Translations under genes and position numbers: made by a program
Notes under the pieces: generated by a model
Database searches by the model: none
Told to the model about the DNA's origin: nothing
What the model saw: only the letters and a program-made list of their open reading frames with translations
UHGV virus genome: UHGV-0200293
DNA: 24,650 nucleotides
Direction: 5' to 3' (one strand)
DNA from: a virus
Shown: piece after piece, positions 1 to 24,650 of the stretch
Position numbering within the stretch: the stretch's first letter is position 1
Layout of the letters: each line of letters starts with the position of its first letter

Positions 1-271
1 CGGATTGTATGTATCTAATTTTTCTGGCTATGTTGTTGGGATATTGTTCAGTTACGTCCTTAACACATATTTTACTTTCTCGTCAAAGCCATCATTCAGA
101 AGGTTGGTTAAGTTCATTGTATGTTGTGCAGCCTGCTACGTCATCAATCTCATAGCCATGAAAACAACTATAGCATTTGGTTTTGAAAATAAATATTTAA
201 TCCAGCTGGCAGGGATGTTTTTCTATACAATCTCTGGTTTTTTAATTAATAAACTCTGGGTAATGAAATAA
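1..271 (+). CDS. gtrA: GtrA-family bactoprenol-linked glucose flippase, C-terminal 88-89 codons (5' end outside window)
   Basis: Small hydrophobic protein ending in stop that overlaps the gtrB ATG; gtrA-gtrB-gtrC order. Confidence 0.75.
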   Translation, partial: GLYVSNFSGYVVGILFSYVLNTYFTFSSKPSFRRLVKFIVCCAACYVINLIAMKTTIAFGFENKYLIQLAGMFFYTISGFLINKLWVMK

Positions 272-1227
272 TGAAAGCGCCTGTTCTTTCCATTGTTGTG
301 CCTTGCTATAATGAGCAAGATGTTTTTAGCCTTTGTCTTAATGAGTTATCATCTCGTATGAGTGAAATGAAAGACAAAGGGAAAATAGATAGAGAAAGTC
401 ATATAGTCTTTGTTGATGATGGAAGCAAAGATAATACCTGGCGATTAATAGAAGAAGCATCAAGTGACAGTTGTCTGGTGAAAGGGGTAAAACTTTCACG
501 AAATAAAGGCCATCAGACTGCATTGATGGCAGGGTTATCATCATGCACTACATCTGACATTACTGTAAGTATTGATGCTGACTTGCAAGATGACACCGCT
601 GTGATTGAAAAAATGGTTGACTCCTATCTCTCTGGTCACGACATAGTATACGGAGTAAGGAACGACAGAACCTCAGATAGTTTTTTTAAGAAGTTTACAG
701 CAGAAGCATTCTATAAGGTAATGACCAGGCTTGGTGTAAATCAGGTTGAAAATCATGCTGATTTTAGGCTGTTAAGTCGAAGGGCGCTCAACTCCCTTTT
801 ACAGTATAAAGAACAAAACCTATATATTCGGGGTCTTATCCCCCTGATCGGATATCCAAGTGATAAAGTGTACTATTCTCGTCATGAGCGAGCGGCAGGA
901 GAATCAAAGTACCCGCTCAGAAAAATGCTGGCTCTTGCCCTTGAAGGAATCACATCGTTCTCAGTAACTCCGTTGAGGATCGTAACCGCTTTAGGTTTTA
1001 TTATCTCTATACTTTCATCAATTGGAGTTATATATACTCTTGCCCAGTATTTTCTTGGACATACTGTTAGTGGATGGGCGTCGATGATTTTAGCTGTACT
1101 ATTTATAGGTGGAGTTCAAATGCTCTGCCTTGGTGTGATTGGCGAGTATATTGGTAAGATATATATTGAAAGTAAAAAAAGACCAAAGTTTTTTATTTCT
1201 GAGGTAACGGAAAATGACAAAGAATAA
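271..1227 (+). CDS. gtrB: GtrB bactoprenol glucosyltransferase (GT2 family)
   Basis: N-terminus MKAPVLSIVVPCYNEQDVF, DxD-type GT2 core, two C-terminal TM helices; 318 aa. Confidence 0.9.
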   Translation: MKAPVLSIVVPCYNEQDVFSLCLNELSSRMSEMKDKGKIDRESHIVFVDDGSKDNTWRLIEEASSDSCLVKGVKLSRNKGHQTALMAGLSSCTTSDITVSIDADLQDDTAVIEKMVDSYLSGHDIVYGVRNDRTSDSFFKKFTAEAFYKVMTRLGVNQVENHADFRLLSRRALNSLLQYKEQNLYIRGLIPLIGYPSDKVYYSRHERAAGESKYPLRKMLALALEGITSFSVTPLRIVTALGFIISILSSIGVIYTLAQYFLGHTVSGWASMILAVLFIGGVQMLCLGVIGEYIGKIYIESKKRPKFFISEVTENDKE

Positions 1228-2914
1228 TAAAGTATATTTTATATCCTTTGTGATTGTGTTAGTTTTAGCTCTGTTAAATGTGCATGTATTCATGGGTAAT
1301 GAACAGAGCGTGTACTTTTGGGACTCCAAAAATTTTTGGATGCAATGGATGAGATACGCCGATCTGTTGTTCCAGAGCCCGTTGGACTGGGGCATGTCTG
1401 TTTATACAACAGTAACAAAGGATGACTATAACGCTCTGTCTACAGCATTATTATTTCCATTTAAATTTCTGCCCATCGACTCAAGAAGTGCTTACATATA
1501 CGCTATAACCATTACATATTTAATCCCTGTAATTTTATTGGCAACATTTATTTTATTAAAAATATTTGAAAACAAGTCAGCATTCTATGTAATAACAACA
1601 GCTATTCTTGTTGTATTATATACTCCATTCTGGAAACCAACTCTTAGAGGTTTGCCTGATGTTGTCGGACTGATACCTATTCTCTGTGTGATTTATTTTA
1701 CGATAAAAAATAACTTATCAAACAGAGTATTGTTATTTAAATCAGTTTTTCTCGGCATTCTGTTATGGATGCCATTTGCATTTAGAAGATGGTATATATT
1801 TACGGTCATCACCTTATATATAACCTTGCCTTTTTTTGTGGCTTATTATCATGATGTTAAGTTTAAGTTCGAGTTAAACAAAGCAAAAAACATATTGATT
1901 AACTTTTTCATCTCAGGAATAATCACTGTTGCCCTTGCATTATTAATTCAGAAAGAGTTAATAGCCAGAATAATATCTACAGATTACTCAACCATGTATT
2001 CAGCTTACCAATATGGATTCTCAAAATCACTTATGGTGATTTTTGGAGATATTGGTTTGTTTATGATGCCATTTTTTATATTTGGCATAATTAGTGCCAT
2101 TTCAAACATTAAAACAAAGCAAAGCGTTTTTGTTCTTTTCTCTGCTTTCTCGTTTGTTATCAGTGTACTATTATTTACTGGTACTCAGACACCCGGCATT
2201 CATCATGTTCTACCATTCTCTCTGTGGTTCTTGTTTGTTTCTATTTTTGGGCTAAATTACATATCATCATTATTCAAGAGCAAGGATGCCGAACATTCTT
2301 TACTTACCATAATTATGGTAGGCATGACGCTTATATCTGTTAGCACTTTTAACAAACCATTCCCTTCTTATAAAAATGGCTTCCATATATTTCCTGATGG
2401 ATTATACCCATATAAAGTTTCCAATTTCGACGAGTACAAAAGGCTGAGTGATAGACTTGTAGCCCTTACGAATAGTGGCGATAAAATATCTGTATTTAGC
2501 TCTAACTACATCTTAAATGATGATATGTTACTTACAATATCTAATTTCAAGCTTACCCCTCGTGTATTCCGTGTATCTCAAGTAGATTTGCGCGATAAAC
2601 TCAGGATGGAAGCTTTCTCCACAAAATATGTTGTGGTTACTAACCCCATACAGTTGCATTTAAACAAGGACGGACAAAGGGTCATCTCTTACCCTGCGAC
2701 CTTATTGTTAAATAGAAAAGGTATAGGTTCGGCATATAAAAAACTTGATGAAAAATATCAACTAAGTAAAGGGGTTTCTGCATATATCTATGAAAAGCAG
2801 AGGCCATTTACTGAGTCTGAGTCCCAAGATTTTATAAAAAACATAGTTAATATGTACCCTCAATGGAATGAACTATACAATAATGCTAAGACATTAAAAT
2901 TATTATCTGAATAA
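1214..2914 (+). CDS. gtrC: GtrC-type serotype-specific O-antigen glucosyltransferase, polytopic membrane protein
   Basis: 566 aa, many TM segments, overlaps gtrB end by 14 nt; third gene of the gtr operon. Confidence 0.65.
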   Translation: MTKNNKVYFISFVIVLVLALLNVHVFMGNEQSVYFWDSKNFWMQWMRYADLLFQSPLDWGMSVYTTVTKDDYNALSTALLFPFKFLPIDSRSAYIYAITITYLIPVILLATFILLKIFENKSAFYVITTAILVVLYTPFWKPTLRGLPDVVGLIPILCVIYFTIKNNLSNRVLLFKSVFLGILLWMPFAFRRWYIFTVITLYITLPFFVAYYHDVKFKFELNKAKNILINFFISGIITVALALLIQKELIARIISTDYSTMYSAYQYGFSKSLMVIFGDIGLFMMPFFIFGIISAISNIKTKQSVFVLFSAFSFVISVLLFTGTQTPGIHHVLPFSLWFLFVSIFGLNYISSLFKSKDAEHSLLTIIMVGMTLISVSTFNKPFPSYKNGFHIFPDGLYPYKVSNFDEYKRLSDRLVALTNSGDKISVFSSNYILNDDMLLTISNFKLTPRVFRVSQVDLRDKLRMEAFSTKYVVVTNPIQLHLNKDGQRVISYPATLLLNRKGIGSAYKKLDEKYQLSKGVSAYIYEKQRPFTESESQDFIKNIVNMYPQWNELYNNAKTLKLLSE

Positions 2915-2942
2915 AAACAGGCCGCGAACGCGGCCTGTTTTT
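2913..2942. terminator. Bidirectional intrinsic terminator between gtrC and the convergent phage late operon
   Basis: AAAAA-CAGGCCGCG-AA-CGCGGCCTG-TTTTT: GC hairpin flanked by A-run and T-run, placed between two convergent stop codons. Confidence 0.7.
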
Positions 2943-3750
2943 ACACTATCGTCCCAGTACCATTTTTCCATACTGATCCGGTCCATGTTATAGCGTAACC
3001 TAAAGTTGTATCTAATATCTGCGCACCTGCGTCAACAAGACCAAGGGCGGGCCTTCCTGCGGTAGTAAAACTTGGCAGGCGCGGAGGCTTTACAAAGTTA
3101 ACAGAGTTAGCTGTTCCAAAACATGTAATACTAGCTGTAGTTAACTGTACTGTATATGTATTAGACCAAGCCCAGCGAGTTGTTCCATCATAATATCCAT
3201 TTGCAATTTTGTTATCAAATGTAGCTGGAGTAACTTCAACACCAGTAACAGCGATTGAATCAGCCACTTCGAACACCACGGTGTCAGCGTCGTAAACTTT
3301 CCACTCACCAGAGAAAGTGGAAATGTCGTTGGTCCCGAAGTCTCCAGACCATGACGTGGTATTCATGTAGCCCTGAATGTAGGTGCCAGCGTTCTCACCA
3401 GCGAAGTCGAAGCGTACCCAAAGGTTAGGCTGCCGACCTGCCTGCACTTCATCAAAGATGTACTTCGACAGACGCCACGCGCCGATCTCGTTATCTTTAT
3501 CCGACTTGCGAAACTCACCTTCACCGGAGATCGTCAGATCCATGTTGTTGACCAGGTTCTCCACCAGCCCTTTAGCATCATCTGCTTCGGAGTTGATGGT
3601 GTTCATCGAATAGTCGATGCCCTTGGTCGTCATAGCGCCGAGACGCTTCCACTCGGAAAGCGCTGGCACTGCGTCGGGGCAGCCAAAGGCCATGCGTAGC
3701 ACAGTTACTTTCCCGATCAGCTTGCCAAAATCATTAGCACAGCCTTGCAT
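2941..3750 (-). CDS. Phage major tail (tube)-like protein with C-terminal extension; last gene of the late operon
   Basis: 269 aa; N-terminal region (LGAMTTKGIDYSMNT...DLTISGEGEF) resembles TP901-1-type tail tube proteins from memory; RBS GAGAGG 5 nt before ATG. Confidence 0.4.
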   Translation of the reverse strand: MQGCANDFGKLIGKVTVLRMAFGCPDAVPALSEWKRLGAMTTKGIDYSMNTINSEADDAKGLVENLVNNMDLTISGEGEFRKSDKDNEIGAWRLSKYIFDEVQAGRQPNLWVRFDFAGENAGTYIQGYMNTTSWSGDFGTNDISTFSGEWKVYDADTVVFEVADSIAVTGVEVTPATFDNKIANGYYDGTTRWAWSNTYTVQLTTASITCFGTANSVNFVKPPRLPSFTTAGRPALGLVDAGAQILDTTLGYAITWTGSVWKNGTGTIV

Positions 3751-3765
3751 GTGTACCTCTCAAAT

Positions 3766-3789
3766 AAAAAAGGCCGCCGGATGGCAGCC
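3766..3789 (-). terminator. Intrinsic terminator (minus strand) upstream of the tail-tube-like gene
   Basis: Minus-strand RNA GGCUGCC-AUCC-GGCGGCC followed by UUUUUUAUUUG. Confidence 0.55.
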
Positions 3790-3809
3790 TGATGGGTTGG
3801 TGATGGGGG

Positions 3810-4016
3810 CTATTCGCCGTAAACGCACATGAACTGAAGTCGGAAGACCAATCGTCCCTCTTCAGTCAGGAGTGGTGCTGGCATATTCCCGAGGTTTTGA
3901 ATCAGGCCAAGGCACTCATCGGCAATGTCGTTCTGTTCGACATAATTGATGATTTCCTATGCCTTTTCTGCTGCTGGGCGACGATTACGTACTCGTTCGT
4001 ACATTGGAGGAGTCAT
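3810..4016 (-). pseudogene. Small late-region gene interrupted by in-frame amber codon
   Basis: ATG overlaps upstream stop (ATGA); 19 codons, TAG at 3957-3959, then 48 more in-frame codons to TAG at 3810-3812. Confidence 0.45.
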
Positions 4017-4381
4017 AACGACATTTCCTTGGCGATTGCAGCGTCTATCTGTCGCCGGGTTTCTTCGAAACCTTTAGTAAGAAATTCTTTCTTGGCCGTT
4101 GCCCGGCGGAAGTTCTGCGGTACATTCGGATCATGGACATAAACGGCGTAGTTAGCAGTGTATCCAACGCGCCCAGTAACACGATTTCCGTTCACCGTAA
4201 TCTCTCTGAATTGGCTGTTTATGAGGGTTGAAGTATCAATTGGTGTATACAGAGCCGCCTGCGTTCCGCCTATAATCAAAGCAGATTGCATAGCACGAAC
4301 GACTTTTCTCCCCTGTATATCACCAACAATAGTGTTCAGGTGCCTCTTCGCCTAGTTGACGCCCTTCACTTTGATGCCCAT
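4013..4381 (-). pseudogene. Late-region (head-tail joining or tail completion?) gene interrupted by in-frame amber codon
   Basis: RBS GGAG-AAAAA-ATG at 4379-4381; MGIKVKGVN, TAG at 4352-4354, then 112 in-frame codons; ORF track only reports the part from the internal ATG at 4291. Confidence 0.55.
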
Positions 4382-4397
4382 TTTTTCTCCAGGCAAT

Positions 4398-4419
4398 AAA
4401 AAAGGCCGCCTTAGCGACC
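4398..4419 (-). terminator. Intrinsic terminator (minus strand)
   Basis: Minus-strand RNA GGUCGC-UAAG-GCGGCC followed by UUUUUUAUUGCC. Confidence 0.55.
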
Positions 4420-4437
4420 TTATCTGAATGCGTTGTG

Positions 4438-4611
4438 CTACTTATACATGATGCTGATTTCTTTTGAATCCTCTGACTCTTTCCATTCCAACTGAATGAG
4501 AAGAGACGGATCATTACGAATTAGCTCTGCAATTTCATTAAGCTTATCCGCAACAACTCCCGCTGACTCTGGAGTGAAATTACCAGTGTTGTAACCGCTG
4601 ACTTCAGACAT
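4438..4611 (-). CDS. Hypothetical small protein (57 aa), candidate accessory insert
   Basis: Not in ORF track (under 60 aa); RBS GAGAGGA 5 nt before ATG; ends just before a terminator. Confidence 0.4.
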   Translation of the reverse strand: MSEVSGYNTGNFTPESAGVVADKLNEIAELIRNDPSLLIQLEWKESEDSKEISIMYK

Positions 4612-4657
4612 AAATTCCTCTCAACGCGTGGGTTTAGAAGACTCTATCATACTCCCG

Positions 4658-4999
4658 TCAGGATGGCGTAATCATCCGCCAGGCGTTCGAACGTGTCGGC
4701 GTAGCGGATATAACCTGGCGCACCTCGTCGGCACCGGCCACAACCGGGTCTGCTTCAGTCGAAACCCCAATCAGCAGGTAATCACCAGCGGCCGCCAGCG
4801 CAAACTCCGTCCAGACGGTATTCTTCACGACGATTTCAGCGCCCAGGCTGGCTAGCTTCTTGCTGAGTCCGCCCTCGTAATCACAGATGATTTGCTCAGG
4901 TTCGGCATAGCCTAGCGGGTCGCCGTATTCGTCATTGCCTTCCAGTTTGCGCCAGATGGTCGCCGTGGCGGTATAGCTCCACGAAGCAATGCTCGACAT
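4658..4999 (-). CDS. Phage head-tail joining / tail completion-like protein (113 aa)
   Basis: Start MSSIASW overlaps the upstream stop (TGATG); position after head-completion genes. Confidence 0.4.
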   Translation of the reverse strand: MSSIASWSYTATATIWRKLEGNDEYGDPLGYAEPEQIICDYEGGLSKKLASLGAEIVVKNTVWTEFALAAAGDYLLIGVSTEADPVVAGADEVRQVISATPTRSNAWRMITPS

Positions 5000-5172
5000 C
5001 AGCCCTCCTTCCAGCGCAGCACCTTCGCGCCGGTCGCCCGGATGCGCGGGCAGTTGATGAACCACTCGCCATCCGATTTCACGTGGCCAGTCGTCTCCCG
5101 CCCGGTGTCGGTCATCACCCAGACGCGGGTGAAAGAGCGCGGCAGCCCGTGCTTAACTGATTTGTACGTCAT
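4999..5172 (-). CDS. Small phage structural-module protein (57 aa)
   Basis: ATG overlaps upstream stop and its own stop overlaps the next ATG; not in ORF track because of size. Confidence 0.35.
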   Translation of the reverse strand: MTYKSVKHGLPRSFTRVWVMTDTGRETTGHVKSDGEWFINCPRIRATGAKVLRWKEG

Positions 5173-5552
5173 CAGCAGCCTCCGACCACCATGAACAGGC
5201 CGACGCTGCTCCCGGCGCTGATTGGCAGGTCGCCGGTGCAGCCGCTGGTATCGAGTTTCGCCAGTGAGTCGCGCAGCCAGTTGATGCTGTCGTCGCCATA
5301 TTCAAACGAGCGGGACGCGCCAGACGGAGCGCCCTGCGATTTGATGCGACGCGCGCCGGACGACGTAGCCATCAATGCGGCGGCGTACATCAGGATCAGC
5401 TTCGCGGTGCACTCGTCATACCCCGCGCCATCGAGGCATGGGATAATCTTGTTCACTACGCAGAGGATCGGCTCCAGCAGCGAGCCCGGAATGGAGTAAC
5501 CCAATTCACCGGGGAACGCCTGCACGTCTGCCGCTGTGATTGGGTCAGCCAT
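5172..5552 (-). CDS. Phage head-tail adaptor / head completion-like protein (126 aa)
   Basis: Position directly downstream of the capsid gene block; tightly packed with neighbours. Confidence 0.4.
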   Translation of the reverse strand: MADPITAADVQAFPGELGYSIPGSLLEPILCVVNKIIPCLDGAGYDECTAKLILMYAAALMATSSGARRIKSQGAPSGASRSFEYGDDSINWLRDSLAKLDTSGCTGDLPISAGSSVGLFMVVGGC

Positions 5553-5554
5553 GG

Positions 5555-5761
5555 TTATTTACCCTTCTTCGCTTTGGTTTTCGGCTCTGCTGGAGCGGCA
5601 ACCTCAATATGACGCTCTCCGCCATCGATCACCTCAACCAGACCAGTAGATTCCCAGCGTTCCGCAACATCATCGCTAACCTCTAACGTCATGCCAACCT
5701 CCAACTTCTGGAGATTGGCACCGGAAAAGAGGTTAGATGAGACCACTTTTACCAGTGCCAT
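5555..5761 (-). CDS. Small phage head-module protein (68 aa)
   Basis: RBS AAGGGGG before ATG; lysine-rich C-terminus; sits between capsid and adaptor genes. Confidence 0.4.
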   Translation of the reverse strand: MALVKVVSSNLFSGANLQKLEVGMTLEVSDDVAERWESTGLVEVIDGGERHIEVAAPAEPKTKAKKGK

Positions 5762-5841
5762 GCCGCCCCCCCTTAGCTCGAAGCGAAAACGACAGAGAAG
5801 TGACCGTTGATGTCCTGCTTAACCATCAGGCCAGCTGCACC

Positions 5842-6852
5842 CTAGGTACGCCAGACATAATCGCTGTTATAGAAGAGGCGCGGGTCGGCTACTGTGCCGA
5901 ACGCCTGACCAATAATGGGGGCAATAACTCCAGCACCCAGCGGAACAATCAGGATCTGGTTGCCGGTCAACTGAGCATCTTCTTTTACTGCGGAAATACC
6001 AGATAACTTCAGAATCTCTTCCAGCACGGTGCGGGTTTTATTCTGAGTGTCGTAGTACTGCTCGAGGTTGGACATGATTTCTGCCGACACATGCCAGGTC
6101 TGCTGGCCATACTGATAGTTTTGAAGCTTCAGTACATCGCGCAGCGCAATCGCGGCAGCACGCATAGCGTCTGGATCAGTGCTGGTCGCGAAGTTTACTG
6201 TCAGTGTTACCTGAGCAACGCGCTCGTCCGCCTGCAGCCCTTTCCAGGTATAGTCATCAAATTTGATGAAATTGCCTTCGCTGTCGCGAAAACCATTCCA
6301 GATATAGTCCACATACTGACGGCGAACATCATCAACAGAGCCTGCCTGAGCGTCAGACAGTGATGCCAGAGCGGAACCTTTGTTGAATACCGGATCACGC
6401 CAGTTGAACTTAAAGCCGCTGTCATGGATCGACACCATCGTTCCGTCAAAGGTGTAGCTTTTCGCGTCCAGAGCGGCACCAATCTGACCTGACATAGAAG
6501 TGTGAGCCCAGCCTCGTCCGCCTTTGCGGGCATACTCGTACACTGATTCTTCCAGACGAACGGAACGGGACAGCGGCATCAGATCATTCAGTAGCGTAAA
6601 CTCTGTGGTCGGCTCAAACTCGGCCAGTACTGTCTGGTCATACGCTTTATACAGTCGGCGGATATCGTCTACTGCATTAACAACATCCAGTACAGGGGCG
6701 TTGGATGCCTCACCACGAAATTGCGCGCGGGAGATGAAATCTGCCACAGCCTGAGCGCTAGCATTGCGTGCGAATTGCAACTCCTGAAACTGAGCCTGGT
6801 TGGCCTCAAAGTTTCGGGTCTCCTTCGCCTTTTTCATAGAAAATGCAAACAT
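5842..6852 (-). CDS. Major capsid protein
   Basis: 336 aa; follows scaffold and decoration genes in canonical order. Confidence 0.6.
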   Translation of the reverse strand: MFAFSMKKAKETRNFEANQAQFQELQFARNASAQAVADFISRAQFRGEASNAPVLDVVNAVDDIRRLYKAYDQTVLAEFEPTTEFTLLNDLMPLSRSVRLEESVYEYARKGGRGWAHTSMSGQIGAALDAKSYTFDGTMVSIHDSGFKFNWRDPVFNKGSALASLSDAQAGSVDDVRRQYVDYIWNGFRDSEGNFIKFDDYTWKGLQADERVAQVTLTVNFATSTDPDAMRAAAIALRDVLKLQNYQYGQQTWHVSAEIMSNLEQYYDTQNKTRTVLEEILKLSGISAVKEDAQLTGNQILIVPLGAGVIAPIIGQAFGTVADPRLFYNSDYVWRT

Positions 6853-6863
6853 TCAGTCTCTCC

Positions 6864-7307
6864 TTACTTGAATACGACGCGAACCAGATCGCCAGCAGCA
6901 GCGGTCAGCGCTTTGTCTTCTTCTACATATGCGAACACAGTGTCAGGCGTTTCGCCTGTAGTCGTTGCCAGTTTGATCCGACCATTGTCCACGGCAACCG
7001 GATCGCCTTTTGAGTACGTTCCCGCCGCTGCTCGCAAATTGAGGAACACACCAGGAGTGGGGTGAAATGCAACTACCCAGTCACCAGCGGCGATTGTATC
7101 GTCTACTGTTTTGCAGCGCAGGTAGTCATAGTTGGCAACGTAGTGAATTGCTGCTTCTGAGCCATCGGTTGAAGCAGTGAACTTACCATCAACAAAAATA
7201 CCGACAGTACCTGGCTGAGTGGCTGCCGCAGCAGCACCTTCGCGATGAAGTTGCGGGTTAGCGAAAATGCCGCCCGCGTGAATTACGTGTTTTCCGTCTT
7301 TAGCCAT
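6864..7307 (-). CDS. Head decoration-like protein (DUF2190-like)
   Basis: 147 aa Ala/Gly-rich protein between scaffold and capsid genes. Confidence 0.45.
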   Translation of the reverse strand: MAKDGKHVIHAGGIFANPQLHREGAAAAATQPGTVGIFVDGKFTASTDGSEAAIHYVANYDYLRCKTVDDTIAAGDWVVAFHPTPGVFLNLRAAAGTYSKGDPVAVDNGRIKLATTTGETPDTVFAYVEEDKALTAAAGDLVRVVFK

Positions 7308-7310
7308 TTT

Positions 7311-8507
7311 TTACTCCGGCATTTCGCTGACTGATTGGGTATTGGTAGCCTGGTTGCGGAATGCACCGTTCAGGCCGAAAGATGTCTGGCACTTGGCGTA
7401 CATGGCGTCGAGCGCCTTACCGTCCAGATCTGCAACTTCGTCGTCGCTCATGTTTATTGCCAGCTTTACAGCGGCGCGCTTTTCGCCTTTCTCTTTGTCA
7501 GAGTTGGCATTGATCTGGCTATTAATTGCGGAGACCTGCTCAGTAAGGACCTTCGCCCACGCTGGCATCTCTTCGCTGTTGGTGGTCTGCTCTTTAGCCT
7601 TCTTGTCTTCCGCTTCTTTCTTCTCACGGGCGGCCTTCTCTTCAGGCGTTTCTTCTTTGCTGCCGGCGTTTTCTGCCAGCATTTGGTTGTATGCGTCCAT
7701 CAGTTCGGCATCGGTTTTACCGTCAACCGATTTACCTTTGGCCTTCAGCGCATTAACGATGAGCTCTTTCATCGGGTCTGTTTCCTTCTGGGTTGAATCG
7801 CTGTTGGCGCCGAATAACGCCTTTAGCTGGTTGAAAAATGATTTGAATGCGGGGTCTTGCTGGTCTGGGGAATTGGACTCTTCGAGATTGACGACCTCGA
7901 TTTCGACTTCATCACCCTCAGCATTTACGAAGATGCCCACGCCCTCCTCCGGCGTTCCGGCGCCAGGCTCATCAAGCAGCACCGCCACATGGTCGAACAT
8001 CATGTTGGTGGCGATCTCGTTGTACTTCTTGCCCTTCGATTCGCCGTTGGCGGCTATGCCGGAATACAGCAGGCCGGTAGAAATGTGAATCGGGTCGGAG
8101 TTGGTGCCGGCCAGCATCTCATCCAAACGGTTAATCAGGCGCTTGCTCTTGTCGCTGGACTCGGCGTACTGGCGGTTAACGTACATGTCGCCCATCACCT
8201 TCCCGTCCTTGTGGCTGACGTTCTGAAGCCATGCCCCGACGTGGTACTCATTCACTGCCCGGACATCACGTGCCGACACATGCTTGCCGTCCACTTTCGG
8301 GTGGCCCAGCGGCATCGGGTTACGCTCGAGCGTGTTGTAGGCCTTTTCGATTTCTGCTGCCGGGTACAACTTCCGGTTCATCACGATATCGTCCACGACA
8401 GGCGTGATGCCGCGAACCACGATATGTGGCTTGCCGTCGATGGTTTCAGTGGTGATGTTTGAAGCGGAGTTGACGACGGTCAGCACGTTAACGCGGTTGC
8501 GTTTCAT
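7311..8507 (-). CDS. Capsid scaffolding/maturation protein (DUF2213-like N-terminus, charged coiled-coil C-terminus)
   Basis: 398 aa; C-terminal KEEK/AEDKKAKE low-complexity stretch; lies between MuF-like and capsid genes. Confidence 0.5.
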   Translation of the reverse strand: MKRNRVNVLTVVNSASNITTETIDGKPHIVVRGITPVVDDIVMNRKLYPAAEIEKAYNTLERNPMPLGHPKVDGKHVSARDVRAVNEYHVGAWLQNVSHKDGKVMGDMYVNRQYAESSDKSKRLINRLDEMLAGTNSDPIHISTGLLYSGIAANGESKGKKYNEIATNMMFDHVAVLLDEPGAGTPEEGVGIFVNAEGDEVEIEVVNLEESNSPDQQDPAFKSFFNQLKALFGANSDSTQKETDPMKELIVNALKAKGKSVDGKTDAELMDAYNQMLAENAGSKEETPEEKAAREKKEAEDKKAKEQTTNSEEMPAWAKVLTEQVSAINSQINANSDKEKGEKRAAVKLAINMSDDEVADLDGKALDAMYAKCQTSFGLNGAFRNQATNTQSVSEMPE

Positions 8508-8539
8508 GCTGGGGTCCTCATTGGTAGATTTCAGGCAAT

Positions 8540-8562
8540 AAAAAAGGCCGCCGAAGCGACCC
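8540..8562 (-). terminator. Intrinsic terminator (minus strand) ending the head-module insert
   Basis: Minus-strand RNA GGGUCGC-UUCG-GCGGCC followed by UUUUUUAUUGCC; near-identical to the 4398-4419 terminator. Confidence 0.5.
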
Positions 8563-8586
8563 TATATGCATTTGGTTTTAATTAGC

Positions 8587-8775
8587 TTAAGCAAAGGAAA
8601 TAGGCATTTCCATAAAGCTATCTAATGTTTCTGCCTTTCCATTTAAAGCAGACGGGGAAGGAACTTGAGCCAAAGATGCTGCAAAGAAGCTGGACTCCTC
8701 TAGGGCCTGCATAGCATTTTTGCGCAGCTCAGGGCTCATAGAGTCAAGTATTTCTTGAACAGTTCTCATTTTCAC
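8587..8775 (-). CDS. Hypothetical small protein (62 aa), accessory insert
   Basis: RBS GGAGGTGA before ATG; AT-rich; second gene of a two-gene cassette. Confidence 0.45.
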   Translation of the reverse strand: MKMRTVQEILDSMSPELRKNAMQALEESSFFAASLAQVPSPSALNGKAETLDSFMEMPISFA

Positions 8776-8838
8776 CTCCAGTTAACAACATATGTAGTCT
8801 ACTACCTTCAATCTCAACGTTCCACAACATATTAATGA

Positions 8839-9408
8839 TTAATCATCATCAGCCTCAAAATCATGTTGCCCGCGCGATTCTTTTAAACGGCGTAACGTTT
8901 CATCGATGTTTTGAAGCGTAGACTCCATCAAGTCTGATTTTACAAAGTCGAATGAGAGGTGCTTGTAGTAAGGAACAGCGTATGGTAAAGGATTAACCAC
9001 GCGTATCACAGATGCTTTCGCTGTCCTGGCAAAAACAAGAGCAACGTTAAGAGCTACAAAACCCATACGTTTAACAAGATGATCATCATGGACTTGTCGC
9101 TTAAAGTGCTCAATCATATGGATGTTGACCAACTGATTTTCCATATCATAAGAGAACACTGCGGCACCGATGGTGATCGGTGGTCTACCCTTTGAGGATA
9201 CCGACAAGGTAAACTTGTTGGTAAGATTTTCGTGTTCATTTTGGAACCAACCGCTCCAATCCAGCACTTTTCCACGAAGGCTTTCAATCTGTAGCGCGTC
9301 AGCTTCACTTAAAAAATTGAGAGATAATTTTATTTCTAAAGCATCAAGTTCTTGCTGAGTTGAAACTAGCGCAAGTTCATTAACAACTTCGATTTCTTGC
9401 CGGTTCAT
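8839..9408 (-). CDS. Hypothetical protein (189 aa), accessory insert
   Basis: AT-rich ORF inserted between MuF-like and scaffold genes; acidic C-terminus; no family recognised. Confidence 0.5.
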   Translation of the reverse strand: MNRQEIEVVNELALVSTQQELDALEIKLSLNFLSEADALQIESLRGKVLDWSGWFQNEHENLTNKFTLSVSSKGRPPITIGAAVFSYDMENQLVNIHMIEHFKRQVHDDHLVKRMGFVALNVALVFARTAKASVIRVVNPLPYAVPYYKHLSFDFVKSDLMESTLQNIDETLRRLKESRGQHDFEADDD

Positions 9409-9469
9409 ATGAGTTCATTTTTAAGTTTTTTCTTATGATACCTAATCATACTACCAAAAGTTATTACAA

Positions 9470-10468
9470 TTAAGTCCCTTGCCATGATATTCGTTCTTTC
9501 GCCAACTTTTCCTTCAGCCCTTCATTGAAGATGCTGCCGTCGTCATTGAGTAGCACCGGAATCTGGCTGCAGTAACAGTTGTACCGGTTGCCGTTCTCGG
9601 CGTAGAAGTTGCGCACCTCTTCGGTCGTGTAGACCTTTCCGTGTCGGCTGGCATGCCAGGTGCGCGTCGTTGGCTTGAGCGCTGACAGCCACAGAAGGCC
9701 GGTGTTCAGCCCAAGCCTGTCGGCCGCCCAGTCCGTTTCATTCCACTGCGCCTGCCGCAGCGCGCCGACCTGTTCAGTCTGAGCGATGGTCTTCGCCTTC
9801 GACATCGACACATCGAGGCGCTTGCTGATGACACTGGCAGTCTCACGCGGATTCACTCCCCGCGCCACTGCATCAGTGATTATGTTGGTCAGATCGCCGC
9901 GGGCTGTATCGCTGATGACCTTCCAGTCACTGAACGTTGTCAGCCTGGCCGCCGCTATCTGGTTTAGATATCCGGGGCTGTTTAAAAGCTGCTGTAACGT
10001 CGTCTGGCTGGCGTACACCTGCGACTGCTGCGAGAAGTTGTTGAAGGCCTCCAGCGTACCGCGCCGCGCCTCTGCGGCGACGTAATCCATCGCCCAGAGG
10101 TTTTGCTCGCCGCCATCCAGCAGGTAATCGTCGAGAATGGCCTGCACCGCTTCGAGGAGATCCGCCAGTTCCTGCGCCGACATGTCGTAGATGAACTTGC
10201 CTGCGTTGACCTGGTAGAGCCGCATATCCTCGCCGTTGTCGTGGCACAGGAAATGCCAGTTATGGCTATTAACTTCTCGCTCTATCCCTTTCAGGCGTAG
10301 GTCGAACAGCGCTTTCAGTGCGCGCTTGATGCCGAGATACCGGTCCTCGATATCCCGGTACATCGCTGTTACCTGCTTTGCCGATCGGGTCGGGTCAACC
10401 TTGCTGCGCGGAACTACCGGTGTCCCTACTTTCGTCTTTTGCTCCGGTGTCATCGGAAAGAGGATCAT
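9470..10468 (-). CDS. Phage head morphogenesis protein (Mu F / SPP1 gp7-like); start uncertain
   Basis: 332 aa directly downstream of portal; N-terminal 74 nt overlap portal, so a downstream start is possible. Confidence 0.55.
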   Translation of the reverse strand: MILFPMTPEQKTKVGTPVVPRSKVDPTRSAKQVTAMYRDIEDRYLGIKRALKALFDLRLKGIEREVNSHNWHFLCHDNGEDMRLYQVNAGKFIYDMSAQELADLLEAVQAILDDYLLDGGEQNLWAMDYVAAEARRGTLEAFNNFSQQSQVYASQTTLQQLLNSPGYLNQIAAARLTTFSDWKVISDTARGDLTNIITDAVARGVNPRETASVISKRLDVSMSKAKTIAQTEQVGALRQAQWNETDWAADRLGLNTGLLWLSALKPTTRTWHASRHGKVYTTEEVRNFYAENGNRYNCYCSQIPVLLNDDGSIFNEGLKEKLAKERISWQGT

Positions 10469-11870
10469 CGGTCGTTACCTTTTTATTTGGGTCAGGCGGC
10501 TTAACATCTTCACGCGGCTCAAGTTCTCCTGCTTCCCTGACCTCATTTTCGTCAACAGCCGGTGTGCCATAGGCCTGTTGAGTATCCTTCGCGACTGCCG
10601 CCATTTCCTTCATGGTGGCGATCTTTTCTTTCTCACTTGGCGCGAGTAGATCAGACCAGGTTAACGTGATTTCGCCAGACTTCGGAGGTTCGATAACTTC
10701 CACAGTCCACAGGCGTTCTATAACTGCACTTGCCCGGTCAGTCTGAAACCCGTTGCGGCGACCATTACAGCGCTTGGCAAAGTCATTTTTGTCCTGATCT
10801 GACGCAAGCCTTCCTGTCTGCTGACCAAACAAGATGGTGAAAGGCATCTGAACTGAAGATGAGAACTGGTTAGCTGATACTGTCCATGTTGGGCCAGGAT
10901 CGGCGGCGGCGACAGAGAGTACTTTCGCCTCCCCATCCTGGGTAACCAGAGCGGAATCTGTACCTGAGTTAAGCTTTTGAATAGCAGCATTCAGCGCCTC
11001 AGCTAAGCCTGAATATCCAGTTCTCTTCGCCTCGTCGACGATGGTCTTGAGATTTGTCTCCTTCGACATGTTAATGCCGAGCTGTCTACTGGCGTTCTTC
11101 AGAACCCCTTCCGCACTACCGCCGGACGTTTTCGCCATATCGAGCAGGTCGTTGTAACCAGCTCGCAGGAATGGAATGCCAGCCAGCGACGTTTCATCTT
11201 CTGATCCCTCACAGAACATGATGATGCGTTCTGGGTGAATCTTAATCGACCGCATTGGCCCAGTGATGTTTCCGTTATCGCCGACCTGTTGCTCCTGGAA
11301 ATAGTAAAACTTCGGCATGCCGTAGTCTGGCGACTTTTGGTCCTGCTCAAGCTCACCGGGTTTAACCTGCGCTTCCCATGCAGGAATCATCTTGACCAGG
11401 CCGCGCTCACGAGTGTTTCGCATTACACTGCGGTCGACGGGCTCCCACCATTCCTTGCTGTCTGCAAACTGAAGGGTAAGTGCTGAGTAATGCCCAACCA
11501 GATTTCGCCGATCCGCATCCTTCACTTTCGCCCAATGTTTCTTCATGAGCTTGGTGACTTTCTTTTCCCACGGCGTCGACTTCTTAGACTTCTTCGTCTC
11601 ATCGCCGTCGACGATCACCGGGGTATCGGTCCAGCATGCATCGAGCAATTTATGCACCGCGCCGAACGCCGAGCCGTTACGTTCATACATGTTGTAGAAG
11701 TGGTAAAAGTCGAGTCGCTCCGGGTAACCAAATTCGCACCAGAGATGATATCGTTTCGTGTTACCTGACTTCCCAAGCCCTGATGCATACAACTGGCGTG
11801 CGCGGCCAACCTCGTTAAGGCTGTTCACAATGAGCCCAGCGAGGACTTGCATTTCTGTAGTGTTACTCAC
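10395..11870 (-). CDS. Portal protein
   Basis: 491 aa, acidic C-terminal tail, immediately downstream of terminase large subunit. Confidence 0.6.
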   Translation of the reverse strand: MSNTTEMQVLAGLIVNSLNEVGRARQLYASGLGKSGNTKRYHLWCEFGYPERLDFYHFYNMYERNGSAFGAVHKLLDACWTDTPVIVDGDETKKSKKSTPWEKKVTKLMKKHWAKVKDADRRNLVGHYSALTLQFADSKEWWEPVDRSVMRNTRERGLVKMIPAWEAQVKPGELEQDQKSPDYGMPKFYYFQEQQVGDNGNITGPMRSIKIHPERIIMFCEGSEDETSLAGIPFLRAGYNDLLDMAKTSGGSAEGVLKNASRQLGINMSKETNLKTIVDEAKRTGYSGLAEALNAAIQKLNSGTDSALVTQDGEAKVLSVAAADPGPTWTVSANQFSSSVQMPFTILFGQQTGRLASDQDKNDFAKRCNGRRNGFQTDRASAVIERLWTVEVIEPPKSGEITLTWSDLLAPSEKEKIATMKEMAAVAKDTQQAYGTPAVDENEVREAGELEPREDVKPPDPNKKVTTDDPLSDDTGAKDESRDTGSSAQQG

Positions 11871-11880
11871 TGAGTTGTCC

Positions 11881-13356
11881 TTATGTGAAGAAGATTGCGC
11901 CGACCTGCTTGTGGTTGTTCTTCGCTACCGCAAAGTAGCGGAAGCCGTCAGCACCGTGTGATGTGAAGTCATGAAGCGGTTTATCTTTCCAGCATCCGCG
12001 CTTGTCGTCCCACTCCTTGCGGTAGCCTTCGAGGTGAGATATGCCCTCGGCACACTTCTCCTCATCGGATACACATGATGGGAGGATTTCACGCACCGAC
12101 TCAATGCCGGTATCAACTCCCACTTTCGGAACCACCTGAAACGTCATGCTGTAAACCTGCCCGTCGATTTCATACCCCTCGCGGGCAAGCTCTCTACGGG
12201 ATTTGGCGTCAGCACCGAATTCACGGTTATCGATGTCGTGCGGGCCCCAGTGCTCGTCGTACTCGTAGCCACGGTCTTTCAGCACCTTCATGTAGTGCCT
12301 CAGGCCCTCGCCAGAGTTTTCGTAGTAGTCGATGATGTGAAACTCTTCGCCAACCTCACGAACGAACCAGATAGCCGTAGAATCGCCCACGCCGATATCC
12401 CAGAACGTATGGACCGGAAGGTGCGAGTTGTCCGGGATTTGGCCGATTCGCTTGTTGGTGTAGAGCCAGCGGAATTGTTTGGCGTAGTACGCGCCCTCGA
12501 CAGACTGCTGGAAAGCCTCCGCCGGTATGTTCGGGTATTCGCGCTTCATGTCGTCGCCGAGAGTTTTCTCTTTGGCGTAGTACCATGCTTTCTGGCGCTC
12601 GTTGACGACTACACCATGCTTCGCCTCCATTTCAGCGAAGTACTCAACCAGGCGCACCGGCAGCGATTCAACCGGGTCGATTGCGTACTGCGGGTTCTTC
12701 CACCAGGAGAAGAAGAAAAACTTCCAGTCGAGCGCGGATAATGGCTTGCCTTGCAGCAACGCTTTCTCTGCCGTCTGGCAGTAATCGAAAAAGTACCCCG
12801 CCCGGCCCTCGGCTGTGCTCTCGATAGTAGCGAAGCATCCAGTCGATACCGCTTCAAACGCACCAGTGACGATTTCACGGGCTTTGTCAGGATACTTGGC
12901 GCATATCTTCCCGAACTCGGAAACGTGCAGGTAGCGCAGCGTACCGCCACGAAACGACGTGCTGACGTAGAGTGAGCCGCCCTTCTTAAAGACGAGCTCA
13001 CCGGAAGAGTCGTTGCTAGCCGGGTTGGCCGCCTTTATCTCTGCCGGCAACTTGTCATAGGCATACTTCACCTTTTCCCGAAAGAGGCGCTTTGCATCAT
13101 TCAGTGTGTGGGCGATCAGCGCGCACTTTGCAGACTCGAACAGCGCCGCGTCCAACTGGATGATGCACACCTCAGTTGTGAAACCGAGCTGGCGAGCTTT
13201 CAGGATGATATTACGTATATGGATCCCCTCAAAGTATTTCCGTTGCTCAGGCGTCATCCTGAACCGCGTCGGCTTTCCCTCTTTGTCGGTTATCCAGTAA
13301 AGATTGTTCAGCCGCCAGTCTTTGTCGGCCAGCAGCTTGAGGTGCTCAGGTTTCAT
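11881..13356 (-). CDS. Terminase large subunit
   Basis: 491 aa; start overlaps the small-subunit stop; followed by portal. Confidence 0.7.
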   Translation of the reverse strand: MKPEHLKLLADKDWRLNNLYWITDKEGKPTRFRMTPEQRKYFEGIHIRNIILKARQLGFTTEVCIIQLDAALFESAKCALIAHTLNDAKRLFREKVKYAYDKLPAEIKAANPASNDSSGELVFKKGGSLYVSTSFRGGTLRYLHVSEFGKICAKYPDKAREIVTGAFEAVSTGCFATIESTAEGRAGYFFDYCQTAEKALLQGKPLSALDWKFFFFSWWKNPQYAIDPVESLPVRLVEYFAEMEAKHGVVVNERQKAWYYAKEKTLGDDMKREYPNIPAEAFQQSVEGAYYAKQFRWLYTNKRIGQIPDNSHLPVHTFWDIGVGDSTAIWFVREVGEEFHIIDYYENSGEGLRHYMKVLKDRGYEYDEHWGPHDIDNREFGADAKSRRELAREGYEIDGQVYSMTFQVVPKVGVDTGIESVREILPSCVSDEEKCAEGISHLEGYRKEWDDKRGCWKDKPLHDFTSHGADGFRYFAVAKNNHKQVGAIFFT

Positions 13357-13958
13357 TACGCCCCCTGAGACAGTGAATCCATCAGGTCAGACAGTTGCTT
13401 AACAGAGTTGTCGCCTTCTGGCCCGTCGATATCGCAGGCCTGGCGTTCAAGTCCGATCAAGTTCTTCAGCGCGTCGCTCAGAGCCTTCACTGACTTAACT
13501 CGCTCCGGCATGCTGATGACCTTGTGGTAAATCTCATTGAGCTTGTCCTGGCCTTTGTCGTCGGGGTCGAGCATCAACTCTCCGAGCTTCTCCAGTGCGG
13601 CCACATCTGCGCACTCTGCGCCCAGCTCATCAAACAGCGCATTGGTTATCTGGCGTGCTCGCTTAATGTCACCGCGATGCTCCATGCGGACATTGGCTAT
13701 TACCTCAGCCGTCGCCTCGATGAGTACGCGTTCGTTAAAAGTGACTTCACTGCGTACCTGCTTGCGTACCTCTGCTTTGCGTACCAGATCGTCAGCGCGT
13801 TCTTTCACTTTCGCATTCAGGTCACGTGACCAGTCGTCACGCTTGGCACGCTTACGGATAGCGCCTTCGCTGATGCCGTGTTGAGATGCTATTTCTCGGA
13901 GAGACATCACCCCGGCCCGGTACGCCGTCTCGATGGCCTCCCAGTCGGGTTTGCTCAT
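13356..13958 (-). CDS. Terminase small subunit (HTH DNA-binding)
   Basis: 200 aa; N-terminal HTH-like SLREIASQHGISEGAIRKRAKR; first gene of the packaging module. Confidence 0.6.
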   Translation of the reverse strand: MSKPDWEAIETAYRAGVMSLREIASQHGISEGAIRKRAKRDDWSRDLNAKVKERADDLVRKAEVRKQVRSEVTFNERVLIEATAEVIANVRMEHRGDIKRARQITNALFDELGAECADVAALEKLGELMLDPDDKGQDKLNEIYHKVISMPERVKSVKALSDALKNLIGLERQACDIDGPEGDNSVKQLSDLMDSLSQGA

Positions 13959-14042
13959 GCCTTTTTCCTATTAAAATATTTCCATTGATGACCTATATTA
14001 AGAAGGAAGTAACCTGTCATCTATGCTACCAGGAGATTCTCG

Positions 14043-14231
14043 ATGGGTGAAAAAATTACTGAAGATGCTATTAAGCAAGCATATAGCGTTACCGTCATGC
14101 AACTTTTTAATGTCTATCTAAATTCGGCAAGCGATCCCAACGCATCAGCAAGATTTCAGGAAGGCCTTCGACTTGCTATACAAGTACGAGATGCCTGCAT
14201 GCAAATAGCCTCCCAAAACCATGCTCCATGA
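14043..14231 (+). CDS. Hypothetical small protein (62 aa), antisense to the late operon
   Basis: RBS AGGAGA 6 nt before ATG; located between terS and Rz. Confidence 0.4.
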   Translation: MGEKITEDAIKQAYSVTVMQLFNVYLNSASDPNASARFQEGLRLAIQVRDACMQIASQNHAP

Positions 14232-14292
14232 ATTTATTAGCGACCTATTCAAAAACTGCCATTACGATGGGTCTGCTCATGGTGATGGCAAT

Positions 14293-14315
14293 AAAAAACC
14301 GCCCGGAGGCGGTTT
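14293..14315. terminator. Intrinsic terminator, strong on minus strand
   Basis: AAAAAA-CCGCC-CGGA-GGCGG-TTT; minus-strand reading gives hairpin followed by UUUUUUAUUGCC. Confidence 0.6.
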
Positions 14316-14570
14316 AGGCCGAATTTATCTACTTCCCCGTTACCCACCACTATCAAACTCAACCGCAGATGAGCTTTGCAATGACCTAAAGTCTAGCCTA
14401 GTCGGCAGAATGCCTGCCTATTAAACATGCAGTCCGACCACTCTATAAAAATCGAAAAAATAACGTTCCGTTACAAGATGAGTGAAGTGTGATCCCGGAC
14501 AATAATTTTATAGCATCCTAGGCTATAAATTTATTACGGGAATCATCTCGCTCACATAGGAAGGCCTAAA

Positions 14571-14804
14571 ATGTCAGAAATAAACATAGAAAAGTTCAAA
14601 TTGGCGTTGGCAAATTTCAGCAGTGAACTATCAAATGCAGGGATTCCTTCAGAGGGCCTGAAAATTAGCATTGATTCTCCAGCACTAAGCCAGCCATTAC
14701 ATGAAGAAATAAGCGCAATGACTCCGATGAGGTTTCAATGTCATTGGGGACCTGGAATTGGCTTTACCTGCACATTTGGCACAGAAACCATGCCTGACAA
14801 ATAG
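14571..14804 (+). CDS. Hypothetical small protein (77 aa), antisense to the late operon
   Basis: RBS AGGAAGG 6 nt before ATG; palindrome TTTATAGC-N-GCTATAAA about 50 bp upstream. Confidence 0.4.
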   Translation: MSEINIEKFKLALANFSSELSNAGIPSEGLKISIDSPALSQPLHEEISAMTPMRFQCHWGPGIGFTCTFGTETMPDK

Positions 14805-14811
14805 CCATTGT

Positions 14812-15273
14812 TTATTGACATTGATTTTTAATGTAATTCTGCAAACCAGCAATTAGGATTTTGTTGGTTGCGATTCGTTCTCTGAGATTGAAATAATCCC
14901 GTTGAGCGGCGTCAGTAAGTCTGGCGCTGGCTGCATCATCCACGCCGGGGGCGGAGGTGGCTTTACGCACGCTGTCACAGGCTGCGGCGACGCGCAGCCG
15001 TTTAGCGCCAGAATCGACATCCCTACGCAAATCGCTAATGGTGTTTTGCGCATCGAATAACTCCTGTGTGTACTTCGCATCCAGCGCGGCAACATCGCGC
15101 TGCCGGGTTGTCATGTCGGTGATGGTGGCATTAGCCAGATTCAGCGCCTGAGTCTTCTCATCGCGCTGCTTCTTGTATTCTGTGGCGTTGTCGCGGTAGT
15201 GATTAACAGCCCAGCCAAGAGATACGATGATGCAGATGACCACAGCGATGATGGTTGCGGTTAACCTGCTCAT
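14812..15273 (-). CDS. Rz-like i-spanin
   Basis: N-terminal TM helix, coiled-coil periplasmic part; start overlaps endolysin stop. Confidence 0.7.
14853..15053 (-). CDS. Rz1-like o-spanin lipoprotein embedded in Rz
   Basis: Internal start [20 protein letters not shown] (lipobox) and Pro-rich body in the +1 frame of Rz. Confidence 0.6.
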
Positions 15274-15758
15274 TTCTCACCCCACAGGCAAACTTCGCGC
15301 TCAATCTCGCGGCGGGTCATCAGCCCTTTCCACTGCTTTCCGCCAGCGTAAGTCCAGCACCTTAACTGCTCGCATGCACCTTTGATATCGCCCTGGTTGA
15401 TTTTGTACAGGAGCGTTGAGGTCTTGAAGTTTCCAGCGCCAACGTTGTACGCGAAAGAGTAAATCGCTGCTCGTTGAGTTTCAGTAGTCGGCACTTTGAT
15501 GTGCGGATCAACCTGTGCGGCAGTTCGCGTTAAATCTTTCCTGGTTAGTGCGTCGCATTCTTTATCGGAGTATCGCTTTCCGGGAATGATGTCTGAACCT
15601 GTGTGTCCATCGCATACTGTAATTACACCAACGACGTCACGGTATGCGACATACTCCCTTCCCTCAACGCCATCCTTACCTGACAGCATGACTGTTGCGA
15701 TCGCAATCGCACCGCCACCGATGGAGGCAGCAATTTTATTTCGCAGGGTGCTGTTCAT
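15270..15758 (-). CDS. SAR endolysin (T4-lysozyme-type, phage 21 R-like)
   Basis: N-terminal signal-arrest-release segment [17 protein letters not shown] and C-terminal [21 protein letters not shown], close to phage 21 R as I recall it. Confidence 0.8.
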
Positions 15759-15871
15759 CAGATTTCCTTCGGTGCTTTCTGTCTGAGATCGGCGAGAACT
15801 TCGGCTGTAGCAGATGGGTTGCTTGAATCAGTCTTGTTCAGAATGTCCTGCAGTATCTTCGTGCGCTTCAT

Positions 15872-16030
15872 TTACTCACGCTTATTGAGCCTGTATGTCA
15901 GGACGCCGAGGATGATGCTGAACGCGACGCCAATGATGAAGCCCCAGTCCTGCAATGACAGGCTGGCAAAGAAAGCCGCAAGGCCAGCGCTGCCGTATGT
16001 CGCGTTGCTGTATCTTTCGTCCATCTTCAT
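15872..16030 (-). CDS. Pinholin-like class II holin (phage 21 S-like), 52 aa
   Basis: Met-Lys-Met dual start, two TM segments with Gly-rich first helix; not in ORF track (under 60 aa); RBS GAGGAG. Confidence 0.6.
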   Translation of the reverse strand: MKMDERYSNATYGSAGLAAFFASLSLQDWGFIIGVAFSIILGVLTYRLNKRE

Positions 16031-16212
16031 AGTCTCTCTCCTCGCGGTAAATGCGGGAGCTGTGTGTTGTAGGGTCAGGCCCTCGGGCTGGATTTAACAA
16101 CAAAGCGTATCGAGAATGATTCCCGAAACCTGAAATAGAAAAAAAGATTTTTTAATAGAGATTTAAGTTTTCTAGAAAATTGCCGATTTAAAAATCTTTC
16201 ACAGGAGGAAAC

Positions 16213-16473
16213 ATGCATCACATCTATCGCGTACAAGATACACAAGTGGCCAACTTTAGGCTTGAAGCACATAAGCACCACCCAGCACTTTCAATTCATC
16301 TTATCAGTACTGGAACCAGCATTAATGCAGGCAAATTCTTTAACTCTAATATTGAGGTTTTTGTTGCGATTTCTGACACCCAAACACTTGGCGCTTTGAA
16401 CTCAGATTTAATGCTAAACGCAGCAACAAAAAATAGCTTCACCCCGCTAGGAAGCGCAGAGTTTTATATTTGA
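16213..16473 (+). CDS. Hypothetical protein (86 aa), antisense gene between Q and holin
   Basis: RBS AGGAGG 4 nt before ATG; AT-rich; stop followed by a hairpin terminator. Confidence 0.45.
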   Translation: MHHIYRVQDTQVANFRLEAHKHHPALSIHLISTGTSINAGKFFNSNIEVFVAISDTQTLGALNSDLMLNAATKNSFTPLGSAEFYI

Positions 16474-16484
16474 GAAACAACAAT

Positions 16485-16515
16485 AAAAAAGCCCAAGGTG
16501 TTAACCTCGGGCTTT
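16485..16515. terminator. Hairpin terminator; candidate late terminator tR-prime on minus strand
   Basis: A6-GCCCAAGGTGTTAACCTCGGGC-TTT; minus-strand reading ends in UUUUUUAUUG, about 50 nt downstream of the candidate late promoter. Confidence 0.5.
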
Positions 16516-16567
16516 AATTCTTTGTGTCGACAATTAAAGCTATAACGACGATATCAGACTTACATAA

Positions 16568-16596
16568 AATATATGCGTTTCAGTTCGGTTTTGCAA
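16568..16596 (-). promoter_or_regulatory. Candidate sigma-70 late promoter (pR-prime analogue) at the 3' end of the Q-like gene
   Basis: Minus strand TTGCAA-17 nt-TATATT; position matches lambda pR-prime just after Q. Confidence 0.35.
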
Positions 16597-17263
16597 GACT
16601 TACATTCGAATTTGTCGCCTTTTGTTGTAAACGTGATCGCGTTACGGAGATAAGCGCATCATTATCGAGCCGCTTAAAGACATTACGCAGTGCCAACCAG
16701 TGAGGCAGGTACGTCTCTGTCCAGGTGGATTTAGCTACGCCCACCAGCTCAGCCAGCTTCTGGTACTCGTACGTCTCGCGGCCGCACAGCTCTGCTTTGA
16801 CGTCCTGCGCCGCCAACCAGATTAACGCCCGGAGTCGCTCCAGCGTTTTTCCGGCGATTTTCTTGCCAGCGAGTTGCGCCGTAAACTTATTCCATGCCCA
16901 GCGGGTTATGTCGACCTGATATTCAAACCGAGTATTTTCACTGTAGCTCCAGAGCAACTAGGCTTTTTGATGCTCGTCGAGCGACATTAGCGCCCGACGC
17001 CATGAAGCAGTGGAGTATTCAACCGGCTGCACCAGCGGGATATGCGATCCTTTGGCGTGTGATTGTTTTCCGGGGATCGGAGGGTTGTTCAGCGTTATCA
17101 GTTTTCCCGTAACTTCATCGCGTACACGCAACCTCTTGCGGGGGTAAGTATTCGTATCGAACTGCGCGTTCTCCAGCCAGGCCATTAACTGACCCTTTGT
17201 CGCTCCGCTCAGATCTGCCGTGGCCGCAATCAGTTGCTGGCGAATATAGGATAAATTTTTCAC
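16580..17263 (-). pseudogene. Late-gene regulator (Q-antiterminator-like by position) interrupted by an in-frame amber codon
   Basis: ORF-track ORFs 16958..17263 and 16580..16957 are contiguous and in frame, separated only by TAG (16958-16960); the distal 125 codons contain no ATG; GTG start with SD GGGGA. Confidence 0.5.
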
Positions 17264-17400
17264 TGATTTTCCCCTGCTTTCTGCTGAATACGGATGTAAT
17301 TGCGAAGGATGCGGTATGCCACCGGAAAAGATCCCCGGTAGCGATAAATGCGGAGACGCAGCCAGCGCAGACGGAGTATCTCGATCACTTCTGGTTTCAT
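17260..17400 (-). CDS. Small ORF (46 aa) translationally coupled to ninG
   Basis: ATG overlaps NinG stop (ATGA); its stop overlaps the Q-like GTG start. Confidence 0.3.
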   Translation of the reverse strand: MKPEVIEILRLRWLRLRIYRYRGSFPVAYRILRNYIRIQQKAGENQ

Positions 17401-17977
17401 GCAGCCTCCTGACGCTTCAACTCTTTGAGTTTTGCCCGGTACTCATCACGAATTCGGATGTAGTCTTCACGTTTCCATTTGGGTAATTCGTGCGGCCCCA
17501 TAAGGGCATCAAAGCGGGCCTGGCTGATTTTGGTGATCAGCGCCGGTCGATAGGCAATTAGGTTTCCTGACAGATGGTTATTGCAGGGGGCGCACTGGCG
17601 ATGACAGTTGTCTTCATTAAACCGCAACTCAGGGTTTGCGCCGGTCGTGCGGAAGTGACCGGCGTGATACTGCCCTTCATGGTGACGCCCACAACTGATG
17701 CATGGCAGATGCCTGTCACGGTAGCGGATGAACTCGTTAAAGGCCTGCTGGGCCTGCTTAATGAAGTAGCTGAGTGGTTTCACTGCCTGACAACGCTCAG
17801 CCAGACGCTTACGTTCGGCCTTCTCCCCCCCAAGTCGGCGCTTTTTATCTTTCCGTTGCTTCTCGGCTTTGGCTGCGTCATTCACGACTAGACGTACTGC
17901 TCATGACGGACCGGGTTAAACCACTCACGGCATACTGTGCATTTTCGGCGAGGGCGCTTTTTCTGATTATTAGCCAT
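17397..17977 (-). pseudogene. NinG/Rap-like recombination protein, frameshifted near the N-terminus
   Basis: Good RBS and ATG at 17975-17977 open a 29-codon frame (RRKCTVCREWFNP...) ending at TAG 17888-17890; the remaining 162 codons (KQAQQAFNEF...LPCISCG...) continue in a different frame from GTG 17885. Confidence 0.5.
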
Positions 17978-17979
17978 AA

Positions 17980-18186
17980 TCACCCCCATCCTTTTTGTCG
18001 GAAGGTTCTCGGCGTCCGCGCCGGACGTTCGCATTCTTGTAATTTCGCGCTGACTGTCCAGGTCAGGAAATCAGGATTGAGGCTCTTTTGGGCTCTGACG
18101 CCGCGAGACTGATAATCGGCAATCAGGCGCTCTGCCTGCTCGGTGGTGCATTCCGTGTGATGAAAATATGAATACTTCATCGCCAT
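17980..18186 (-). CDS. Small nin-region protein (68 aa)
   Basis: ATG overlaps upstream stop (TGATG); ORF-track ORF extends upstream into the neighbouring gene. Confidence 0.4.
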   Translation of the reverse strand: MAMKYSYFHHTECTTEQAERLIADYQSRGVRAQKSLNPDFLTWTVSAKLQECERPARTPRTFRQKGWG

Positions 18187-18785
18187 CACCCCGCAAAGCT
18201 CATAAGCTGGGCGGCGGCATTTTCGGCCTCTTCCCTGCTGTTGAAAGTGCGGGACAAGATCCAGCGCCACAGGACATCGAGTGCGGCCTTATAGAGGTGC
18301 TGGAATTCGGTTTCGTCCATACTGGCGAACGCGATGCTGCGAGGGTGTTTGCGGAGCGTGCCATCTGGTAACTGGATGGCGTCAAAGTGACCGGCCTCAA
18401 CAGTTACCCAGGCCCGGTATGCATCAAAGGATTTACACAGGCTGATTCCGTTCGTGATACGGCGACTGGCGATCTGCTCCAGATACTGCTCGGCAGCATC
18501 CAGCAGAGCGCTTTCATTGCCGCCGTATGAGGCAAGGAATCTGGCATAACCGTTAACGAGTTTGCGTTCATTCGAAGAAATAGCGCCGCCGGTTGGTTCC
18601 CAGTATTCGAACCCGAGATTCAGGAGCGCAAAGAAACGGCGATGAAATGCCGGATTGCGGACAAGCTTAAAGTCGGCAACCAGAACGGAGCCGAGCTTGC
18701 ATTTTGATTGCAGAAAATCACTGGTCTCCGGCGTAGCGGGGATCAGTATTCCGGTCGACTGCTTAATAAGATGTAATTGCGCCAT
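18186..18785 (-). CDS. Phage nin-region protein (DUF1367-like)
   Basis: 199 aa; family assignment from memory; position upstream of NinG. Confidence 0.4.
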   Translation of the reverse strand: MAQLHLIKQSTGILIPATPETSDFLQSKCKLGSVLVADFKLVRNPAFHRRFFALLNLGFEYWEPTGGAISSNERKLVNGYARFLASYGGNESALLDAAEQYLEQIASRRITNGISLCKSFDAYRAWVTVEAGHFDAIQLPDGTLRKHPRSIAFASMDETEFQHLYKAALDVLWRWILSRTFNSREEAENAAAQLMSFAG

Positions 18786-18822
18786 GGTTGTTCACTCCGT
18801 GGCGCAGCAGGTTAACGGCTGT

Positions 18823-19071
18823 TCAGACCGTTGATTTCATATTATCAGAAGGTGGCGTTACCCGGTAGCCGAGACGGCGAATAAATTGCATAAAGCCATT
18901 GGGAGTAAAGACTTCTTCATCATCCAGCAAAGGCCGCATGGAAACCATGCCATTGACGCGATAGATAAGATGCCTGCCCGACGAAGGAAAGCTAAACACC
19001 ACGCAGCCGTCAGACCGTCTTACAATGTCATACCAGTTATCTTCTGACGTTTGCAAAGCTGAATTACTCAC
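18823..19071 (-). CDS. Hypothetical phage protein (82 aa), GTG start
   Basis: RBS AGGGAGA about 7 nt before GTG. Confidence 0.35.
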   Translation of the reverse strand: MSNSALQTSEDNWYDIVRRSDGCVVFSFPSSGRHLIYRVNGMVSMRPLLDDEEVFTPNGFMQFIRRLGYRVTPPSDNMKSTV

Positions 19072-19187
19072 ATTCTGTTCTCCCTTCGAGCGACATACAG
19101 ACGCGGTTAAAAATTGTCGGCAGCAGCATCAAAGGGATACGCAAATTGCGGTATTCTGAAAAATGCGCGCCAGCCCCAAGCGCAATG

Positions 19188-19421
19188 TTAGTAAAACCAG
19201 TCGTCAGCGCTTTCCCAGGTATCCTGGAGAATCTCCTCAATGCACTGCTTATCCCCTTTTTCACCCCCCAGAATACTCAGGCCGTCAGCTCCGGCGCGAC
19301 GAACTGTCAGTTTCACATCTTCATAGCTCTGACTGAGTCTGCGTAACAGTTCAGCTTCTAATGCTAGCACTGCGCCATCAGGAAGTTTCTTAGTACGATC
19401 AATGGTTAATTCAATTTTCAT
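19188..19421 (-). CDS. DinI-family protein (prophage copy)
   Basis: MKIELTIDRTKKLPDGAVLALEAELLRR...DKQCIEEILQDTWESADDWF aligns along its length with E. coli DinI as I recall it. Confidence 0.75.
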   Translation of the reverse strand: MKIELTIDRTKKLPDGAVLALEAELLRRLSQSYEDVKLTVRRAGADGLSILGGEKGDKQCIEEILQDTWESADDWFY

Positions 19422-19441
19422 AATGGGCTCCACCACGAAAA

Positions 19442-19457
19442 CTGTATATTTATACAG
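19442..19457. promoter_or_regulatory. LexA (SOS) box upstream of the dinI homologue
   Basis: CTGTATATTTATACAG fits CTGT-N8-ACAG; lies 21-36 nt upstream of the dinI-like ATG. Confidence 0.6.
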
Positions 19458-19530
19458 CACACCTATAAATCAGAATGATCAACGATTTAAGAGCACGAAT
19501 AGTTAACCTGCAGACACAAATTCCAGGCGT

Positions 19531-19552
19531 AAAAAAACCCGCCGAAGCGGGG
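19531..19552 (-). terminator. Intrinsic terminator (minus strand)
   Basis: Minus-strand RNA CCCCGC-UUCG-GCGGG followed by UUUUUUU. Confidence 0.55.
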
Positions 19553-19559
19553 TTAATCA

Positions 19560-19772
19560 TTAAGAGCATCGCGCCCTGGCTTTAATTTCTTGTCTTCCCA
19601 TACCGTGGTACCTGCGCTGATGACCACACATCCAACAGGAGCACAGACATGGTGTATGGTAGACCTTACCAAATGCAACTGGCCCACCAGAACACGCATT
19701 GCGGTAATGTCTGCGTTTTGATTTAAGCCTTGCAGCATGATGTCGGCGCAGAGCGCGCTTTTGTGATTTCAT
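19560..19772 (-). CDS. Small basic Cys/His-rich protein (70 aa), possibly zinc-binding
   Basis: RBS GGAG 7 nt before ATG; HTPCLCSCWMCGH cluster; an overlapping alternative frame (19553..19738) lacks an RBS. Confidence 0.3.
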   Translation of the reverse strand: MKSQKRALRRHHAARLKSKRRHYRNACSGGPVAFGKVYHTPCLCSCWMCGHQRRYHGMGRQEIKARARCS

Positions 19773-19913
19773 AACAGAACTCCGTAAATTTTATCGGAGC
19801 GGCCACACCTTCGCATAGCCGCCTGAACGGGAGCTCTGAATAGATTATTTTTCTCATTCTATTAATATGACATTAAAATATTCTGGACTAAAAAATAGCC
19901 TCATCGGGTTAGT

Positions 19914-20114
19914 TTACGGACGTGGATGCATCTTTCTCCATCGCTTCCAGAAACCATATTCTTGCCTAATATTGCTCTCGCAAGTAAGCCTTCCATACTT
20001 CGTTGTCGGTGGGTTAGCTATGATGCTCTCCAGCGATTCTCCAGCATCAAGGCGAGCATAAATTATGTAATCAGCCGCATTCGGATTTTTTGGCTCTGCC
20101 TTTCCAACACTCAT
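19914..20114 (-). CDS. Small putative HTH DNA-binding protein (66 aa), Ner/Cro-like?
   Basis: RBS AGGAGG 4 nt before internal ATG; ADYIIYARLDAGESLESIIA weakly resembles the Ner/Nlp HTH; first gene next to the divergent regulatory region. Confidence 0.3.
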   Translation of the reverse strand: MSVGKAEPKNPNAADYIIYARLDAGESLESIIANPPTTKYGRLTCESNIRQEYGFWKRWRKMHPRP

Positions 20115-20139
20115 GAATCCTCCTGACACTCAATGATAC

Positions 20140-20165
20140 GTGCTCTCTGATGTTATGGAGAGCAC
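20140..20165. promoter_or_regulatory. Inverted repeat GTGCTCTC-N10-GAGAGCAC in the 5' leader of the 66-aa gene
   Basis: Perfect 8-bp arms read from sequence. Confidence 0.4.
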
Positions 20166-20290
20166 ATCAGCGTAAACAAATATTATTAGGCCACGGTCTC
20201 TTTCAATACTAGGGCCTCGTCGAACGGCTGCGGCACAGCATTACCGCAGCGGGAAACCCTGCGTGGTAGATTTCGTGCAGTTGAAACATT

Positions 20291-20317
20291 AGTAATGAAG
20301 TCTGTCACTTCATTACT
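20291..20317. promoter_or_regulatory. Inverted repeat AGTAATGAAGT-CTGTC-ACTTCATTACT
   Basis: Perfect 11-bp arms, plus a third partial copy (GAAGTAATG) immediately downstream. Confidence 0.4.
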
Positions 20318-20365
20318 GAAGAAGTAATGTAACTATCATATTTTAAATATCTGAAAATAACTATA

Positions 20366-20385
20366 CAATTCAATAAATTGAATTG
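20366..20385. promoter_or_regulatory. 20-bp palindrome CAATTCAAT-AA-ATTGAATTG before the lipoprotein gene
   Basis: Perfect 9-bp arms, 20 bp upstream of the lipoprotein ATG. Confidence 0.4.
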
Positions 20386-20405
20386 CAGCATGACGGGAAA
20401 CATAT

Positions 20406-20810
20406 ATGATAAAATTTTTAATGTTGATTGTGGTGACATTAACCATTGCAGGTTGCTCCCCTCTTGCACCTACAGGCTGTCAGAAAAAAAACGCAATGGA
20501 ATCATGCGAATATAAGAGTTCAGGTAAAGTGTCGGATAAGGATATATATGGATGGTACTCATCCAGAATAAAAAAAGCTTTGGACGCAGCACTTACAGAG
20601 CCCCATGCCTGGAATGGTAAAAGATGTGACGCTCATCTGGATTTCAAAGTCGATGGCACCCTGCAAAATTTTATCGTGAAAGGTGGTGACAAAGATTATT
20701 GCGCTGCATTGCAAAAAGCTTCTGAAAGAGCGACATTCCCGGCGTTTACCGATCGGAGAGTTTACTTTAATATGGGTTCCGCAAGATGGAACTTCGAAGG
20801 TCAGCCATGA
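20406..20810 (+). CDS. Lipoprotein with TolA C-terminal (domain III)-like domain
   Basis: Signal peptide with lipobox LTIAGC; C-terminus GKRCDAHLDFKVDGTLQNFIVKGGDKDYCAALQKA...FPAF aligns with E. coli TolA GKTCTLRIKLAPDGMLLDIKPEGGDPALCQAALAAA...IPKPP (from memory). Confidence 0.6.
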   Translation: MIKFLMLIVVTLTIAGCSPLAPTGCQKKNAMESCEYKSSGKVSDKDIYGWYSSRIKKALDAALTEPHAWNGKRCDAHLDFKVDGTLQNFIVKGGDKDYCAALQKASERATFPAFTDRRVYFNMGSARWNFEGQP

Positions 20811-21093
20811 AAACTATGGTGCGCCGGGAGATCCCCGGCGTTCTCAACCTGAGAAAAAACCATTTTCACTTCTGCTGGTCAAACAGCTTCCTCAACATCC
20901 ACCAGCAGCAGGTTTTCCAGCTCTATAATCCGATTGGTGGTGTATTGCAGAAGTTGATCCATCATGCCTCCTGCTGCGGTGCTGCTGGCAGTGGCATCCA
21001 GTGAGTTGGCTTGCAATAAACACCACCACCATTCGGAAGTGATGCAAACCTAAACCATCCATCTGTTTCATTGTGCTCAATGTATCCGACCAT

Positions 21094-21381
21094 CTACTCT
21101 TTCTTATCAGCGCAGTAAACCTGAACATCAACATCGCGATCCGGCATCCGCTCGCTTACCGGAATCCATCTGCCTGGCAACTTGTAAGCGTCACTTACAG
21201 GTTCATCGTTCTGAGCATCACGCAGAGCACAAAAGACTTTATTACGCAATTCGTTGAACTCGTCAGAGCGAATAACCCTGCGCCAGTCCAGCGCATGAGC
21301 GTACAGGAAATCACTGGCGAGGTTAGCACCACGACCAGCGCGCAGGAATCGGCAACTAACGTTGATGCCGTTGCCGACGAT
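21094..21381 (-). pseudogene. Remnant of a DUF551-like phage early gene (no start codon, truncated)
   Basis: Minus-frame translation ...LDWRRVIRSDEFNELRNKVFCALRDAQNDEPVSDAYKLPGRWIPVSERMPDRDVDVQVYCADKKE* is open without any usable start; W-I-x-V-S-E-R-M-P motif resembles DUF551. Confidence 0.3.
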
Positions 21382-21705
21382 CTACGCGATCGCATTGATA
21401 CAGCAAGCTCCGTTGTTCAGGCAAAAGCCATTCGCGTGGATATCGAATCACAGAAAGTGTTGCTGGGAACCGCCCTGTACACCGAACTGAAAAATAAGGC
21501 GGTGAAACGTTACTACCAGGTCGATGCGCAGAACAAGGTCGGGGCTGTGATCAACTCACTTCCAAATCCCGGCGAACCGGAAGCCACAGCGATGTTCGCT
21601 AAAGCTGAAAGTACGCTCACCGCAGCCAAACGTCATCTGGGCGATGAACTGTATGACCAGTTCCGCATCACCCTGGACGACATGAAACCGGAATACGTGG
21701 GCTAA
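21295..21705 (+). CDS. Hypothetical early-region protein (about 137 aa, start uncertain)
   Basis: 3' part of ORF-track ORF 21073..21705; upstream part overlaps the minus-strand remnant; weak RBS at the ATG. Confidence 0.3.
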   Translation: MSVQEITGEVSTTTSAQESATNVDAVADDLRDRIDTASSVVQAKAIRVDIESQKVLLGTALYTELKNKAVKRYYQVDAQNKVGAVINSLPNPGEPEATAMFAKAESTLTAAKRHLGDELYDQFRITLDDMKPEYVG

Positions 21706-21744
21706 GGGAGGCGGGAGGGCGGCCCTCCCGTCACAGGGGGTTAT

Positions 21745-21984
21745 ATGCGCCTTATCAATCGCAGTAAGCAATCGCCGTTAGGTCGTCGGGCGTGCGATGC
21801 AGCACTGGCAAAGCATGTTGAACTTTACGGGGAGTTTGGCCGACAGAAAACAAAGACCACTTATACCGTGGCAGTCGACGGCGTGAAGGTGACGGTTGAA
21901 GTTGTTAACCGACACAAGAGCTATGTAGCCACCGCAATGACAGGTATGCGCCGACTGCGCGCACTGCCAGGGCAGATAGCCTGA
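21745..21984 (+). CDS. Hypothetical protein (79 aa)
   Basis: RBS AGGGGG 4 nt before ATG; preceded by a GC hairpin GGGAGGG-CGG-CCCTCCC. Confidence 0.35.
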   Translation: MRLINRSKQSPLGRRACDAALAKHVELYGEFGRQKTKTTYTVAVDGVKVTVEVVNRHKSYVATAMTGMRRLRALPGQIA

Positions 21985-22048
21985 TAACGAATTATCAATG
22001 TCACAACACCGGCGCATCTATACTGGCGCCGGTTACCTGAGGTGAACT

Positions 22049-22264
22049 ATGTCACAGGTAATTTTTAACGAAGAGTGGGTTGTTGAGTCCAGACTTACCG
22101 AAAGAACAGGGCTTACTGAAGGACAGATTAAAAATTATCGCCTGAAGCTATGGGTTGAAGGTGTTCACTTCAAGCGCCTTACTGCGCTTGGACAGACTGA
22201 CAACTCTAAAGGTCTGCTTTGGTACAACTACCCGAAGATTAATCAGTTAGTTCAGGATGCTTAA
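22049..22264 (+). CDS. Excisionase-like protein
   Basis: 71 aa immediately upstream of and overlapping the integrase start; RBS GAGGTG. Confidence 0.5.
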   Translation: MSQVIFNEEWVVESRLTERTGLTEGQIKNYRLKLWVEGVHFKRLTALGQTDNSKGLLWYNYPKINQLVQDA

Positions 22265-23550
22265 TGAAATACCCGACTGGTGTTGAACTGCATAACGGAA
22301 AAATCAGGATCACATTTATCTATCGCGGCATTCGTTGCCGCGAAGTTCTCCAGGGTTGGGTTGTCAACAGTAGCAACATTAAAAAAGCGGGCAATCTGCG
22401 CGCAGCAATTGTGAGTGAGATACAACTCGGTAAGTTCGACTACGCAGATCGTTTCCCGGAATCAAAAGCTCTTAAGAAATTTTCGTCCACAAAACGGATC
22501 TCCACATTCAAAGAACTGAGTGATTTTTTTACAGATACAAAGTCACTGGAGGTATCTGAAGCCACTTTGCTATCCATCACATCAGTCGTTAACACCCTGA
22601 AACGAGTCGTGGGCGAGAACACACGGCTGGTTGATATTCAGCACGCAGATATTCTGAATTACCGCAAAGAACTCCTGACCGGGGAAGTTTTCAACCCTTC
22701 AATACCAAACCGCATCAAAAATGGGCGCGCGCCCTCAACAGTCAATAAACAGATGGCTGTTTTATCAGAAATGCTGAAGCTTGCAAACCGAAGCCAGTTT
22801 ATATTGCATGCTCCTTATGAAGGAGTGTCGCGACTCAAGTTATCTAAAAATGATCCCGACCCACTTTTACTTCATGAGTACCAGGCACTGATAGCCGCCC
22901 TTCCCCGTAGCCAGGCATTAATCATCATTATTGCGGTACATACAGGGATGAGGCCGGGCGAGATATGCGCACTGGCATGGGAAGATATTGATTTGGTAAA
23001 AGGTGAAATCCACGTATCCAGAAATTTGACGAACAAGCAAGTATTTGTACCCCCTAAAACAGATGCCGGGATAAGGACGATAACGTTGCTGAAACCTGCT
23101 CATGATGCTCTGCTGGAGCAATACGAAATCACTGGGAACAGTCCAAAACAGGAAATTCAGTTTCATCATCGTGAGATCGGAAAAACTGAGCAGCAATATC
23201 TTCGCTTCGTTTTTTCACCGACAACATACTCGTCAACGAAAGGCGGTTACTTTTCCAAGGACTCGATTTCGTATGGCTGGAAACGTGGGACTAAACTTTC
23301 AGGTATACGTGAGCGCAATCCATATCAGTCGCGTCACACATATGCCTGCTGGACGCTGATGGCCGGAGCGACCCCGTCGTTCATTGCCAGCCAGATGGGA
23401 CATGAAGATGCGCGGATGGTATACGAGGTTTACTCCAAGTGGATTGGTGATATGAACCAGGATCAGGTCAACATGCTGAACAATCAGATGCCGACAGCAC
23501 TGCCTCCAGGACGCCCCCAAGGGCGAGGGAGTATGAAAAAAGTCATTTAA
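22264..23550 (+). CDS. int: Tyrosine-type site-specific integrase
   Basis: 428 aa; C-terminal catalytic region with SRHTYA and GHEDARMVYEVY; at the prophage end next to the host gene. Confidence 0.85.
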   Translation: MKYPTGVELHNGKIRITFIYRGIRCREVLQGWVVNSSNIKKAGNLRAAIVSEIQLGKFDYADRFPESKALKKFSSTKRISTFKELSDFFTDTKSLEVSEATLLSITSVVNTLKRVVGENTRLVDIQHADILNYRKELLTGEVFNPSIPNRIKNGRAPSTVNKQMAVLSEMLKLANRSQFILHAPYEGVSRLKLSKNDPDPLLLHEYQALIAALPRSQALIIIIAVHTGMRPGEICALAWEDIDLVKGEIHVSRNLTNKQVFVPPKTDAGIRTITLLKPAHDALLEQYEITGNSPKQEIQFHHREIGKTEQQYLRFVFSPTTYSSTKGGYFSKDSISYGWKRGTKLSGIRERNPYQSRHTYACWTLMAGATPSFIASQMGHEDARMVYEVYSKWIGDMNQDQVNMLNNQMPTALPPGRPQGRGSMKKVI

Positions 23551-23620
23551 TTTCATAGCGCTGGTTTCAATCCACATAATCAGCGTTAAACTACTAATAC
23601 CGTTAATTTAGGGAGAAAAG

Positions 23621-24295
23621 ATGATGCGCGTACTGGTTGTCGAAGATAATGCCTTATTACGCCACCACCTGAAGGTTCAATTACAGGATTTGGGGCACCA
23701 GGTTGATGACGCAGAAGATGCAAAGGAAGCCGATTATTATCTTAACGAGCATCTGCCGGACATCGCCATCGTCGATTTAGGCCTCCCGGATGAAGACGGG
23801 CTTTCGCTGATCCGCCGCTGGCGCAGCAATGACGTTTCCCTTCCTGTTCTGGTATTAACCGCCCGTGAGGGCTGGCAGGATAAAGTGGAAGTGCTGAGCG
23901 CCGGCGCCGACGACTACGTGACAAAACCGTTTCATATTGAAGAAGTGGTCGCGCGTATGCAGGCGTTAATGCGCCGCAACAGCGGCCTGGCCTCGCAGGT
24001 TATCTCTATTCCGCCTTTTCAGGTGGATCTCTCCCGCCGTGAATTGTCCGTAAATGATGAAGTGATAAAATTGACGGCGTTTGAATACACCATTATGGAA
24101 ACGCTGATCCGCAATAATGGCAAAGTCGTCAGCAAAGATTCGTTGATGCTACAGCTCTACCCGGATGCGGAACTGCGTGAAAGCCATACCATTGATGTAT
24201 TAATGGGGCGCTTACGCAAAAAAATTCAGGCGCGATATCCTGATGATGTGATTACCACCGTCCGTGGTCAGGGATACCTGTTCGAACTGCGCTAA
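23621..24295 (+). CDS. phoP: Two-component response regulator PhoP
   Basis: Near-identical along its length to enterobacterial PhoP ([19 protein letters not shown]...TVRGQGY.FELR); real start may be the second Met at 23624. Confidence 0.95.
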
Positions 24296-24650
24296 TGAAT
24301 AAATTACTGCGTCATCTTTTTCCTTTATCGCTGCGCCTGCGCTTTCTGCTGGCGACGGCAGGCGTTGTGCTGGTGCTCTCTCTGGCCTACGGCATGGTCG
24401 CACTGGTTGGCTATAGCGTCAGTTTTGATAAGACAACCTTTCGCCTGTTACGCGGTGAGAGCAACCTTTTCTACACCCTCGCGTCATGGCAAAACAATAA
24501 AATCAATATCGAGATCCCGGAAAATCTCGATATGCAAAGCCCCACGATGACACTGATCTATGATGAGAACGGCAAGTTGTTATGGGCGCAGCGCAACGTT
24601 CCCTGGCTGGAGAAACGTATCCAGCCGGAATGGCTGAAAGCCAACGGTTT
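24295..24650 (+). CDS. phoQ: Sensor kinase PhoQ, N-terminal part (3' end outside window)
   Basis: ATG overlaps phoP stop (TAATG); N-terminus [22 protein letters not shown]...[21 protein letters not shown] matches PhoQ. Confidence 0.9.

What the first reader, a model, noticed from the sequence alone, without database searches (positions are those of the whole stretch)
2913..3789. Late operon ends at a tail-tube-like gene and is joined to convergent gtrABC through one shared terminator
After the tail-tube-like gene there are no tail chaperones, tape measure, baseplate or fibre genes. Instead the gtr operon arrives from the opposite direction and both end at the same hairpin. In P22-like phages gtrABC sits next to int/att, whereas here int is 20 kb away at the other end. 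The element is therefore either a deletion derivative or a composite of two prophages, with the serotype-converting gtr cargo retained.
Basis: partly seen in the sequence, partly recalled or inferred. Interest (0 to 1): 0.4.

Follow-up and report, generated by a model that had tools for sequence, protein, structure and literature searches.

The report
Deletion-scarred prophage remnant keeping gtrABC
This is a decayed Citrobacter koseri prophage in which one roughly 11 kb deletion fused the tail-tube gene in frame to the last 92 codons of the tailspike gene, leaving the O-antigen-modifying gtrABC genes and their native two-way terminator intact, which is an ordinary kind of phage decay.

Summary
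gtrA-gtrB-gtrC (+ strand, ending at 2914) and the phage late operon (- strand, ending at 2941) converge on one perfect palindromic hairpin (2913-2942; -23/-25 kcal/mol, z = -7 on both strands). No tail genes follow.

The "tail-tube-like gene" (2941-3750) is a deletion scar:
- Codons 1-177 are the N-terminal part of a siphovirus major tail protein.
- Codons 178-269 are the last 92 codons of a 672-aa tailspike.
- They are joined in frame at 3220|3219.

Other C. koseri genomes carry the intact tailspike, the same hairpin and the same gtrABC. Intact relatives carry the whole tail module (about 11 kb) in between.

The left flank is attL and purB. The right flank is int, attR and phoPQ. This is therefore one prophage, not a composite. 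gtr at one end and int at the other is the normal integrated layout, because attP lies between gtrA and int.

Other damage: Q antiterminator split, two neck genes disrupted, immunity and replication region missing.

So this is a known kind of thing, a gtr cassette surviving in a degraded prophage.

Side finding: the attachment site lies inside the phoPQ promoter. The PhoP box is left at attL, pointing at gtrA.

The parts
1..271 (+). gtrA, the 3' 271 nt. The gene starts 115 nt before the window and encodes 128 aa.
   Evidence: PF04138 GtrA_DPMS_TM, E 4e-15. The full ORF was read in L001 8672-9058.
271..1227 (+). gtrB, a GT2 polyprenyl-phosphate glycosyltransferase.
   Evidence: PF00535, E 4e-24. 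NCBIfam hits are to PgfS and ArnC-like transferases, below their cut-offs.
1214..2914 (+). gtrC-position gene, 566 aa. A polytopic membrane protein with a GT-C fold.
   Evidence: No Pfam, NCBIfam or PHROG family matches. About 10 hydrophobic segments lie in residues 1-381. AF2 model: pLDDT 92, pTM 0.91. All Foldseek hits with E <= 1e-3 are GT-C lipid-linked-sugar transferases: STT3, DPY19, PglB, ArnT.
2913..2942 (.). Bidirectional intrinsic-terminator-like hairpin, A5-CAGGCCGCG-AA-CGCGGCCTG-T5. It overlaps both stop codons.
   Evidence: -23.1 and -25.2 kcal/mol, z = -7.0 on both strands. A variant with the same GGCCGCG/CGCGGCC stem sits between the intact tailspike gene and gtrC in L172-L177.
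2941..3219 (-). Last 92 codons plus stop of a tailspike gene. This is the 3' part of the 269-aa fusion ORF.
   Evidence: 98.6% nt identity over 279 nt to the end of the 672-aa tailspike in L010. L172 is colinear with window 6-3219 at 97.6%, and the match stops at 3219. An exhaustive HMMER search matched mostly the extreme C-termini of longer proteins; the sampled ones were tailspikes and tail fibres.
3220..3750 (-). First 177 codons of the major tail (tube) gene: the tube domain plus 14 residues of the Ig-like domain. This is the 5' part of the fusion ORF. The deletion junction is ACA|TTT at 3220|3219.
   Evidence: 98.9% aa identity over residues 1-177 to intact 251-aa major tail proteins in L013 and L053, with the match ending at 3220. 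85% identity to the Klebsiella phage 2 LV-2017 major tail subunit over residues 1-163. PHROG 853 covers profile positions 1-178 of 254.
3771..3790 (-). Conserved stem-loop with a U-run, immediately upstream of the major tail gene RBS.
   Evidence: It is present in L013, L016, L020, L046, L053 and KY271396, with compensatory or G-U changes in the stem.
3813..4070 (-). Tail-terminator pseudogene with an internal deletion and an in-frame stop.
   Evidence: Only residues 38-123 of the L053 123-aa protein align. The translation shows ...RRPAAEKA*EIINYVEQ....
4016..4381 (-). 122-aa neck gene with a stop at codon 10.
   Evidence: MGIKVKGVN* in the window against MGIKVRGVKQ in L053.
16580..17263 (-). 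Q antiterminator split into two ORFs, so a pseudogene.
   Evidence: PHROG 304 positions 5-103 fall on ORF 16958-17263 and positions 106-223 on ORF 16580-16957.
22049..23550 (+). xis (22049-22264) and the tyrosine integrase (22264-23550).
   Evidence: Pfam DUF1233, Arm-DNA-bind_2 and Phage_integrase on the identical genes in L002. NCBIfam hits to tyrosine recombinase models, all below their cut-offs.
23578..23592 (+). attR core AATCAGCGTTAAACT. The attL copy lies 433-447 nt before the window start (L001 8340-8354).
   Evidence: This is the longest exact repeat shared by the purB-gtrA spacer and the int-phoP spacer. The reconstructed attB is colinear with empty purB-phoP spacers of other species.
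23621..24295 (+). phoP, the host gene that marks the right boundary.
   Evidence: Pfam Response_reg and Trans_reg_C with PhoQ downstream. 97-98% aa identity to Citrobacter PhoP.

Best explanation
The window holds a defective lambdoid siphovirus prophage, about 24 kb long. It sits in Citrobacter koseri between purB (attL) and phoP (attR).

In the ancestral phage the late operon ran terminase, portal, capsid, neck, tail tube, chaperones, tape measure, distal tail, J-like protein and tailspike. It ended at a hairpin terminator shared with the convergent gtrABC cassette, which lies at the prophage end next to attL.

One illegitimate deletion of about 11 kb then joined codon 177 of the tail-tube gene in frame to codon 581 of the 672-aa tailspike gene. 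That removed the Ig-like domain of the tube protein, the chaperones, the tape measure, the distal-tail and J-like genes, and most of the tailspike.

The tailspike 3' end, the terminator and gtrABC were untouched, so the late operon now appears to end at a tail-tube gene.

Inferred, not shown: the gtr cassette still works. GtrB would load glucose on undecaprenyl phosphate, GtrA would flip it, and the GT-C-fold GtrC would transfer it to O-antigen. The hairpin would stop gtr transcripts, and any residual late transcripts, from running into each other. The fusion ORF is a scar and has no tail function.
For: **The chimera and its junction**
- Homology to major tail proteins stops at residue 163-177.
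- The remaining 92 codons are 98.6% identical at the nucleotide level to the end of a C. koseri tailspike gene.
- In an exhaustive search that C-terminal part mostly matches the C-termini of longer proteins; the sampled ones are tailspikes and tail fibres.
- A three-way alignment puts the switch at 3220|3219, in frame.

**Relatives**
- L172-L177 carry purB-gtrABC-hairpin-intact tailspike. They are colinear with the window only up to 3219.
- Intact C. koseri prophages at the same purB site (L180-L182) have tube, chaperone, 1013-aa tape measure, minor tail genes, a 905-aa J-like protein and tailspike, then a convergent gtrCBA. Tube codon 177 to the equivalent tailspike codon is about 11 kb. L010 shows the same tail module.

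**One element**

**Further decay**
- Neck genes are disrupted, Q is split, and no cI, cro, O or P lies between DinI and DUF4060, unlike Gifsy-2.

**Terminator and gtr identity**
- Hairpin energetics.
- gtr gene identities.

**Not an artefact**
- The same arrangement appears in independent assemblies, including a complete chromosome, CP052059.1.
Against: - No single sequenced ancestor was shown to carry both parent genes at near-identity. The major tail gene of the L010 contig was not retrieved. The closest tube-gene relatives are about 91% identical in DNA.
- No useful microhomology is visible at the junction, so the deletion mechanism is unknown. One step cannot be told apart from several.
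- The activity of the gtr genes and of the hairpin is inferred only.
- In one genome (L006, CP052059.1) the gtrC gene is called as two ORFs. Retention of a working cassette is therefore not universal.
Confidence: 0.9

Rival explanations
1. The element is a composite of two prophages. A gtr-carrying element and a separate head-module prophage would have been joined by recombination.
For: The structural module is mosaic relative to database phages, with 77-94% identity in patches. The GC content of gtr (about 30-40%) differs from the late genes (about 55-63%).
Against: - There is only one integrase and one att pair.
- Tailspike, hairpin, gtrCBA and attL are contiguous in intact relatives at the same site.
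- Low GC is typical of gtr cargo.
- The junction lies inside two late-operon genes of the same orientation, as expected for an internal deletion.
Confidence: 0.05
2. The 269-aa protein is a natural, functional major tail protein. Its usual Ig-like decoration domain would have been exchanged for a tailspike-type C-terminal domain.
For: Major tail proteins often carry swappable C-terminal domains. The fusion is in frame. The exact protein is indexed in many assemblies (69 blocks of the collection).
Against: - No chaperone, tape-measure or baseplate genes follow it.
- DNA identity to the tailspike-gtr block runs uninterrupted through the terminator and stops exactly at the junction.
- The neighbouring tail-terminator and neck genes and Q are pseudogenes.
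- Its wide occurrence could equally reflect clonal inheritance within C. koseri; this was not tested.
Confidence: 0.03
3. gtrABC is an internal insert in an intact phage, whose tail genes lie beyond the left edge of the window. Alternatively, the junction is an assembly artefact.
For: None once the flanks had been retrieved.
Against: The left flank is gtrA 5' end, attL, purB, hflD, mnmA in every contig read. The window is identical to L001. The same structure occurs in complete NCBI chromosomes.
Confidence: 0.01

Closest known systems
gtrABC serotype-conversion cassettes of temperate phages (P22, epsilon34, Shigella SfII/SfV/SfX)
   Same: The three-gene order gtrA-gtrB-gtrC with overlapping genes is the same. 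So is the position between the last tail gene (tailspike) and attP/int. So is the variable polytopic GtrC downstream of conserved GtrA and GtrB (PMC2629481).
   Different: - The carrier is a lambdoid siphovirus, not a P22-like podovirus.
- GtrC belongs to no described family. It has no Pfam, NCBIfam or PHROG match, and only 22 homologues were found.
- The host is Citrobacter koseri.
- The attachment site is the phoP promoter rather than a tRNA gene.
'Bacterial' gtr operons in degraded prophages of Salmonella (Villafane et al. 2008, PMC2629481; Davies et al. 2013, PMC3688519)
   Same: The gtr cassette is kept while the carrier prophage decays. [quoted passage not shown] Here several differently deleted forms at one locus (about 24, 11 and 8 kb) all carry gtrABC.
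   Different: Species and locus differ. Here the deletion endpoint is resolved to the base, as an in-frame tube::tailspike fusion.
Klebsiella phage 2 LV-2017 / 2b LV-2017 / ST13-OXA48phi12.5-type temperate siphoviruses
   Same: The head, neck and tail-tube module is shared: 79-87% nt identity, and 85% aa identity for the tube domain. Gene order from terminase to major tail is the same.
   Different: Those phages continue with about 12 kb of tail genes after the major tail gene. None of them matched the gtr region in the phage-collection searches.
Bidirectional Rho-independent terminators between convergent genes
   Same: It has a perfect GC-rich palindrome flanked by an A-run and a T-run, so either strand gives a hairpin plus U-tract.
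   Different: Nothing distinctive. Termination was not measured.

Membership tests
gtrABC O-antigen glucosylation cassette | GtrA: a small membrane protein of the GtrA/DPMS family. | tested here: met
   PF04138, E 4e-15. The full 128-aa ORF was read in L001.
gtrABC O-antigen glucosylation cassette | GtrB: a GT2 bactoprenol-phosphate glucosyltransferase immediately downstream of gtrA. | tested here: met
   PF00535, E 4e-24. Its start overlaps the gtrA stop at 271.
gtrABC O-antigen glucosylation cassette | GtrC: a variable polytopic membrane glycosyltransferase in the third position (9-11 TM helices per PMC2629481). | tested here: met
   It overlaps gtrB by 14 nt. It has about 10 hydrophobic segments. 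A confident AF2 model has a GT-C fold. There is no sequence-family membership.
gtrABC O-antigen glucosylation cassette | Prophage-borne, next to the attachment site, after the last tail gene. | tested here: met
   The attL core is 317 nt upstream of gtrA. The tailspike gene is convergent on gtrC.
gtrABC O-antigen glucosylation cassette | Adds glucose to the O-antigen (serotype change). | not testable with these tools
   This needs LPS chemistry or serology on a gtr mutant.
Dam/OxyR phase-variable gtr operons (Salmonella, PMC2909390) | Paired GATC sites within OxyR half-sites upstream of gtrA. | tested here: inconclusive
   Only two GATC sites, 96 nt apart, lie between attL and gtrA. OxyR sites were not modelled.
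Intrinsic (Rho-independent) bidirectional terminator | A GC-rich stem-loop followed by a U-run on both transcribed strands. | tested here: met
   9-bp GC-rich stem with A5 and T5 flanks, z = -7 on both strands. It is conserved in relatives. Termination itself was not measured.
Siphovirus major tail (tube) protein, PHROG 853 | A full-length protein: tube domain plus C-terminal Ig-like (Big_2) domain, followed by chaperone and tape-measure genes. | tested here: not met
   Only profile positions 1-178 of 254 are matched. The C-terminus derives from a tailspike. No tail genes follow.
Defective (cryptic) prophage | Bounded by att repeats with an integrase, but lacking modules essential for lytic growth. 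| tested here: met
   att pair and int are present. The tail module, the immunity and replication region and Q are missing or broken.
Composite of two prophages | A second integrase or att site, or a junction between elements of different origin. | tested here: not met
   There is a single int and att pair. The junction joins two genes of one late operon.

The most novel reading that the evidence does not exclude
**Shown.** This phage family uses the phoPQ promoter itself as its attachment site.
- The attL core lies 126 nt after the purB stop. Immediately upstream of it are a perfect PhoP box (GGTTTA-N5-TGTTTA), then 12 nt, then the -10 hexamer.
- Integration therefore leaves the PhoP box, and presumably both native promoters, about 24 kb away from phoPQ.
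- phoP keeps only phage DNA upstream. That DNA has no PhoP-box-like motif. It does have a possible substitute promoter, TTCATA-N17-CATAAT.
- The PhoP-activated promoter now points into the prophage. gtrA is 317 nt downstream with no terminator-like site between.

**Not tested.** If these promoters behave as their sequences suggest, lysogeny would remove PhoPQ autoregulation and would make O-antigen glucosylation respond to PhoP and Mg2+.

**Spread.** Integrase genes or fragments sit directly upstream of phoP in about 11 of 80 species representatives of Citrobacter, Enterobacter and Lelliottia.
Probability: 0.35. Interest if true: 0.6.

Novelty: new member of a known kind. Interest (0 to 1): 0.28.

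Why it matters
The finding itself is routine. It is a clean, base-resolved example of how a prophage decays while its lysogenic-conversion cargo survives.

It adds two small points:
- An uncharacterised GtrC family with a GT-C fold, relevant to C. koseri O-antigen typing.
- A warning that the 'major tail protein' at this locus is a fusion scar.

The more consequential point is a side observation. The attachment site lies inside the promoter of phoPQ, a master virulence and envelope regulator. Lysogeny may therefore rewire both phoPQ feedback and gtr expression in several enterobacterial genera. That is directly testable.

Tried and rejected
- **Word-indexed search with the 106-aa C-terminus.** It returned nothing. 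The exhaustive HMMER search was needed instead.
- **GtrC.** It had no relative in the phage collection by blastn or tblastn, in IMG/VR, or in the species-representative genomes. Its context had to come from exact-protein look-ups.
- **PhoP scan of genome contigs.** It did not return C. koseri itself; the best was 97-98% aa and about 90% nt for purB. No empty C. koseri site was seen, so the species name rests on source names.
- **L010 tail module.** It has no megablast match in the 80 tube-gene loci. A single contig carrying both parents was therefore not demonstrated.
- **tblastn of the C-terminal 106 aa against phages.** It gave only non-significant tail-fibre hits, E 0.1-0.5.
- **E. coli complete genomes.** They hold only a distant IntR-type integrase (68% nt) and nothing covering the int-attR-phoP junction.
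- **Literature.** Searches for a prophage in the phoP promoter or at purB-phoP found nothing relevant.
- **P22-like affiliation.** Rejected. The head and tail genes are of the siphovirus lambdoid type.
- **Microhomology-mediated deletion.** Considered. A GCAT shared by both parents would give an out-of-frame product that does not match the window.
Full report
**1. Layout of the window**

The + strand at the left end carries three genes:
- the 3' part of gtrA (to 271; PF04138)
- gtrB (271-1227; PF00535)
- a 566-aa gene in the gtrC position (1214-2914)

From 2941 rightwards the - strand carries a phage late operon:
- a 269-aa ORF (2941-3750) and neck genes
- major capsid (5842-6852), head decoration and scaffold-like genes
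- a Mu-F-like gene, portal (10395-11870), large terminase (11881-13356) and small terminase
- lysis genes (14812-15758), Q, NinG and NinB

The right end holds xis (22049-22264), an integrase (22264-23550) and then the host gene phoP (23621-24295).

**2. The observation**

The stop codons of gtrC (2912-2914) and of the 269-aa ORF (2941-2943) are 26 nt apart. The gap is occupied by the perfect palindrome AAAAA-CAGGCCGCG-AA-CGCGGCCTG-TTTTT (2913-2942).

As RNA it folds at -23.1 kcal/mol on the + strand and -25.2 on the - strand. Shuffled sequences average about -6 to -8, giving z = -7.0 on both strands, and 0 of 200 shuffles fold as well. The pattern scan did not list it; I think its stem extension absorbed the A and T runs, but I did not check this.

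The ORF matches major tail protein families (PHROG 853, E 5e-81; Pfam PF06199, weak). No tail chaperone, tape-measure, baseplate or fibre gene is in the window.

**3. What lies beyond the left edge**

Exact-protein look-ups for GtrC and for the 269-aa ORF returned long contigs. One of them (L001) is identical to the window over 12.9 kb.

In all of them the order on the left is icd, rluE, nudJ, mnmA, hflD, purB, then about 450 bp, then gtrA. On the right it is int, phoP, phoQ.

Protein names given by the sources place these genomes in Citrobacter koseri.

A 15-bp direct repeat, AATCAGCGTTAAACT, occurs twice:
- 126 nt after the purB stop (L001 8340-8354, which is 433-447 nt before the window)
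- at window 23578-23592, between int and phoP

I joined the sequence left of the first copy to the sequence right of the second. The result is colinear with the uninterrupted purB-phoP spacer of other Citrobacter species, E. coli and Salmonella.

The element is therefore one prophage of about 24 kb, with gtrABC at the attL end and int at the attR end. There is also no second integrase or att site.

**4. The 269-aa ORF is a chimera**

*N-terminal part.*
- BLASTP against the major tail subunit of Klebsiella phage 2 LV-2017 gives 85% identity over residues 1-163, then stops.
- tblastn against all phages shows the same cut-off.
- 272 IMG/VR contigs encode the first 163 residues, at 96-99% identity for the 80 listed.
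- PHROG 853 is matched only over profile positions 1-178 of 254.

*C-terminal part.*
- An exhaustive HMMER search with the last 106 residues found 52 proteins. Most matches fall at the extreme C-terminus of the hit, and many hits are 450-1,600 aa long.
- Of ten top hits checked, most carry tailspike or tail-fibre PHROG families or right-handed beta-helix / Tail_spike_N Pfam domains.
- IMG/VR contig UViG_2811995130_000001 ends with a 672-aa tailspike. Its last 279 nt are 98.6% identical to window 3219-2941.

*The junction.* I aligned the window with an intact major tail gene (L013) and with that tailspike gene.
- The window follows the tail gene to ...CCA GCT ACA (Pro-Ala-Thr, codon 177, ending at 3220).
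- It follows the tailspike gene from TTT GAT AAC (Phe-Asp-Asn, starting at 3219).
- The fusion is in frame, and there is no useful microhomology.

**5. Complete and differently deleted relatives**

*Relatives with an intact tailspike.* The 672-aa tailspike (P0053, C. koseri) was looked up in its genomic contexts. In five of the six places shown the locus reads purB, gtrA, gtrB, gtrC (566 aa), hairpin, intact tailspike, about 1.2 kb, xis, truncated int, phoP, phoQ. This is an approximately 8 kb remnant.
- That DNA is 97.6% identical to window 6-3219, and the match ends exactly at 3219.
- A variant of the hairpin with the same GGCCGCG/CGCGGCC stem sits between the tailspike stop and the gtrC stop.
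- The shared terminator is therefore the native end of both operons. The deletion did not create it.

*Intact prophages.* A 60%-identical tailspike (P0057) led to apparently intact prophages at the same purB site (L180-L182). Their order is tail terminator, 386-aa tube protein with a Big_2 domain, chaperone-like genes, 1013-aa tape measure, three minor tail genes, a 905-aa GpJ-like protein, a 173-aa gene, tailspike, then a convergent gtrC (a different family), gtrB, gtrA, umuDC-like cargo and purB.
- In L182 the distance from tube codon 177 to the equivalent tailspike codon is about 11 kb. That is my estimate of the deletion.
- L010 shows the same tail module.

*Further deletions.* Other C. 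koseri contigs carry the fusion ORF but have lost more of the head or early regions (L002/L007, about 11 kb; L003/L008).

**6. Further decay in the window**

Compared with intact relatives:
- the 122-aa neck gene (4381-4016) has a stop at codon 10
- the tail-terminator gene (about 4070-3813) has an internal deletion and a stop
- the gene ending near 4650 is frameshifted at its 3' end

Q is split into two ORFs that match the two halves of PHROG 304.

Between DinI (19188-19460) and DUF4060 (21745-21984) lie only about 2.3 kb. In Gifsy-2, which matches this region, the corresponding interval holds cI, cro, cII, the replication genes, recE and recT.

The element cannot be a viable phage.

**7. The gtr genes**

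GtrA and GtrB are ordinary family members.

The third gene matches no Pfam, NCBIfam or PHROG family and has only 22 detectable homologues. One of these is named 'Glycosyltransferase RgtA/B/C/D-like' by UniRef.
- It has about ten hydrophobic segments in residues 1-381 and a soluble C-terminal domain.
- An AlphaFold2 model built from the 22-sequence alignment is confident (pLDDT 92, pTM 0.91).
- Every Foldseek match with E <= 1e-3 is a GT-C lipid-linked-sugar glycosyltransferase: STT3, DPY19, PglB, ArnT.

This fits the role of a GtrC. Its sugar and acceptor specificity are unknown. Only two GATC sites lie upstream of gtrA, so Dam/OxyR phase variation of the Salmonella type is not evident.

**8. 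Interpretation**

'Deletion derivative' is right and can now be stated precisely.

'Composite of two prophages' is not supported.

The argument that gtrABC should be next to int rests on the phage map. In epsilon34 the genes run tailspike (19), gtrC (20), gtrB (21), gtrA (22), int (23), with attP just downstream of int (PMC2629481; the placement of attP between gtrA and int also rests on the known leftward transcription of int). Integration at attP therefore always separates gtr and int to opposite prophage ends.

That paper also states that most 'bacterial' gtrABC clusters lie in prophages ranging from largely intact to highly degraded. Davies et al. [quoted passage not shown] The present case is a new member of that known kind, in C. 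koseri.

**9. Side observation: the attachment site**

At attL the sequence left of the core is CCGGTTTACGAAATGTTTATCCCCGCCGCAACAC. It contains a perfect PhoP box, (T/G)GTTTA-N5-(T/G)GTTTA, then 12 nt, then a -10-like CA(C/T)AAT. This aligns base for base with the phoP promoters of E. coli, Salmonella and other Citrobacter species.

Background from the literature:
- PhoP autoregulates phoPQ from a promoter immediately upstream of phoP. Deleting the PhoP box in that promoter stops growth of Salmonella in low Mg2+ (PMC2650801).
- E. coli has a PhoP-activated promoter and a constitutive one (PMC3750022).

What the sequence shows here:
- The prophage lies between that promoter and phoP.
- The 800 nt upstream of phoP contain no PhoP-box-like motif in the forward orientation.
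- The phage arm supplies TTCATA-N17-CATAAT, a possible substitute promoter. This is read from the sequence and is an inference.
- The PhoP-box promoter at attL now faces gtrA, 317 nt away, with no terminator-like site between.

Integrase genes or fragments lie directly upstream of phoP in about 11 of 80 species-representative genomes. These include C. braakii, C. portucalensis, C. meridianamericanus, several Enterobacter species and Lelliottia wanjuensis. None was found in 5,426 complete E. coli genomes.

The base just left of the core (T or C, within the -10 hexamer) is swapped between attL and attR in the two C. koseri lineages. That suggests it lies in the strand-exchange region.

I found no paper describing this site. 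The regulatory consequences are untested.

**10. Verdict**

The feature is a known kind of prophage decay with retained conversion genes, so its interest is low to moderate. The attachment site in the phoPQ promoter deserves a separate look.

Noticed in passing
window 23578-23592 (attR) and L001 8290-8354 (attL, 433-497 nt before the window): The prophage is inserted inside the phoPQ promoter. A perfect PhoP box (GGTTTACGAAATGTTTA) and the -10 hexamer stay at attL and point toward gtrA, 317 nt away. phoP keeps only phage DNA upstream, with no PhoP box and a possible TTCATA-N17-CATAAT promoter.
   Followed up: partly
L092, L094, L096, L103, L112, L113, L115, L117, L119, L133, L146 (about 1640-3000 in each): About 11 of 80 species-representative genomes (Citrobacter, Enterobacter, Lelliottia) have a homologous integrase or integrase fragment directly upstream of phoP, so this is a recurrent integration site. 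None was found in 5,426 complete E. coli genomes.
   Followed up: partly
window 23577; L001 8339; L172 (reverse strand) 6612 and 14159: The base just left of the att core (T or C, inside the -10 hexamer) is swapped between attL and attR in the window-type and L172-type C. koseri elements. This suggests it lies in the strand-exchange region, or that the two elements integrated independently.
   Followed up: no
window 3771-3790 (- strand): A terminator-like stem-loop with a U-run sits directly upstream of the major tail gene RBS. It is conserved in intact relatives, with compensatory or G-U changes in the stem (L046, L053, KY271396). Its role is unknown; attenuation or mRNA stabilisation are possibilities.
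   Followed up: partly
window 4382-4649 (- strand): An extra segment of about 270 bp lies between two neck genes that abut in relatives L013 and L053. It holds a 57-aa ORF (4438-4611) and a terminator-like hairpin (4402-4421), so it looks like a small moron.
   Followed up: no
window 16580-17263 (- strand): The Q antiterminator gene is split into two ORFs that match the two halves of PHROG 304, so late-operon activation is probably lost.
   Followed up: partly
window 19460-21745: The immunity and replication region (cI, cro, cII, O, P, recET) is missing compared with Gifsy-2. In its place are a TolA-C-terminal-like lipoprotein gene (20406-20810) and a 210-aa ORF with no family match.
   Followed up: partly
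window 1214-2914: The GtrC-position protein belongs to no Pfam, NCBIfam or PHROG family and has only 22 detectable homologues. Some of these come from Rosenbergiella, Martelella, Commensalibacter and Mesorhizobium. It nevertheless gives a very confident GT-C-fold model.
   Followed up: yes
L006 10837-12358 (CP052059.1): In this complete C. koseri chromosome the gtrC gene is called as two ORFs (339 and 153 aa). The cassette is apparently inactivated in that strain.
   Followed up: no
L180-L182 12070-16932; L175 15403-22019: Intact relatives at the purB site carry a different GtrC (PTPS_related, 532 aa) and umuDC-like cargo between gtrA and attL. In L175 the gtr side is flanked by unrelated genes instead of purB, which suggests a chromosomal rearrangement at the prophage.
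   Followed up: no

Follow-up and report, generated by a model that had tools for sequence, protein, structure and literature searches.

The stretch of DNA analysed here (24,650 bp; referred to throughout as the window) comes from a Citrobacter koseri chromosome, and its products are recorded under C. koseri names. It carries the remnant of a defective prophage that lies between purB and phoP, a position at which it has become fixed in a C. koseri lineage. An integrase gene (22264-23550) adjoins phoP at one end and gtr genes adjoin purB at the other, a layout repeated both in a metagenome scaffold (L058) that is 100% identical to window positions 1-16852 and in a complete C. koseri chromosome (CP052059.1), which we call the sister strain (L073). 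The structural module is related to those of Cobrasixvirus-like siphoviruses of Enterobacter, Klebsiella and Citrobacter. Intact prophages that are ~99% identical to the window across the two adjacent late genes from which the analysis starts, gene 1 and gene 2, were found by exact-protein look-up (L059-L064). Relatives of these two genes in E. coli genomes are distant only, at 90-92% identity over parts of them, and among species-representative genomes the best identity is 86%.

At the purB end, gtrA (partial), gtrB and a 566-aa gtrC-like gene (together 5-2914, plus strand; O-antigen glucosylation) are intact and run convergently with a truncated tail gene, which suggests that the gtr operon is retained by selection while the phage around it decays. 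The gtrC of the sister strain has 1-bp indels that may be sequencing errors.

The genes and premature stops on which the argument turns are the following.

2941..3750, minus strand: truncated major tail (tube) gene, residues 1-177 being 98.9% identical to a 251-aa protein of intact relatives
3810..4016, minus strand: gene 2, pseudogene of a phage tail terminator (PF23842), 68 codons compared with 127 in orthologues
3957..3959, minus strand: amber 2, codon 20 of gene 2, GCA TAG GAA from GCA CAG GAA
4013..4381, minus strand: gene 1, pseudogene of an HK97 gp10-family tail-completion protein, 122 codons, the full length of intact orthologues
4352..4354, minus strand: amber 1, codon 10 of gene 1, AAC TAG GCG from AAC CAG GCG
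4645..4999, minus strand: 116-codon head-tail gene with a 2-bp TA insertion at ~4711 that shifts the frame close to the 3' end
5773..6852, minus strand: major capsid gene (DUF6260 family), 359 codons expected, 336 before the amber
5842..5844, minus strand: amber 3, in the capsid gene, ACC TAG GGT from ACC TGG GGT
16580..17263, minus strand: Q pseudogene, phage antiterminator Q (PF06323), 227 codons
16958..16960, minus strand: amber 4, codon 102 of Q, GCC TAG TTG from GCC TGG TTG
17397..17989, minus strand: NinG pseudogene, 31 N-terminal and 162 C-terminal residues lying in different frames
20801..20965, minus strand: small gene joined to the DUF551 gene by an ATGA overlap, in-frame TGA at 20881..20879
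20962..21249, minus strand: fragment of a DUF551-domain gene, in-frame TAG at 21096..21094 (AAA GAG TAG ATG)

Gene 1 begins on the minus strand at an ATG (4381..4379) behind GGAGAAAAA and reads through nine sense codons to a TAG (4354..4352), after which it stays open for 112 codons up to a TGA at 4015..4013. Full-length orthologues of 122 aa, 95-99% identical and recorded under the name 'HK97 gp10 family phage protein', occur in C. koseri. Four relatives that are ~99% identical have AAC CAG GCG at the amber site and, with 54 more distant loci included, the column holds CAG in 32 of 56 homologues. The substitution turns CCAGG into CTAGG, the altered base being the inner C of a Dcm site. This TAG is common to the window and the sister strain, and a 92-aa fragment of gene 1 is encoded on 11 contigs (NCBI, ENA, Logan).

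Gene 2 starts inside an ATGA overlap at 4016 and comprises 19 sense codons, a TAG (3959..3957), 48 open codons and a second TAG (3812..3810). The latter is the natural terminator of the gene, which is TAG in the window and also in the intact orthologues of two relatives (L059 and L062). The in-frame TAGs of both genes had been described in a sequence-only reading of the window, and the positions, codon counts and ATGA overlap that it gave are reproduced here. Overlooked in that reading was a 177-bp in-frame deletion between 3984 and 3983: in alignments against the 127-aa orthologues, 59 of the 127 codons are gone from the middle of gene 2, and its Pfam match covers profile positions 70-125 only. 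The same deletion is present in the sister strain. Four intact relatives (L059, L060, L062 and L064) read GCA CAG GAA at the amber site, where CAG fills the column in 31 of 52 loci; the ancestral context, ACAGG, is no Dcm site. Amber 2 is restricted to the window lineage, as the sister strain has CAG at this position despite carrying the same remnant with the same deletion, and the 68-aa allele with Gln is found on 4 contigs.

Terminator-like hairpins followed by T runs (4402-4421 and 3771-3790, minus strand) flank gene 1 and gene 2 within the late operon. The hairpin after gene 2 is kept in intact relatives, and the sequence before gene 1 is kept in part. Both could be candidate sites that need Q-mediated read-through.

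Premature stops elsewhere in the prophage were sought by tblastn of the relatives' proteins against the window, with the matches read frame by frame. The major capsid gene is interrupted by amber 3: homologues of 359 aa align past the stop at 85-94% identity, 23 conserved codons lie beyond the TAG before the gene closes at a TAA, and the position is Trp in 32 homologues. Intact 359-aa versions occur in C. koseri. Here CCTGG has become CCTAG, the altered G being the one that pairs with the inner C of the Dcm site on the opposite strand. Amber 3, too, is confined to the window lineage, the sister strain having ACC TGG GGT there in its own copy of the remnant. In public records the 336-aa capsid product is carried as 'major capsid protein'.

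The Q gene, when translated through its stop, matches the Pfam Phage_antiter_Q profile with E = 2e-100 over profile positions 1-218. Trp is invariant at the amber position in 13 homologues, GCC TGG is read in 8 loci, and the change from CCTGG to CCTAG again falls on a Dcm inner position. The sequence-only reading had already counted a Q-like gene among those interrupted by TAG. The sister strain shares this TAG and has in addition an 8-bp deletion beside it, at window position 16963. Comparison with related phages, which that reading had put forward as the way to check its claim, thus returns CAG for gene 1 and gene 2 and TGG for Q.

A further in-frame TAG lies in the DUF551 fragment, in which positions 2-68 of the 68-position profile run across the stop; it is common to the sister strain, which is identical there. 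Phage homologues of this fragment are <50% identical, too divergent to give the ancestral codon of its TAG. The small gene that overlaps it carries a TGA, GTT TGA CCA from GTT TGG CCA, at a position that is Trp in 4 of 4 homologues (57-76% identity). This TGA is not at a Dcm site and is also common to the sister strain, identical there. The tally of premature stops in the prophage accordingly stands at five TAG (gene 1, gene 2, Q, capsid and DUF551) and one TGA. The sequence-only reading had listed three premature stops as all those of the prophage, every one of them amber with none TAA or TGA; that list lacks the capsid and DUF551 TAGs, and the TGA at 20881..20879 contradicts its second part. 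It had also proposed that an equal mix of stop types among other pseudogenes would speak against anything special to amber, and here a mixture does exist, but a weak one that consists of the single TGA.

Each of the interrupted reading frames is one intact gene in the relatives: gp10 with 122 aa, the terminator with 127, the capsid with 359, Q with 227-229 and NinG with 202. Natural gene boundaries at the TAGs of gene 1, gene 2 and Q are ruled out, the orthologues being single genes with sense codons at those positions.

Nonsense codons are one class of lesion among several. The NinG gene matches its Pfam profile at positions 2-33 in one frame and 40-192 in the other, and tblastn likewise returns two pieces in different frames; the split thus reflects a small deletion with a frameshift. 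A 116-aa protein (L074) matches the head-tail gene of the window in two frames with the last ~20 codons shifted. The responsible TA insertion is restricted to the window lineage, being absent from the sister strain and from intact relatives, and intact copies of 116 aa are common. What is left of the tail tube gene, which encodes an Ig-domain major tail protein, is an open reading frame (269 aa) made up of 177 tube residues fused to 92 unrelated codons; for this 92-residue C terminus, neither the phage collection nor the fetched loci gave a match outside copies of this remnant. One guess is that it represents the end of a tail fibre gene. Public records name the 269-aa fusion 'DNA breaking-rejoining protein', which looks like a mis-annotation. 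Compared with the intact prophages (L059-L064), all tail genes downstream of the tube gene are absent, namely the DUF6246 gene (probably the tail chaperone gene of the relatives), the tape measure, the distal tail and the fibre genes. On the early side recT is truncated, the immunity and replication region has been deleted, and no repressor or replication genes are left.

Three other features of the remnant were seen. A DUF2213-type scaffold/protease-like gene (7311-8507, minus strand) has 398 codons compared with 462-465 in the closest relatives and is without an internal stretch of ~79 residues, in frame; the gap may be a deletion or natural variation in linker length. Between this scaffold gene and a Mu F-like gene lies a 189-aa open reading frame (8839-9408, minus strand) with no convincing family match and no counterpart at that position in three intact relatives (L059, L060 and L064). 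Inside the degraded early region and in the opposite orientation, a 134-aa lipoprotein-like open reading frame (20406-20810, plus strand) encodes a TolA C-terminal domain (Pfam E = 9e-11) and is possibly a moron, for example one for superinfection exclusion.

The sister strain allows the order of these events to be read. Its remnant occupies the site seen in the window and likewise has both the fusion open reading frame and the 177-bp deletion; the two also share the TAGs of gene 1, Q and DUF551 as well as the TGA. The sister strain also has losses of its own, amounting to ~7 kb (window 8490-15544: head morphogenesis, portal, terminase and lysis genes). Because it independently lost these ~7 kb and the 8 bp beside the Q amber, a single remnant is decaying along separate paths in different strains. 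The gene 2 and capsid ambers are younger than the loss of the tail genes and of the 59 codons, and arose in an already dead element, because the sister strain has the same deletions and yet retains CAG and TGG at the two sites. Indels of 1-2 bp are numerous in the sister sequence, which may come from long reads, but other contigs back the CAG and TGG alleles that it shows. Between the window and the sister strain there are 243 differences, clustered in recombined tracts, of which 13 fall in low-divergence stretches, too few for a mutation spectrum.

This order bears directly on an amber-suppressing background, the second possibility that the sequence-only reading had raised. Under such a scenario the prophage would have been grown in, or have come to depend on, a host that reads TAG as an amino acid, with the interrupted genes still working. 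The predominance of TAG among the premature stops (5 of 6) is what it would lead one to expect, and the ancestral Gln at two of the ambers could be restored by a supE-type suppressor. Ambers that arose in an already broken gene, however, cannot reflect suppressor dependence, and the sister strain, in which the deletions are already present, lacks those of gene 2 and the capsid. Two of the ambers, in the capsid gene and Q, stand for Trp. Suppression could not mend the frameshifts, the TGA, the 177-bp deletion or the loss of the tail module; a scan of all 24,650 bp with ARAGORN turned up no tRNA gene; and the amber excess itself is not significant (see below). The unrepairable lesions, the late origin of two ambers, the TGA and the lack of a tRNA in the window together contradict the suggestion, and we regard dependence on suppression as very improbable.

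In a related scenario, TAG would be read as sense in the late genes, through reassignment or programmed read-through, much as some phages have recoded it to Gln. It would fit with the presence of TAGs in late and structural genes and in the late-gene activator Q, and with the two TAGs at which Gln is expected. Set against this, each gene has one TAG, with five in ~5600 codons, and sister alleles that are 99-100% identical have CAG or TGG instead; two of the TAGs occupy Trp positions, and no suppressor tRNA is present in the window. TAG also serves as the natural terminator of gene 2, in the window as in two intact relatives. Enterobacterial hosts, moreover, use the standard code, which counts against recoding. 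The CAG and TGG alleles of near-identical copies refute this explanation, and we give it almost no weight.

How far the preponderance of TAG needs explaining depends on how often it would be produced by mutation alone. As a background set, we took 5612 prophage codons with the inferred ancestral codons restored and counted the single transitions that make a stop. There are 470 such transitions, of which 260 produce TAG, 141 TGA and 69 TAA, so that P(TAG) = 0.553. Against this expectation the excess of ambers gives p = 0.17 for 3 of 3, p = 0.09 for 4 of 4 and p = 0.17 for at least 5 of 6; by itself it is unremarkable and not beyond chance.

The sequence context of the ambers is more distinctive. 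Four have a known ancestral codon (gene 1, gene 2, capsid and Q), and all four are CAG-to-TAG or TGG-to-TAG transitions, exactly the changes that the sequence-only reading had named when it allowed for ordinary decay, and on this point it is borne out. Three of the four (gene 1, capsid and Q) lie at the inner cytosine of CCWGG or at the G that pairs with it. Dcm inner positions account for 30 of the 470 nonsense transitions (6.4%) and for 30 of the 260 that make TAG (11.5%), giving p = 0.0024 for at least three of five events at Dcm sites and p = 0.0056 for at least three of four ambers, values that are to be taken as indicative for a post hoc hypothesis that involves three events. From the sequence of the site, deamination at Dcm positions can give TAG as its sole stop, never TAA or TGA.

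The means for such changes appear to be present in the host species. C. koseri has a DNA cytosine methyltransferase that is 84% identical to E. coli Dcm over its full length, and the orthologue is found on hundreds of contigs, including chromosomes of 4.6-4.9 Mb. The E. coli Dcm query used for this search is itself 99-100% identical to E. coli entries that bear the name DNA-cytosine methyltransferase. Because of the 84% identity, the C. koseri enzyme is expected to have CCWGG specificity, and we infer that Dcm is active in this lineage. A literature search on Dcm methylation or the methylome in C. koseri returned nothing usable. Very-short-patch repair (Vsr) is expected to fix many of the T:G mismatches that would arise at these sites, which counts against an explanation through Dcm. 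Independent nonsense mutations were also sought in 70 other related loci, which yielded two uninformative cases only.

It could be, then, that ordinary CAG-to-TAG and TGG-to-TAG transitions in a decaying remnant are the whole story, that methylation plays no part and that the Dcm context is a coincidence. The amber excess can be explained without a special mechanism (P(TAG) = 0.553; p = 0.17 for at least 5 of 6), the gene 2 amber and the TGA fall outside Dcm sites, and the Dcm hypothesis was formed post hoc on three events. Yet three of four ambers fall on the CCWGG inner position, compared with 11.5% of TAG-making transitions (p = 0.0056), Dcm is present in the host species, and the mechanism is long established. 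On balance we think coincidence unlikely.

The same motif raises the question of a sequencing artefact, as nanopore reads can be miscalled at methylated CCWGG. In E. coli, CCWGG motifs make up most of the discrepancies between Illumina and nanopore data (PMC8106442), and CCWGG is also where three of the TAGs are found. Against miscalls, the alleles recur in many independent assemblies: the metagenome scaffold matches the window without a difference across 16,852 bp, the 336-aa capsid product and the 269-aa fusion are found on 41 and 45 contigs, respectively (NCBI, ENA, Logan; longest contig 4.75 Mb), and the sister strain also has the TAGs of gene 1 and Q. We find an artefact hardly credible.

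The explanation that we favour, at a probability of roughly 0.8, is that the window holds a decaying prophage remnant whose ambers are ordinary transitions, favoured by codon usage and by the Dcm hot spot. Late genes that are free of selection would gather lesions of every type, and those seen here are deletions of very different size, frameshifts, an insertion of 2 bp and six nonsense mutations. A codon usage rich in CAG and TGG and poor in CAA and CGA directs 55% of the possible stop-making transitions to TAG. The TAGs of gene 1 and gene 2 are C-to-T transitions in Gln CAG codons. The host Dcm would methylate the inner cytosine of CCWGG, and spontaneous deamination of 5-methylcytosine to thymine would then convert CCAGG to CTAGG and CCTGG to CCTAG, with TAG as the only stop that can result. 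We infer this deamination to be the chemical event behind the ambers at Dcm sites.

The mechanism is already-known biology, that of the classic lacI amber hot spot. In lacI, amber hot spots occur at the second C of CCAGG Dcm sites, where they are ~10-fold over-represented (Coulondre et al. 1978, reviewed in PMC12606429). The ambers of the window resemble these in being G:C-to-A:T changes at the second C of CC(A/T)GG that lead to amber, in both the Gln and the Trp forms. They differ in that they are fixed natural mutations in the unselected pseudogenes of a C. koseri prophage, whereas the lacI mutations were selected in E. coli K-12 in the laboratory, and in that the window offers three events, known from sequence alone. 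A further likeness is to laboratory amber (sus) phage mutants, which also have single in-frame TAGs in essential late genes at Gln or Trp positions. Unlike sus mutants or phages with suppressor tRNAs, the window has no suppressor tRNA and carries additional, irreparable lesions; its ambers are also polymorphic among strains, and some arose after inactivation.

As an element, the remnant belongs in the company of the cryptic prophages. The K-12 remnants e14, Rac, DLP12 and Qin are cryptic (defective) lambdoid-type prophages of enterobacteria and, like such elements, the window presents an integrase-bounded remnant at a fixed chromosomal site with vertical inheritance, which has lost whole modules, holds structural and regulatory pseudogenes and has kept accessory genes (gtrABC and the TolA-C lipoprotein gene). 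It is set apart from the K-12 cases by its Cobrasixvirus-like structural module and by its site, purB-phoP in C. koseri.

For annotation, the consequence is that the capsid, gp10, terminator, Q, NinG and DUF551 genes should be recorded as pseudogenes. Beyond the locus the result is of little import, other than that it removes a tempting wrong reading, that of suppressor dependence or recoding. The remnant is a tidy natural case of the Coulondre-Miller Dcm effect, in which the order of decay can be read from sister strains. We raise tentatively, as a possibility that we ourselves rate as somewhat doubtful, that, in Dcm-positive enterobacteria, deamination at Dcm sites is the main single source of nonsense mutations in DNA that is not under selection, such as decaying prophages and other pseudogenes. 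Were this true, natural pseudogene spectra would be skewed to amber at CCWGG, a skew measurable across genomes that could serve to flag relaxed selection, or Dcm and Vsr activity in the wild.

What the first reader, a model, noticed from the sequence alone, without database searches (positions are those of the whole stretch)
14043..14804. Two small antisense genes with their own RBS and a palindromic element between lysis and packaging modules
Between Rz and terS (the position of bor in lambda) lie two plus-strand ORFs of 62 and 77 aa, each with a good Shine-Dalgarno sequence. They are separated by a strong hairpin terminator (14293-14315) and the second is preceded by TTTATAGC-N-GCTATAAA. Neither protein matches anything I recognise; the second has a Cys/Trp-rich C-terminus (FQCHWGPGIGFTCTF).
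Basis: seen in the sequence. Interest (0 to 1): 0.4.

Follow-up and report, generated by a model that had tools for sequence, protein, structure and literature searches.

The report
Two orphan moron genes in prophage
Two small genes of unknown function sit backwards between the lysis and DNA-packaging genes of an enterobacterial prophage; both are real, conserved protein-coding "moron" cassettes, an ordinary kind of prophage cargo, but they belong to two very rare, uncharacterised protein families.

Summary
Between Rz (14812-15273, -) and terS (13356-13958, -) lie two plus-strand ORFs, 14043-14231 (62 aa) and 14571-14804 (77 aa). Each has a Shine-Dalgarno sequence. A hairpin terminator (14296-14315) lies between them, and a dyad (14501-14535, arms 13/14 complementary) precedes the second.

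Both ORFs are real genes.
- ORF1 is always 62 aa in five diverged lineages, with pN/pS of 0.12-0.31 only in its own frame. It travels as a roughly 400-bp cassette: a terS 5' fossil, a promoter-like site, the ORF and a terminator. The cassette occurs in prophages with four unrelated terminase types. AlphaFold2 predicts a confident two-helix hairpin.
- ORF2 has one diverged homologue (52% identity, synonymous sites saturated). That homologue is also antisense, just upstream of the packaging genes of an HK97-like prophage. It keeps the C-terminal motif F-x-C-H-x2-P-G-x(1-2)-G-x-T-C-T-F-G.

Neither protein matches Pfam, PHROGs, NCBIfam, PADLOC or PDB.

- The terminator's U-run is on the late (minus) strand.
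- The terminator belongs to a roughly 60-nt element shared by many phages.
- The dyad is not conserved in the one ORF2 homologue.

Best reading: two independent AT-rich morons, as lambda bor is, probably expressed from the prophage. Their biochemical function is unknown. Interest is modest.

The parts
13911..13958 (-). 5' end of terS. It travels with the ORF1 cassette and marks the left border of the mosaic unit.
   Evidence: Homology to loci with unrelated terminases begins at 13864-13931. In L011, which has a lambda Nu1/gpA terminase, the piece survives as a 22-codon fossil, MSELNWETIESAYWIEVINSRA.
13971..13999 (+). Promoter-like site for ORF1: -35 TTAAAA (13971-13976), 17-nt spacer, -10 TATATT (13994-13999).
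   Evidence: Matches 9 of 12 consensus positions. The equivalent site (TATAGT/TATGGT) lies at the same distance, 44-46 nt before the ATG, in L003, L011, L015 and L026; it is weaker in L007. That it acts as a promoter is inferred, not shown.
14031..14035 (+). Shine-Dalgarno sequence AGGAG of ORF1, 7 nt before the ATG.
   Evidence: Read directly from the sequence. Kept as AGGAG or AGGAT in all lineages.
14043..14231 (+). ORF1: a 62-aa soluble acidic protein predicted to be a two-helix hairpin. Real gene, uncharacterised family.
   Evidence: Twelve 90%-identity clusters in all (the 10, plus P0012 and the query's own), all at least 81% identical. Always 62 aa with no indels, and pN/pS is 0.12-0.31 in this frame only, which is the only open frame. 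AlphaFold2 gives pLDDT 90 with helices 2-26 and 34-59. pI 5.6, no transmembrane segment.
14257..14291 (.). Conserved 35-nt imperfect hairpin sequence GCCATTACGATGG...CCATGGTGATGGC ('hairpin-1'), the first half of a widely shared 60-nt element.
   Evidence: Matches in 12 phage records and 29 E. coli genomes. Aligned copies are shown. It folds with z = -4.05, but 17 distinct copies show no compensatory change, so it is conserved as primary sequence.
14296..14315 (-). Intrinsic terminator hairpin AAACCGCC-CGGA-GGCGGTTT. The U6 tail is on the late (minus) strand and only UUU follows on the plus strand. It also marks the right border of the ORF1 cassette.
   Evidence: The scanner calls it on the minus strand. 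The A-run is invariant across copies, while the plus-strand T-run is not. Homology to all ORF1 loci ends at 14291-14316. Other lineages carry a different hairpin at the same place.
14501..14535 (.). Dyad-symmetric element AATAATTTTATAGC-N7-GCTATAAATTTATT, upstream of ORF2.
   Evidence: Arms 13 of 14 complementary. Single copy in the window. Not conserved in L022. The 41 IMG/VR matches to the 8-bp core are unrelated chance hits. A role as an operator is conjecture.
14524..14530 (+). TATAAAT, the candidate -10 element of ORF2, inside the right arm of the dyad.
   Evidence: It is the only upstream motif, apart from the RBS/start region, that aligns with L022, about 41 nt before the ATG in both. 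No good -35 was found. Low confidence.
14558..14564 (+). Shine-Dalgarno sequence AGGAAGG of ORF2, 6 nt before the ATG.
   Evidence: Read directly from the sequence. The segment GCCTAAAATGTC around the start codon is conserved in L022.
14571..14804 (+). ORF2: a 77-aa soluble acidic protein. Real gene of a very rare family. Its stop codon lies 7 nt from the convergent Rz stop.
   Evidence: Only its own cluster was found by the word-index search. A full HMMER scan of 1.84e9 representatives found one homologue, P0013: 79 aa, 52% identity, E 8e-13. Against that homologue pN is 0.33 and pS about 1.0, i.e. saturated, and the indels are in whole codons. A Klebsiella variicola variant differs by I32V, A49S and T72S. 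pI 4.9, no transmembrane segment.
14733..14780 (+). Codons for the conserved C-terminal motif F55-x-C57-H58-x2-P61-G62-x-G64-x-T66-C67-T68-F69-G70.
   Evidence: These are invariant columns in the ORF2/P0013 alignment. A low-confidence AlphaFold2 model places C57 and C67 on the two strands of a beta-hairpin (pLDDT 50, so only a hint).

Best explanation
The 853-bp gap between Rz and terS holds two independent 'moron' cassettes. Each encodes a small soluble acidic protein on the strand opposite to the late operon.

**Shown**
- Both ORFs are real protein-coding genes under purifying selection.
- ORF1 belongs to a discrete unit of about 400 bp (13911-14316). The unit comprises a fossil of a terS 5' end, an 84-nt upstream region with a positionally conserved sigma-70-like site and an AGGAG, the 62-codon ORF, a conserved 3' region, and a hairpin terminator.
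- This unit has been moved by recombination into prophages with at least four unrelated packaging modules. It always sits between the lysis and packaging genes and is always antisense.
- ORF2 and its only known homologue occupy the same antisense slot in two unrelated prophages.
- The region is AT-rich compared with its flanks.

**Inferred**
- As with lambda bor, each gene is transcribed from its own promoter in the repressed prophage.
- The hairpin at 14296-14315 acts chiefly as a late-strand intrinsic terminator. It would keep unmodified RNA polymerase coming from the Rz side out of the packaging genes, while Q-modified polymerase reads through it in lytic growth.
- The same hairpin probably also ends the ORF1 transcript, less efficiently.
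- The proteins have no enzyme-like, membrane or DNA-binding features. ORF1 is a helical hairpin that probably has to oligomerise or dock onto a partner to bury its hydrophobic face. ORF2 has an N-terminal helix and a Cys/His-bearing C-terminal hairpin.
- They therefore most likely act by binding a host protein or a protein of an incoming phage, giving a lysogen-benefit or exclusion-type function.
- The dyad at 14501-14535 overlaps the likely ORF2 promoter and may be an operator.

The biochemical function of both proteins is not established.
For: **Context**
- Rz, endolysin, holin, terS and terL are all on the minus strand.

**ORF1 is coding**
- Always 62 aa, with no indels.
- pN/pS is 0.12-0.31 in frame +0. 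That is the only frame without stops; the other frames give about 1, except the wobble-sharing antisense frame, which has 2 stops.

**ORF1 is a cassette**
- Alignment borders lie at 13864-13931 and 14291-16 in every lineage.
- It sits between lysis and packaging genes, antisense, in prophages with these packaging modules:
  - phrog_1206 terS (L003-8);
  - lambda Nu1/gpA (L011, L013, L014);
  - Terminase_2/Terminase_6 (L015-18);
  - another Terminase_2-like terS in Buttiauxella (L026).
- A 22-codon terS fossil survives in L011.
- Phages with a near-identical terS 5' end lose homology exactly at the terS start, so they lack the cassette.

**ORF1 signals**
- The promoter-like site is conserved in position.
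- A hairpin always follows ORF1, even where its sequence differs.

**ORF2 is coding**
- Homologue P0013: E 8e-13, 52% identity, same start (MS.IN), conserved C-terminal motif, pN 0.33 against saturated pS.
- P0013 lies antisense, just upstream of HNH-terS-TerL-portal, in a Klebsiella-phage-like contig.

**Composition and protein character**
- GC is 38-47% in the gap against 51-60% in the flanks, and the AT-skew flips.
- Both proteins are soluble and acidic, with no transmembrane segment.
- ORF1 structure: pLDDT 90, two-helix hairpin.

**Terminator strand**
- The scanner places it on the minus strand.
- In SKA5, Oslo and E. coli PCP06021 the same element lies between genes that are all on the late strand.

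**Definition**
- The definition of a moron is taken from PMC2629481.
Against: - There are no expression data, so transcription from own promoters in the lysogen is inferred only from architecture and from the analogy with bor.
- No convincing -35/-10 pair was found for ORF2. No terminator follows ORF2, so its transcript would run antisense into Rz.
- On the plus strand the hairpin has only three U, so ORF1 termination there may be poor.
- The dyad is absent from the one ORF2 homologue, which weakens the operator idea.
- The ORF2 model has low confidence (pLDDT 50).
- The ORF2 comparative evidence rests on a single diverged homologue.
- The prophage in the window looks truncated, so its regulation may not reflect a working phage.
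Confidence: 0.65

Rival explanations
1. The plus-strand transcription units act mainly as regulators of the late operon rather than through their proteins. Convergent transcription, or antisense RNA against the Rz 3' end (ORF2 transcript) and against the late read-through RNA upstream of terS (ORF1 transcript), would damp lysis or packaging gene expression in the lysogen or time it during induction. The proteins would be secondary or dual-function.
For: - Both units are fully antisense to the late transcript.
- ORF2 stops 7 nt from the Rz stop and has no terminator, so its RNA must overlap Rz/Rz1.
- The ORF1 cassette is always kept next to the start of the packaging genes, or a fossil of it.
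- There is precedent in the P22 ant moron: antisense sar RNA, and an effect of that moron on read-through into the tailspike gene (PMC2629481).
Against: - Both ORFs show clear protein-level constraint: pN/pS 0.12-0.31 for ORF1, and pN 0.33 with saturated pS for ORF2. A pure antisense-RNA role does not explain this.
- The ORF1 cassette works next to unrelated terS genes, so base-pairing with a specific target is unlikely.
- ORF1 is transcribed away from terS and does not overlap the terS coding sequence.
Confidence: 0.12
2. The genes are expressed during infection rather than from the prophage. For example, they could be anti-defence or host-takeover factors, or modulators of terminase or lysis, and not lysogenic-conversion genes.
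For: - Small, acidic, soluble proteins with no family match are typical of phage anti-defence proteins (established knowledge; not tested here).
- ORF1 is persistently linked to the terS start.
- There are no expression data either way.
Against: - The orientation is opposite to the late operon and there is no nearby early promoter. Expression during lytic growth would have to fight head-on late transcription.
- The cassette is found with four unrelated terminase types, so a specific terminase partner is unlikely.
- Both genes are intact in a prophage that appears truncated, which fits selection acting in the host.
Confidence: 0.12
3. ORF2 is a precursor peptide, bacteriocin- or RiPP-like. The roughly 50-residue N-terminal part would be a leader, and the conserved Cys-containing tail (F-C-H..PG..G-TCTFG) the matured core.
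For: - The architecture fits: helical N-terminal region, variable linker, strictly conserved Cys/His/Gly-rich C-terminus.
- An unrelated 81-aa ORF with a Cys/His-rich tail occupies the same slot in L012-14.
Against: - No modifying enzyme, protease or exporter is adjacent in the window or in L022.
- There is no match to any leader-peptide family in Pfam or NCBIfam, even at E up to 10.
- There is no Gly-Gly-type cleavage motif before the tail.
- The N-terminal part is as conserved as the tail.
Confidence: 0.04
4. One or both ORFs are chance open frames in a non-coding spacer, for example a packaging-site region or leader. The conservation would then reflect DNA or RNA function only.
For: - The ORFs are short.
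- ORF2 was an orphan by the first search.
- The 3' region after ORF1 is conserved as DNA although it is not coding.
Against: - The frame-specific excess of synonymous change and constant length of ORF1 across five lineages.
- ORF2 is 52% identical at the protein level to its homologue while the DNA is saturated at synonymous sites and the indels are in whole codons.
- The cassette occurs with unrelated terminases, so it is not a pac or cos site.
Confidence: 0.03
5. ORF1 and the overlapping 29-aa hydrophobic ORF (14228-14317, ATGA overlap) form a two-gene module, such as a small membrane toxin with its partner.
For: - The start and stop overlap in ATGA.
- The peptide is hydrophobic: MNLLATYSKTAITMGLLMVMAIKNRPEAV.
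- It was called as a gene in L001 and L015.
Against: - A 2-nt indel changes the frame in L003-6, and L007-10 have no start codon (TAA stop, no ATG).
- The stretch is conserved as DNA in phages that lack ORF1 altogether.
- There is no match in NCBIfam.
Confidence: 0.02

Closest known systems
Lambda bor, the classical moron between Rz and the cos/Nu1 end of the late operon (established knowledge)
   Same: - Same slot, downstream of Rz/Rz1 and upstream of the packaging genes.
- Same orientation, antisense to late transcription.
- A small ORF with its own translation signals.
- AT-rich relative to its neighbours.
   Different: - Bor is a lipoprotein with a signal peptide and lipobox. ORF1 and ORF2 have no hydrophobic N-terminus, no transmembrane segment and no Pfam match.
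- There is no sequence relationship.
- There are two cassettes here rather than one.
Morons as defined for HK97 and the lambdoid phages, and the P22-like 'ant moron' (PMC2629481)
   Same: - Independently organised small genes that appear inserted into the late operon when related phages are compared.
- Variable content at a fixed location.
- Small proteins, a nearby dyad-symmetric site, and antisense transcription relative to the late operon.
   Different: - Different location: the lysis-packaging junction rather than upstream of the tailspike gene.
- No ribbon-helix-helix repressors (Mnt/Arc) or antirepressor.
- Expression from the prophage was not shown here.
Post-lysis accessory region of P22-like and other lambdoid phages (Rha-family or KilA-N gene plus a small ORF) followed by the shared hairpin-1 + terminator element
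   Same: The window carries the same roughly 60-nt element (14257-14316), in the same orientation and the same place relative to the packaging genes.
   Different: In those phages the element follows late-strand accessory genes. In the window those genes are replaced by the antisense ORF2 cassette, and there is no late-strand ORF between Rz and the terminator.

Membership tests
Moron (independently expressed insertion in a phage operon) | Present or absent between genes that are adjacent in related phages, with sharp borders | tested here: met
   - ORF1 unit borders lie at 13864-13931 and 14291-14316 in all lineages.
- Phages with a 93-100% identical terS 5' end lose homology at the terS start.
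- The ORF2 segment 14317-14866 has no match in any related locus except the distant L022.
Moron (independently expressed insertion in a phage operon) | Base composition different from the surrounding operon | tested here: met
   GC is 38-47% across 13900-14900, against 51-60% in terS/terL and Rz/endolysin. The AT-skew changes sign.
Moron (independently expressed insertion in a phage operon) | Own promoter and own terminator | tested here: inconclusive
   - ORF1: a positionally conserved 9/12 sigma-70-like site and a hairpin downstream in every lineage. On the plus strand the window's hairpin has only UUU after it.
- ORF2: only a conserved TATAAAT. No -35 and no terminator.
Moron (independently expressed insertion in a phage operon) | Expressed from the repressed prophage | not testable with these tools
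   No transcriptome or proteome data are available.
Lambda Bor lipoprotein family | Signal peptide with lipobox, and sequence match to the Bor family | tested here: not met
   No Pfam hit at E up to 1. The maximum 19-residue Kyte-Doolittle mean is 0.58 for ORF1 and 0.38 for ORF2, and there is no N-terminal Cys.
Rho-independent (intrinsic) terminator | GC-rich stem-loop followed directly by a U-run on the transcribed strand | tested here: met
   - Minus strand: 8-bp stem with 5 GC pairs, 4-nt loop, U6.
- The A-run that encodes the U-run is invariant in copies from other phages.
- Plus strand: only 3 U, so the feature is not met there in the window, although L004/L005 have CTTTTATT.
Structured RNA motif (hairpin-1, 14257-14291) | Base pairs maintained by compensatory substitutions | tested here: not met
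   Across 17 distinct copies, 89.5% of cells are paired but no pair has a change on both sides, and the covariation score is not above shuffles. No Rfam family matches.
TPR_10/TPR_12 repeat proteins (weak phmmer hits P0014-P0017) | Match to a TPR profile above threshold | tested here: not met
   ORF2 and P0013 give no Pfam hit. The library E-values arise from summing 4-8 repeat-wise matches of 25-29 bits each.
Known anti-phage defence proteins (PADLOC-DB) | Match to a defence-system profile | tested here: not met
   No hits at E up to 10 for either ORF.
Small-toxin / coupled two-gene module (ORF1 + 29-aa ORF) | Second reading frame conserved across lineages | tested here: not met
   The frame is broken by a 2-nt indel in L003-6, and there is no start codon in L007-10.

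The most novel reading that the evidence does not exclude
One or both proteins found a new family of prophage-encoded effectors of very small size. Examples would be a superinfection-exclusion or anti-phage factor, or an inhibitor of a host or phage protein. ORF1, a portable 62-residue helical hairpin, would act as an oligomeric binder. ORF2 would use its invariant C-H...C beta-hairpin to bind a metal or form a disulfide. A separate novel possibility is that the 60-nt hairpin-1 + terminator element is a previously undescribed functional signal, shared across lambdoid phages at the lysis-packaging boundary.
Probability: 0.2. Interest if true: 0.6.

Novelty: new member of a known kind. Interest (0 to 1): 0.33.

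Why it matters
Morons at the lysis-packaging junction are where temperate phages keep cargo that benefits the lysogen, such as serum resistance, exclusion and defence. These two genes are bona fide members of that class, but they belong to protein families with no annotation anywhere. ORF1 is known from about a dozen 90%-identity clusters. ORF2 is known from two, out of roughly 15 billion proteins.

If either gene gives a phenotype, it would add a very small and easily studied effector to the catalogue of prophage functions. ORF1 is attractive for that purpose because it is a self-contained 400-bp cassette that has already been placed by nature into several phage backgrounds.

In itself the finding is an ordinary feature of lambdoid prophage architecture. 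It does not open a long-standing question.

Tried and rejected
**Family and structure searches that found nothing**
1. Pfam, PHROGs, NCBIfam and PADLOC for both ORFs and for the 29-aa ORF: no hits.
2. tblastn against 50,697 deposited phages: none for either ORF.
3. PDB sequence profiles: nothing.
5. The ORF2 structure model had pLDDT 50, so it was not used for fold search.

**Further homologue hunts**
6. ORF2 relatives in the genome, viral and metagenome contig collections by pattern scan: none.

**Leads judged spurious or not supported**
7. The TPR-repeat proteins returned by phmmer were judged spurious, because their scores are summed over repeats.
8. The 81-aa ORF in the same slot in L012-14 is not homologous to ORF2.
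9. The 29-aa overlapping ORF and the 67-aa ORF 14221-14424 were rejected as genes. The frame is not conserved and the latter ORF spans the terminator.
10. The palindrome as a widespread operator: the 41 IMG/VR matches are unrelated chance hits, and there is no second copy in the window.
11. Hairpin-1 as a structured RNA: no covariation, and no Rfam match.
12. A cos/pac-site explanation for the conserved DNA was rejected, because the element and the ORF1 cassette occur with unrelated terminase types.

**Literature**
13. One literature search failed on a term that was too short. The second gave only general moron literature.
Full report
**Setting**

The window carries a lambdoid prophage whose late genes lie on the minus strand:
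- Q: 16958-17263
- holin: 15872-16030
- endolysin: 15270-15758 (PF00959)
- Rz: 14812-15273 (PF03245), with Rz1 embedded
- terS: 13356-13958 (phrog_1206)
- terL: 11881-13356

An 853-bp gap separates Rz from terS. Exact-match look-ups place this prophage in Citrobacter (C. freundii and unclassified Citrobacter) and in Klebsiella variicola.

**Check of the observation**

Two refinements follow.
- The hairpin AAACCGCC-CGGA-GGCGGTTT (14296-14315) is scored as a terminator on the minus strand, where six U follow the GC stem. On the plus strand only three U follow.
- The palindrome is larger than described. Its arms are 14 nt (14501-14514 and 14522-14535), 13 of 14 complementary, with a 7-nt spacer.

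Perfect 8-bp inverted repeats are uncommon in shuffles of the gap, averaging 0.21. The dyad is a single copy in the window.

The gap is AT-rich, at 38-47% GC against 51-60% in the flanks, and the AT-skew changes sign.

**ORF1 is a real gene in a portable cassette**

The word-indexed search of 5.8 billion clusters found 10 clusters at 81-100% identity. A profile search added one more, a frameshift fusion. The named source organisms are Citrobacter, Klebsiella variicola, Hafnia, Enterobacter bugandensis and an Acinetobacter-labelled MAG.

One of 185,579 species-representative genomes carries the gene (Buttiauxella). Three IMG/VR contigs carry it. None of 50,697 deposited phages does.

In five diverged lineages the ORF is always 62 codons with no indels. 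Nei-Gojobori pN/pS is 0.12-0.31 in the annotated frame, which is the only frame free of stops. The other frames give ratios near 1. The exception is the antisense frame that shares wobble positions, and that frame has two stops.

A 1-nt indel upstream means that an alternative upstream ATG is not consistently in frame. This supports 14043 as the start.

The DNA alignment shows a discrete unit. Homology begins inside the first 27-94 nt of terS. It runs through the 84-nt intergenic region, ORF1 and about 65 nt of 3' sequence. It ends at the terminator hairpin (14291-14316).

The unit lies in the same place and orientation, between lysis and packaging genes and antisense, in prophages with four kinds of packaging module:
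- phrog_1206 terS;
- lambda-type Nu1/gpA;
- Terminase_2/Terminase_6;
- a further Terminase_2-like terS.

In the lambda-terminase prophage the terS piece survives only as a 22-codon fossil. Conversely, phages with a 93-100% identical terS 5' end lose homology exactly at the terS start, so they lack the cassette.

A sigma-70-like site matches 9 of 12 consensus positions: TTAAAA, 17 nt, TATATT, at 13971-13999. It recurs at the same distance from the ATG in four other lineages. This is a consensus match, not proof of a promoter.

**ORF1 protein**

AlphaFold2 with the shallow family alignment gives pLDDT 90. The model has two antiparallel helices, residues 2-26 and 34-59.

The protein is soluble and mildly acidic, with pI 5.6 and no transmembrane segment.

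**ORF2 is also a real gene, of a very rare family**

The word-indexed search found only its own cluster. That cluster includes a K. variicola variant with three conservative changes.

The exhaustive HMMER scan of 1.84 billion representatives found one true homologue, P0013: 79 aa, 52% identity, E 8e-13. The two proteins share:
- the start (MS-IN);
- the segment AL-NFS-ELS--GIP-EGL;
- the C-terminal motif F-x-C-H-x2-P-G-x(1-2)-G-x-T-C-T-F-G.

At the DNA level synonymous sites are saturated (pS about 1.0) while pN is 0.33, and the indels are in whole codons.

P0013 is encoded antisense, immediately upstream of an HNH-terS-TerL-portal-protease-capsid block. That block is about 80% identical to Klebsiella HK97-like phages. 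The family therefore occupies the same kind of slot in an unrelated prophage.

The remaining phmmer hits are long TPR_10/TPR_12 proteins. Their scores are sums of 25-29-bit repeat matches. Neither ORF2 nor P0013 matches any TPR profile, so I treat these hits as spurious.

The AlphaFold2 model has low confidence (pLDDT 50). At most it hints at an N-terminal helix and a C-terminal beta-hairpin that carries the two Cys.

Pattern scans of the genome, viral and metagenome collections found no further relatives.

**Signals around ORF2**

Upstream of the RBS/start region, only one motif aligns between the window and L022. It is TATAAAT, about 41 nt before the ATG (14524-14530), and it lies in the right arm of the dyad. 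No acceptable -35 accompanies it.

L022 lacks the dyad. It has a different 8-bp inverted repeat between that motif and its RBS.

The dyad's 8-bp core occurs 41 times in IMG/VR, but with unrelated flanks, at about the number chance predicts.

The dyad is therefore real in this sequence and may be an operator or an RNA hairpin. Its function is not supported by conservation.

No terminator follows ORF2. Its stop is 7 nt from the convergent Rz stop, so its transcript must overlap Rz/Rz1.

**The terminator belongs to a shared element**

Window 14257-14316 matches 12 phage records and 29 E. coli genomes at 85-100% identity.

The element has three parts:
- a 35-nt imperfect hairpin sequence (GCCATTACGATGG...CCATGGTGATGGC);
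- an invariant A-run;
- a terminator hairpin.

In some lineages the terminator stem is replaced by an unrelated hairpin while the 35-nt part stays.

In CobraSix, SKA5, Oslo and two E. coli prophages the element has the same orientation relative to the late genes. It sits between post-lysis accessory genes (Rha-family or other small ORFs) and the packaging genes. In several of these cases all neighbouring genes are on the late strand.

The conserved A-run encodes the U-run of the late strand, whereas the plus-strand T-run is variable. I conclude that the terminator works primarily on the late strand. I infer that it blocks unmodified polymerase from entering the packaging genes, while Q-modified polymerase passes through. 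It is well placed to end ORF1 transcription too, though weakly in this window.

The 35-nt hairpin folds better than shuffles, with z = -4.05. Across 17 distinct copies, however, it shows no compensatory change, and it matches no Rfam family. It is conserved as primary sequence, and its role is unexplained.

**Explanation**

The architecture meets the sequence-level criteria of morons (definition in PMC2629481):
- presence or absence with sharp borders;
- deviant base composition;
- own translation signals;
- for ORF1, a promoter-like site and a terminator.

It also mirrors lambda bor in position and orientation (established knowledge).

I therefore read the locus as two independent moron cassettes encoding small soluble proteins, probably expressed from the prophage. 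They most likely act by binding other proteins. Expression and function remain to be shown.

Alternatives are listed with their tests in the rival explanations:
- an antisense or transcriptional-interference role;
- expression during infection;
- a precursor-peptide role for ORF2;
- a chance ORF;
- a two-gene module with the 29-aa ORF.

The last two are contradicted by the comparative data.

**Verdict**

This is a new instance of a well-known kind of prophage feature that carries two unannotated, rare protein families. It is of modest interest unless a phenotype is found.

Noticed in passing
window 16488-16564 (-): Full-length match to the Rfam family isrJ (RF01393, 55.5 bits, gathering score 37). 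It lies between the Q antiterminator gene (16958-17263) and the holin, which is the position of the lambda pR'/6S leader-terminator. This suggests that the isrJ 'sRNA' is the short late-promoter transcript of this kind of prophage.
   Followed up: no
window 14257-14316; second copies at L012:1790-1829 and L023:1343-1380: A roughly 60-nt element (35-nt hairpin sequence + A-run + terminator) is shared by many enterobacterial phages at the lysis-packaging boundary. Extra copies of the 35-nt part occur elsewhere in two prophage contigs. It is conserved as sequence, with no covariation, and its function is unknown.
   Followed up: partly
window 16213-16473 (+): Another antisense 86-aa ORF lies in a second AT-rich gap (GC 36-42%) between the isrJ-like RNA and the holin. 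It has no Pfam or PHROG match and was called as a gene in L001/L002. It may be a third moron.
   Followed up: no
window 271-3750 and 19000-24295: The prophage looks truncated. Structural genes stop after a major tail protein (2941-3750, phrog_853) and are followed by a GT2 glycosyltransferase (271-1227). The early region is reduced to a RecT-like C-terminal fragment (21073-21705). After that come an integrase (22264-23550) and a host response regulator (23621-24295).
   Followed up: partly
L002:4689-5388 and 6242-6637: A sister contig carries the same ORF1/ORF2 region, but terL and the portal gene are deleted (a 131-aa fused ORF is left) and Rz is shorter at 131 aa. The morons are intact while the packaging genes decay.
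   Followed up: no
window 14228-14317 (+): A 29-aa hydrophobic ORF (MNLLATYSKTAITMGLLMVMAIKNRPEAV) overlaps the ORF1 stop by ATGA. The frame is kept in three lineages but broken by a 2-nt indel or loss of the ATG in two. In Citrobacter cronae a frameshift fuses it to ORF1 (P0012, 129 aa).
   Followed up: yes
L013:5440-5685 (+), L012:3107-3352 (+): In lambda-terminase prophages that carry ORF1, the slot taken by ORF2 in the window holds an unrelated 81-aa antisense ORF with a Cys/His/Ser-rich tail (..SSSSSKADAIINCSHSHCS). It has a similar build to ORF2 but no detectable homology.
   Followed up: partly
L011:4846-4914 (-); L015:4512-4856 (-): Fossils of the phrog_1206-type terS N-terminus travel with the ORF1 cassette into prophages that use other terminases. 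The fossil is a 22-codon stub in L011 and a 114-aa ORF beginning MRKPDWEVIETA.. in L015.
   Followed up: partly

Follow-up and report, generated by a model that had tools for sequence, protein, structure and literature searches.

Prophage cargo genes are usually seen as either constitutively expressed or placed under virulence regulators, and ordinary morons, stx and bor among them, also typically keep a constant position within the phage genome. The bor gene of phage lambda is a lysogen-expressed moron that lies 3' of Rz and encodes a lipoprotein from a σ70 promoter; in phage PA-2, the lc porin gene is cargo at the junction between the antiterminator gene Q and the holin gene (the Q-S slot), much like nmpC of the E. 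coli K-12 prophage DLP12, for which no FliA dependence is known to us. The Rfam IsrJ family, for its part, is described as a virulence-linked small RNA of Salmonella. IsrJ itself, encoded in the late region of Salmonella Gifsy-1, measures 74 nt and has both a start site of its own and a Rho-independent terminator (PMC2330248; PMC4825925). The stx cargo of Shiga-toxin phages occupies the Q-S slot in the sense orientation, as an earlier preliminary description of the locus presented here had also held, and is expressed via Q read-through upon induction (PMC8065619). Two further systems connect temperate phages with host motility: flxA of the E. coli K-12 prophage Qin, which has a validated FliA promoter (TAAAGATT-N11-GCCGATAG) and an expression of 280 vs. 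2 in a fliA deletion (PMC4183435), and TldR and the phage flagellin, where phage cargo interfaces with the host flagellar system and which belong to an active field of recent work on flagellar remodeling by phages (PMC13418256).

Here we analyze a gene for an 86-aa protein in a 24,650-nt stretch of the viral genome UHGV-0200293, which we refer to as the window. From 14.8 to 18.8 kb the minus strand of the window carries the late-control and lysis genes of a lambdoid prophage (Table 1), and the 86-aa gene is placed on the plus strand, antisense to the late operon, between an intrinsic hairpin that starts 15 nt 3' of its stop codon and the start of the minus-strand holin gene. The preliminary description had noted exactly such an AT-rich open reading frame, preceded by an AGGAGG ribosome-binding site and lying between a candidate late terminator and the holin start, and this account holds: the gene has a G+C content of 41% vs. 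about 49-52% in the flanking phage DNA, the difference recurs in the six loci compared (36-41% in the gene vs. 45-53% in the flanks), and a Shine-Dalgarno sequence is found in all homologous loci. The strong translation named in that description would be a prediction from the Shine-Dalgarno sequence. Two further small plus-strand reading frames, at 14043-14231 (62 aa) and 14571-14804 (77 aa), are likewise antisense to the late operon and lie just 3' of Rz, in a bor-like position; neither matches a Pfam family, and both are gene calls in related assemblies.

Table 1. Features of the window, with the σ28-type promoter boxes of homologous loci
Feature	Position	Strand	Remarks
Rz	14812-15273	-	
Rz1	14853-15095	-	
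Lysozyme	15270-15758	-	hydrophobic N-terminal segment
Holin (phrog_1350), pseudogene	15758-16030	-	CAA to TAA at 15872-15874
Conserved late-leader segment 5' of holin	16031-16142	-	left cassette boundary; up to 91% identity to Salmonella phage UPF_BP1
Cargo cassette (moron)	16143-16485	+	promoter, Shine-Dalgarno and ORF; AT-rich; flanks common to phages without the cassette
Predicted σ28 -35 box	16163-16170	+	TTAAGTTT (consensus TAAAGTTT); identical to E. coli ycgR box
Predicted σ28 -10 box	16182-16189	+	GCCGATTT (consensus GCCGATAA); after exact 11-nt spacer
Shine-Dalgarno	16203-16208	+	AGGAGG, 4 nt 5' of ATG; read from sequence
86-aa protein gene	16213-16473	+	ATG ORF, 86 codons; stop included
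Late-strand intrinsic terminator (tR'-type)	16488-16515	-	3' end of IsrJ-like RNA; terminator scan and folding of both strands
IsrJ-family leader RNA (RF01393)	16488-16564	-	Rfam 55.5 bits vs. gathering score 37; model 1-75/75; pR' to terminator
σ70 late promoter (pR'-type)	16568-16596	-	TTGCAA-17-TATATT; promoter scan; overlaps Q 3' end
Phage-82-type antiterminator Q (PF06323), pseudogene	16580-17263	-	conserved TGG to in-frame TAG at 16958-16960
YlcG	17260-17400	-	
NinG	17397-17885	-	
NinB-like	18186-18785	-	
L005 promoter			-35 TAAAGTTT; -10 GTCGATTA
L007 promoter			-35 TAAAGCTT; -10 GTCGATAA
L010 promoter			-35 TAAATTTA; -10 GCCGATAA
L013 promoter			-35 TAAACATT; -10 GCCGATAT
L015 promoter			-35 TAAAGGAT; -10 GCCGTTAA
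L016 promoter			-35 TAAACTTT; -10 GCCGATAT
L017 promoter			-35 TTAAGTTA; -10 GCCGATAG
L022 promoter			-35 TAAACATT; -10 GCCGATAC
L023 promoter			-35 TTAAGTTT; -10 GCCGATTG

The 86-aa reading frame is a real gene under purifying selection and not a chance ORF. Between the window gene and its 83%-identical homolog in L005 the 60 nucleotide differences are distributed over the three codon positions as 8, 9, and 43, with a dN/dS of 0.03, and five other within-family pairs give dN/dS values of 0.11-0.26. That the ORF is a nonfunctional leftover in a decaying prophage might be suspected from the Q and holin pseudogenes of the window, from the deletions in other copies and from the extreme rarity of the family, but this reading is already contradicted by the selection analysis (dN/dS 0.03-0.26), and with a conserved length, a confident fold and a promoter and Shine-Dalgarno sequence kept across genera we regard it as hardly credible.

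The preliminary description had pointed to two comparisons, a homology and structure search of the protein and an inspection of related prophages at the Q-S junction. A word-indexed search of 5.8 billion proteins, together with phmmer run exhaustively on 1.84 billion representatives, yields a family of approximately 11 clusters, whose named members come only from Citrobacter, Pantoea ananatis and Erwinia rhapontici prophages and whose length of 85-93 aa is maintained down to 32% identity. The phmmer search returned six small relatives together with two long repetitive proteins, P0009 and P0010, which we discounted as low-complexity or repeat artifacts, and the ten-member alignment is too divergent for a locus scan. 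No family match was found for the 86-aa protein in Pfam, PHROGs, NCBIfam, PADLOC or the PDB sequence profile, nor a homolog by tblastn of 50,697 phage genomes or among the GTDB species representatives, nor a DNA match to the gene in 5,426 E. coli genomes, and the IMG/VR matches are copies of P0012 and P0008 only. Membership in the FlxA family (PF14282) was considered and rejected, with no Pfam match, an hhalign probability of 0.05% and no BLASTP alignment. The protein family is new, and literature searches turned up no account of cargo of this kind.

AlphaFold2 modeling from an eight-sequence alignment gives a confident prediction (pLDDT 92, pTM 0.83) with the element order β-α-β-β-α-β and a long, variable β2-β3 loop, and neither a signal peptide nor a transmembrane segment is predicted. 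Structure matches of the model are to generic folds only, and it can therefore be read just to the level of a small soluble α/β domain with a ferredoxin/PII-like fold, possibly a PII-like one; the likeness to small proteins of this kind (GlnK, PstA, SbtB, CutA, DUF3240) is likewise at the level of the generic predicted fold.

Genomic contexts were recovered for every member (the window with L001-4, L005/6, L007-9, L010-12, L013/14, L015, L016, L017, L022 and L023). In 11 of 11 contexts the ORF runs opposite to the late operon, abutting a Q-type antiterminator gene, a holin gene or both: both adjoin it in eight contexts, Q only in L007 and L022, and the holin only in L016. The Q neighbors represent at least three families (PF06323 or 82-type, PF03589 or lambda-type, and PF06530, with others lacking an assigned family) and the holins five (PF16080/PF04971, PF16083, PF05106, PF16931, or without assignment), so that neither the Q nor the holin neighbors are homologous between contexts; in L010, L015 and L007 several hundred bases of other DNA separate the gene from Q. 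Furthermore, BLAST against phages finds the window segments 16031-16142 and 16486-16579 to be common to Klebsiella, Enterobacter and Salmonella phages, where the slot between them holds tRNAs or other DNA, and since the flanks are common and the middle is replaced, the cassette boundaries can be placed at approximately 16143-16485. The Q-S slot is well known for cargo, and the gene found in it here is a classical moron; the antisense cargo of the preliminary description is thus genuine. The left flanking segment of about 110 bp is common to many lambdoid and P22-like phages with differing holins, including Gifsy-2 and phages of Klebsiella, Enterobacter, E. coli and Salmonella, and probably has a function within the late leader. 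In Klebsiella phage ST11-VIM1phi8.1 (L020), an annotated hypothetical plus-strand gene of 109 aa (1842-2171) sits in the Q-S slot by a tRNA-Asn, again in antisense, and antisense cargo therefore recurs there in this phage group.

The most informative feature of the locus, absent from the preliminary description, is a conserved, predicted promoter of the σ28 type. The consensus for σ28 (FliA, flagellar class 3) promoters is TAAAGTTT-N11-GCCGATAA. Alignment of the upstream regions of the family, anchored on the ATG, reveals a conserved TGCCGAT motif that fits the σ28 -10 element, and in every locus a matching -35 box is found exactly 11 nt 5' of the -10 box, with two to three mismatches to the consensus in the family loci (Table 1). 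The window copy reads TTAAGTTT-tctagaaaatt-GCCGATTT (16163-16189) with three mismatches, and from the usual FliA promoter distance the transcription start is predicted near 16196-16198. Scanning the 24.6-kb window for the consensus with up to three mismatches returns one match vs. 0.18 expected. A position weight matrix derived from the 25 E. coli FliA ChIP-seq sites of high occupancy (PMC4183435, Table 2) assigns the site 5' of the ORF 12.9-21.8 bits in all ten distinct loci, ranking it best in seven and second best in three, and in all ten the site lies on the coding strand, 21-31 nt 5' of the ATG. With leave-one-out scores of 8.7-27.2 bits for 24 of the 25 E. coli sites (aer 13.9, ycgR 15.3, fliC 10.1), the 13.7 bits of the window site are comparable to aer and ycgR and among the lower scores of bound E. 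coli sites, and only about four other positions in the 191 kb scanned score at least as high. The conservation lies chiefly in the two boxes, with 1.38 and 1.51 bits per column vs. 0.42 for the spacer and 0.60-0.74 for the flanks, and persists although synonymous sites between the same family loci are saturated. As judged from these sequence comparisons, the family very probably belongs to the class 3 flagellar regulon of its motile hosts and is transcribed by σ28 RNA polymerase; given the type of promoter, the gene is predicted to be expressed in motile lysogens, at the same time as the class 3 genes of the host for flagella and chemotaxis.

Several other σ28-like or promoter-like signals were noted. 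The TGCCGAT motif was considered as an extended -10 element for σ70 and rejected, its TG being misplaced and the hexamers lacking a consistent T6, and a window site at 13972 (13.8 bits) was set aside as probably spurious, as it has no CGA core. The C. portucalensis loci L007-L009 contain a further σ28-like site (15.4 bits) on the minus strand at 3548, 26 nt 5' of an 82-aa ORF (3246-3494). In the Pantoea ananatis prophage L010, a second plus-strand σ28-like site of 18.3 bits in the Q-S slot (3277-3525) directly precedes another small plus-strand ORF (3307/3331-3525), whose hydrophobic stretches suggest a small membrane protein and which has no Pfam match; judging from this second site, the Q-S slot may hold more than one FliA-driven cargo gene.

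The promoter evidence has to be weighed against the possibility that the gene is an ordinary lysogenic-conversion moron controlled by σ70 or by another regulator, with the conserved TAAAGTTT/GCCGATAA-like boxes representing another factor's site or a chance occurrence. AT-rich upstream DNA of the kind seen here can house weak σ70 promoters, and one could be present; the -10 box of the window clade, GCCGATTT, is off consensus and the weakest of the family. It is also important to note that E. coli FliA sites with GCCGATTA show low occupancy and that many FliA-bound sites in E. coli have no detectable regulation (PMC4183435). In addition, a perfect 12-bp palindrome, TTTTCTAGAAAA (16168-16179), covers the end of the -35 box and part of the spacer in the window copy and could be either an operator or a chance feature. 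However, the palindrome is not conserved, being nearly kept in L023 (TTTTCTAAAAAA) and in no other member; no σ70-like plus-strand promoter passed the promoter scan; ten of ten loci preserve the boxes, their exact 11-nt spacing and their distance from the ATG in randomized surroundings; and the matrix, trained on E. coli ChIP-seq sites alone, ranks the site first or second everywhere. Control by σ70 or another regulator is on balance unlikely, and we retain σ28 as the preferred reading.

The hairpin 3' of the gene had been proposed both as a late terminator and as one that could act on either strand, and these two claims fare differently. The terminator scan calls the hairpin on the minus strand only, where a 12-bp stem is followed by TTTATTGTTG; on this late strand the stem is perfect because G-U pairs are used, and a T-run follows, whereas the plus strand has A-C mismatches in place of these pairs and an interrupted T-run (TTTAATTCTTT). 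The hairpin is clearly a better terminator on the late strand, and in view of this asymmetry its use by both strands is only weakly supported. The pattern is the same in most homologous loci, with an A-run, a stem and a short T-run directly after the stop codon. It is at this tR' hairpin of the phage that the cassette ends. On the minus strand, the σ70 promoter, which overlaps Q at its 3' end, is positioned as expected for the start of the IsrJ model, and the IsrJ match corresponds to the pR'-to-tR' leader directly after the 82-type Q, here as well as in Klebsiella and Enterobacter phages. As the IsrJ RNA ends in the hairpin and the promoter-hairpin unit also occurs 3' of 82-type Q genes in phages without the ORF, the hairpin can be assigned as a late-strand, tR'-type terminator, in line with the earlier proposal. 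These matches further suggest that IsrJ-type RNAs are late-leader transcripts.

This arrangement raises the question of whether plus-strand transcription itself, rather than the protein, is what matters, with transcription toward pR' and Q that passes the weak plus-strand hairpin damping leaky late-gene expression or pairing with the IsrJ-like RNA and thereby coupling lysis control to the state of the host. The hairpin is indeed poor as a plus-strand terminator, the two convergent RNAs would have complementary 3' ends, and the place beside tR' is conserved in most loci. Against such a role, the protein is under strong purifying selection and is confidently predicted to form a folded domain, the gene lies several hundred bases from Q in L010, L015 and L007, and it is kept where Q is dead or truncated; we consider a function in transcription alone very unlikely.

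Codon comparison with intact relatives locates the in-frame stop codons of Q and the holin (Table 1), two independent single-base nonsense mutations that inactivate late activation and lysis. The window Q is 69% identical at the DNA level to phage 82 Q and its Pfam match falls into two halves (1-100 and 102-218 of 220), and the counterpart of the holin in Salmonella phage UPF_BP1 is 90 aa long. The element adjoins phoPQ and is found in many Citrobacter assemblies, some of them with large late-region deletions (L002 and L004), and the 86-aa protein is identical in all of them. In the C. portucalensis loci L007-L009 (P0008), the lysis cassette is gone, and the ORF, promoter and hairpin are kept between a portal fragment and a truncated Q; this prophage remnant is integrated directly beside fliE/fliFGH (7583-12258). 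The prophage by phoPQ is cryptic, with the gene apparently kept as a host-regulated cargo remnant, although retention in such remnants could simply reflect recent decay. These findings also bear on the earlier expectation that transcription of the cargo would collide with late transcription upon induction: with Q (TAG) and holin (TAA) both pseudogenes, the collision cannot come from this prophage's own Q, but it is plausible with Q-modified late transcription in intact relatives such as L023.

In light of the results presented here, we propose that the gene is an antisense moron driven by FliA and insulated by tR', whose product is a small soluble protein acting in motile lysogens, a reading we consider probable if far from assured. 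Under this proposal, an accessory moron of lambdoid prophages would encode a small cytoplasmic protein from its own σ28-type promoter and would be transcribed alongside the host class 3 flagellar and chemotaxis genes in motile lysogens, provided that the promoter depends on FliA in vivo. In the lysogen, tR' would stop pR' transcripts short of the gene and shield it from convergent transcription, by analogy with lambda and Salmonella IsrJ; in the lytic growth of an intact phage, Q-modified polymerase would pass tR', and the resulting antisense transcription would presumably switch the gene off. In the window prophage this off-switch would be dead, given the Q and holin pseudogenes, and the gene would persist as a host-regulated remnant.

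As for the role of the protein, our guess is that it binds a motility or chemotaxis component or a small ligand, or that it protects flagellated cells from flagellum-dependent phages. A more elaborate version, which we offer only tentatively and hold to be doubtful, would make it a FliA-timed effector acting on the motor, on chemotaxis or on a nucleotide signal, or else a shield against flagellum-dependent phages, whose fixed antisense place behind tR' would turn Q antitermination into an automatic off-switch upon lytic growth ("motile lysogen on, lytic off"), in a module shared by unrelated Q and holin modules. Protection could alternatively be of a known kind, the gene being a single-gene antiphage or superinfection-exclusion factor of an established defense type: prophage morons are often defense genes, and flagella-linked expression would suit protection against flagellum-dependent phages. 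PADLOC, however, matched none of its families in the eight members scanned (E up to 1), enzymatic or membrane features are absent and the fold matches are generic, which makes a defense factor of known type rather unlikely. The family is very small and strain-specific, so that any benefit to the host is putative.

Returning to the proposal of a FliA-driven moron, a small protein family here appears to be wired to the host flagellar sigma factor while fixed in antisense behind the late terminator, and next to flxA it would give a second and independent example of prophage genes in the flagellar regulon. The locus offers a compact, testable system with a single promoter, a single 86-aa protein and a single terminator, of possible use for understanding how prophages read the motility state of their host and how antitermination silences lysogenic cargo upon induction. 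In addition, an unannotated family gains a structural model, and the IsrJ-type RNA is placed as a late-leader unit beside 82-type Q genes.

Among the known systems, nmpC of DLP12 has the same arrangement, as it too is Q-holin cargo antisense to the late operon (quuD on the plus, nmpC on the minus and essD on the plus strand). The preliminary description had set the antisense orientation of the present gene against the sense orientation of other cargo; the orientation itself stands, but with nmpC arranged alike it is not unusual in itself. The product of nmpC is an outer-membrane porin of about 365 aa with an unrelated sequence, in contrast to the 86-aa cytoplasmic protein and predicted σ28 promoter found here. 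Like the present gene, flxA is a prophage gene with a FliA-type promoter that is antisense to the surrounding phage operon, but it lies in the early-right region and encodes a PF14282 protein, whereas the present gene is found at the Q-S junction. The borD gene of DLP12 is likewise a moron antisense to the late operon, located after rzpD. In Shiga-toxin phages stx occupies the same slot, 3' of pR' and tR', and differs from the present gene in its opposite orientation and opposite predicted regulation. The likeness to IsrJ of Gifsy-1 concerns the neighboring minus-strand leader (16488-16564), with its own σ70 promoter and intrinsic terminator, and not the ORF; it is also important to note that Gifsy-1 isrJ is located after anrP (PMC4825925), whereas here the IsrJ-like unit directly follows Q. 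TldR and the phage flagellin are alike in general concept only, their proteins and mechanism being unrelated to the 86-aa family, and when the literature was searched for prophage cargo under FliA control at the Q-S junction, nothing beyond the flxA and TldR work came up. Antisense cargo in the Q-S slot (nmpC) and a FliA-driven prophage gene (flxA) are thus already known; what is new is the protein family, its strictly conserved σ28-type promoter and its invariant antisense placement behind tR' across unrelated Q/holin modules.

Follow-up and report, generated by a model that had tools for sequence, protein, structure and literature searches.

The DLP12, Rac, and Qin elements of E. coli K-12 are cryptic, grounded lambdoid prophages that lack immunity, replication, and tail modules and carry genes inactivated by point mutations. 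The Q-amber and S-amber mutants of laboratory λ, obtained by engineering or selection, are complete phages in other respects and need suppressor hosts for growth. The Q antiterminators of the phage 82 family are represented by the Pfam profile PF06323 (PMC9388147). At the phage 82 late promoter, pR′, an extended −10-like pause element is accompanied by a discriminator at +15 to +17, and the pause occurs at +25 (PMC5001585). A short, terminated by-product of a late promoter can be a regulatory small RNA, as StxS demonstrates (PMC7547250). IsrJ is a 74-nt RNA that has been detected experimentally in Salmonella Gifsy-1 and linked to invasion and effector translocation (PMC2330248).

The window analyzed here, 24,650 nucleotides of the UHGV virus genome UHGV-0200293, carries a roughly 24-kb lambdoid prophage remnant of the Gifsy-1-like type. 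The remnant lies between purB and phoP in one Citrobacter koseri lineage and is present in about 50 assemblies. Its late-gene activator is a phage 82-type Q gene, which was very probably killed by a TGG-to-TAG mutation at an invariant tryptophan, as one neutral step in the decay of a grounded element.

The Q Gene Is Cut by a Single Codon

The Q region contains the following features.

17260..17400, minus strand: ylcG-family small gene, directly upstream of Q (PF26818 match on the called gene in the identical locus L001).
16961..17263, minus strand: proximal half of the Q82-family antiterminator gene, 101 codons, matching PF06323 profile positions 1–100 (E 7e-50).
16958..16960, minus strand: in-frame amber codon TAG, replacing Trp102.
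16580..16957, minus strand: distal half of the Q gene, 125 codons plus TGA (16582..16580), matching PF06323 positions 102–218 (E 2e-43).

The proximal half starts with a GTG at 17263, and this start overlaps the ylcG stop. The distal half opens with TTG right after the TAG, has neither an ATG nor an internal Met in its 125 codons, and holds the −35 hexamer of the late promoter within its last codons. An earlier note on this DNA had described two same-frame open reading frames separated only by TAG, and both the minus-strand sequence and the list of open reading frames agree. Its view that the distal half is no independent gene is borne out by a set of 84 homologous loci (80 viral contigs and 4 phage records with Q homologues of 62–84% identity), all 84 of which encode an uninterrupted protein of about 227–229 residues. 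Its assignment of a late-gene regulator in the Q position is likewise upheld by the gene order, in which Q lies downstream of the nin region, after NinG and YlcG, and is followed by the promoter and terminator and then by the lysis cassette of holin, endolysin, and Rz.

When joined, the two halves match PF06323 (Phage_antiter_Q) in one stretch over positions 1–218 of 220, with an E value of 2e-100 and a score of 335 bits; the cut-off is 25 bits. A single match running across the junction shows that the halves belong to the same gene, interrupted at a single codon, and did not come to lie side by side by chance. Compared by tblastn with the founding member, phage 82 Q (X92588.1), the protein shows 65.8% identity over residues 4–225, or 98% of the length; with the Gifsy-1 Q protein, AntQ, identity is 69.3%. 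A search of 5.8 billion proteins returned 2764 Q homologues. The best 120 of these are all 216–230 residues long and none is split; the closest is 81% identical.

A sequence search of the PDB found no solved structure for the Q82 family. An AlphaFold2 model of the closest intact homologue, made with a 24-sequence alignment, had a mean pLDDT of 43 and a pTM of 0.27 and was too poor for use. Judged by its sequence and context, the locus is a Q82-family pseudogene rather than a working member, and everything expected of such a gene is found except the open reading frame.

The Amber Codon Replaces an Invariant Tryptophan

The earlier note had proposed that the ancestral sense codon be read from intact relatives. 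The codon aligned to the amber is TGG (Trp) in all 84 homologous loci, with an in-frame stop in none, and Trp102 is invariant or nearly so in Q protein alignments. Read against these relatives, the Q lesion is a TGG-to-TAG change, that is, one G-to-A transition.

The truncated allele is widespread in its lineage. The exact 101-residue product appears among the called proteins of 53 contigs (NCBI, ENA, and Logan), all belonging to one C. koseri lineage; the longest is 4,752,495 bp. A one-residue variant, A16V, likewise stops at residue 101, and across the Q site the window is matched with 100% identity by two metagenome scaffolds, each from a different study. The chance that the TAG is an artefact of sequencing or assembly is practically negligible given these 53 contigs from three sources, the A16V variant, and the identical scaffolds of separate studies, and sequencing error was rejected.

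At 92 highly conserved positions, the C. koseri Q has 2 deviations besides its stop. The corresponding figure for intact homologues is 1 at the median and at most 6, which makes the lesion young compared with the family. Even the nearest intact homologue reaches only 81–84% identity. A search for an intact copy of the exact allele, using a 32-nt DNA pattern with N at the mutated base, gave no match in genome, viral, and metagenome contigs. This empty result probably reflects sampling by species representatives rather than true absence. An exact look-up of a repaired Q and a repaired holin among about 15 billion proteins found neither.

The Late Promoter and Its IsrJ-Type Leader

The segment running from the end of Q toward the holin gene contains the elements of a late promoter unit.

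16568..16596, minus strand: late promoter of the pR′ type, TTGCAA (16596..16591), a 17-nt spacer, and TATATT (16573..16568).
16488..16564, minus strand: predicted terminated leader RNA of the late promoter, 75 nt, matching Rfam isrJ (RF01393) with 55.5 bits over model positions 1–75 of 75.
16545..16556, minus strand: candidate sigma70-dependent pause element, TG, A, TATCGT, then CGT, at about +6 to +17 in phage 82 pR′ numbering.
16515..16488, minus strand: tR′-type hairpin of 12 bp plus a T-run, from a terminator scan.

A promoter consensus scan on its own does no better than chance here, with 2 sites against 2.7 expected in shuffled sequences. We accept the promoter and terminator as real because they are conserved in relatives and because the Rfam isrJ match is full length. 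TTGCAA-N17-TATATT recurs with the same spacing, overlapping the Q stop codon, in 76 of the 84 homologous loci, and among 49 distinct relatives, conservation of TGATAT, a few bases into the late transcript, is 95% or higher. The resemblance to pR′ and tR′ that had been noticed from the sequence alone therefore holds, with hexamers, spacer, and hairpin at the positions listed and conserved in relatives. A cognate promoter, a −10-like element, and a terminator directly downstream, as expected of a Q82-family gene, are present and conserved.

By analogy with phage 82, +1 is placed at 16561. The TG then falls at +6/+7, TATCGT at +9 to +14, and CGT at +15 to +17. This layout matches the description of phage 82 pR′ and makes 16545..16556 a candidate pause element. 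The C. koseri sequence has a C-to-T change at both 16544 and 16545 (about +17/+18, in the discriminator beside the pause element), a pair that is unique among the 85 sequences compared. These adjacent changes may weaken pausing or may simply be decay.

The score of the leader against the Rfam isrJ model lies above the gathering score of 37. Its folding energy is −24.1 kcal/mol, with a z-score of −3.75. The match begins 16 nt past the Q stop, and an isrJ match begins at exactly this distance in 12 of 20 sampled viral loci with an intact Q and in Klebsiella phage ST11-VIM1phi8.1. Matches to isrJ are located at 4500–4606 of locus L095 and 1537–1615 of locus L094. Like IsrJ, the leader has its own promoter, with the hexamers that stand upstream of Gifsy-1 isrJ, and an intrinsic terminator. 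From these sequence relationships, we conclude that RNAs of the IsrJ family represent the terminated leaders of late operons of the Q82 type, the counterpart of λ 6S RNA and StxS. A statement of this link, IsrJ as a late-promoter leader, was not found in the searchable papers that mention IsrJ. Tying a virulence-associated Salmonella sRNA to a late-promoter leader of the λ 6S/StxS class is the most useful by-product of the analysis.

On the established mechanism of Q, the consequences for late transcription can be set out as follows. Translation of Q would end after residue 101, leaving no functional Q. Polymerase starting at the intact late promoter would not be modified at the promoter-proximal pause without the full-length protein. 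Unmodified, it would terminate at tR′, and the sole product would be the 75-nt IsrJ-type RNA, with the late operon unread. A low level of UAG readthrough, or of reinitiation at the next TTG, may occur. The locus offers a clean natural case of decay that has reached the activator and most of the operon but left the late promoter unit intact, and it is convenient for asking whether such leaders persist for their own sake.

Other Lesions in the Prophage

The earlier note had supposed that the loss of Q silences otherwise intact-looking terminase, portal, capsid, and lysis genes. This does not stand, as the holin, capsid, gp10-like, and tail genes are themselves broken. As a yardstick for the structural genes, proteins of Klebsiella phage ST101-KPC2phi6.1 were compared with the window by tblastn. 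The genes concerned, along with remnants of the nin and early regions, are the following.

15758..16030, minus strand: holin gene cut by an ochre TAA (15872–15874, codon 53 of 90), where Salmonella phage UPF_BP1 has CAA.
15270–15758, minus strand: endolysin, full length by appearance (Pfam Phage_lysozyme; full-length tblastn match to the ST101-KPC2phi6.1 protein).
14812–15273, minus strand: Rz spanin with embedded Rz1, full length by appearance (Pfam Phage_lysis; full-length tblastn match to ST101-KPC2phi6.1).
5776..6852, minus strand: major capsid gene with TAG at 5842–5844, where two relatives have Trp (TGG).
4016..4381, minus strand: HK97-gp10-like head-tail gene with TAG at 4352–4354 (codon 10), where relatives have CAG or GAG.
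2941..3750, minus strand: major tail gene, truncated (PHROG profile positions 1–178 of 254; tblastn residues 1–190 of 250).
17397..18034, minus strand: NinG pseudogene, with residues 2–25 in one frame and 37–195 in another by tblastn with an intact 195-residue NinG.
21073..21705, plus strand: RecT remnant, with the C-terminal 146 residues homologous (PHROG RecT positions 474–619 of 633).

The holin open reading frame, 16030..15872, has only 52 codons, and the frame runs on past the TAA to the normal end at 15758. The protein is 92% identical to the 90-residue UPF_BP1 holin, and it matches only positions 1–52 of 97 in the PHROG holin profile. The lysis cassette is thus not intact, although endolysin and Rz are. 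In the capsid gene, the TAG strips off the last 22 residues (codons 338–359, 5841..5776). The truncated 336-residue product is found in 49 blocks of a protein collection in the same neighborhood, from which it follows that these lesions are fixed too. In addition, a 115-residue head-tail gene is frameshifted near 4700 and a neck gene is truncated. No tail gene follows the major tail gene within the window; the gtr cluster comes next. Full length by appearance are terS, terL, portal, the Mu-F-like protein, the decoration protein, endolysin, and Rz.

About 11 codons are missing from the Cys-rich N-terminal region of NinG, near 17886, and the frame shifts; the Pfam NinG match begins at profile position 40. 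Homology to full prophages at the same site ends at 21326. No repressor, antirepressor, or replication genes are found between the integrase and dinI.

All four in-frame stops, in Q, holin, capsid, and the gp10-like gene, are one G:C-to-A:T transition away from the codon of relatives. The routes are TGG to TAG twice, CAA to TAA, and, probably, CAG to TAG in the gp10-like gene. Given the holin TAA, the two frameshifts, and the missing tail and replication genes, amber suppression cannot restore the late operon or the phage.

A sister copy of the remnant from another metagenome (L002) keeps both the Q amber and the holin ochre. It has lost most of terS, terL, and portal (window 9796–13578) and 55 bp of Rz (15104–15158). 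These extra losses indicate that decay is still continuing within the lineage.

The Integration Site and Accessory Genes

Two further features bear on the setting of the remnant and on its possible control.

22264..23550, plus strand: integrase; it stands at the left end of the prophage, and host phoP (23621–24295) follows after 70 nt.
19442..19457, minus strand: LexA-box palindrome, CTGTATAAATATACAG, the only zero-mismatch match in the window, 20 nt upstream of a dinI homologue (ATG 19421; PHROG match).

At the other end of the prophage, purB lies just beyond the gtr genes. Exact matches of PhoP, the integrase, and further proteins of the window identify the host as C. koseri; a PhoP scan of genome contigs matched other Citrobacter species only, at about 85% DNA identity. 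The element has the marks of a defective prophage: it lacks repressor, replication, and tail genes, carries four nonsense codons and two frameshifts, and is fixed in its lineage. The stretch between purB and phoP is a hot spot for integration, with highly varied content. Across ten C. koseri genomes (L083–L092), the interval is empty in three (L083, L090, and L092), holds prophages with a full early region, including recE, recT, and a CI-like repressor gene, in three (L085, L088, and L089), and holds other remnants in four (L084, L086, L087, and L091). One purB-phoP remnant bears a λ-type Q instead of the 82-type.

The LexA box is preceded by a strong terminator (19551–19538). The position of the box suggests that the dinI-DUF1367-ninG-ylcG-Q string may be SOS-inducible without any phage repressor. 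At the purB-proximal end, a gtrA-gtrB-gtrC-like O-antigen glucosylation cluster (88, 318, and 566 residues; window 5–2914) looks intact, and it is plausible that this cluster is a reason for retention of the element. A 134-residue lipoprotein (window 20406–20810), which resembles the TolA C-terminal domain, is encoded by a moron-like gene in the deleted early region. The same gene is shared with another C. koseri remnant (L091).

How the Q Gene Was Lost

The Q amber is an ordinary pseudogene lesion, one among many in a decayed prophage. Stops that arise only by transition, the commonest class of mutation, and that stand beside frameshifts and large deletions are the pattern expected of unselected decay. 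Nonsense-inactivated regulators are common in decaying prophages, and the Q locus needs no new mechanism. It is tempting to ascribe the lesions to selection instead: after loss of the repressor, knock-outs of Q and holin would be favored since a working Q, if still transcribed, would activate the lysis genes and would itself be toxic. No repressor gene lies between int and dinI, and the perfect LexA box upstream of the dinI-to-Q string is a possible source of Q transcription. The homologous Gifsy-1 AntQ, when expressed, causes growth arrest and death (PMC4825925), and the late activator and the holin are both struck, with endolysin and Rz intact. Nevertheless, stops of the same type also cut the capsid gene and the gp10-like gene, neither of which harms the host. 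The lesions are not concentrated on toxic functions, and such selected disarmament is, in our view, unlikely. It is quite unlikely, too, that the remnant has been kept for its RNA, with the Q-less promoter and terminator locked into production of a 75-nt IsrJ-type RNA that became a host regulator, alongside a useful gtr cluster. Such a role would parallel those reported for IsrJ in Salmonella and StxS in EHEC.

The remaining readings would rescue some function for the split gene. If the amber were read through, by a host suppressor or by high natural readthrough, full-length Q would be made, with the TAG serving as a leaky or conditional gate; of the four in-frame stops, three are TAG and could be masked by an amber suppressor. 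However, the holin stop is TAA, the frameshifts and deletions are beyond suppression, no tRNA gene of any kind is found in the window, and the commonest class of transition, when it strikes a TGG or CAG codon, accounts for each of the three TAGs. Moreover, two of the TAGs replace a Trp at a position that is Trp in every relative examined, and the usual amber suppressors insert residues other than Trp. Readthrough is thus very improbable. A stop-codon-recoded phage with TAG reassigned, in which numerous late-gene stops of a single kind and a suppressor tRNA of the phage's own would be expected, was rejected on account of there being only three TAGs and one TAA, the lack of a tRNA gene in the window, the frameshifts, and the deletions. 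Nor does the TTG that directly follows the TAG, a possible start codon, make it other than extremely improbable that the halves are separate polypeptides, the distal one made by reinitiation. The 15 nt before the TTG (GAGCATCAAAAAGCC) contain no Shine–Dalgarno-like sequence, the break removes the invariant Trp, the single-domain PF06323 model spans it, and no split homologue occurs in the 84 loci or among the best 120 of the 2764 proteins. With no relative split and one PF06323 domain across the break, a naturally split Q gene was rejected.

Comparison with Known Systems

The amber mutants of laboratory λ resemble the C. koseri element in that nonsense codons interrupt both the late activator and the holin gene. 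They differ in that the C. koseri stops are natural, are of two kinds (TAG and TAA), and are accompanied by irreparable deletions. From DLP12, Rac, and Qin, the remnant differs in its purB-phoP site, its host, and a set of lesions specific to one C. koseri lineage.

As in phage 82, Q follows the nin genes, the promoter overlaps the end of the gene, and between about +6 and +14 there is an extended −10-like element with a terminator beyond it (PMC5001585). In contrast to phage 82, the C. koseri Q is cut by TAG at Trp102, and the leader is of the IsrJ type (TATCGT CGT) rather than the 82 type (TATTGT GCC).

The Gifsy-1 prophage of Salmonella Typhimurium, with its antQ-isrK-anrP-isrJ locus, shares the nin-region order dinI, DUF1367, ninG, ylcG, and Q, and it has the same TTGCAA-N17-TATATT promoter directly upstream of isrJ. 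In Gifsy-1, Q is intact, and a c4/isrK-orf45-antirepressor module is inserted between Q and the isrJ promoter. In the C. koseri locus, Q is dead, and isrJ starts 16 nt beyond its stop codon, which is also the spacing in most relatives.

Finally, the λ 6S RNA and StxS also arise from a constitutive late promoter that, when Q is absent, gives a short terminated RNA between pR′ and tR′. They belong with another Q family and are unrelated in sequence, and the C. koseri leader RNA, predicted from its sequence, would be the corresponding product of a Q82-type late operon.

Follow-up and report, generated by a model that had tools for sequence, protein, structure and literature searches.

Three palindromes at a probable joint of two accessory-gene cassettes in a defective Gifsy-like prophage of Citrobacter koseri

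RESULTS

The window analyzed here, the whole stretch of 24,650 nucleotides (24.65 kb), is a lambdoid, Gifsy-like prophage integrated beside phoP/phoQ, and exact matches to its proteins carry the name Citrobacter koseri in the source databases. The genes on the minus strand include a gene for a 66-aa protein, a 70-aa open reading frame (ORF), dinI, an 82-aa ORF, a DUF1367 gene and NinG. Those on the plus strand encode a lipoprotein with a TolA C-terminal domain, a RecT relic, DUF4060, excisionase and integrase. As described in an earlier, sequence-only reading of this DNA, the 66-aa gene and the TolA-like lipoprotein gene flank the 291-bp stretch at 20115-20405, here called the spacer (Table 1). 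That reading took the spacer for a divergent control region with three perfect palindromes, lying where a lambdoid phage would have its cI/cro switch.

TABLE 1 Features of the spacer and its surroundings, with the share of variable sites by segment
Feature	Position	Strand	Sequence or property	Basis
66-aa gene	19914-20114	-	function not assigned; AGGAGG ribosome-binding site (RBS) at 20119-20124	ORF
Palindrome 1	20140-20165	.	GTGCTCTC-N10-GAGAGCAC	sequence reading and repeat finder
Promoter-like site of 66-aa gene	20179..20206	-	TTGAAA-16-AATATT	consensus scan
Relic, 3' end of phage C5 DNA-cytosine methyltransferase gene	20207..20263	-	19 codons encoding RRVSRCGNAVPQPFDEALV	tblastn
Palindrome 2	20291-20317	.	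AGTAATGAAGT-N5-ACTTCATTACT	sequence reading and repeat finder
Third partial copy (half-site) beside palindrome 2	20323-20329		AGTAATG	
Promoter-like site of lipoprotein cassette	20342..20369	+	TTTAAA-16-TACAAT; predicted start near 20376	consensus scan
Palindrome 3	20366-20385	.	CAATTCAAT-AA-ATTGAATTG	sequence reading and repeat finder
Lipoprotein with TolA C-terminal domain, cargo gene of cassette	20406..20810	+	phrog_5772	Pfam PF06519, E 9e-11
G+C-rich hairpin, weak terminator candidate	20821..20845	+	UUCUC tail; directly after lipoprotein stop codon; ends conserved core	
Deletion junction	21264..21270	.	L043 nin genes / Gifsy-2 recT	homology ends/starts
Segment: methyltransferase relic	20221-20276		17.9% variable sites, most variable part of block	nine type-A haplotypes
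Segment: TTGAAACAT, palindrome 2, third half-site, -35, -10, palindrome 3	20277-20385		3.7% variable sites	nine type-A haplotypes
Segment: 5' UTR	20386-20405		20% variable sites	nine type-A haplotypes
Segment: lipoprotein CDS			3.0% variable sites	nine type-A haplotypes
Segment: hairpin after stop codon	20811-20860		2.0% variable sites	nine type-A haplotypes
Segment	20861-20964		18.3% variable sites	nine type-A haplotypes

In Gifsy-2, the outer genes and their order are the same, and approximately 8 kb lie between dinI and DUF4060. That stretch of Gifsy-2 holds the repressor (cI), a Cro analogue, a cII analogue, O, a DnaC-like gene (P), exonuclease VIII (exo) and RecT; of these, cI/cro, O, P, exo and an intact recT are missing from the window. 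The window is homologous to nin-region genes of a complete relative, phage L043, up to position 21264 and to the 3' end of Gifsy-2 recT from 21270 onward; residues 65-210 of a 210-aa ORF match the C-terminus of the RecT-like family phrog_561. Since nin homology stops and recT homology begins there, the immunity, replication and recombination modules were lost by a deletion at 21264|21270, a junction pinned to within approximately 5 bp and lying approximately 900 bp to the right of the spacer. The point at which gene orientation diverges in the window is a product of this deletion. In agreement with the earlier statement that no cI-like repressor is present, neither flank of the spacer encodes one, and the immunity module is deleted. 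The prophage of the window is a defective, decaying Gifsy-like prophage of C. koseri.

Gifsy prophages have a LexA-controlled dinI-antirepressor-irsA operon (Lemire et al. 2011, PMC3121763). The window has, immediately downstream of the 66-aa gene's cassette, a perfect LexA box (19442-19457), dinI, a small ORF with a GTG start and an irsA-like DUF1367 gene, in the same order as in that report. However, this module lies outside the spacer, in which the best match to a LexA box has 8 mismatches. No sequence similarity was found between the 82-aa ORF and the Gifsy-2 ORF at the same position. A LexA or antirepressor role for the 66-aa gene was rejected, as the sole LexA box is the one before dinI; the antirepressor idea also fails because the Gifsy antirepressor sits downstream of dinI, not upstream.

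Sequence reading and a repeat finder confirmed the three perfect inverted repeats in the spacer, with arms that are 100% complementary in each. When only perfect inverted repeats with arms of 8 or more and a spacer no longer than 12 were counted, the whole window was found to contain 17, compared with 5.05 +/- 2.0 in shuffled sequences. Three of the 17 fall within 20115-20405, which is the maximum for any 291-bp window. Shuffling the 291 bp 20,000 times with dinucleotides preserved gave three such repeats only once and an arm of at least 11 in 12 cases. The clustering of three palindromes in 291 bp is therefore far beyond chance.

The three palindromes have no half-site in common, and each is single-copy within the 24.65-kb window. 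Further copies of palindrome 2 were found neither in the window nor in complete phage L043. In an exact scan, one unrelated metagenome contig of low G+C content had the arms of palindrome 2 around another loop, which we treated as a coincidence. Searches of the literature with the palindrome strings returned primers and unrelated sequences only, and similarity searches with the spacer against phages, in near and distant mode, and against plasmids gave no match. Covariance models from Rfam detected nothing within 20115-20405 at the gathering threshold or at E <= 10; the sole Rfam match of the whole window, isrJ, lies outside the spacer. The terminator scan called no intrinsic-terminator-like site at palindrome 1, 2 or 3, which bears out the earlier remark that none is followed by a U-run. 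On the minus strand, a T-rich stretch follows palindrome 3, but the A+T-rich stem fails the terminator criteria.

The spacer had been described as intergenic. This holds for most of it, with the exception of 20207-20263, where tblastn revealed the remains of a methyltransferase gene on the minus strand. Fourteen of the 19 codons of this relic encode residues identical to those at positions 591-609 of the 624-residue methyltransferase of prophage L036 (E 3e-6, tblastn, small search), and in L036 this 624-aa DNA cytosine methyltransferase precedes the 66-aa gene. The relic was pointed to by a marginal match, the only one obtained by blastn of the spacer against E. coli genomes, which lies within an annotated DNA cytosine methyltransferase. 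No unusual RNA fold was found in the relic. The spacer is made up of four parts: the RBS of the 66-aa gene, a lineage-specific leader with palindrome 1, the 19-codon relic, and the upstream region of the lipoprotein gene with palindromes 2 and 3.

The 66-aa protein, which had been credited with a weak Ner/Cro-like helix-turn-helix (HTH) signature, was predicted to fold as a three-helix, HTH-like bundle. Sequence profiles from Pfam, NCBIfam, PHROGs and the PDB placed it in no family, Ner, Cro and HTH_3 included, and Foldseek against the PDB gave no significant match; the proposed signature was not borne out by these searches. Approximately 30 homologues with 68-97% identity were found in Citrobacter, Salmonella, Klebsiella, Kluyvera, Atlantibacter and Pluralibacter, and their third helix is nearly invariant. 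In complete prophages, the homologues lie inside the rightward operon, just upstream of dinI and approximately 5 kb from the cI/cro pair; in other genomes, they lie within non-phage islands. DNA homology to the homologues of Citrobacter prophages comprises the coding region, extends no further than the RBS and stops at 20133. No comparable inverted repeat was found upstream of the homologues in the six other contexts examined, and autoregulation conserved across the homologues was rejected on these grounds.

Palindrome 1 lies past this stop, beginning 7 bp beyond the breakpoint, and is interleaved with a second repeat, CTGATGT/ACATCAG (20147-20153 and 20164-20170). Outside the window, the leader that contains it is present only in a very small prophage relic of Enterobacter oligotrophicus (L039), and the homology stops precisely at the -35-like TTGAAA (20207). 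In the E. oligotrophicus relic the gene is frameshifted, and both of the two leader substitutions fall inside the dyads of palindrome 1, with the loss of both dyads. The consensus scan predicted an mRNA start for the 66-aa gene near 20172, in which case the transcript would carry palindrome 1 at its 5' end. These comparisons assign palindrome 1 to the lineage-specific leader of the 66-aa gene itself, in which it would most likely form a 5'-end stem-loop of the mRNA or, otherwise, a promoter-proximal operator.

On the other side of the methyltransferase relic, the lipoprotein gene product also matched NCBIfam TolA models, below the model cut-offs. The phage-borne lipoproteins form a tight clade with 96-99% identity among the loci compared and are found in Citrobacter, mostly in C. 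koseri prophages. Beyond this clade, the most similar proteins share 73% identity or less and occur in Pantoea, Enterobacter, Serratia, Pluralibacter and related genomes, and the DNA upstream of their genes is unrelated. In complete or larger prophages, the lipoprotein gene always runs opposite to the rightward operon, with nin-region genes on one side and dinI on the other. Its upstream region comes in two types. The type-A block (20221-20405, approximately, in the window) occurs with three different left neighbours, namely the 66-aa gene (in the lineage of the window only), a HolE/theta-like gene, and a gene on the same strand for a 126-aa secreted protein; it therefore belongs to the lipoprotein gene and not to the 66-aa gene. 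The type-B region is found together with a divergent TolA-like paralogue; palindrome 2 is entirely missing from it, and the left arm of palindrome 3 is disrupted. As type B drives a lipoprotein that is 96% identical, palindromes 2 and 3 are dispensable for the lipoprotein gene. The spacer thus joins two cassettes that are mobile independently of each other and also contains a gene relic; it is not a co-evolved divergent control region.

Morons are independent accessory transcription units in prophages, under the definition drawn up for HK97 gene 15 and reviewed in "The moron comes of age" (PMC3594210). The lipoprotein cassette (approximately 20264-20860) resembles them in its patchy distribution among related phages: it is absent from Gifsy-2 and L036-type prophages, present in C. 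koseri prophages, and inserted at a gene boundary. It further resembles them in composition, with a G+C content of 33-40% (0.33-0.40 over 20200-20700) compared with 0.47-0.58 in the flanking phage genes, and in its orientation against the flanking operon. A promoter-like site lies upstream and a conserved hairpin downstream, and the cassette is intact in a decaying prophage. The 60-nt stretch with this hairpin (20811-20870) folds at -22.7 kcal/mol (z -4.6), and the terminator scan made no call there. The cassette differs from described morons in that its promoter and terminator are predicted only, the UUCUC tail of the hairpin being weak, and in the presence of two long perfect dyads upstream and of a second upstream type. 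Collectively, these features fit the definition of a moron, with a candidate promoter and a candidate terminator.

The promoter scan called 5 sites, compared with 4.0 +/- 2.0 in shuffled sequences, and thus no excess. Because every neighbour of the lipoprotein gene in complete phages is encoded on the opposite strand, we infer that the gene needs a promoter of its own. At its promoter-like site, the G+C content falls to 33%, compared with approximately 50% around it. Relative to the predicted start, palindrome 3 spans about -11 to +9 and includes the final 4 bases of the predicted -10, the centre of palindrome 2 lies near -72, and the third half-site lies near -50. Palindrome 2 and the third half-site together present three half-sites in alternating orientation at 16-bp spacing.

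Variation in this region was compared across nine type-A haplotypes (Table 1). Palindrome 2 is perfect in all of them but one, which has a C to A change at 20316. The inner 18 bp of palindrome 3 are invariant, and its outermost G is replaced by T in one lineage (20385). Neither of these two arm substitutions is accompanied by a compensatory change, and the 109-bp core at 20277-20385 has 4 variable sites in all. The core is less variable than the adjacent non-coding segments (Fisher p 0.0017) and than the 5' UTR at 20386-20405 alone (3.7% versus 20%, p 0.02). The comparison with third codon positions gave 4/109 versus 6/135 variable sites (p 1.0). The contrast with adjacent non-coding DNA suggests selection on the core, and the low variability of the palindrome block may instead reflect recent common ancestry of the cassette core.

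The earlier proposal to compare the palindromes with known operators (Fur, Ner and phage repressors) was followed with 17 factor consensus sequences, and in the spacer no whole palindrome was matched by any of them. The best matches had 8/19 mismatches for Fur, 8/20 for LexA, 8/22 for CRP and 7/17 for lambda OR, and 5/14, 6/16 and 3/11 for the 434, P22 and Mu Ner operators; likewise, the palindromes gave no consensus match for FNR, PhoP, CpxR, ArgR, TyrR or MetJ. The centre of palindrome 3 reads TCAATAAATT and ATTCAATAAATTG, one mismatch each from the H-NS motif, tCGATAAATT (TCGATAAATT), and the IHF core, WATCAANNNNTTR. These are near-matches to low-information motifs out of the 17 consensus sequences tried. 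In the immunity region of complete phage L043, the half-sites of the palindromes were absent, and phage-repressor operators were rejected as candidates for this reason. A phage repressor is accordingly an unlikely reader of the palindromes.

The sequence-only reading had also held that the palindromes look like protein-binding operators. Part of this stands: the palindromes are non-random, they are not terminators, each lies beside a promoter-like site, and palindromes 2 and 3 fall in the 109-bp block whose variability is as low as that of the coding sequence. The anatomy, cassette boundaries, deletion junction, non-random clustering and low variability are observed, whereas the promoter positions, protein binding and the identity of any binding protein are inferred. 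An operator-like function, at least of palindromes 2 and 3, is a reasonable reading of their placement and conservation.

DISCUSSION

We consider it probable that the 291-bp spacer is a mosaic joint of two accessory-gene cassettes in the early-right ("nin") region of a defective Gifsy-like C. koseri prophage, with palindromes 2 and 3 as operator-like elements at a moron promoter, and not an immunity switch. Two small accessory cassettes would abut in the spacer, with the methyltransferase relic left between them. The lipoprotein cassette would be a moron that is antisense to the phage operon and hence carries its own promoter. Palindrome 3, lying over the predicted -10 and start, could be a repressor-type, promoter-occluding operator or a site for a nucleoid protein of the H-NS/IHF kind. 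Palindrome 2 and the third half-site, at about -72 to -50, would form an upstream regulatory site. The factor that reads palindromes 2 and 3 would be encoded by the host rather than by the phage.

The spacer does resemble the cI/cro region of lambdoid phages with its OR and OL operators: it is A+T-rich, it is flanked by divergent small genes, and it contains dyads and promoter-like hexamers. On the first reading of this DNA, the spacer would be a divergent switch of the cI/cro type or the remnant of one, and the 66-aa HTH-like protein, as a Cro/Ner-like regulator, would bind the palindromes and govern both promoters. In the deleted prophage, the spacer does sit where the leftward and rightward gene sets diverge, and palindrome 1 lies between the promoter-like site and the RBS of the 66-aa gene, as that reading would have it. 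However, the divergence point is a by-product of the deletion, and in complete relatives the 66-aa gene is found mid-operon next to dinI. Whereas lambdoid immunity regions, including that of Gifsy-2 with its STM1012 repressor and STM1015.1n Cro analogue, have a repressor gene and a cro-like gene as flanks, the flanks here encode a lipoprotein and the 66-aa protein. Immunity switches have repeated copies of one operator consensus and a second operator region, but the dyads of the spacer are three unrelated and unique sequences that are absent from the immunity region of L043. Such switches lie between the leftward and rightward early operons, whereas intact relatives have the homologous DNA inside the rightward operon, between the nin genes and dinI; in Gifsy-2 and the complete C. 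koseri relatives, cI/cro lies approximately 5 kb from the homologous genes, and it is that true immunity region, kilobases away, which is deleted in the window. Further, palindromes 2 and 3 and their lipoprotein cassette are also found where the 66-aa gene is missing, and the third helix of the 66-aa homologues is nearly invariant, yet they have no conserved upstream dyad. A switch or its remnant is thus very unlikely indeed.

Two other explanations concern the palindromes themselves. They may act as RNA stem-loops, palindrome 1 as a 5'-terminal stabilising hairpin, and palindromes 2 and 3 within a longer lipoprotein 5' UTR that starts upstream of 20291 or as processing or pause sites in antisense read-through of the early-right operon. 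The folds are more stable than those of shuffled sequences for palindrome 2 (-14.3 kcal/mol, z -3.3) and, on the minus strand, for palindromes 1 (-14.6 kcal/mol, z -3.9) and 3 (-8.7 kcal/mol, z -2.7). Mutually exclusive hairpins could form both in palindrome 2 with the third half-site and in palindrome 1 with its interleaved repeat, and in complete phages the region would be transcribed antisense from the early-right operon. However, Rfam gave no match even at E <= 10, the two arm substitutions are uncompensated, the stem of palindrome 3 is short, A+U-rich and only -6.0 kcal/mol on the plus strand, and transcription from the best promoter-like site would start inside palindrome 3 and leave palindrome 2 untranscribed on that strand. 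We regard an RNA role as unlikely. The palindromes could also have no function: illegitimate recombination or the capture of sequence at the edges of cassettes would have produced them, and a young cassette with little divergence would have carried them with it. Consistent with such an origin, palindrome 1 begins only 7 bp past a homology breakpoint and palindrome 2 lies approximately 25 bp from the junction with the methyltransferase relic; the block and third codon positions are alike in variability, type-B cassettes do without palindromes 2 and 3, and the E. oligotrophicus relic has lost both dyads of palindrome 1. Against it stand the occurrence of three perfect dyads per 291 bp in 1 of 20,000 shuffles, the greater variability of the adjoining 5' UTR than of the palindrome block, and the overlap of palindrome 3 with the -10-like hexamer, a classical operator position. 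The absence of any function is, in our estimate, improbable.

The reading of the spacer as a mosaic joint with operator-like palindromes finds a further parallel in the H-NS and IHF sites of acquired A+T-rich promoters, as the near-matches at the centre of palindrome 3 coincide with the regional minimum in G+C content. However, the perfect 9-bp dyad symmetry of palindrome 3 is required by neither protein.

The spacer is an ordinary but well-resolved case of prophage mosaicism, and its main value is corrective: a deletion that joins accessory cassettes and leftward genes can mimic an immunity switch in raw sequence. Comparison with intact relatives divides the 291 bp into an RBS, a leader, a methyltransferase relic and the upstream region of a cassette. 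The gene for the TolA-domain lipoprotein is widespread in C. koseri prophages and is intact in a decaying one; if the lipoprotein is a decoy for the Tol pathway, the way it is regulated would be of some interest to the study of how phages and colicins are excluded. It is conceivable, though quite doubtful, that palindromes 2 and 3 are operators for an undescribed regulator of C. koseri, or for the 66-aa protein as a trans-acting factor, and that this regulator turns on a periplasmic TolA-domain "decoy" lipoprotein in certain conditions, so that the lysogen is conditionally protected against Tol-dependent phages and colicins. Were this the case, a grounded prophage would have been kept for a regulated function in envelope defence.

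A decaying prophage in C. koseri

The deletion that removed the immunity, replication and recombination modules of the prophage was placed to ~5 bp, at 21264-21270, where gene remnants from the nin region abut the junction. Copies of the defective prophage carried by different strains of C. koseri (loci L002-L008) were compared with the window over about 14000-17500. The same deletion was common to these copies, and the Q/lysis region was where they diverged, with two types of antiterminator gene, with IS insertions and, in L003, with structural genes lost. Across the copies, the stretch at 19500-21100 was 99.75-100% identical. Since the deletion is common to the copies while the Q/lysis region differs, the element is vertically inherited and still decaying.

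Features of the window, with positions and strands
Feature	Position	Strand	Remarks
Three ORFs, 88, 318 and 566 aa	5-2914	+	Left end
Perfect inverted repeat, 15-bp arms	2912-2943		End of left-end module
isrJ	16488-16564	-	Between lysis and Q regions
DUF1367 (irsA-like) gene	18186-18785	-	Next after 82-aa ORF
82-aa ORF	18823-19071	-	GTG start; next after dinI
dinI	19188-19421	-	Downstream of LexA box
LexA box CTGTATATTTATACAG	19442-19457		Perfect match; immediately upstream of dinI
Intrinsic terminator, CCCGCTTCGGCGGG + T7	19538-19551	-	Strong; downstream of 70-aa ORF
70-aa ORF	19560-19772	-	Basic, Cys/His-rich; phrog_4499, a family without assigned function
Lipoprotein with TolA C-terminal domain	20406-20810	+	Also in prophage loci L121-L125 and L003
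DUF551-like and MazG-like nin-region gene remnants	20962-21249	-	Abut deletion junction
210-aa ORF with C-terminal third of RecT-like gene	21073-21705	+	Abuts nin-region remnants

The dinI module and the adjacent units

In Gifsy prophages, dinI, an antirepressor gene and irsA form an operon under LexA control (PMC3121763). The order of the LexA box, dinI, the 82-aa ORF and the DUF1367 gene in the window is that of the Gifsy operon (PMC3121763), and no sequence similarity was found between the 82-aa ORF and the Gifsy-2 ORF in the equivalent position. Because the Gifsy-type order is kept, the prophage may still make a trans-acting antirepressor despite the loss of its own repressor. The predicted terminator downstream of the 70-aa ORF marks the boundary between the unit of the 66-aa gene and the LexA-controlled dinI promoter.

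The lipoprotein with the TolA C-terminal domain is divergently paired with a second TolA-like gene in some prophages, and GCA_032192095.1 carries two copies of the cassette, each in a different prophage (L003 and L123). A candidate role for this lipoprotein could be that of a periplasmic decoy against Tol-dependent phages or colicins.

Upstream of the lipoprotein gene lies palindrome 2, a perfect inverted repeat. An exact scan of metagenome contigs for this palindrome gave a sole match, at 3097-3123 of contig L040, with identical 11-bp arms (AGTAATGAAGT / ACTTCATTACT) and a different 5-nt loop. The contig is low in G+C and its context is unrelated to the window; the match was treated as coincidence.

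Other elements in the window

The Hfq-binding sRNA isrJ (Rfam RF01393) was matched over its full length, with 55.5 bits vs a gathering score of 37. At the left end, the 318- and 566-aa ORFs equal in length and order genes of the related locus L003, in which the gene order runs from a GtrA-family member through a member of glycosyltransferase family 2 to a 566-aa gene. This ORF group looks like an O-antigen-modifying conversion module. The inverted repeat that marks the end of the module is the longest perfect one in the window.

Follow-up and report, generated by a model that had tools for sequence, protein, structure and literature searches.

A prophage lipoprotein built on TolA domain III as a candidate competitor of host TolA

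What might a prophage, or the bacterium that carries it, gain from a small lipoprotein ending in the C-terminal domain of the host protein TolA? The window, by which we mean the whole 24,650-nt stretch of UHGV virus genome UHGV-0200293 analysed here, contains a gene that raises this question. The original prediction for this locus took the gene product for a lipoprotein with a domain like TolA domain III (TolA-III), and suggested that it acts as a decoy for colicins or Tol-dependent phages. We asked what the protein is, where its relatives occur, how selection acts on it, and which functions these observations favor. The features are listed in the Table.

The N terminus bears the lipoprotein signal peptide that had been claimed for this 134-aa protein. 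Its LTIAGC lipobox ends in Cys17 and is followed by Ser at position +2. The sequence I-A-G-C17, then Ser-Pro, follows a hydrophobic region, conforms to the pattern [LVI][ASTVI][GAS]C and has no Asp at +2. Among 23 homologues Cys17 is invariant, and the +2 residue is S, A, T, or V, never D. In Enterobacterales, Ser at +2 leads to sorting by the Lol system to the outer membrane, an established sorting rule, and the protein is probably an outer-membrane lipoprotein, with both lipidation and location predicted. A family-specific module separates the lipobox from the C-terminal domain. P19, P22, K27, C34, G40, V42, D44, D46, and G49 are invariant in the homologue alignment, C25 is present in at least 90% of homologue sequences, and a Cys25–Cys34 disulfide within the module is likely. 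The same module is found in relatives on IncI1 plasmids and E. coli prophages. The AF2 model has low confidence here (pLDDT about 57–61). Conservation of this Cys-containing module is one counterpoint to a simple competitor of TolA.

The remainder of the protein is confirmed, by its sequence and predicted fold, as a true TolA domain III, with matches far stronger than chance would give. Pfam PF06519 (TolA C-terminal) matches residues 48–126 across profile positions 13–92 of 96 (E 9.2e-11, 42.2 bits against a cut-off of 25), and phmmer searches of PDB sequences return TolA-III chains only (2x9a, 3qdp, 1s62, and 1tol; E about 1e-5). The original prediction had proposed a residue-for-residue alignment with TolA-III, and every motif it listed reappears in these phmmer alignments, namely G71-K-R-C74, D83-G-T-L86, G93-G-D-K-D-Y-C99-A-A-L102, and F111-P112. 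Cys74 and Cys99 align with the two cysteines that are disulfide-bonded in TolA-III. The AF2 model, for which 23 homologues were used, reaches pLDDT >90 across residues 45–131, and places helices at 47–62, 66–69 (short), 96–106, and 117–123 and strands at 73–80, 86–94, and 125–131, the last being the C-terminal edge strand. When this model is compared with the PDB using Foldseek, the best nine matches are all TolA-III (E down to 1e-7). They come from E. coli, Vibrio cholerae, and Pseudomonas aeruginosa, and superpose with target-normalised TM-scores of 0.86–0.90 and rmsd of 1.1–1.5 Å. In this comparison TolA-III clearly wins over the TonB C-terminal domain (Foldseek E >6e-3 for TonB), which we reject as a better assignment on these values and on profile scores.

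The protein therefore shares with TolA-III (PF06519; 1tol, 1s62, 2x9a, 3qdp, 3qdr) the fold, the cysteine pair, the edge strand, and the GKxC, DGxL, and GGDxxxCxAAL motifs, and differs from it in the added N-terminal module and in its divergence, with only 24–26% identity to E. coli TolA-III. Near the ligand site, the family has FPAF where E. coli TolA-III has IPKPP, and ARWN[FM]EGQP where it has APLDFKP. The edge strand (S125–E131) is predicted to be beta and contains no proline, and its N129 and E131 align with TolA D418 and K420. The low identity is a further counterpoint to competition with TolA.

Carrying this domain does not make the protein a TolA. The NCBIfam equivalogs PRK09510 and TIGR02794 match over their last ~100 positions only and stay below their cut-offs (42.2 vs. 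213 and 33.5 vs. 59.45 bits, respectively). We reject full-length TolA on these scores and on the lack of domains I and II. Host TolA has a transmembrane domain I and a long domain II, both of which are lacking here, and in place of its inner-membrane anchor the window protein has a lipobox, which is predicted to tether it to the opposite membrane. The names "tolA family protein" and "protein TolA" are therefore misleading, and "tolA family protein" and "colicin import membrane protein" are domain-transfer labels with no functional assignment. The domain call itself is not new, as it is already public in the PGAP product name and in precomputed Pfam matches. Among phage protein families, phrog_5772 also matches (E 3.1e-24, residues 5–124 against profile positions 4–120 of 128) and is annotated "unknown function".

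Table. Coordinates of the mini-TolA gene and associated features in the window
Feature	Position	Strand	Basis or remark
Candidate moron cassette, 757 bp (gene with its upstream region and the hairpin that follows it)	20208..20964	+	Boundaries from comparison
Sigma-70-like promoter candidate (TTTAAA, 16-nt spacer, TACAAT)	20342..20369	+	Consensus scan, 9/12 matches
Perfect palindrome CAATTCAAT-AA-ATTGAATTG, 9-bp arms	20366..20385	.	Overlaps candidate -10 element
ORF, 134 aa	20406..20810	+	ATG start
Signal peptide and lipobox, MIKFLMLIVVTLTIAG/C	20406..20456	+	Read from sequence; Cys17 is the predicted lipidated residue
Family-specific N-terminal module, aa 18–46	20457..20543	+	Pattern xPLxPxxCxK...A...C...SGKVxDxDxYG
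TolA domain III, aa 47–134	20544..20807	+	Pfam PF06519, PDB alignments, AF2 model, Foldseek
GC-rich hairpin, 8-bp stem, 11 nt past stop codon	20821..20841	+	RNA fold

The window is a lambdoid prophage adjoining phoP of the host, whose product scores 475 bits with the PhoP equivalog (cut-off 336). From high to low coordinates, its minus strand encodes DinI, NinB, NinG, the antiterminator Q, an endolysin, and Rz, followed by terminase, portal, and head genes, while the plus strand encodes an excisionase (22049–22264) and an integrase (22264–23550) at the right end. The lipoprotein gene lies antisense to the phage early operon in the nin region. The prophage is defective: Q has an in-frame TAG where an intact relative reads TGG (Trp), the DUF551 gene has an in-frame TAG at 21094–21096, and the replication/immunity region is lost, with O, P, and the repressor region of an intact Citrobacter koseri prophage (L004) all missing. 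That the lipoprotein gene is intact here, where Q and DUF551 have nonsense codons, is in keeping with selection on it.

The gene was originally described as prophage-borne and as sitting in a palindrome-rich neighborhood, and the two descriptions fare differently on comparison. The first holds, as the gene forms part of a discrete cassette present in the C. koseri prophage and in viral contigs. The cassette is 97.6% identical to positions 9803–10555 of L004 and 95–97% identical, with the same boundaries, to three IMG/VR contigs (L034–L036), and in every case the flanks are unrelated. Altogether five IMG/VR viral contigs carry the gene (96–99% protein identity), 3/5 with identical cassette boundaries, and the copies in the C. 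koseri prophage and these contigs share 95–98% DNA and 96–99% protein identity. The L004 copy (99% identical) likewise runs antisense within nin, where it lies between dinI and a dATP/dGTP-pyrophosphohydrolase-like gene. A megablast search with the cassette found no copy in E. coli genomes, where the neighboring DUF551 fragment alone was matched. The second description stands only in part. The inverted repeat upstream of the gene and further hairpins at 20291–20317 and 20140–20165 are real, but they are less striking than stated, as counts of promoter-like and terminator-like sites are no higher than in shuffled sequence and not all related prophages have a perfect repeat (in L034 and L035 a G-to-T substitution disrupts one arm, and L037 lacks the palindrome). 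This palindrome is a possible operator in the window; we reject it as a conserved operator, because it is only partly kept in prophage copies and is absent in chromosomal copies.

Candidate expression signals flank the gene. The sigma-70-like element is kept in L004 and L034–L036, but promoter-like and terminator-like sites near the gene are no more numerous than in shuffled sequence, and we therefore treat it as a promoter candidate only. The region around the downstream hairpin (20806–20860) folds with -20.3 kcal/mol (z-score -3.55). A consensus terminator scan called no terminator at this hairpin, which is a weak terminator candidate because no U-run follows the stem. Weakness of both signals is again a counterpoint to the competitor model. 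Judged from its sequence, the unit has the anatomy of a moron, being antisense and discrete and having promoter and terminator candidates.

Close homologues with 61–73% identity are present in Citrobacter, Pluralibacter, Serratia, Pantoea, Enterobacter, Erwinia, Rouxiella, and Yersinia frederiksenii. When 185,579 species-representative genomes were scanned with a pattern, only 19 loci were recovered, including three C-terminal fragments of 22–40 residues (L029–L031), and the distribution is therefore patchy and accessory. The gene family is not prophage-specific: most close orthologues, and all of those outside C. koseri, are solitary chromosomal genes amid housekeeping genes. These have a different upstream region, with a conserved TGnCATAAT element and a conserved ribosome-binding region. 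We found no recurrent partner gene around 16 chromosomal copies; the neighbor clusters that do recur are generic LysR and ABC paralogues, and defence-like neighbors are sporadic, a pattern that also runs counter to a competitor of invader ligands.

The gene is real and under strong purifying selection. Its ORF is intact in 17/17 orthologues examined, from seven genera. Median pairwise pN is 0.17 vs. a pS of 0.75, with synonymous sites saturated, and dN/dS is about 0.11 where dS is calculable. Both main parts of the protein are constrained (pN/pS 0.16 in the TolA-III part and 0.23 in the N-terminal module, residues 17–46), and invariant residues include Cys17, C34, C74, C99, M123, S125, R127, W128, G132, and P134. 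These data bear directly on the possibility that the gene is a nonfunctional relic, a piece of TolA once captured by a prophage that is now dead and since left to drift. The nonsense codons and the lost replication/immunity region of this prophage would fit such a history. However, intact ORFs at all 17 loci, a pN of 0.17 at saturated synonymous divergence, conservation of the lipobox and of four further cysteines (C34, C74, and C99 invariant, C25 in at least 90%), and a confident AF2 model of the domain all argue against it. The selection analysis effectively refutes this reading, and we consider it very improbable.

The C-terminal edge strand is nearly invariant across genera. Such near-invariance suggests a conserved partner, for example the N terminus of TolB, at least as well as it suggests fast-evolving invader ligands. 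As a counterpoint to competition for invaders, it points to one conserved partner rather than to diverse ligands.

More distant relatives suggest that this architecture is widespread on mobile elements. An exhaustive phmmer search of 1.84 billion cluster representatives returned 59 clusters (50% identity) at E up to 1e-3, nearly all of them proteins of 115–160 aa. Nearly all of the 39 distant clusters that we retrieved have an N-terminal lipobox, and the lipid tether is therefore a selected, recurrent architecture and not a one-off truncation. Using tblastn, we found relatives on 1,279 plasmids. IncI1-type MOBP/MPF_I plasmids of E. coli and Shigella account for about 590 full-length matches (36–38% identity), and there, in the contexts inspected, the gene is directly downstream of the relaxase gene nikB and faces trbC. 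The IncI1 product has a VAGC lipobox and a CxPLxPxxCxK...C module, and its subfamily comprises >335 clusters at 90% identity, with generic names throughout. E. coli lambdoid prophages carry a tandem pair of such lipoproteins on the strand of the late operon, in the stretch from Q to the lysis genes, and this pair is present in 776/5426 complete genomes (≥80% coverage).

These "mini-TolA" proteins from IncI1 plasmids, E. coli prophages, and Klebsiella ColRNAI and IncFIB plasmids all combine a lipobox, a short linker, and TolA-III, and they fall into two clades. The window protein, the IncI1 protein, and the product of E. coli prophage gene 2 make up a diverged clade with 24–28% identity to E. 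coli TolA-III, FPAF, and a distinct C-terminal strand; the latter two share the CxPLxPxxCxK module with the window protein and are 35–38% identical to it. In contrast, a second, more TolA-like clade unites the Klebsiella plasmid genes with E. coli prophage gene 1; it is 42–54% identical to E. coli TolA-III and keeps IPxPP and the NAPLDF[KR]P terminus. Some relatives have suggestive neighbors. On a 10-kb Klebsiella ColRNAI plasmid, the lipoprotein gene overlaps a gene for a TonB_C protein with a signal peptide (E 8.9e-11), and the two adjoin an operon for a tRNase bacteriocin, its immunity protein, and lysis. On Klebsiella IncFIB plasmids, mini-TolA comes after a gene for a thioredoxin-fold protein and has close by an ATPase/UvrD-helicase pair that we read as Gabija-like. 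In Serratia marcescens, an IncI1-type subfamily copy is located beside a GmrSD_N/HEPN pair. These associations are anecdotal and lean towards protection against invaders.

How could such proteins act? TolB, colicin N, and phage g3p compete for a single site on TolA-III (PMC4339652). Ligands add as a beta-strand to its C-terminal strand at D418/K420, and strand propensity outweighs sequence, which leaves a weak sequence constraint (PMC4339652). We propose that the window protein is an outer-membrane-anchored mini-TolA, in which the ~30-residue, disulfide-braced module would hold TolA-III just below the membrane, where it would compete with host TolA-III for ligands that add as a beta-strand to the edge strand. 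Candidate ligands are the epitopes with which group A colicin-like bacteriocins bind TolA, the pIII N1 domain of filamentous phages, and/or the TolB N terminus, which these invaders require, and epitopes of invaders might be intercepted on emerging through porins. Because it lacks TolA domains I and II, the protein should be unable to couple to the TolQR motor, and an outer-membrane TolA-III uncoupled from TolQR is therefore expected to be a dead-end competitor. A ligand that is captured and not energised would stall in import, leaving the cell tolerant. The gene looks like a self-contained moron: it has a promoter-like element and is oriented against the early operon, and its expression from the prophage would therefore benefit the lysogen. 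A competitor of this kind could also harm host Tol-Pal, so that any benefit would depend on dose.

Laboratory work provides precedents. Export of TolA-III to the periplasm, or expression of filamentous-phage g3p in the host, confers colicin tolerance and phage resistance, and Levengood-Freyermuth, Click, and Webster reportedly found in 1993 that E. coli becomes leaky and tolerant to colicins when isolated TolA-III is exported to its periplasm. The window protein may likewise compete, uncoupled, where TolA-III meets its ligands. Unlike these precedents, which are engineered or the phage's own g3p, it is natural, predicted to be lipid-anchored, and diverged, and it occurs on prophages, plasmids, and chromosomal islets. 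The earlier decoy idea is plausible, and it is backed circumstantially by the predicted outer-membrane tether, the IncI1 relatives, and the more TolA-like relative on the Klebsiella bacteriocin plasmid, with its secreted TonB C-terminal domain as a partner. Our data show what the domain is and how it folds, the lipobox, the layout of the cassette, purifying selection, and the spread across mobile elements; we infer the outer-membrane location, expression, binding partners, and phenotype of the window protein. That it is a motor-uncoupled TolA-III competitor conferring tolerance to Tol-dependent bacteriocins and filamentous phages has, in our estimation, slightly less than an even chance of being right.

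One alternative is that the target belongs to the host. The protein might bind TolB or Pal at the outer membrane and dampen Tol-Pal, which could increase vesiculation, alter the permeability or surface of the lysogen, or aid outer-membrane disruption at lysis, with tolerance as a side effect. An edge strand that is almost invariant across genera is expected for a host partner such as the TolB N terminus, the solitary orthologues amid chromosomal housekeeping genes are in keeping with an envelope role, and so is the placement of the E. coli tandem pair, which has the orientation of the late operon and lies between Q and the lysis genes. However, the gene is antisense to early/late transcription in both the window and L004 and would consequently not be made as a late gene, a weaker Tol-Pal is normally costly, and the co-location of mini-TolA with a bacteriocin operon and a mini-TonB on the Klebsiella plasmid points to invaders. 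We regard modulation of the host envelope as rather unlikely.

Another possibility is that a TolA/TonB-type fold was exapted for some other outer-membrane partner, for example a receptor or porin bound at its periplasmic face or its Ton/Tol-box, which it would block much as Cor and Llp block FhuA, with a contribution from the Cys module. This would account for an N-terminal module (aa 18–46) that is conserved like the domain and is clade-specific, and for the distance of its own clade from TolA-III (24–28%, as against 42–54% for the second mobile-element clade). The tandem arrangement in E. coli prophages, with one gene from each clade, likewise suggests different specificities, and receptor-blocking outer-membrane lipoproteins such as Cor and Llp, both of which target the receptor FhuA, are an established class of prophage exclusion proteins. 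Conversely, the fold is far closer to TolA-III than to TonB C-terminal domains, the gene neighborhood points to no candidate partner, and the only match to the Cor family is nonsignificant and confined to the signal peptide. We regard exaptation for a different partner, too, as rather unlikely.

Comparison with known exclusion lipoproteins places these readings in context. Like Cor (phi80/N15/HK022), Llp (T5), and TraT (F-like plasmids), the window protein is a small lipoprotein whose gene is an accessory or moron-type gene on a mobile element, is predicted to act at the periplasmic face of the outer membrane, and is predicted to give resistance to phages and colicins that share an uptake route. 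It differs from Cor and Llp in having no sequence relationship to them and in its proposed mechanism, mimicry of a periplasmic energy-transducer domain. Membership of the Cor family itself (phrog_1119) is rejected, because the match (E 0.074) covers residues 1–37, the signal peptide region. On the competitor reading, the protein would be an exclusion lipoprotein of mobile elements built from a mimic of an energy-transducer domain.

Returning to the competitor model, one possible extension is that the lipid-anchored, motor-uncoupled mini-TolA proteins common on mobile elements of Enterobacterales, and the secreted mini-TonB of some plasmids, form a general and hitherto unrecognised layer of immunity. 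It would act just beneath the outer membrane against filamentous phages specific for pili and against Tol-dependent and Ton-dependent bacteriocins. In the window it would be represented by a prophage moron, and the IncI1 copy would guard against I-pilus phages such as If1. IncI pili are the receptors for phage If1, and the g3p of If1 binds TolA-III in the complex of PDB entry 2x9a, which appears among both the phmmer and the Foldseek matches. We put this broader proposal forward tentatively, and give it roughly a one-third chance of being right. If the competitor model is right, it would account for part of the unexplained, widespread colicin tolerance of natural isolates, add receptor-domain mimicry to the exclusion mechanisms of prophages and plasmids, and mean that conjugative plasmids defend their hosts against filamentous phages that use the plasmids' own pili. 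Mini-TolA proteins would also serve as natural probes of the TolA–TolB–Pal interface, a target for bacteriocin-based antibacterials. Because the genes are common (776/5426 E. coli genomes and about 1,280 plasmids), simple spot assays could give a function to a large, misnamed family.

Searches for an existing functional description covered several resources. Source names, PADLOC, and viral structure predictions yielded none, and the names give the domain only. No family among the PADLOC-DB 2.0 defence models matches at E up to 0.01, and BFVD viral structure predictions contain no TolA-III-like fold (best E 0.08). In the literature with searchable full text we found no functional study of mini-TolA lipoproteins; what the text searches matched was the name of authors (Tolar), labels from RAST in supplementary lists, and a plasmid comparison that mentions the gene as present. 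Among the sequenced phages of the collection searched there is one homologue (38.6% identity), in Escherichia phage mEp460_ev081.

Genes encoding mini-TolA lipoproteins (a lipobox, a short linker and TolA domain III) occur in several settings, among them next to a bacteriocin operon and next to defense-type genes (see table). On a 10-kb ColRNAI plasmid of Klebsiella pneumoniae (L006), such a gene and a gene for a TonB C-terminal domain form a unit adjoining an operon that encodes a tRNase bacteriocin along with immunity and lysis functions, and could represent paired Tol and Ton decoys. Sister genes lie next to a GmrSD_N and HEPN pair in Serratia marcescens (L040) and, on a Klebsiella IncFIB plasmid (L033), next to a thioredoxin-fold gene and an ATPase/UvrD-helicase pair that we read as Gabija-like.

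Mini-TolA genes are also found in tandem, both in Escherichia phage mEp460_ev081 (L001) and in E. coli chromosomes, with the pair present in 776/5426 complete E. coli genomes. The first tandem protein shares 54% identity with E. coli TolA-III, and the second shares 38.6% with the window protein. Full-length copies of the homologous gene on an IncI1-type plasmid (L002) are carried by about 590 MOBP/MPF_I plasmids; the annotated start of the L002 gene includes 12 surplus residues upstream of the likely Met.

Positions of mini-TolA relatives and of features in the window
Feature	Locus	Position	Strand	Remarks
Lipoprotein mini-TolA and signal-peptide TonB C-terminal domain	L006	3877-4610		Two-gene unit; genes overlap
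Sister mini-TolA genes with their neighbors	L040; L033	7001-9736; 1-6249		Adjoin defense-type genes
Two different mini-TolA lipoprotein genes in tandem	L001	4416-5390		Flanked by Q and lysis genes
Homologous lipoprotein gene	L002	3555-3986		Directly downstream of relaxase nikB, facing trbC
Glycosyltransferase (family 2, 318 aa) and overlapping 566-aa ORF	Window	271-2914	+	Far end of prophage
Antiterminator Q	Window	16580-17263	-	Single in-frame TAG, 16958-16960
phrog_4499 gene, 70 aa	Window	19560-19772	-	Inside segment missing in L004
Hairpin	Window	20140-20165		Inside segment 19551-20208
DUF551 gene	Window	20962-21249	-	Single in-frame TAG, 21094-21096
Integrase gene abutting host phoP	Window	22264-24295	+	PhoP equivalog, 475 bits

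The TAG codons in Q and the DUF551 gene, together with loss of O, P and the repressor region, mark the window prophage as defective and domesticated. In the homologue from the intact Citrobacter koseri prophage L004, the Q stop is TGG (Trp). This related prophage also lacks the ~650 bp that separate dinI from the cassette (19551-20208). We found no tRNA genes across the whole window, and the attachment site is therefore not a tRNA.

The glycosyltransferase at the far end best matches, among NCBIfam families, the polyprenyl-phosphate glycosyltransferase type. Its overlapping ORF has 33% GC and returned no family match, and the two genes possibly constitute a gtrB/gtrC-like O-antigen modification module.

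Follow-up and report, generated by a model that had tools for sequence, protein, structure and literature searches.

Prophage insertion within the phoP promoter of Citrobacter koseri, and a candidate PhoP-dependent promoter inside the phage integrase gene

A 24.0-kb defective lambdoid prophage sits within the phoP promoter of Citrobacter koseri and separates the gene from its own PhoP box. The DNA analysed (UHGV virus genome UHGV-0200293; 24,650 nucleotides, hereafter the window) is C. koseri DNA carrying this prophage, and the structure of the insertion at phoP is near certain. The P1 promoter of phoP was split by recombination, with the PhoP box on one side of the break and the −10 element on the other. 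The PhoP box stayed with purB at attL, where it now points into the prophage gtrABC genes; phoP retains only the −10 element, its leader, and phage DNA upstream. A PhoP-box-like element inside the integrase gene (int) may stand in for the lost site. Taken as a whole, this explanation, an insertion that splits P1 and an int-embedded PhoP promoter that replaces what was removed, strikes us as probable.

Enterobacterial phoP genes have a PhoP box, a direct repeat of GTTTA hexamers, just upstream of a CATAAT −10 element. PhoP/PhoQ controls Mg2+ homeostasis, virulence, and polymyxin resistance, and positive autoregulation of phoPQ is regarded as conserved and physiologically necessary (PMC2650801).

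The window runs from prophage conversion genes to phoQ (Table 1). Its PhoP protein is 97-98% identical to Citrobacter PhoP, and the phoP DNA is 99.5% identical to that of C. koseri MPUCK001. Matches to PHROGs and Pfam identify a truncated major tail gene, head genes, portal, large and small terminase subunits, lysis genes, Q, NinG, NinB, DinI, a TolA-like ORF, a RecT C-terminal fragment, and DUF4060 in the prophage body; further tail, immunity, and replication genes were not identified there with the same collections. The stretch at 6.4-19.1 kb is absent from two other strains (L082 and L083). GtrA and GtrB matched their Pfam families (PF04138 and PF00535), and the 566-aa third ORF had no family match in Pfam. 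Int is a tyrosine recombinase by domain content and setting: a catalytic domain (Phage_integrase, residues 204-391, E = 5e-17); an N-terminal arm-binding domain (Arm-DNA-bind_2, residues 4-68, E = 2e-25); and a neighbouring putative excisionase gene.

Table 1. Features of the window
Feature	Position	Strand	Basis and remarks
gtrA, 3' part (prophage)	1..271	+	GtrA, Pfam PF04138; gene begins 115 bp outside the window, to its left
gtrB-like glycosyltransferase (family 2)	271..1227	+	Pfam PF00535, E = 4e-24
gtrC-like ORF, 566 aa, low-GC cargo	1214..2914	+	ORF list; GC 0.32-0.39
Defective lambdoid prophage body	2941..22048	.	PHROGs and Pfam matches
Excisionase-like gene (DUF1233)	22049..22264	+	Pfam PF06806, E = 5e-23; overlaps the int start
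Tyrosine integrase, 428 aa	22264..23550	+	Pfam PF12167 and PF00589; stop TAA 23548-23550
PhoP-box-like direct repeat, TGTTTAttgacTGTTGA	22735..22751	-	Reverse relative to phoP; best box score in the whole window
−10-like TATATT, putative internal promoter facing phoP	22800..22805	+	48 nt downstream of the reverse box; overlapped by half-site-like AGTTTA
Phage-derived arm replacing the PhoP box/−35 region	23551..23573	+	attR vs attB alignment; holds TTCATA 23552-23557 and GGTTTC 23563-23568
att core ACA(T/C)AATCAGCGTTAAACT, 19 bp	23574..23592 (attR)	.	attL/attR/attB comparison; second copy L084:5279-5297
phoP	23621..24295 (224 aa), or from second ATG 23624 (223 aa)	+	ORF list
phoQ, 5' part	24295..24650	+	Sequence; gene calls in L081

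The two prophage ends were compared with unoccupied sites. Three empty-site C. koseri genomes (L169, L176, and L178; L176 is AP023452, strain MPUCK001) were found by exact-protein look-up of PhoP. They carry GGTTTAcgaaaTGTTTA, 12 nt, then CATAATCAGCGTTAAACT, and read ...CCCCGGTTTACGAAATGTTTATCCCCGCCGCAACATAATCAGCGTTAAACTACTAATACC...ATGATG. A search for a second copy of the core within the window found none, attL being just outside it. The left end was recovered through loci on the same scaffold (L084 and L085) that extend the window leftwards, with window position 1 at L084:5731. There the order is purB, PhoP box, core, gtrA, and attL with the displaced native box occupies window-equivalent positions −479 to −433, about 450 bp left of the window. 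The attL and attR copies of the core differ by a single C/T, and each empty-site genome has one copy only. This is lambda-type site-specific insertion: the core is repeated at both prophage ends and single in empty-site strains. The reconstructed empty site had no match in metagenome scans, and attP and attL sequences, including circular attP, were not found in IMG/VR scans.

An ancestral arrangement, or one produced by faulty assembly, can practically be dismissed. No point in support of this was found. Occupied and empty sites both occur within C. koseri, with flanks 99.2-99.5% identical; attL and attR each hold a copy of the core; and the same junction recurs in many independent assemblies.

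An earlier note on this DNA had placed the prophage junction inside the phoP promoter, with prophage DNA upstream. The sequence and ORF list agree with its positions for the int end (23550), the phoP start (23621, a gap of 70 nt), and CATAAT (23575-23580), and alignment with the three empty-site genomes bears out the rest. The window matches these genomes from 23574 rightwards only, 23551-23573 being phage DNA, and the junction falls between the PhoP box and the −10 element of P1. The complete native promoter is absent from 23551-23620, and both half-sites are gone from attR. The 19-bp core covers the P1 −10 element and the predicted P1 start (about 23588); the E. coli P1 start lies 36 nt before the start codon (PMC3536696). 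A Rac IntR-like tyrosine integrase would have inserted the prophage at this core.

Native phoP boxes, 47 in all, were used to build a position weight matrix (mean score of native sites 27.8, minimum 15.5); its best score in 23400-23625, on either strand, is 3.3. The int-phoP gap therefore holds no PhoP box. The architecture I arrangement, a direct box (T/G)GTTTA-N5-(T/G)GTTTA about 12 nt upstream of the −10 element, is missing at the window's phoP. Both native half-sites are intact at attL (L084:5251-5267; matrix score 28.7), 24.0 kb upstream, and lie 12 nt from CACAAT. By analogy with E. coli, constitutive phoP promoters further upstream would likewise have been left at attL. The sole GGTTTC hexamer, which the earlier note had listed as lacking a second half-site, indeed has none and is phage DNA. 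It is not a residual half-site: it is conserved at every attR junction, and its distance of 6 nt from the −10 element is the wrong geometry. What remains to phoP, the CATAAT element and leader, is identical to the empty-site strains. (Most C. koseri lysogens have CACAAT at attR; the window has the consensus-closer CATAAT.)

Transcription of phoPQ here would consequently depend on signals from the phage side. One is a hybrid promoter, TTCATA-17-CATAAT, formed across the junction; with 9 of 12 matches, it is the only sigma-70-like match found by a promoter scan of 21900-23650. Another is int itself. No intrinsic terminator separates int and phoP, and none credible was found by scanning from 22812 to phoP, so that read-through from int into phoP is possible, as the earlier note proposed. 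That note's other suggestion, changed autoregulation of phoPQ, needs qualifying, since a conserved element inside int, described below, may make up for the missing box. The weak hybrid promoter and int read-through probably add basal expression.

These two signals could be the whole story. On that account autoregulation is simply lost, phoPQ is expressed more or less constantly from the hybrid promoter and int read-through, and any PhoP-box-like sequence in int is unrelated to phoP. The hybrid promoter's lone standing in the scan and the lack of a strong terminator after int fit this account, and the window's CATAAT, where CACAAT is usual, could be an up-mutation of an activator-independent promoter. 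However, most Enterobacter lysogens have TTCATG as the −35-like hexamer, which matches at 3 of 6 positions. Simple loss also should be costly, given that Salmonella with its PhoP box deleted does not grow in low Mg2+ (PMC2650801). For these reasons, and others described below, we regard simple loss as unlikely.

The most likely signal would be a PhoP-dependent promoter within int, composed of the reverse box and TATATT listed in Table 1. The box fits (T/G)GTTTA-N5-(T/G)GTT(T/G)A; we estimate that chance would give about 0.05 such sites per window. Its separation from TATATT, 48 nt, lies within the 30-58 nt that characterizes architecture V promoters. In Salmonella, natural reverse boxes are found 30, 37, 47, 48, 49, and 58 nt from the −10 element, and engineered reverse boxes are active at 27, 37, and 48 nt (Zwir et al. 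2012; PMC3335776). TATATT has no recognizable −35 element and was missed by the sigma-70 scan. Architecture V also has a second PhoP box, over the −10 element or downstream of the start site; here a half-site only (AGTTTA, or GGTTTA in remnants of the E. cloacae group) overlaps the −10 element. The predicted leader of an intact lysogen would run to about 810 nt and cross a weak terminator-like hairpin at 23230-23246. Transcripts from this putative promoter, whose PhoP dependence we infer, would continue beyond the 3' end of int as far as phoP, and positive autoregulation would be restored in this way.

Conservation within int points the same way. At the −10-like hexamer, GTTTATATT is invariant across 75 distinct int genes. 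Among these genes the stretch with the reverse box, codons 156-163, is the least synonymously diverse of 421 eight-codon windows (0.066; gene mean, 0.339). Simple loss of autoregulation leaves this synonymous-site constraint unexplained.

Further evidence comes from decayed copies. Among 80 species representatives, 17 have int or its remnants adjoining phoP (Citrobacter, Enterobacter, Lelliottia, Scandinavium, and others), and all 17 keep the reverse box, with invariant half-site cores GTTTA and GTTGA. Every decayed remnant in this set keeps the box at one of two distances from the −10 element: 11 remnants have 48 nt, and two unrelated ones have 37 nt, one helical turn less. In at least six to eight remnant lineages most of int is physically gone, and about 22733-22803 is kept; their independence is judged from unrelated left flanks, and inter-genus recombination is possible. 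Within the kept block the cores are constant, but the spacer varies, and so does the base that opens each half-site. Non-coding remnants in many genera that preserve the box and TATATT at 48 or 37 nt are not explained by simple loss. One observation does favour loss: a C. koseri remnant (L177) persists entirely without the block, which therefore is not indispensable in the short term.

Two other roles for the block were considered and rejected: a leftward (minus-strand) promoter that uses the int box in direct orientation, because the left-side sequence is not conserved in remnants; and a small peptide, because the frames differ and one remnant (L059) has the middle of the block replaced.

Might the block instead serve the phage, with its survival in remnants incidental? 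The block might bind Int, Xis, IHF, or some other factor, or be a promoter, either for gtrABC across attP in the circular genome or for a regulatory RNA. Indeed, the block is constrained in intact phage genes, and in the circular phage the order is int, attP, gtrABC, so a rightward int promoter would face gtrABC. Other stretches of int (23455-23478 and 22321-22344) also show low synonymous diversity, probably through attP arm or promoter functions. However, remnants that lack int, xis, gtr, and attL have no phage function left to select, and they keep half-sites, −10 element, and helical phasing together beside phoP. The arm sites of lambda attP are closer to the core than 840 bp, the distance of the block from the core here, which is too far for a lambda-type arm site. 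Rfam returned no match in 22000-23800. A phage-serving role is thus improbable, still more so than simple loss. Weighing the spacing, the constraint, and the remnants, we lean toward the int element being a surrogate autoregulatory promoter for phoP, a candidate drawn from sequence comparison.

The E. cloacae group offers a link to experiment. E. cloacae PhoP shifted a fragment spanning −230 to +20 of phoP from strain ATCC 13047 (bioRxiv 10.1101/516872). In the E. cloacae representative examined here (L055, a different genome from the ATCC 13047 of the EMSA), the corresponding stretch contains the conserved block and no canonical box. Together with attR, the int element is what is left in decayed remnants that now make up the DNA upstream of phoP in the E. 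cloacae/hormaechei group and other genera.

In other remnants, for example L012, the attL-side cargo is not co-oriented; the link between box and gtr genes may for this reason be specific to the present phage.

The int lineage is found only beside phoP. Copies 84-99% identical occur in 80 IMG/VR prophage contigs, and all those that extend past int lead to the same core and phoP; more than 50 contigs show this order of int, core, and phoP. Among isolated phages, the nearest integrases are those of PHB10 (51% identity) and Rac (IntR; 49.6%), and the phage collection held none above 51%. No comparable int adjoins phoP in E. coli genomes, and no phage att site at phoP/purB was found in the literature. 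The site may have gone unnoticed because the cores of E. coli and Salmonella enterica are diverged.

The Rac module of E. coli (IntR/YdaQ, in ttcA) shares the layout: a short excisionase-like gene is followed by int, with an att site and a host gene beside the 3' end of int. The two integrases align over 97% of their length. Its target is the ttcA coding region, however, not a promoter. The PhoP-box motif is absent from PHB10 int and from Rac intR, at the homologous codons or elsewhere in the gene.

Architecture V promoters (Salmonella ugtL, pagK, pgtE, mgtC, and pagC, as well as pipD; PMC3335776) resemble the int element in several respects: a reverse box 37-58 nt upstream of the −10 element; a further PhoP-type sequence over the −10 element; and location on horizontally acquired DNA. 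The int element differs in lying inside an integrase coding sequence, in having a half-site only for the second box, and in its presumed target, the regulator's own operon.

Yersinia pestis phoP also lacks a PhoP box immediately upstream (Perez et al. 2009, PMC2650801). Autoregulation is kept there through a box further upstream, at a promoter that precedes y1795, with a transcript that extends into phoP (PMC2650801). That promoter is the one of a chromosomal gene, whereas here a phage caused the displacement and the candidate replacement is phage DNA.

Integration of phage 21/e14 into icd disrupts the gene, and the phage replaces what is disrupted. PhiSM, inserted at the 5' end of Citrobacter rodentium pdxB (PMC6456863), is similar: site-specific insertion at an essential or important locus, with substitute expression signals or gene ends from the phage. 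In both, coding ends or a constitutive promoter are supplied at the junction; in the present case an activator-dependent promoter would act from 0.8 kb inside int. Unlike those phages, moreover, this one has received the host's own activator site for its cargo.

Together, these results describe a phage family with its attachment site at the heart of the phoP autoregulatory promoter, and a single species whose strains differ in the linkage of the PhoP box to phoP. The new point is the reverse PhoP-box-like repeat inside int, 48 nt upstream of TATATT. A broader reading is a two-way swap by a widespread temperate phage lineage: the host PhoP box and upstream promoters pass to conversion genes (here gtrABC), and an architecture V promoter in int runs phoPQ and now is resident in decayed lineages, including the E. 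cloacae and E. hormaechei representatives. We put this reading forward tentatively, its chances a little short of even. If the element inside int works as a PhoP promoter, it would be a clear example of a phage bringing its own regulatory replacement, built to another promoter architecture, for the circuit that its insertion disrupts. Integration by itself would then have placed O-antigen modification genes under the control of PhoP. In the E. cloacae complex, the phoP promoter examined in work on colistin heteroresistance would be of phage origin. On the broader reading, a phage-born element would have become the resident autoregulatory promoter of a master regulator of virulence and polymyxin resistance.

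Prophage and host DNA meet inside the phoP promoter. The earlier note had placed the int stop at 23550 and the phoP start at 23621, 70 nt apart, with a CATAAT (about 23575-23580) and a single GGTTTC hexamer; sequence and ORF list confirm the gap, the sequence confirms CATAAT at 23575-23580 and shows the single GGTTTC hexamer at 23563-23568, and every descriptive statement of that note is correct. The int product is a tyrosine integrase with Arm-DNA-bind_2 and Phage_integrase domains (Pfam).

Features of the int-phoP junction and of the block inside int
Feature	Position	Strand	Remarks
Putative excisionase (xis), DUF1233	22049..22264	+	71 aa; ORF list, Pfam
int	22264..23550	+	428 aa, TAA 23548-23550; ORF list, Pfam
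PhoP-box-like repeat TGTTTAttgacTGTTGA	22735-22751	-	best matrix match in the whole window
-10-like TATATT, overlapped by AGTTTA	22800-22805	+	exactly 48 nt downstream of the reverse box
att core ACA(T/C)AATCAGCGTTAAACT	attR 23574-23592; attL L084:5279-5297		repeated at both prophage ends
phoP	23621 (second ATG 23624) to 24295	+	sequence, ORF list
phoQ	start 24295	+	sequence, ORF list

At the protein level PhoP shares 97-98% identity with its Citrobacter counterparts; at the DNA level, identity to the 80 recovered species representatives does not exceed 85%. An exact-protein look-up retrieved genomes with identical PhoP and flanks 99.2-99.5% identical, including the published Citrobacter koseri MPUCK001 genome (AP023452). 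In three of them (L169, L176, L178) phoP directly follows purB and the site is empty. Their intergenic region reads ...CCCCGGTTTACGAAATGTTTA-TCCCCGCCGCAA-CATAAT-CAGCGTTAAACTACTAATACCGTTAATTTAGGGAGAAAAGATGATG, the classical layout in which 12 nt separate a direct PhoP box from the -10 downstream of it; about 50 further species representatives share it. The proximal promoter of E. coli, P1, has its start 36 nt ahead of the start codon, with P2 and P3 upstream of P1 (PMC3536696, PMC3750022).

Aligned with the empty site, the window matches from 23574 rightwards only; 23551-23573 (TTTCATAGCGCTGGTTTCAATCC) is phage DNA. By a matrix derived from 47 native boxes (mean score of native sites 27.8), 23400-23625 contains no PhoP box (best score 3.3), and the complete promoter with both half-sites is absent from 23551-23620. 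The earlier reading, prophage DNA upstream of a junction within the promoter, is correct. The other end, attL, was recovered through same-scaffold loci L081 and L084 (window position 1 is L084:5731). Its order is purB, an intact box (L084:5251-5267, score 28.7), 12 nt, CACAAT, CAGCGTTAAACT and phage DNA; beyond it, gtrA-gtrB-gtrC lie on the same strand as the displaced box. The integrated element is 24,025 bp long. By homology, the core extends from the P1 -10 to about +5; all that lay upstream of the -10 is now at attL. The structure of the insertion is essentially certain: the sequences show the inserted element, its core, the transfer of the box to attL, and gtrABC in the same orientation as the box.

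The single mismatch in the core (23577 at attR, L084:5282 at attL) differs between strains. In the window and its deletion relatives attR reads CATAAT and attL CACAAT; in most other C. koseri lysogens attR reads CACAAT, and the form at empty sites is CATAAT (L089-L091 and L170-L177 examined). Either the mismatch lies within the strand-exchange overlap, or the window lineage has regained a stronger -10.

The element encodes gtrABC, a truncated major tail gene, head genes, portal, terminase, lysis genes, Q, NinG, NinB, DinI, a RecT fragment, xis and int (PHROGs, Pfam). Neither immunity nor replication genes, nor tail genes beyond the truncated one, were identified by these searches, so the prophage is defective. 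Other C. koseri strains carry further deletions, among them window 6.4-19.1 kb; 22956-23509 within int; or nearly the whole of int. Two of them (L082, L083) show clean deletions of about 12.5-12.8 kb in 6389-19220, removing head, terminase and lysis genes and sparing gtrABC, xis, int and both att sites. The ORF adjoining dinI (20406-20810) has a TolA C-terminal domain (Pfam E = 9e-11), and may be a superinfection-exclusion protein or a colicin/phage-entry decoy.

The integrase lineage recurs at this site. Intact int (87% protein identity) abuts phoP in C. braakii, Enterobacter genomosp. O and Lelliottia wanjuensis, and frameshifted or fragmentary int does so in 13 further species representatives. 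In IMG/VR, 80 prophage contigs carry the integrase at 84-99% identity; more than 50 extend past int, and all of these continue into the same core and phoP, with host-specific leaders. Among isolated phages, the nearest integrases reach only about 50% identity (PHB10; Rac IntR, target ttcA). The exact 15-mer AATCAGCGTTAAACT occurs in 48 of the 80 species representatives, and is altered in Escherichia and Salmonella enterica. No description of an attachment site at phoP was found in the literature consulted, against which a phage lineage dedicated to the phoP P1 core, with remnants now forming the phoP upstream region in several species, is new.

Five Enterobacter representatives (E. hormaechei, L026; E. 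cloacae, L055; E. quasihormaechei, L030; E. intestinihominis, L024; E. pasteurii, L049) have 900-2240 bp between purB and phoP, made up of foreign DNA common to them, the int block and attR; attL is deleted, and no canonical PhoP box occurs anywhere in this interval. The native promoter persists in other Enterobacter species, E. asburiae and E. bugandensis among them. In L012 a 4.7-kb remnant separates a degenerate attL box from phoP, with two large ORFs on the minus strand as its cargo (L012:1965-5065; 491 and 541 aa). Other departures were seen: Citrobacter amalonaticus S646 (L009) has about 126 bp of unrelated DNA at -174 to -48, between the native core/-10 and the leader, with the box at -204 (a different insertion, the same promoter); six Pseudocitrobacter and Klebsiella loci (L068, L072, L073, L077, L078, L080) have 1.6-3.3 kb between purB and phoP, no canonical box there by pattern search, and an upstream region unlike the common enterobacterial layout; and in E. 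coli NZ_CM143895.1 the annotation places an IS3-like ISEc52 transposase directly next to phoP.

Simple loss of the box should be costly, because its deletion prevents Salmonella growth in low Mg2+ (PMC2650801). PhoP-independent expression would come from two sources close to phoP: a phage-arm TTCATA placed 17 nt before the retained CATAAT (9/12 consensus matches), and read-through from int, as no intrinsic terminator was found between int and phoP.

A candidate replacement lies within int. Its reverse repeat resembles architecture V, a class of PhoP promoters of horizontally acquired genes, in which 30, 37, 47, 48, 49 or 58 nt separate an upstream reverse box from the -10, and a second box is placed at the -10 or beyond the start site; engineered reverse boxes were active at 27, 37 and 48 nt (Zwir et al. 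2012). The 48-nt spacing is alike, but over the int -10 there is a half-site only, not a full box. The native phoP boxes of some species likewise include GTTGA half-sites. Neither Rac IntR nor PHB10 int has a PhoP-box-like repeat. The TATATT has no recognisable -35, as expected of an activator-dependent promoter and also of a sequence that is no promoter.

Three independent comparative tests (synonymous variation, retention in remnants, and spacing) favour a function for the block. Among 75 distinct intact int genes, codons 156-163 (22729-22752) have the lowest synonymous diversity of all eight-codon windows (0.066 vs a gene mean of 0.339); codons 177-180 (CAGTTTATATTG) are likewise low, and GTTTATATT is invariant. 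At the level of sequence comparison, the block is under constraint. Two other int segments are also low (0.08-0.09 vs 0.34): 22321-22344, near the 5' end, and 23455-23478, about 100-120 bp from the core, which may contain arm-type or IHF sites of attP.

The motif is retained in 17 of 17 occupied species representatives. Decayed representatives have physically lost most of int and kept the block (about 22733-22803): on the left the deletions end 3-38 nt from the motif, and on the right at or beyond 22803 (22803-22819 in the remnants reduced furthest). At least six to eight architectures have unrelated left flanks (Enterobacter hormaechei/cloacae group, Scandinavium, L052, L042, L012, L028, L005, L059), and these lineages appear mutually independent. 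Chance co-retention is about 1e-9, a crude product of retained fractions that assumes such independence. Both half-site cores, GTTTA and GTTGA, are invariant across nine non-coding remnants, which do vary in the spacer and at the first position of each half-site. Eleven remnants have the box 48 nt from the -10; in L042 and L059, which are unrelated, the distance is 37 nt, shorter by one helical turn and likewise active in experiments. The C. koseri locus L177 is without the block. E. cloacae PhoP bound a phoP fragment spanning -230 to +20 (bioRxiv 10.1101/516872); in the E. cloacae representative this interval contains the block, with its box at -180, and no canonical PhoP box.

In the proposed model, the block would act as a PhoP-activated promoter whose transcripts run about 810 nt, across the 3' end of int, into phoP (about 110-540 nt in remnants), and would restore positive autoregulation of phoPQ. 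A weak terminator-like hairpin (23230-23246) lies between block and phoP. The displaced native promoter at attL would, in turn, transcribe gtrABC. The phage arm between the attL core and gtrA (L084:5298-5614) also holds a sigma-70-like promoter (TAAACA-18-TATAAT), and no terminator was found between L084:5293 and gtrA (5615). A Dam/OxyR phase-variation layout is known for other gtr operons. None is evident in this arm, which has repeated GACAATA and GCCCC motifs and only two GATC sites.

The lost box may have a substitute in the constrained, architecture-V-like sequence within int. A phage compensating for the locus that it disrupts is a known kind of case, to which the phoP P1 system would then belong; the wider picture, joining a phoP-dedicated lineage, remnants serving as upstream region and a candidate replacement element, is new relative to the literature consulted.
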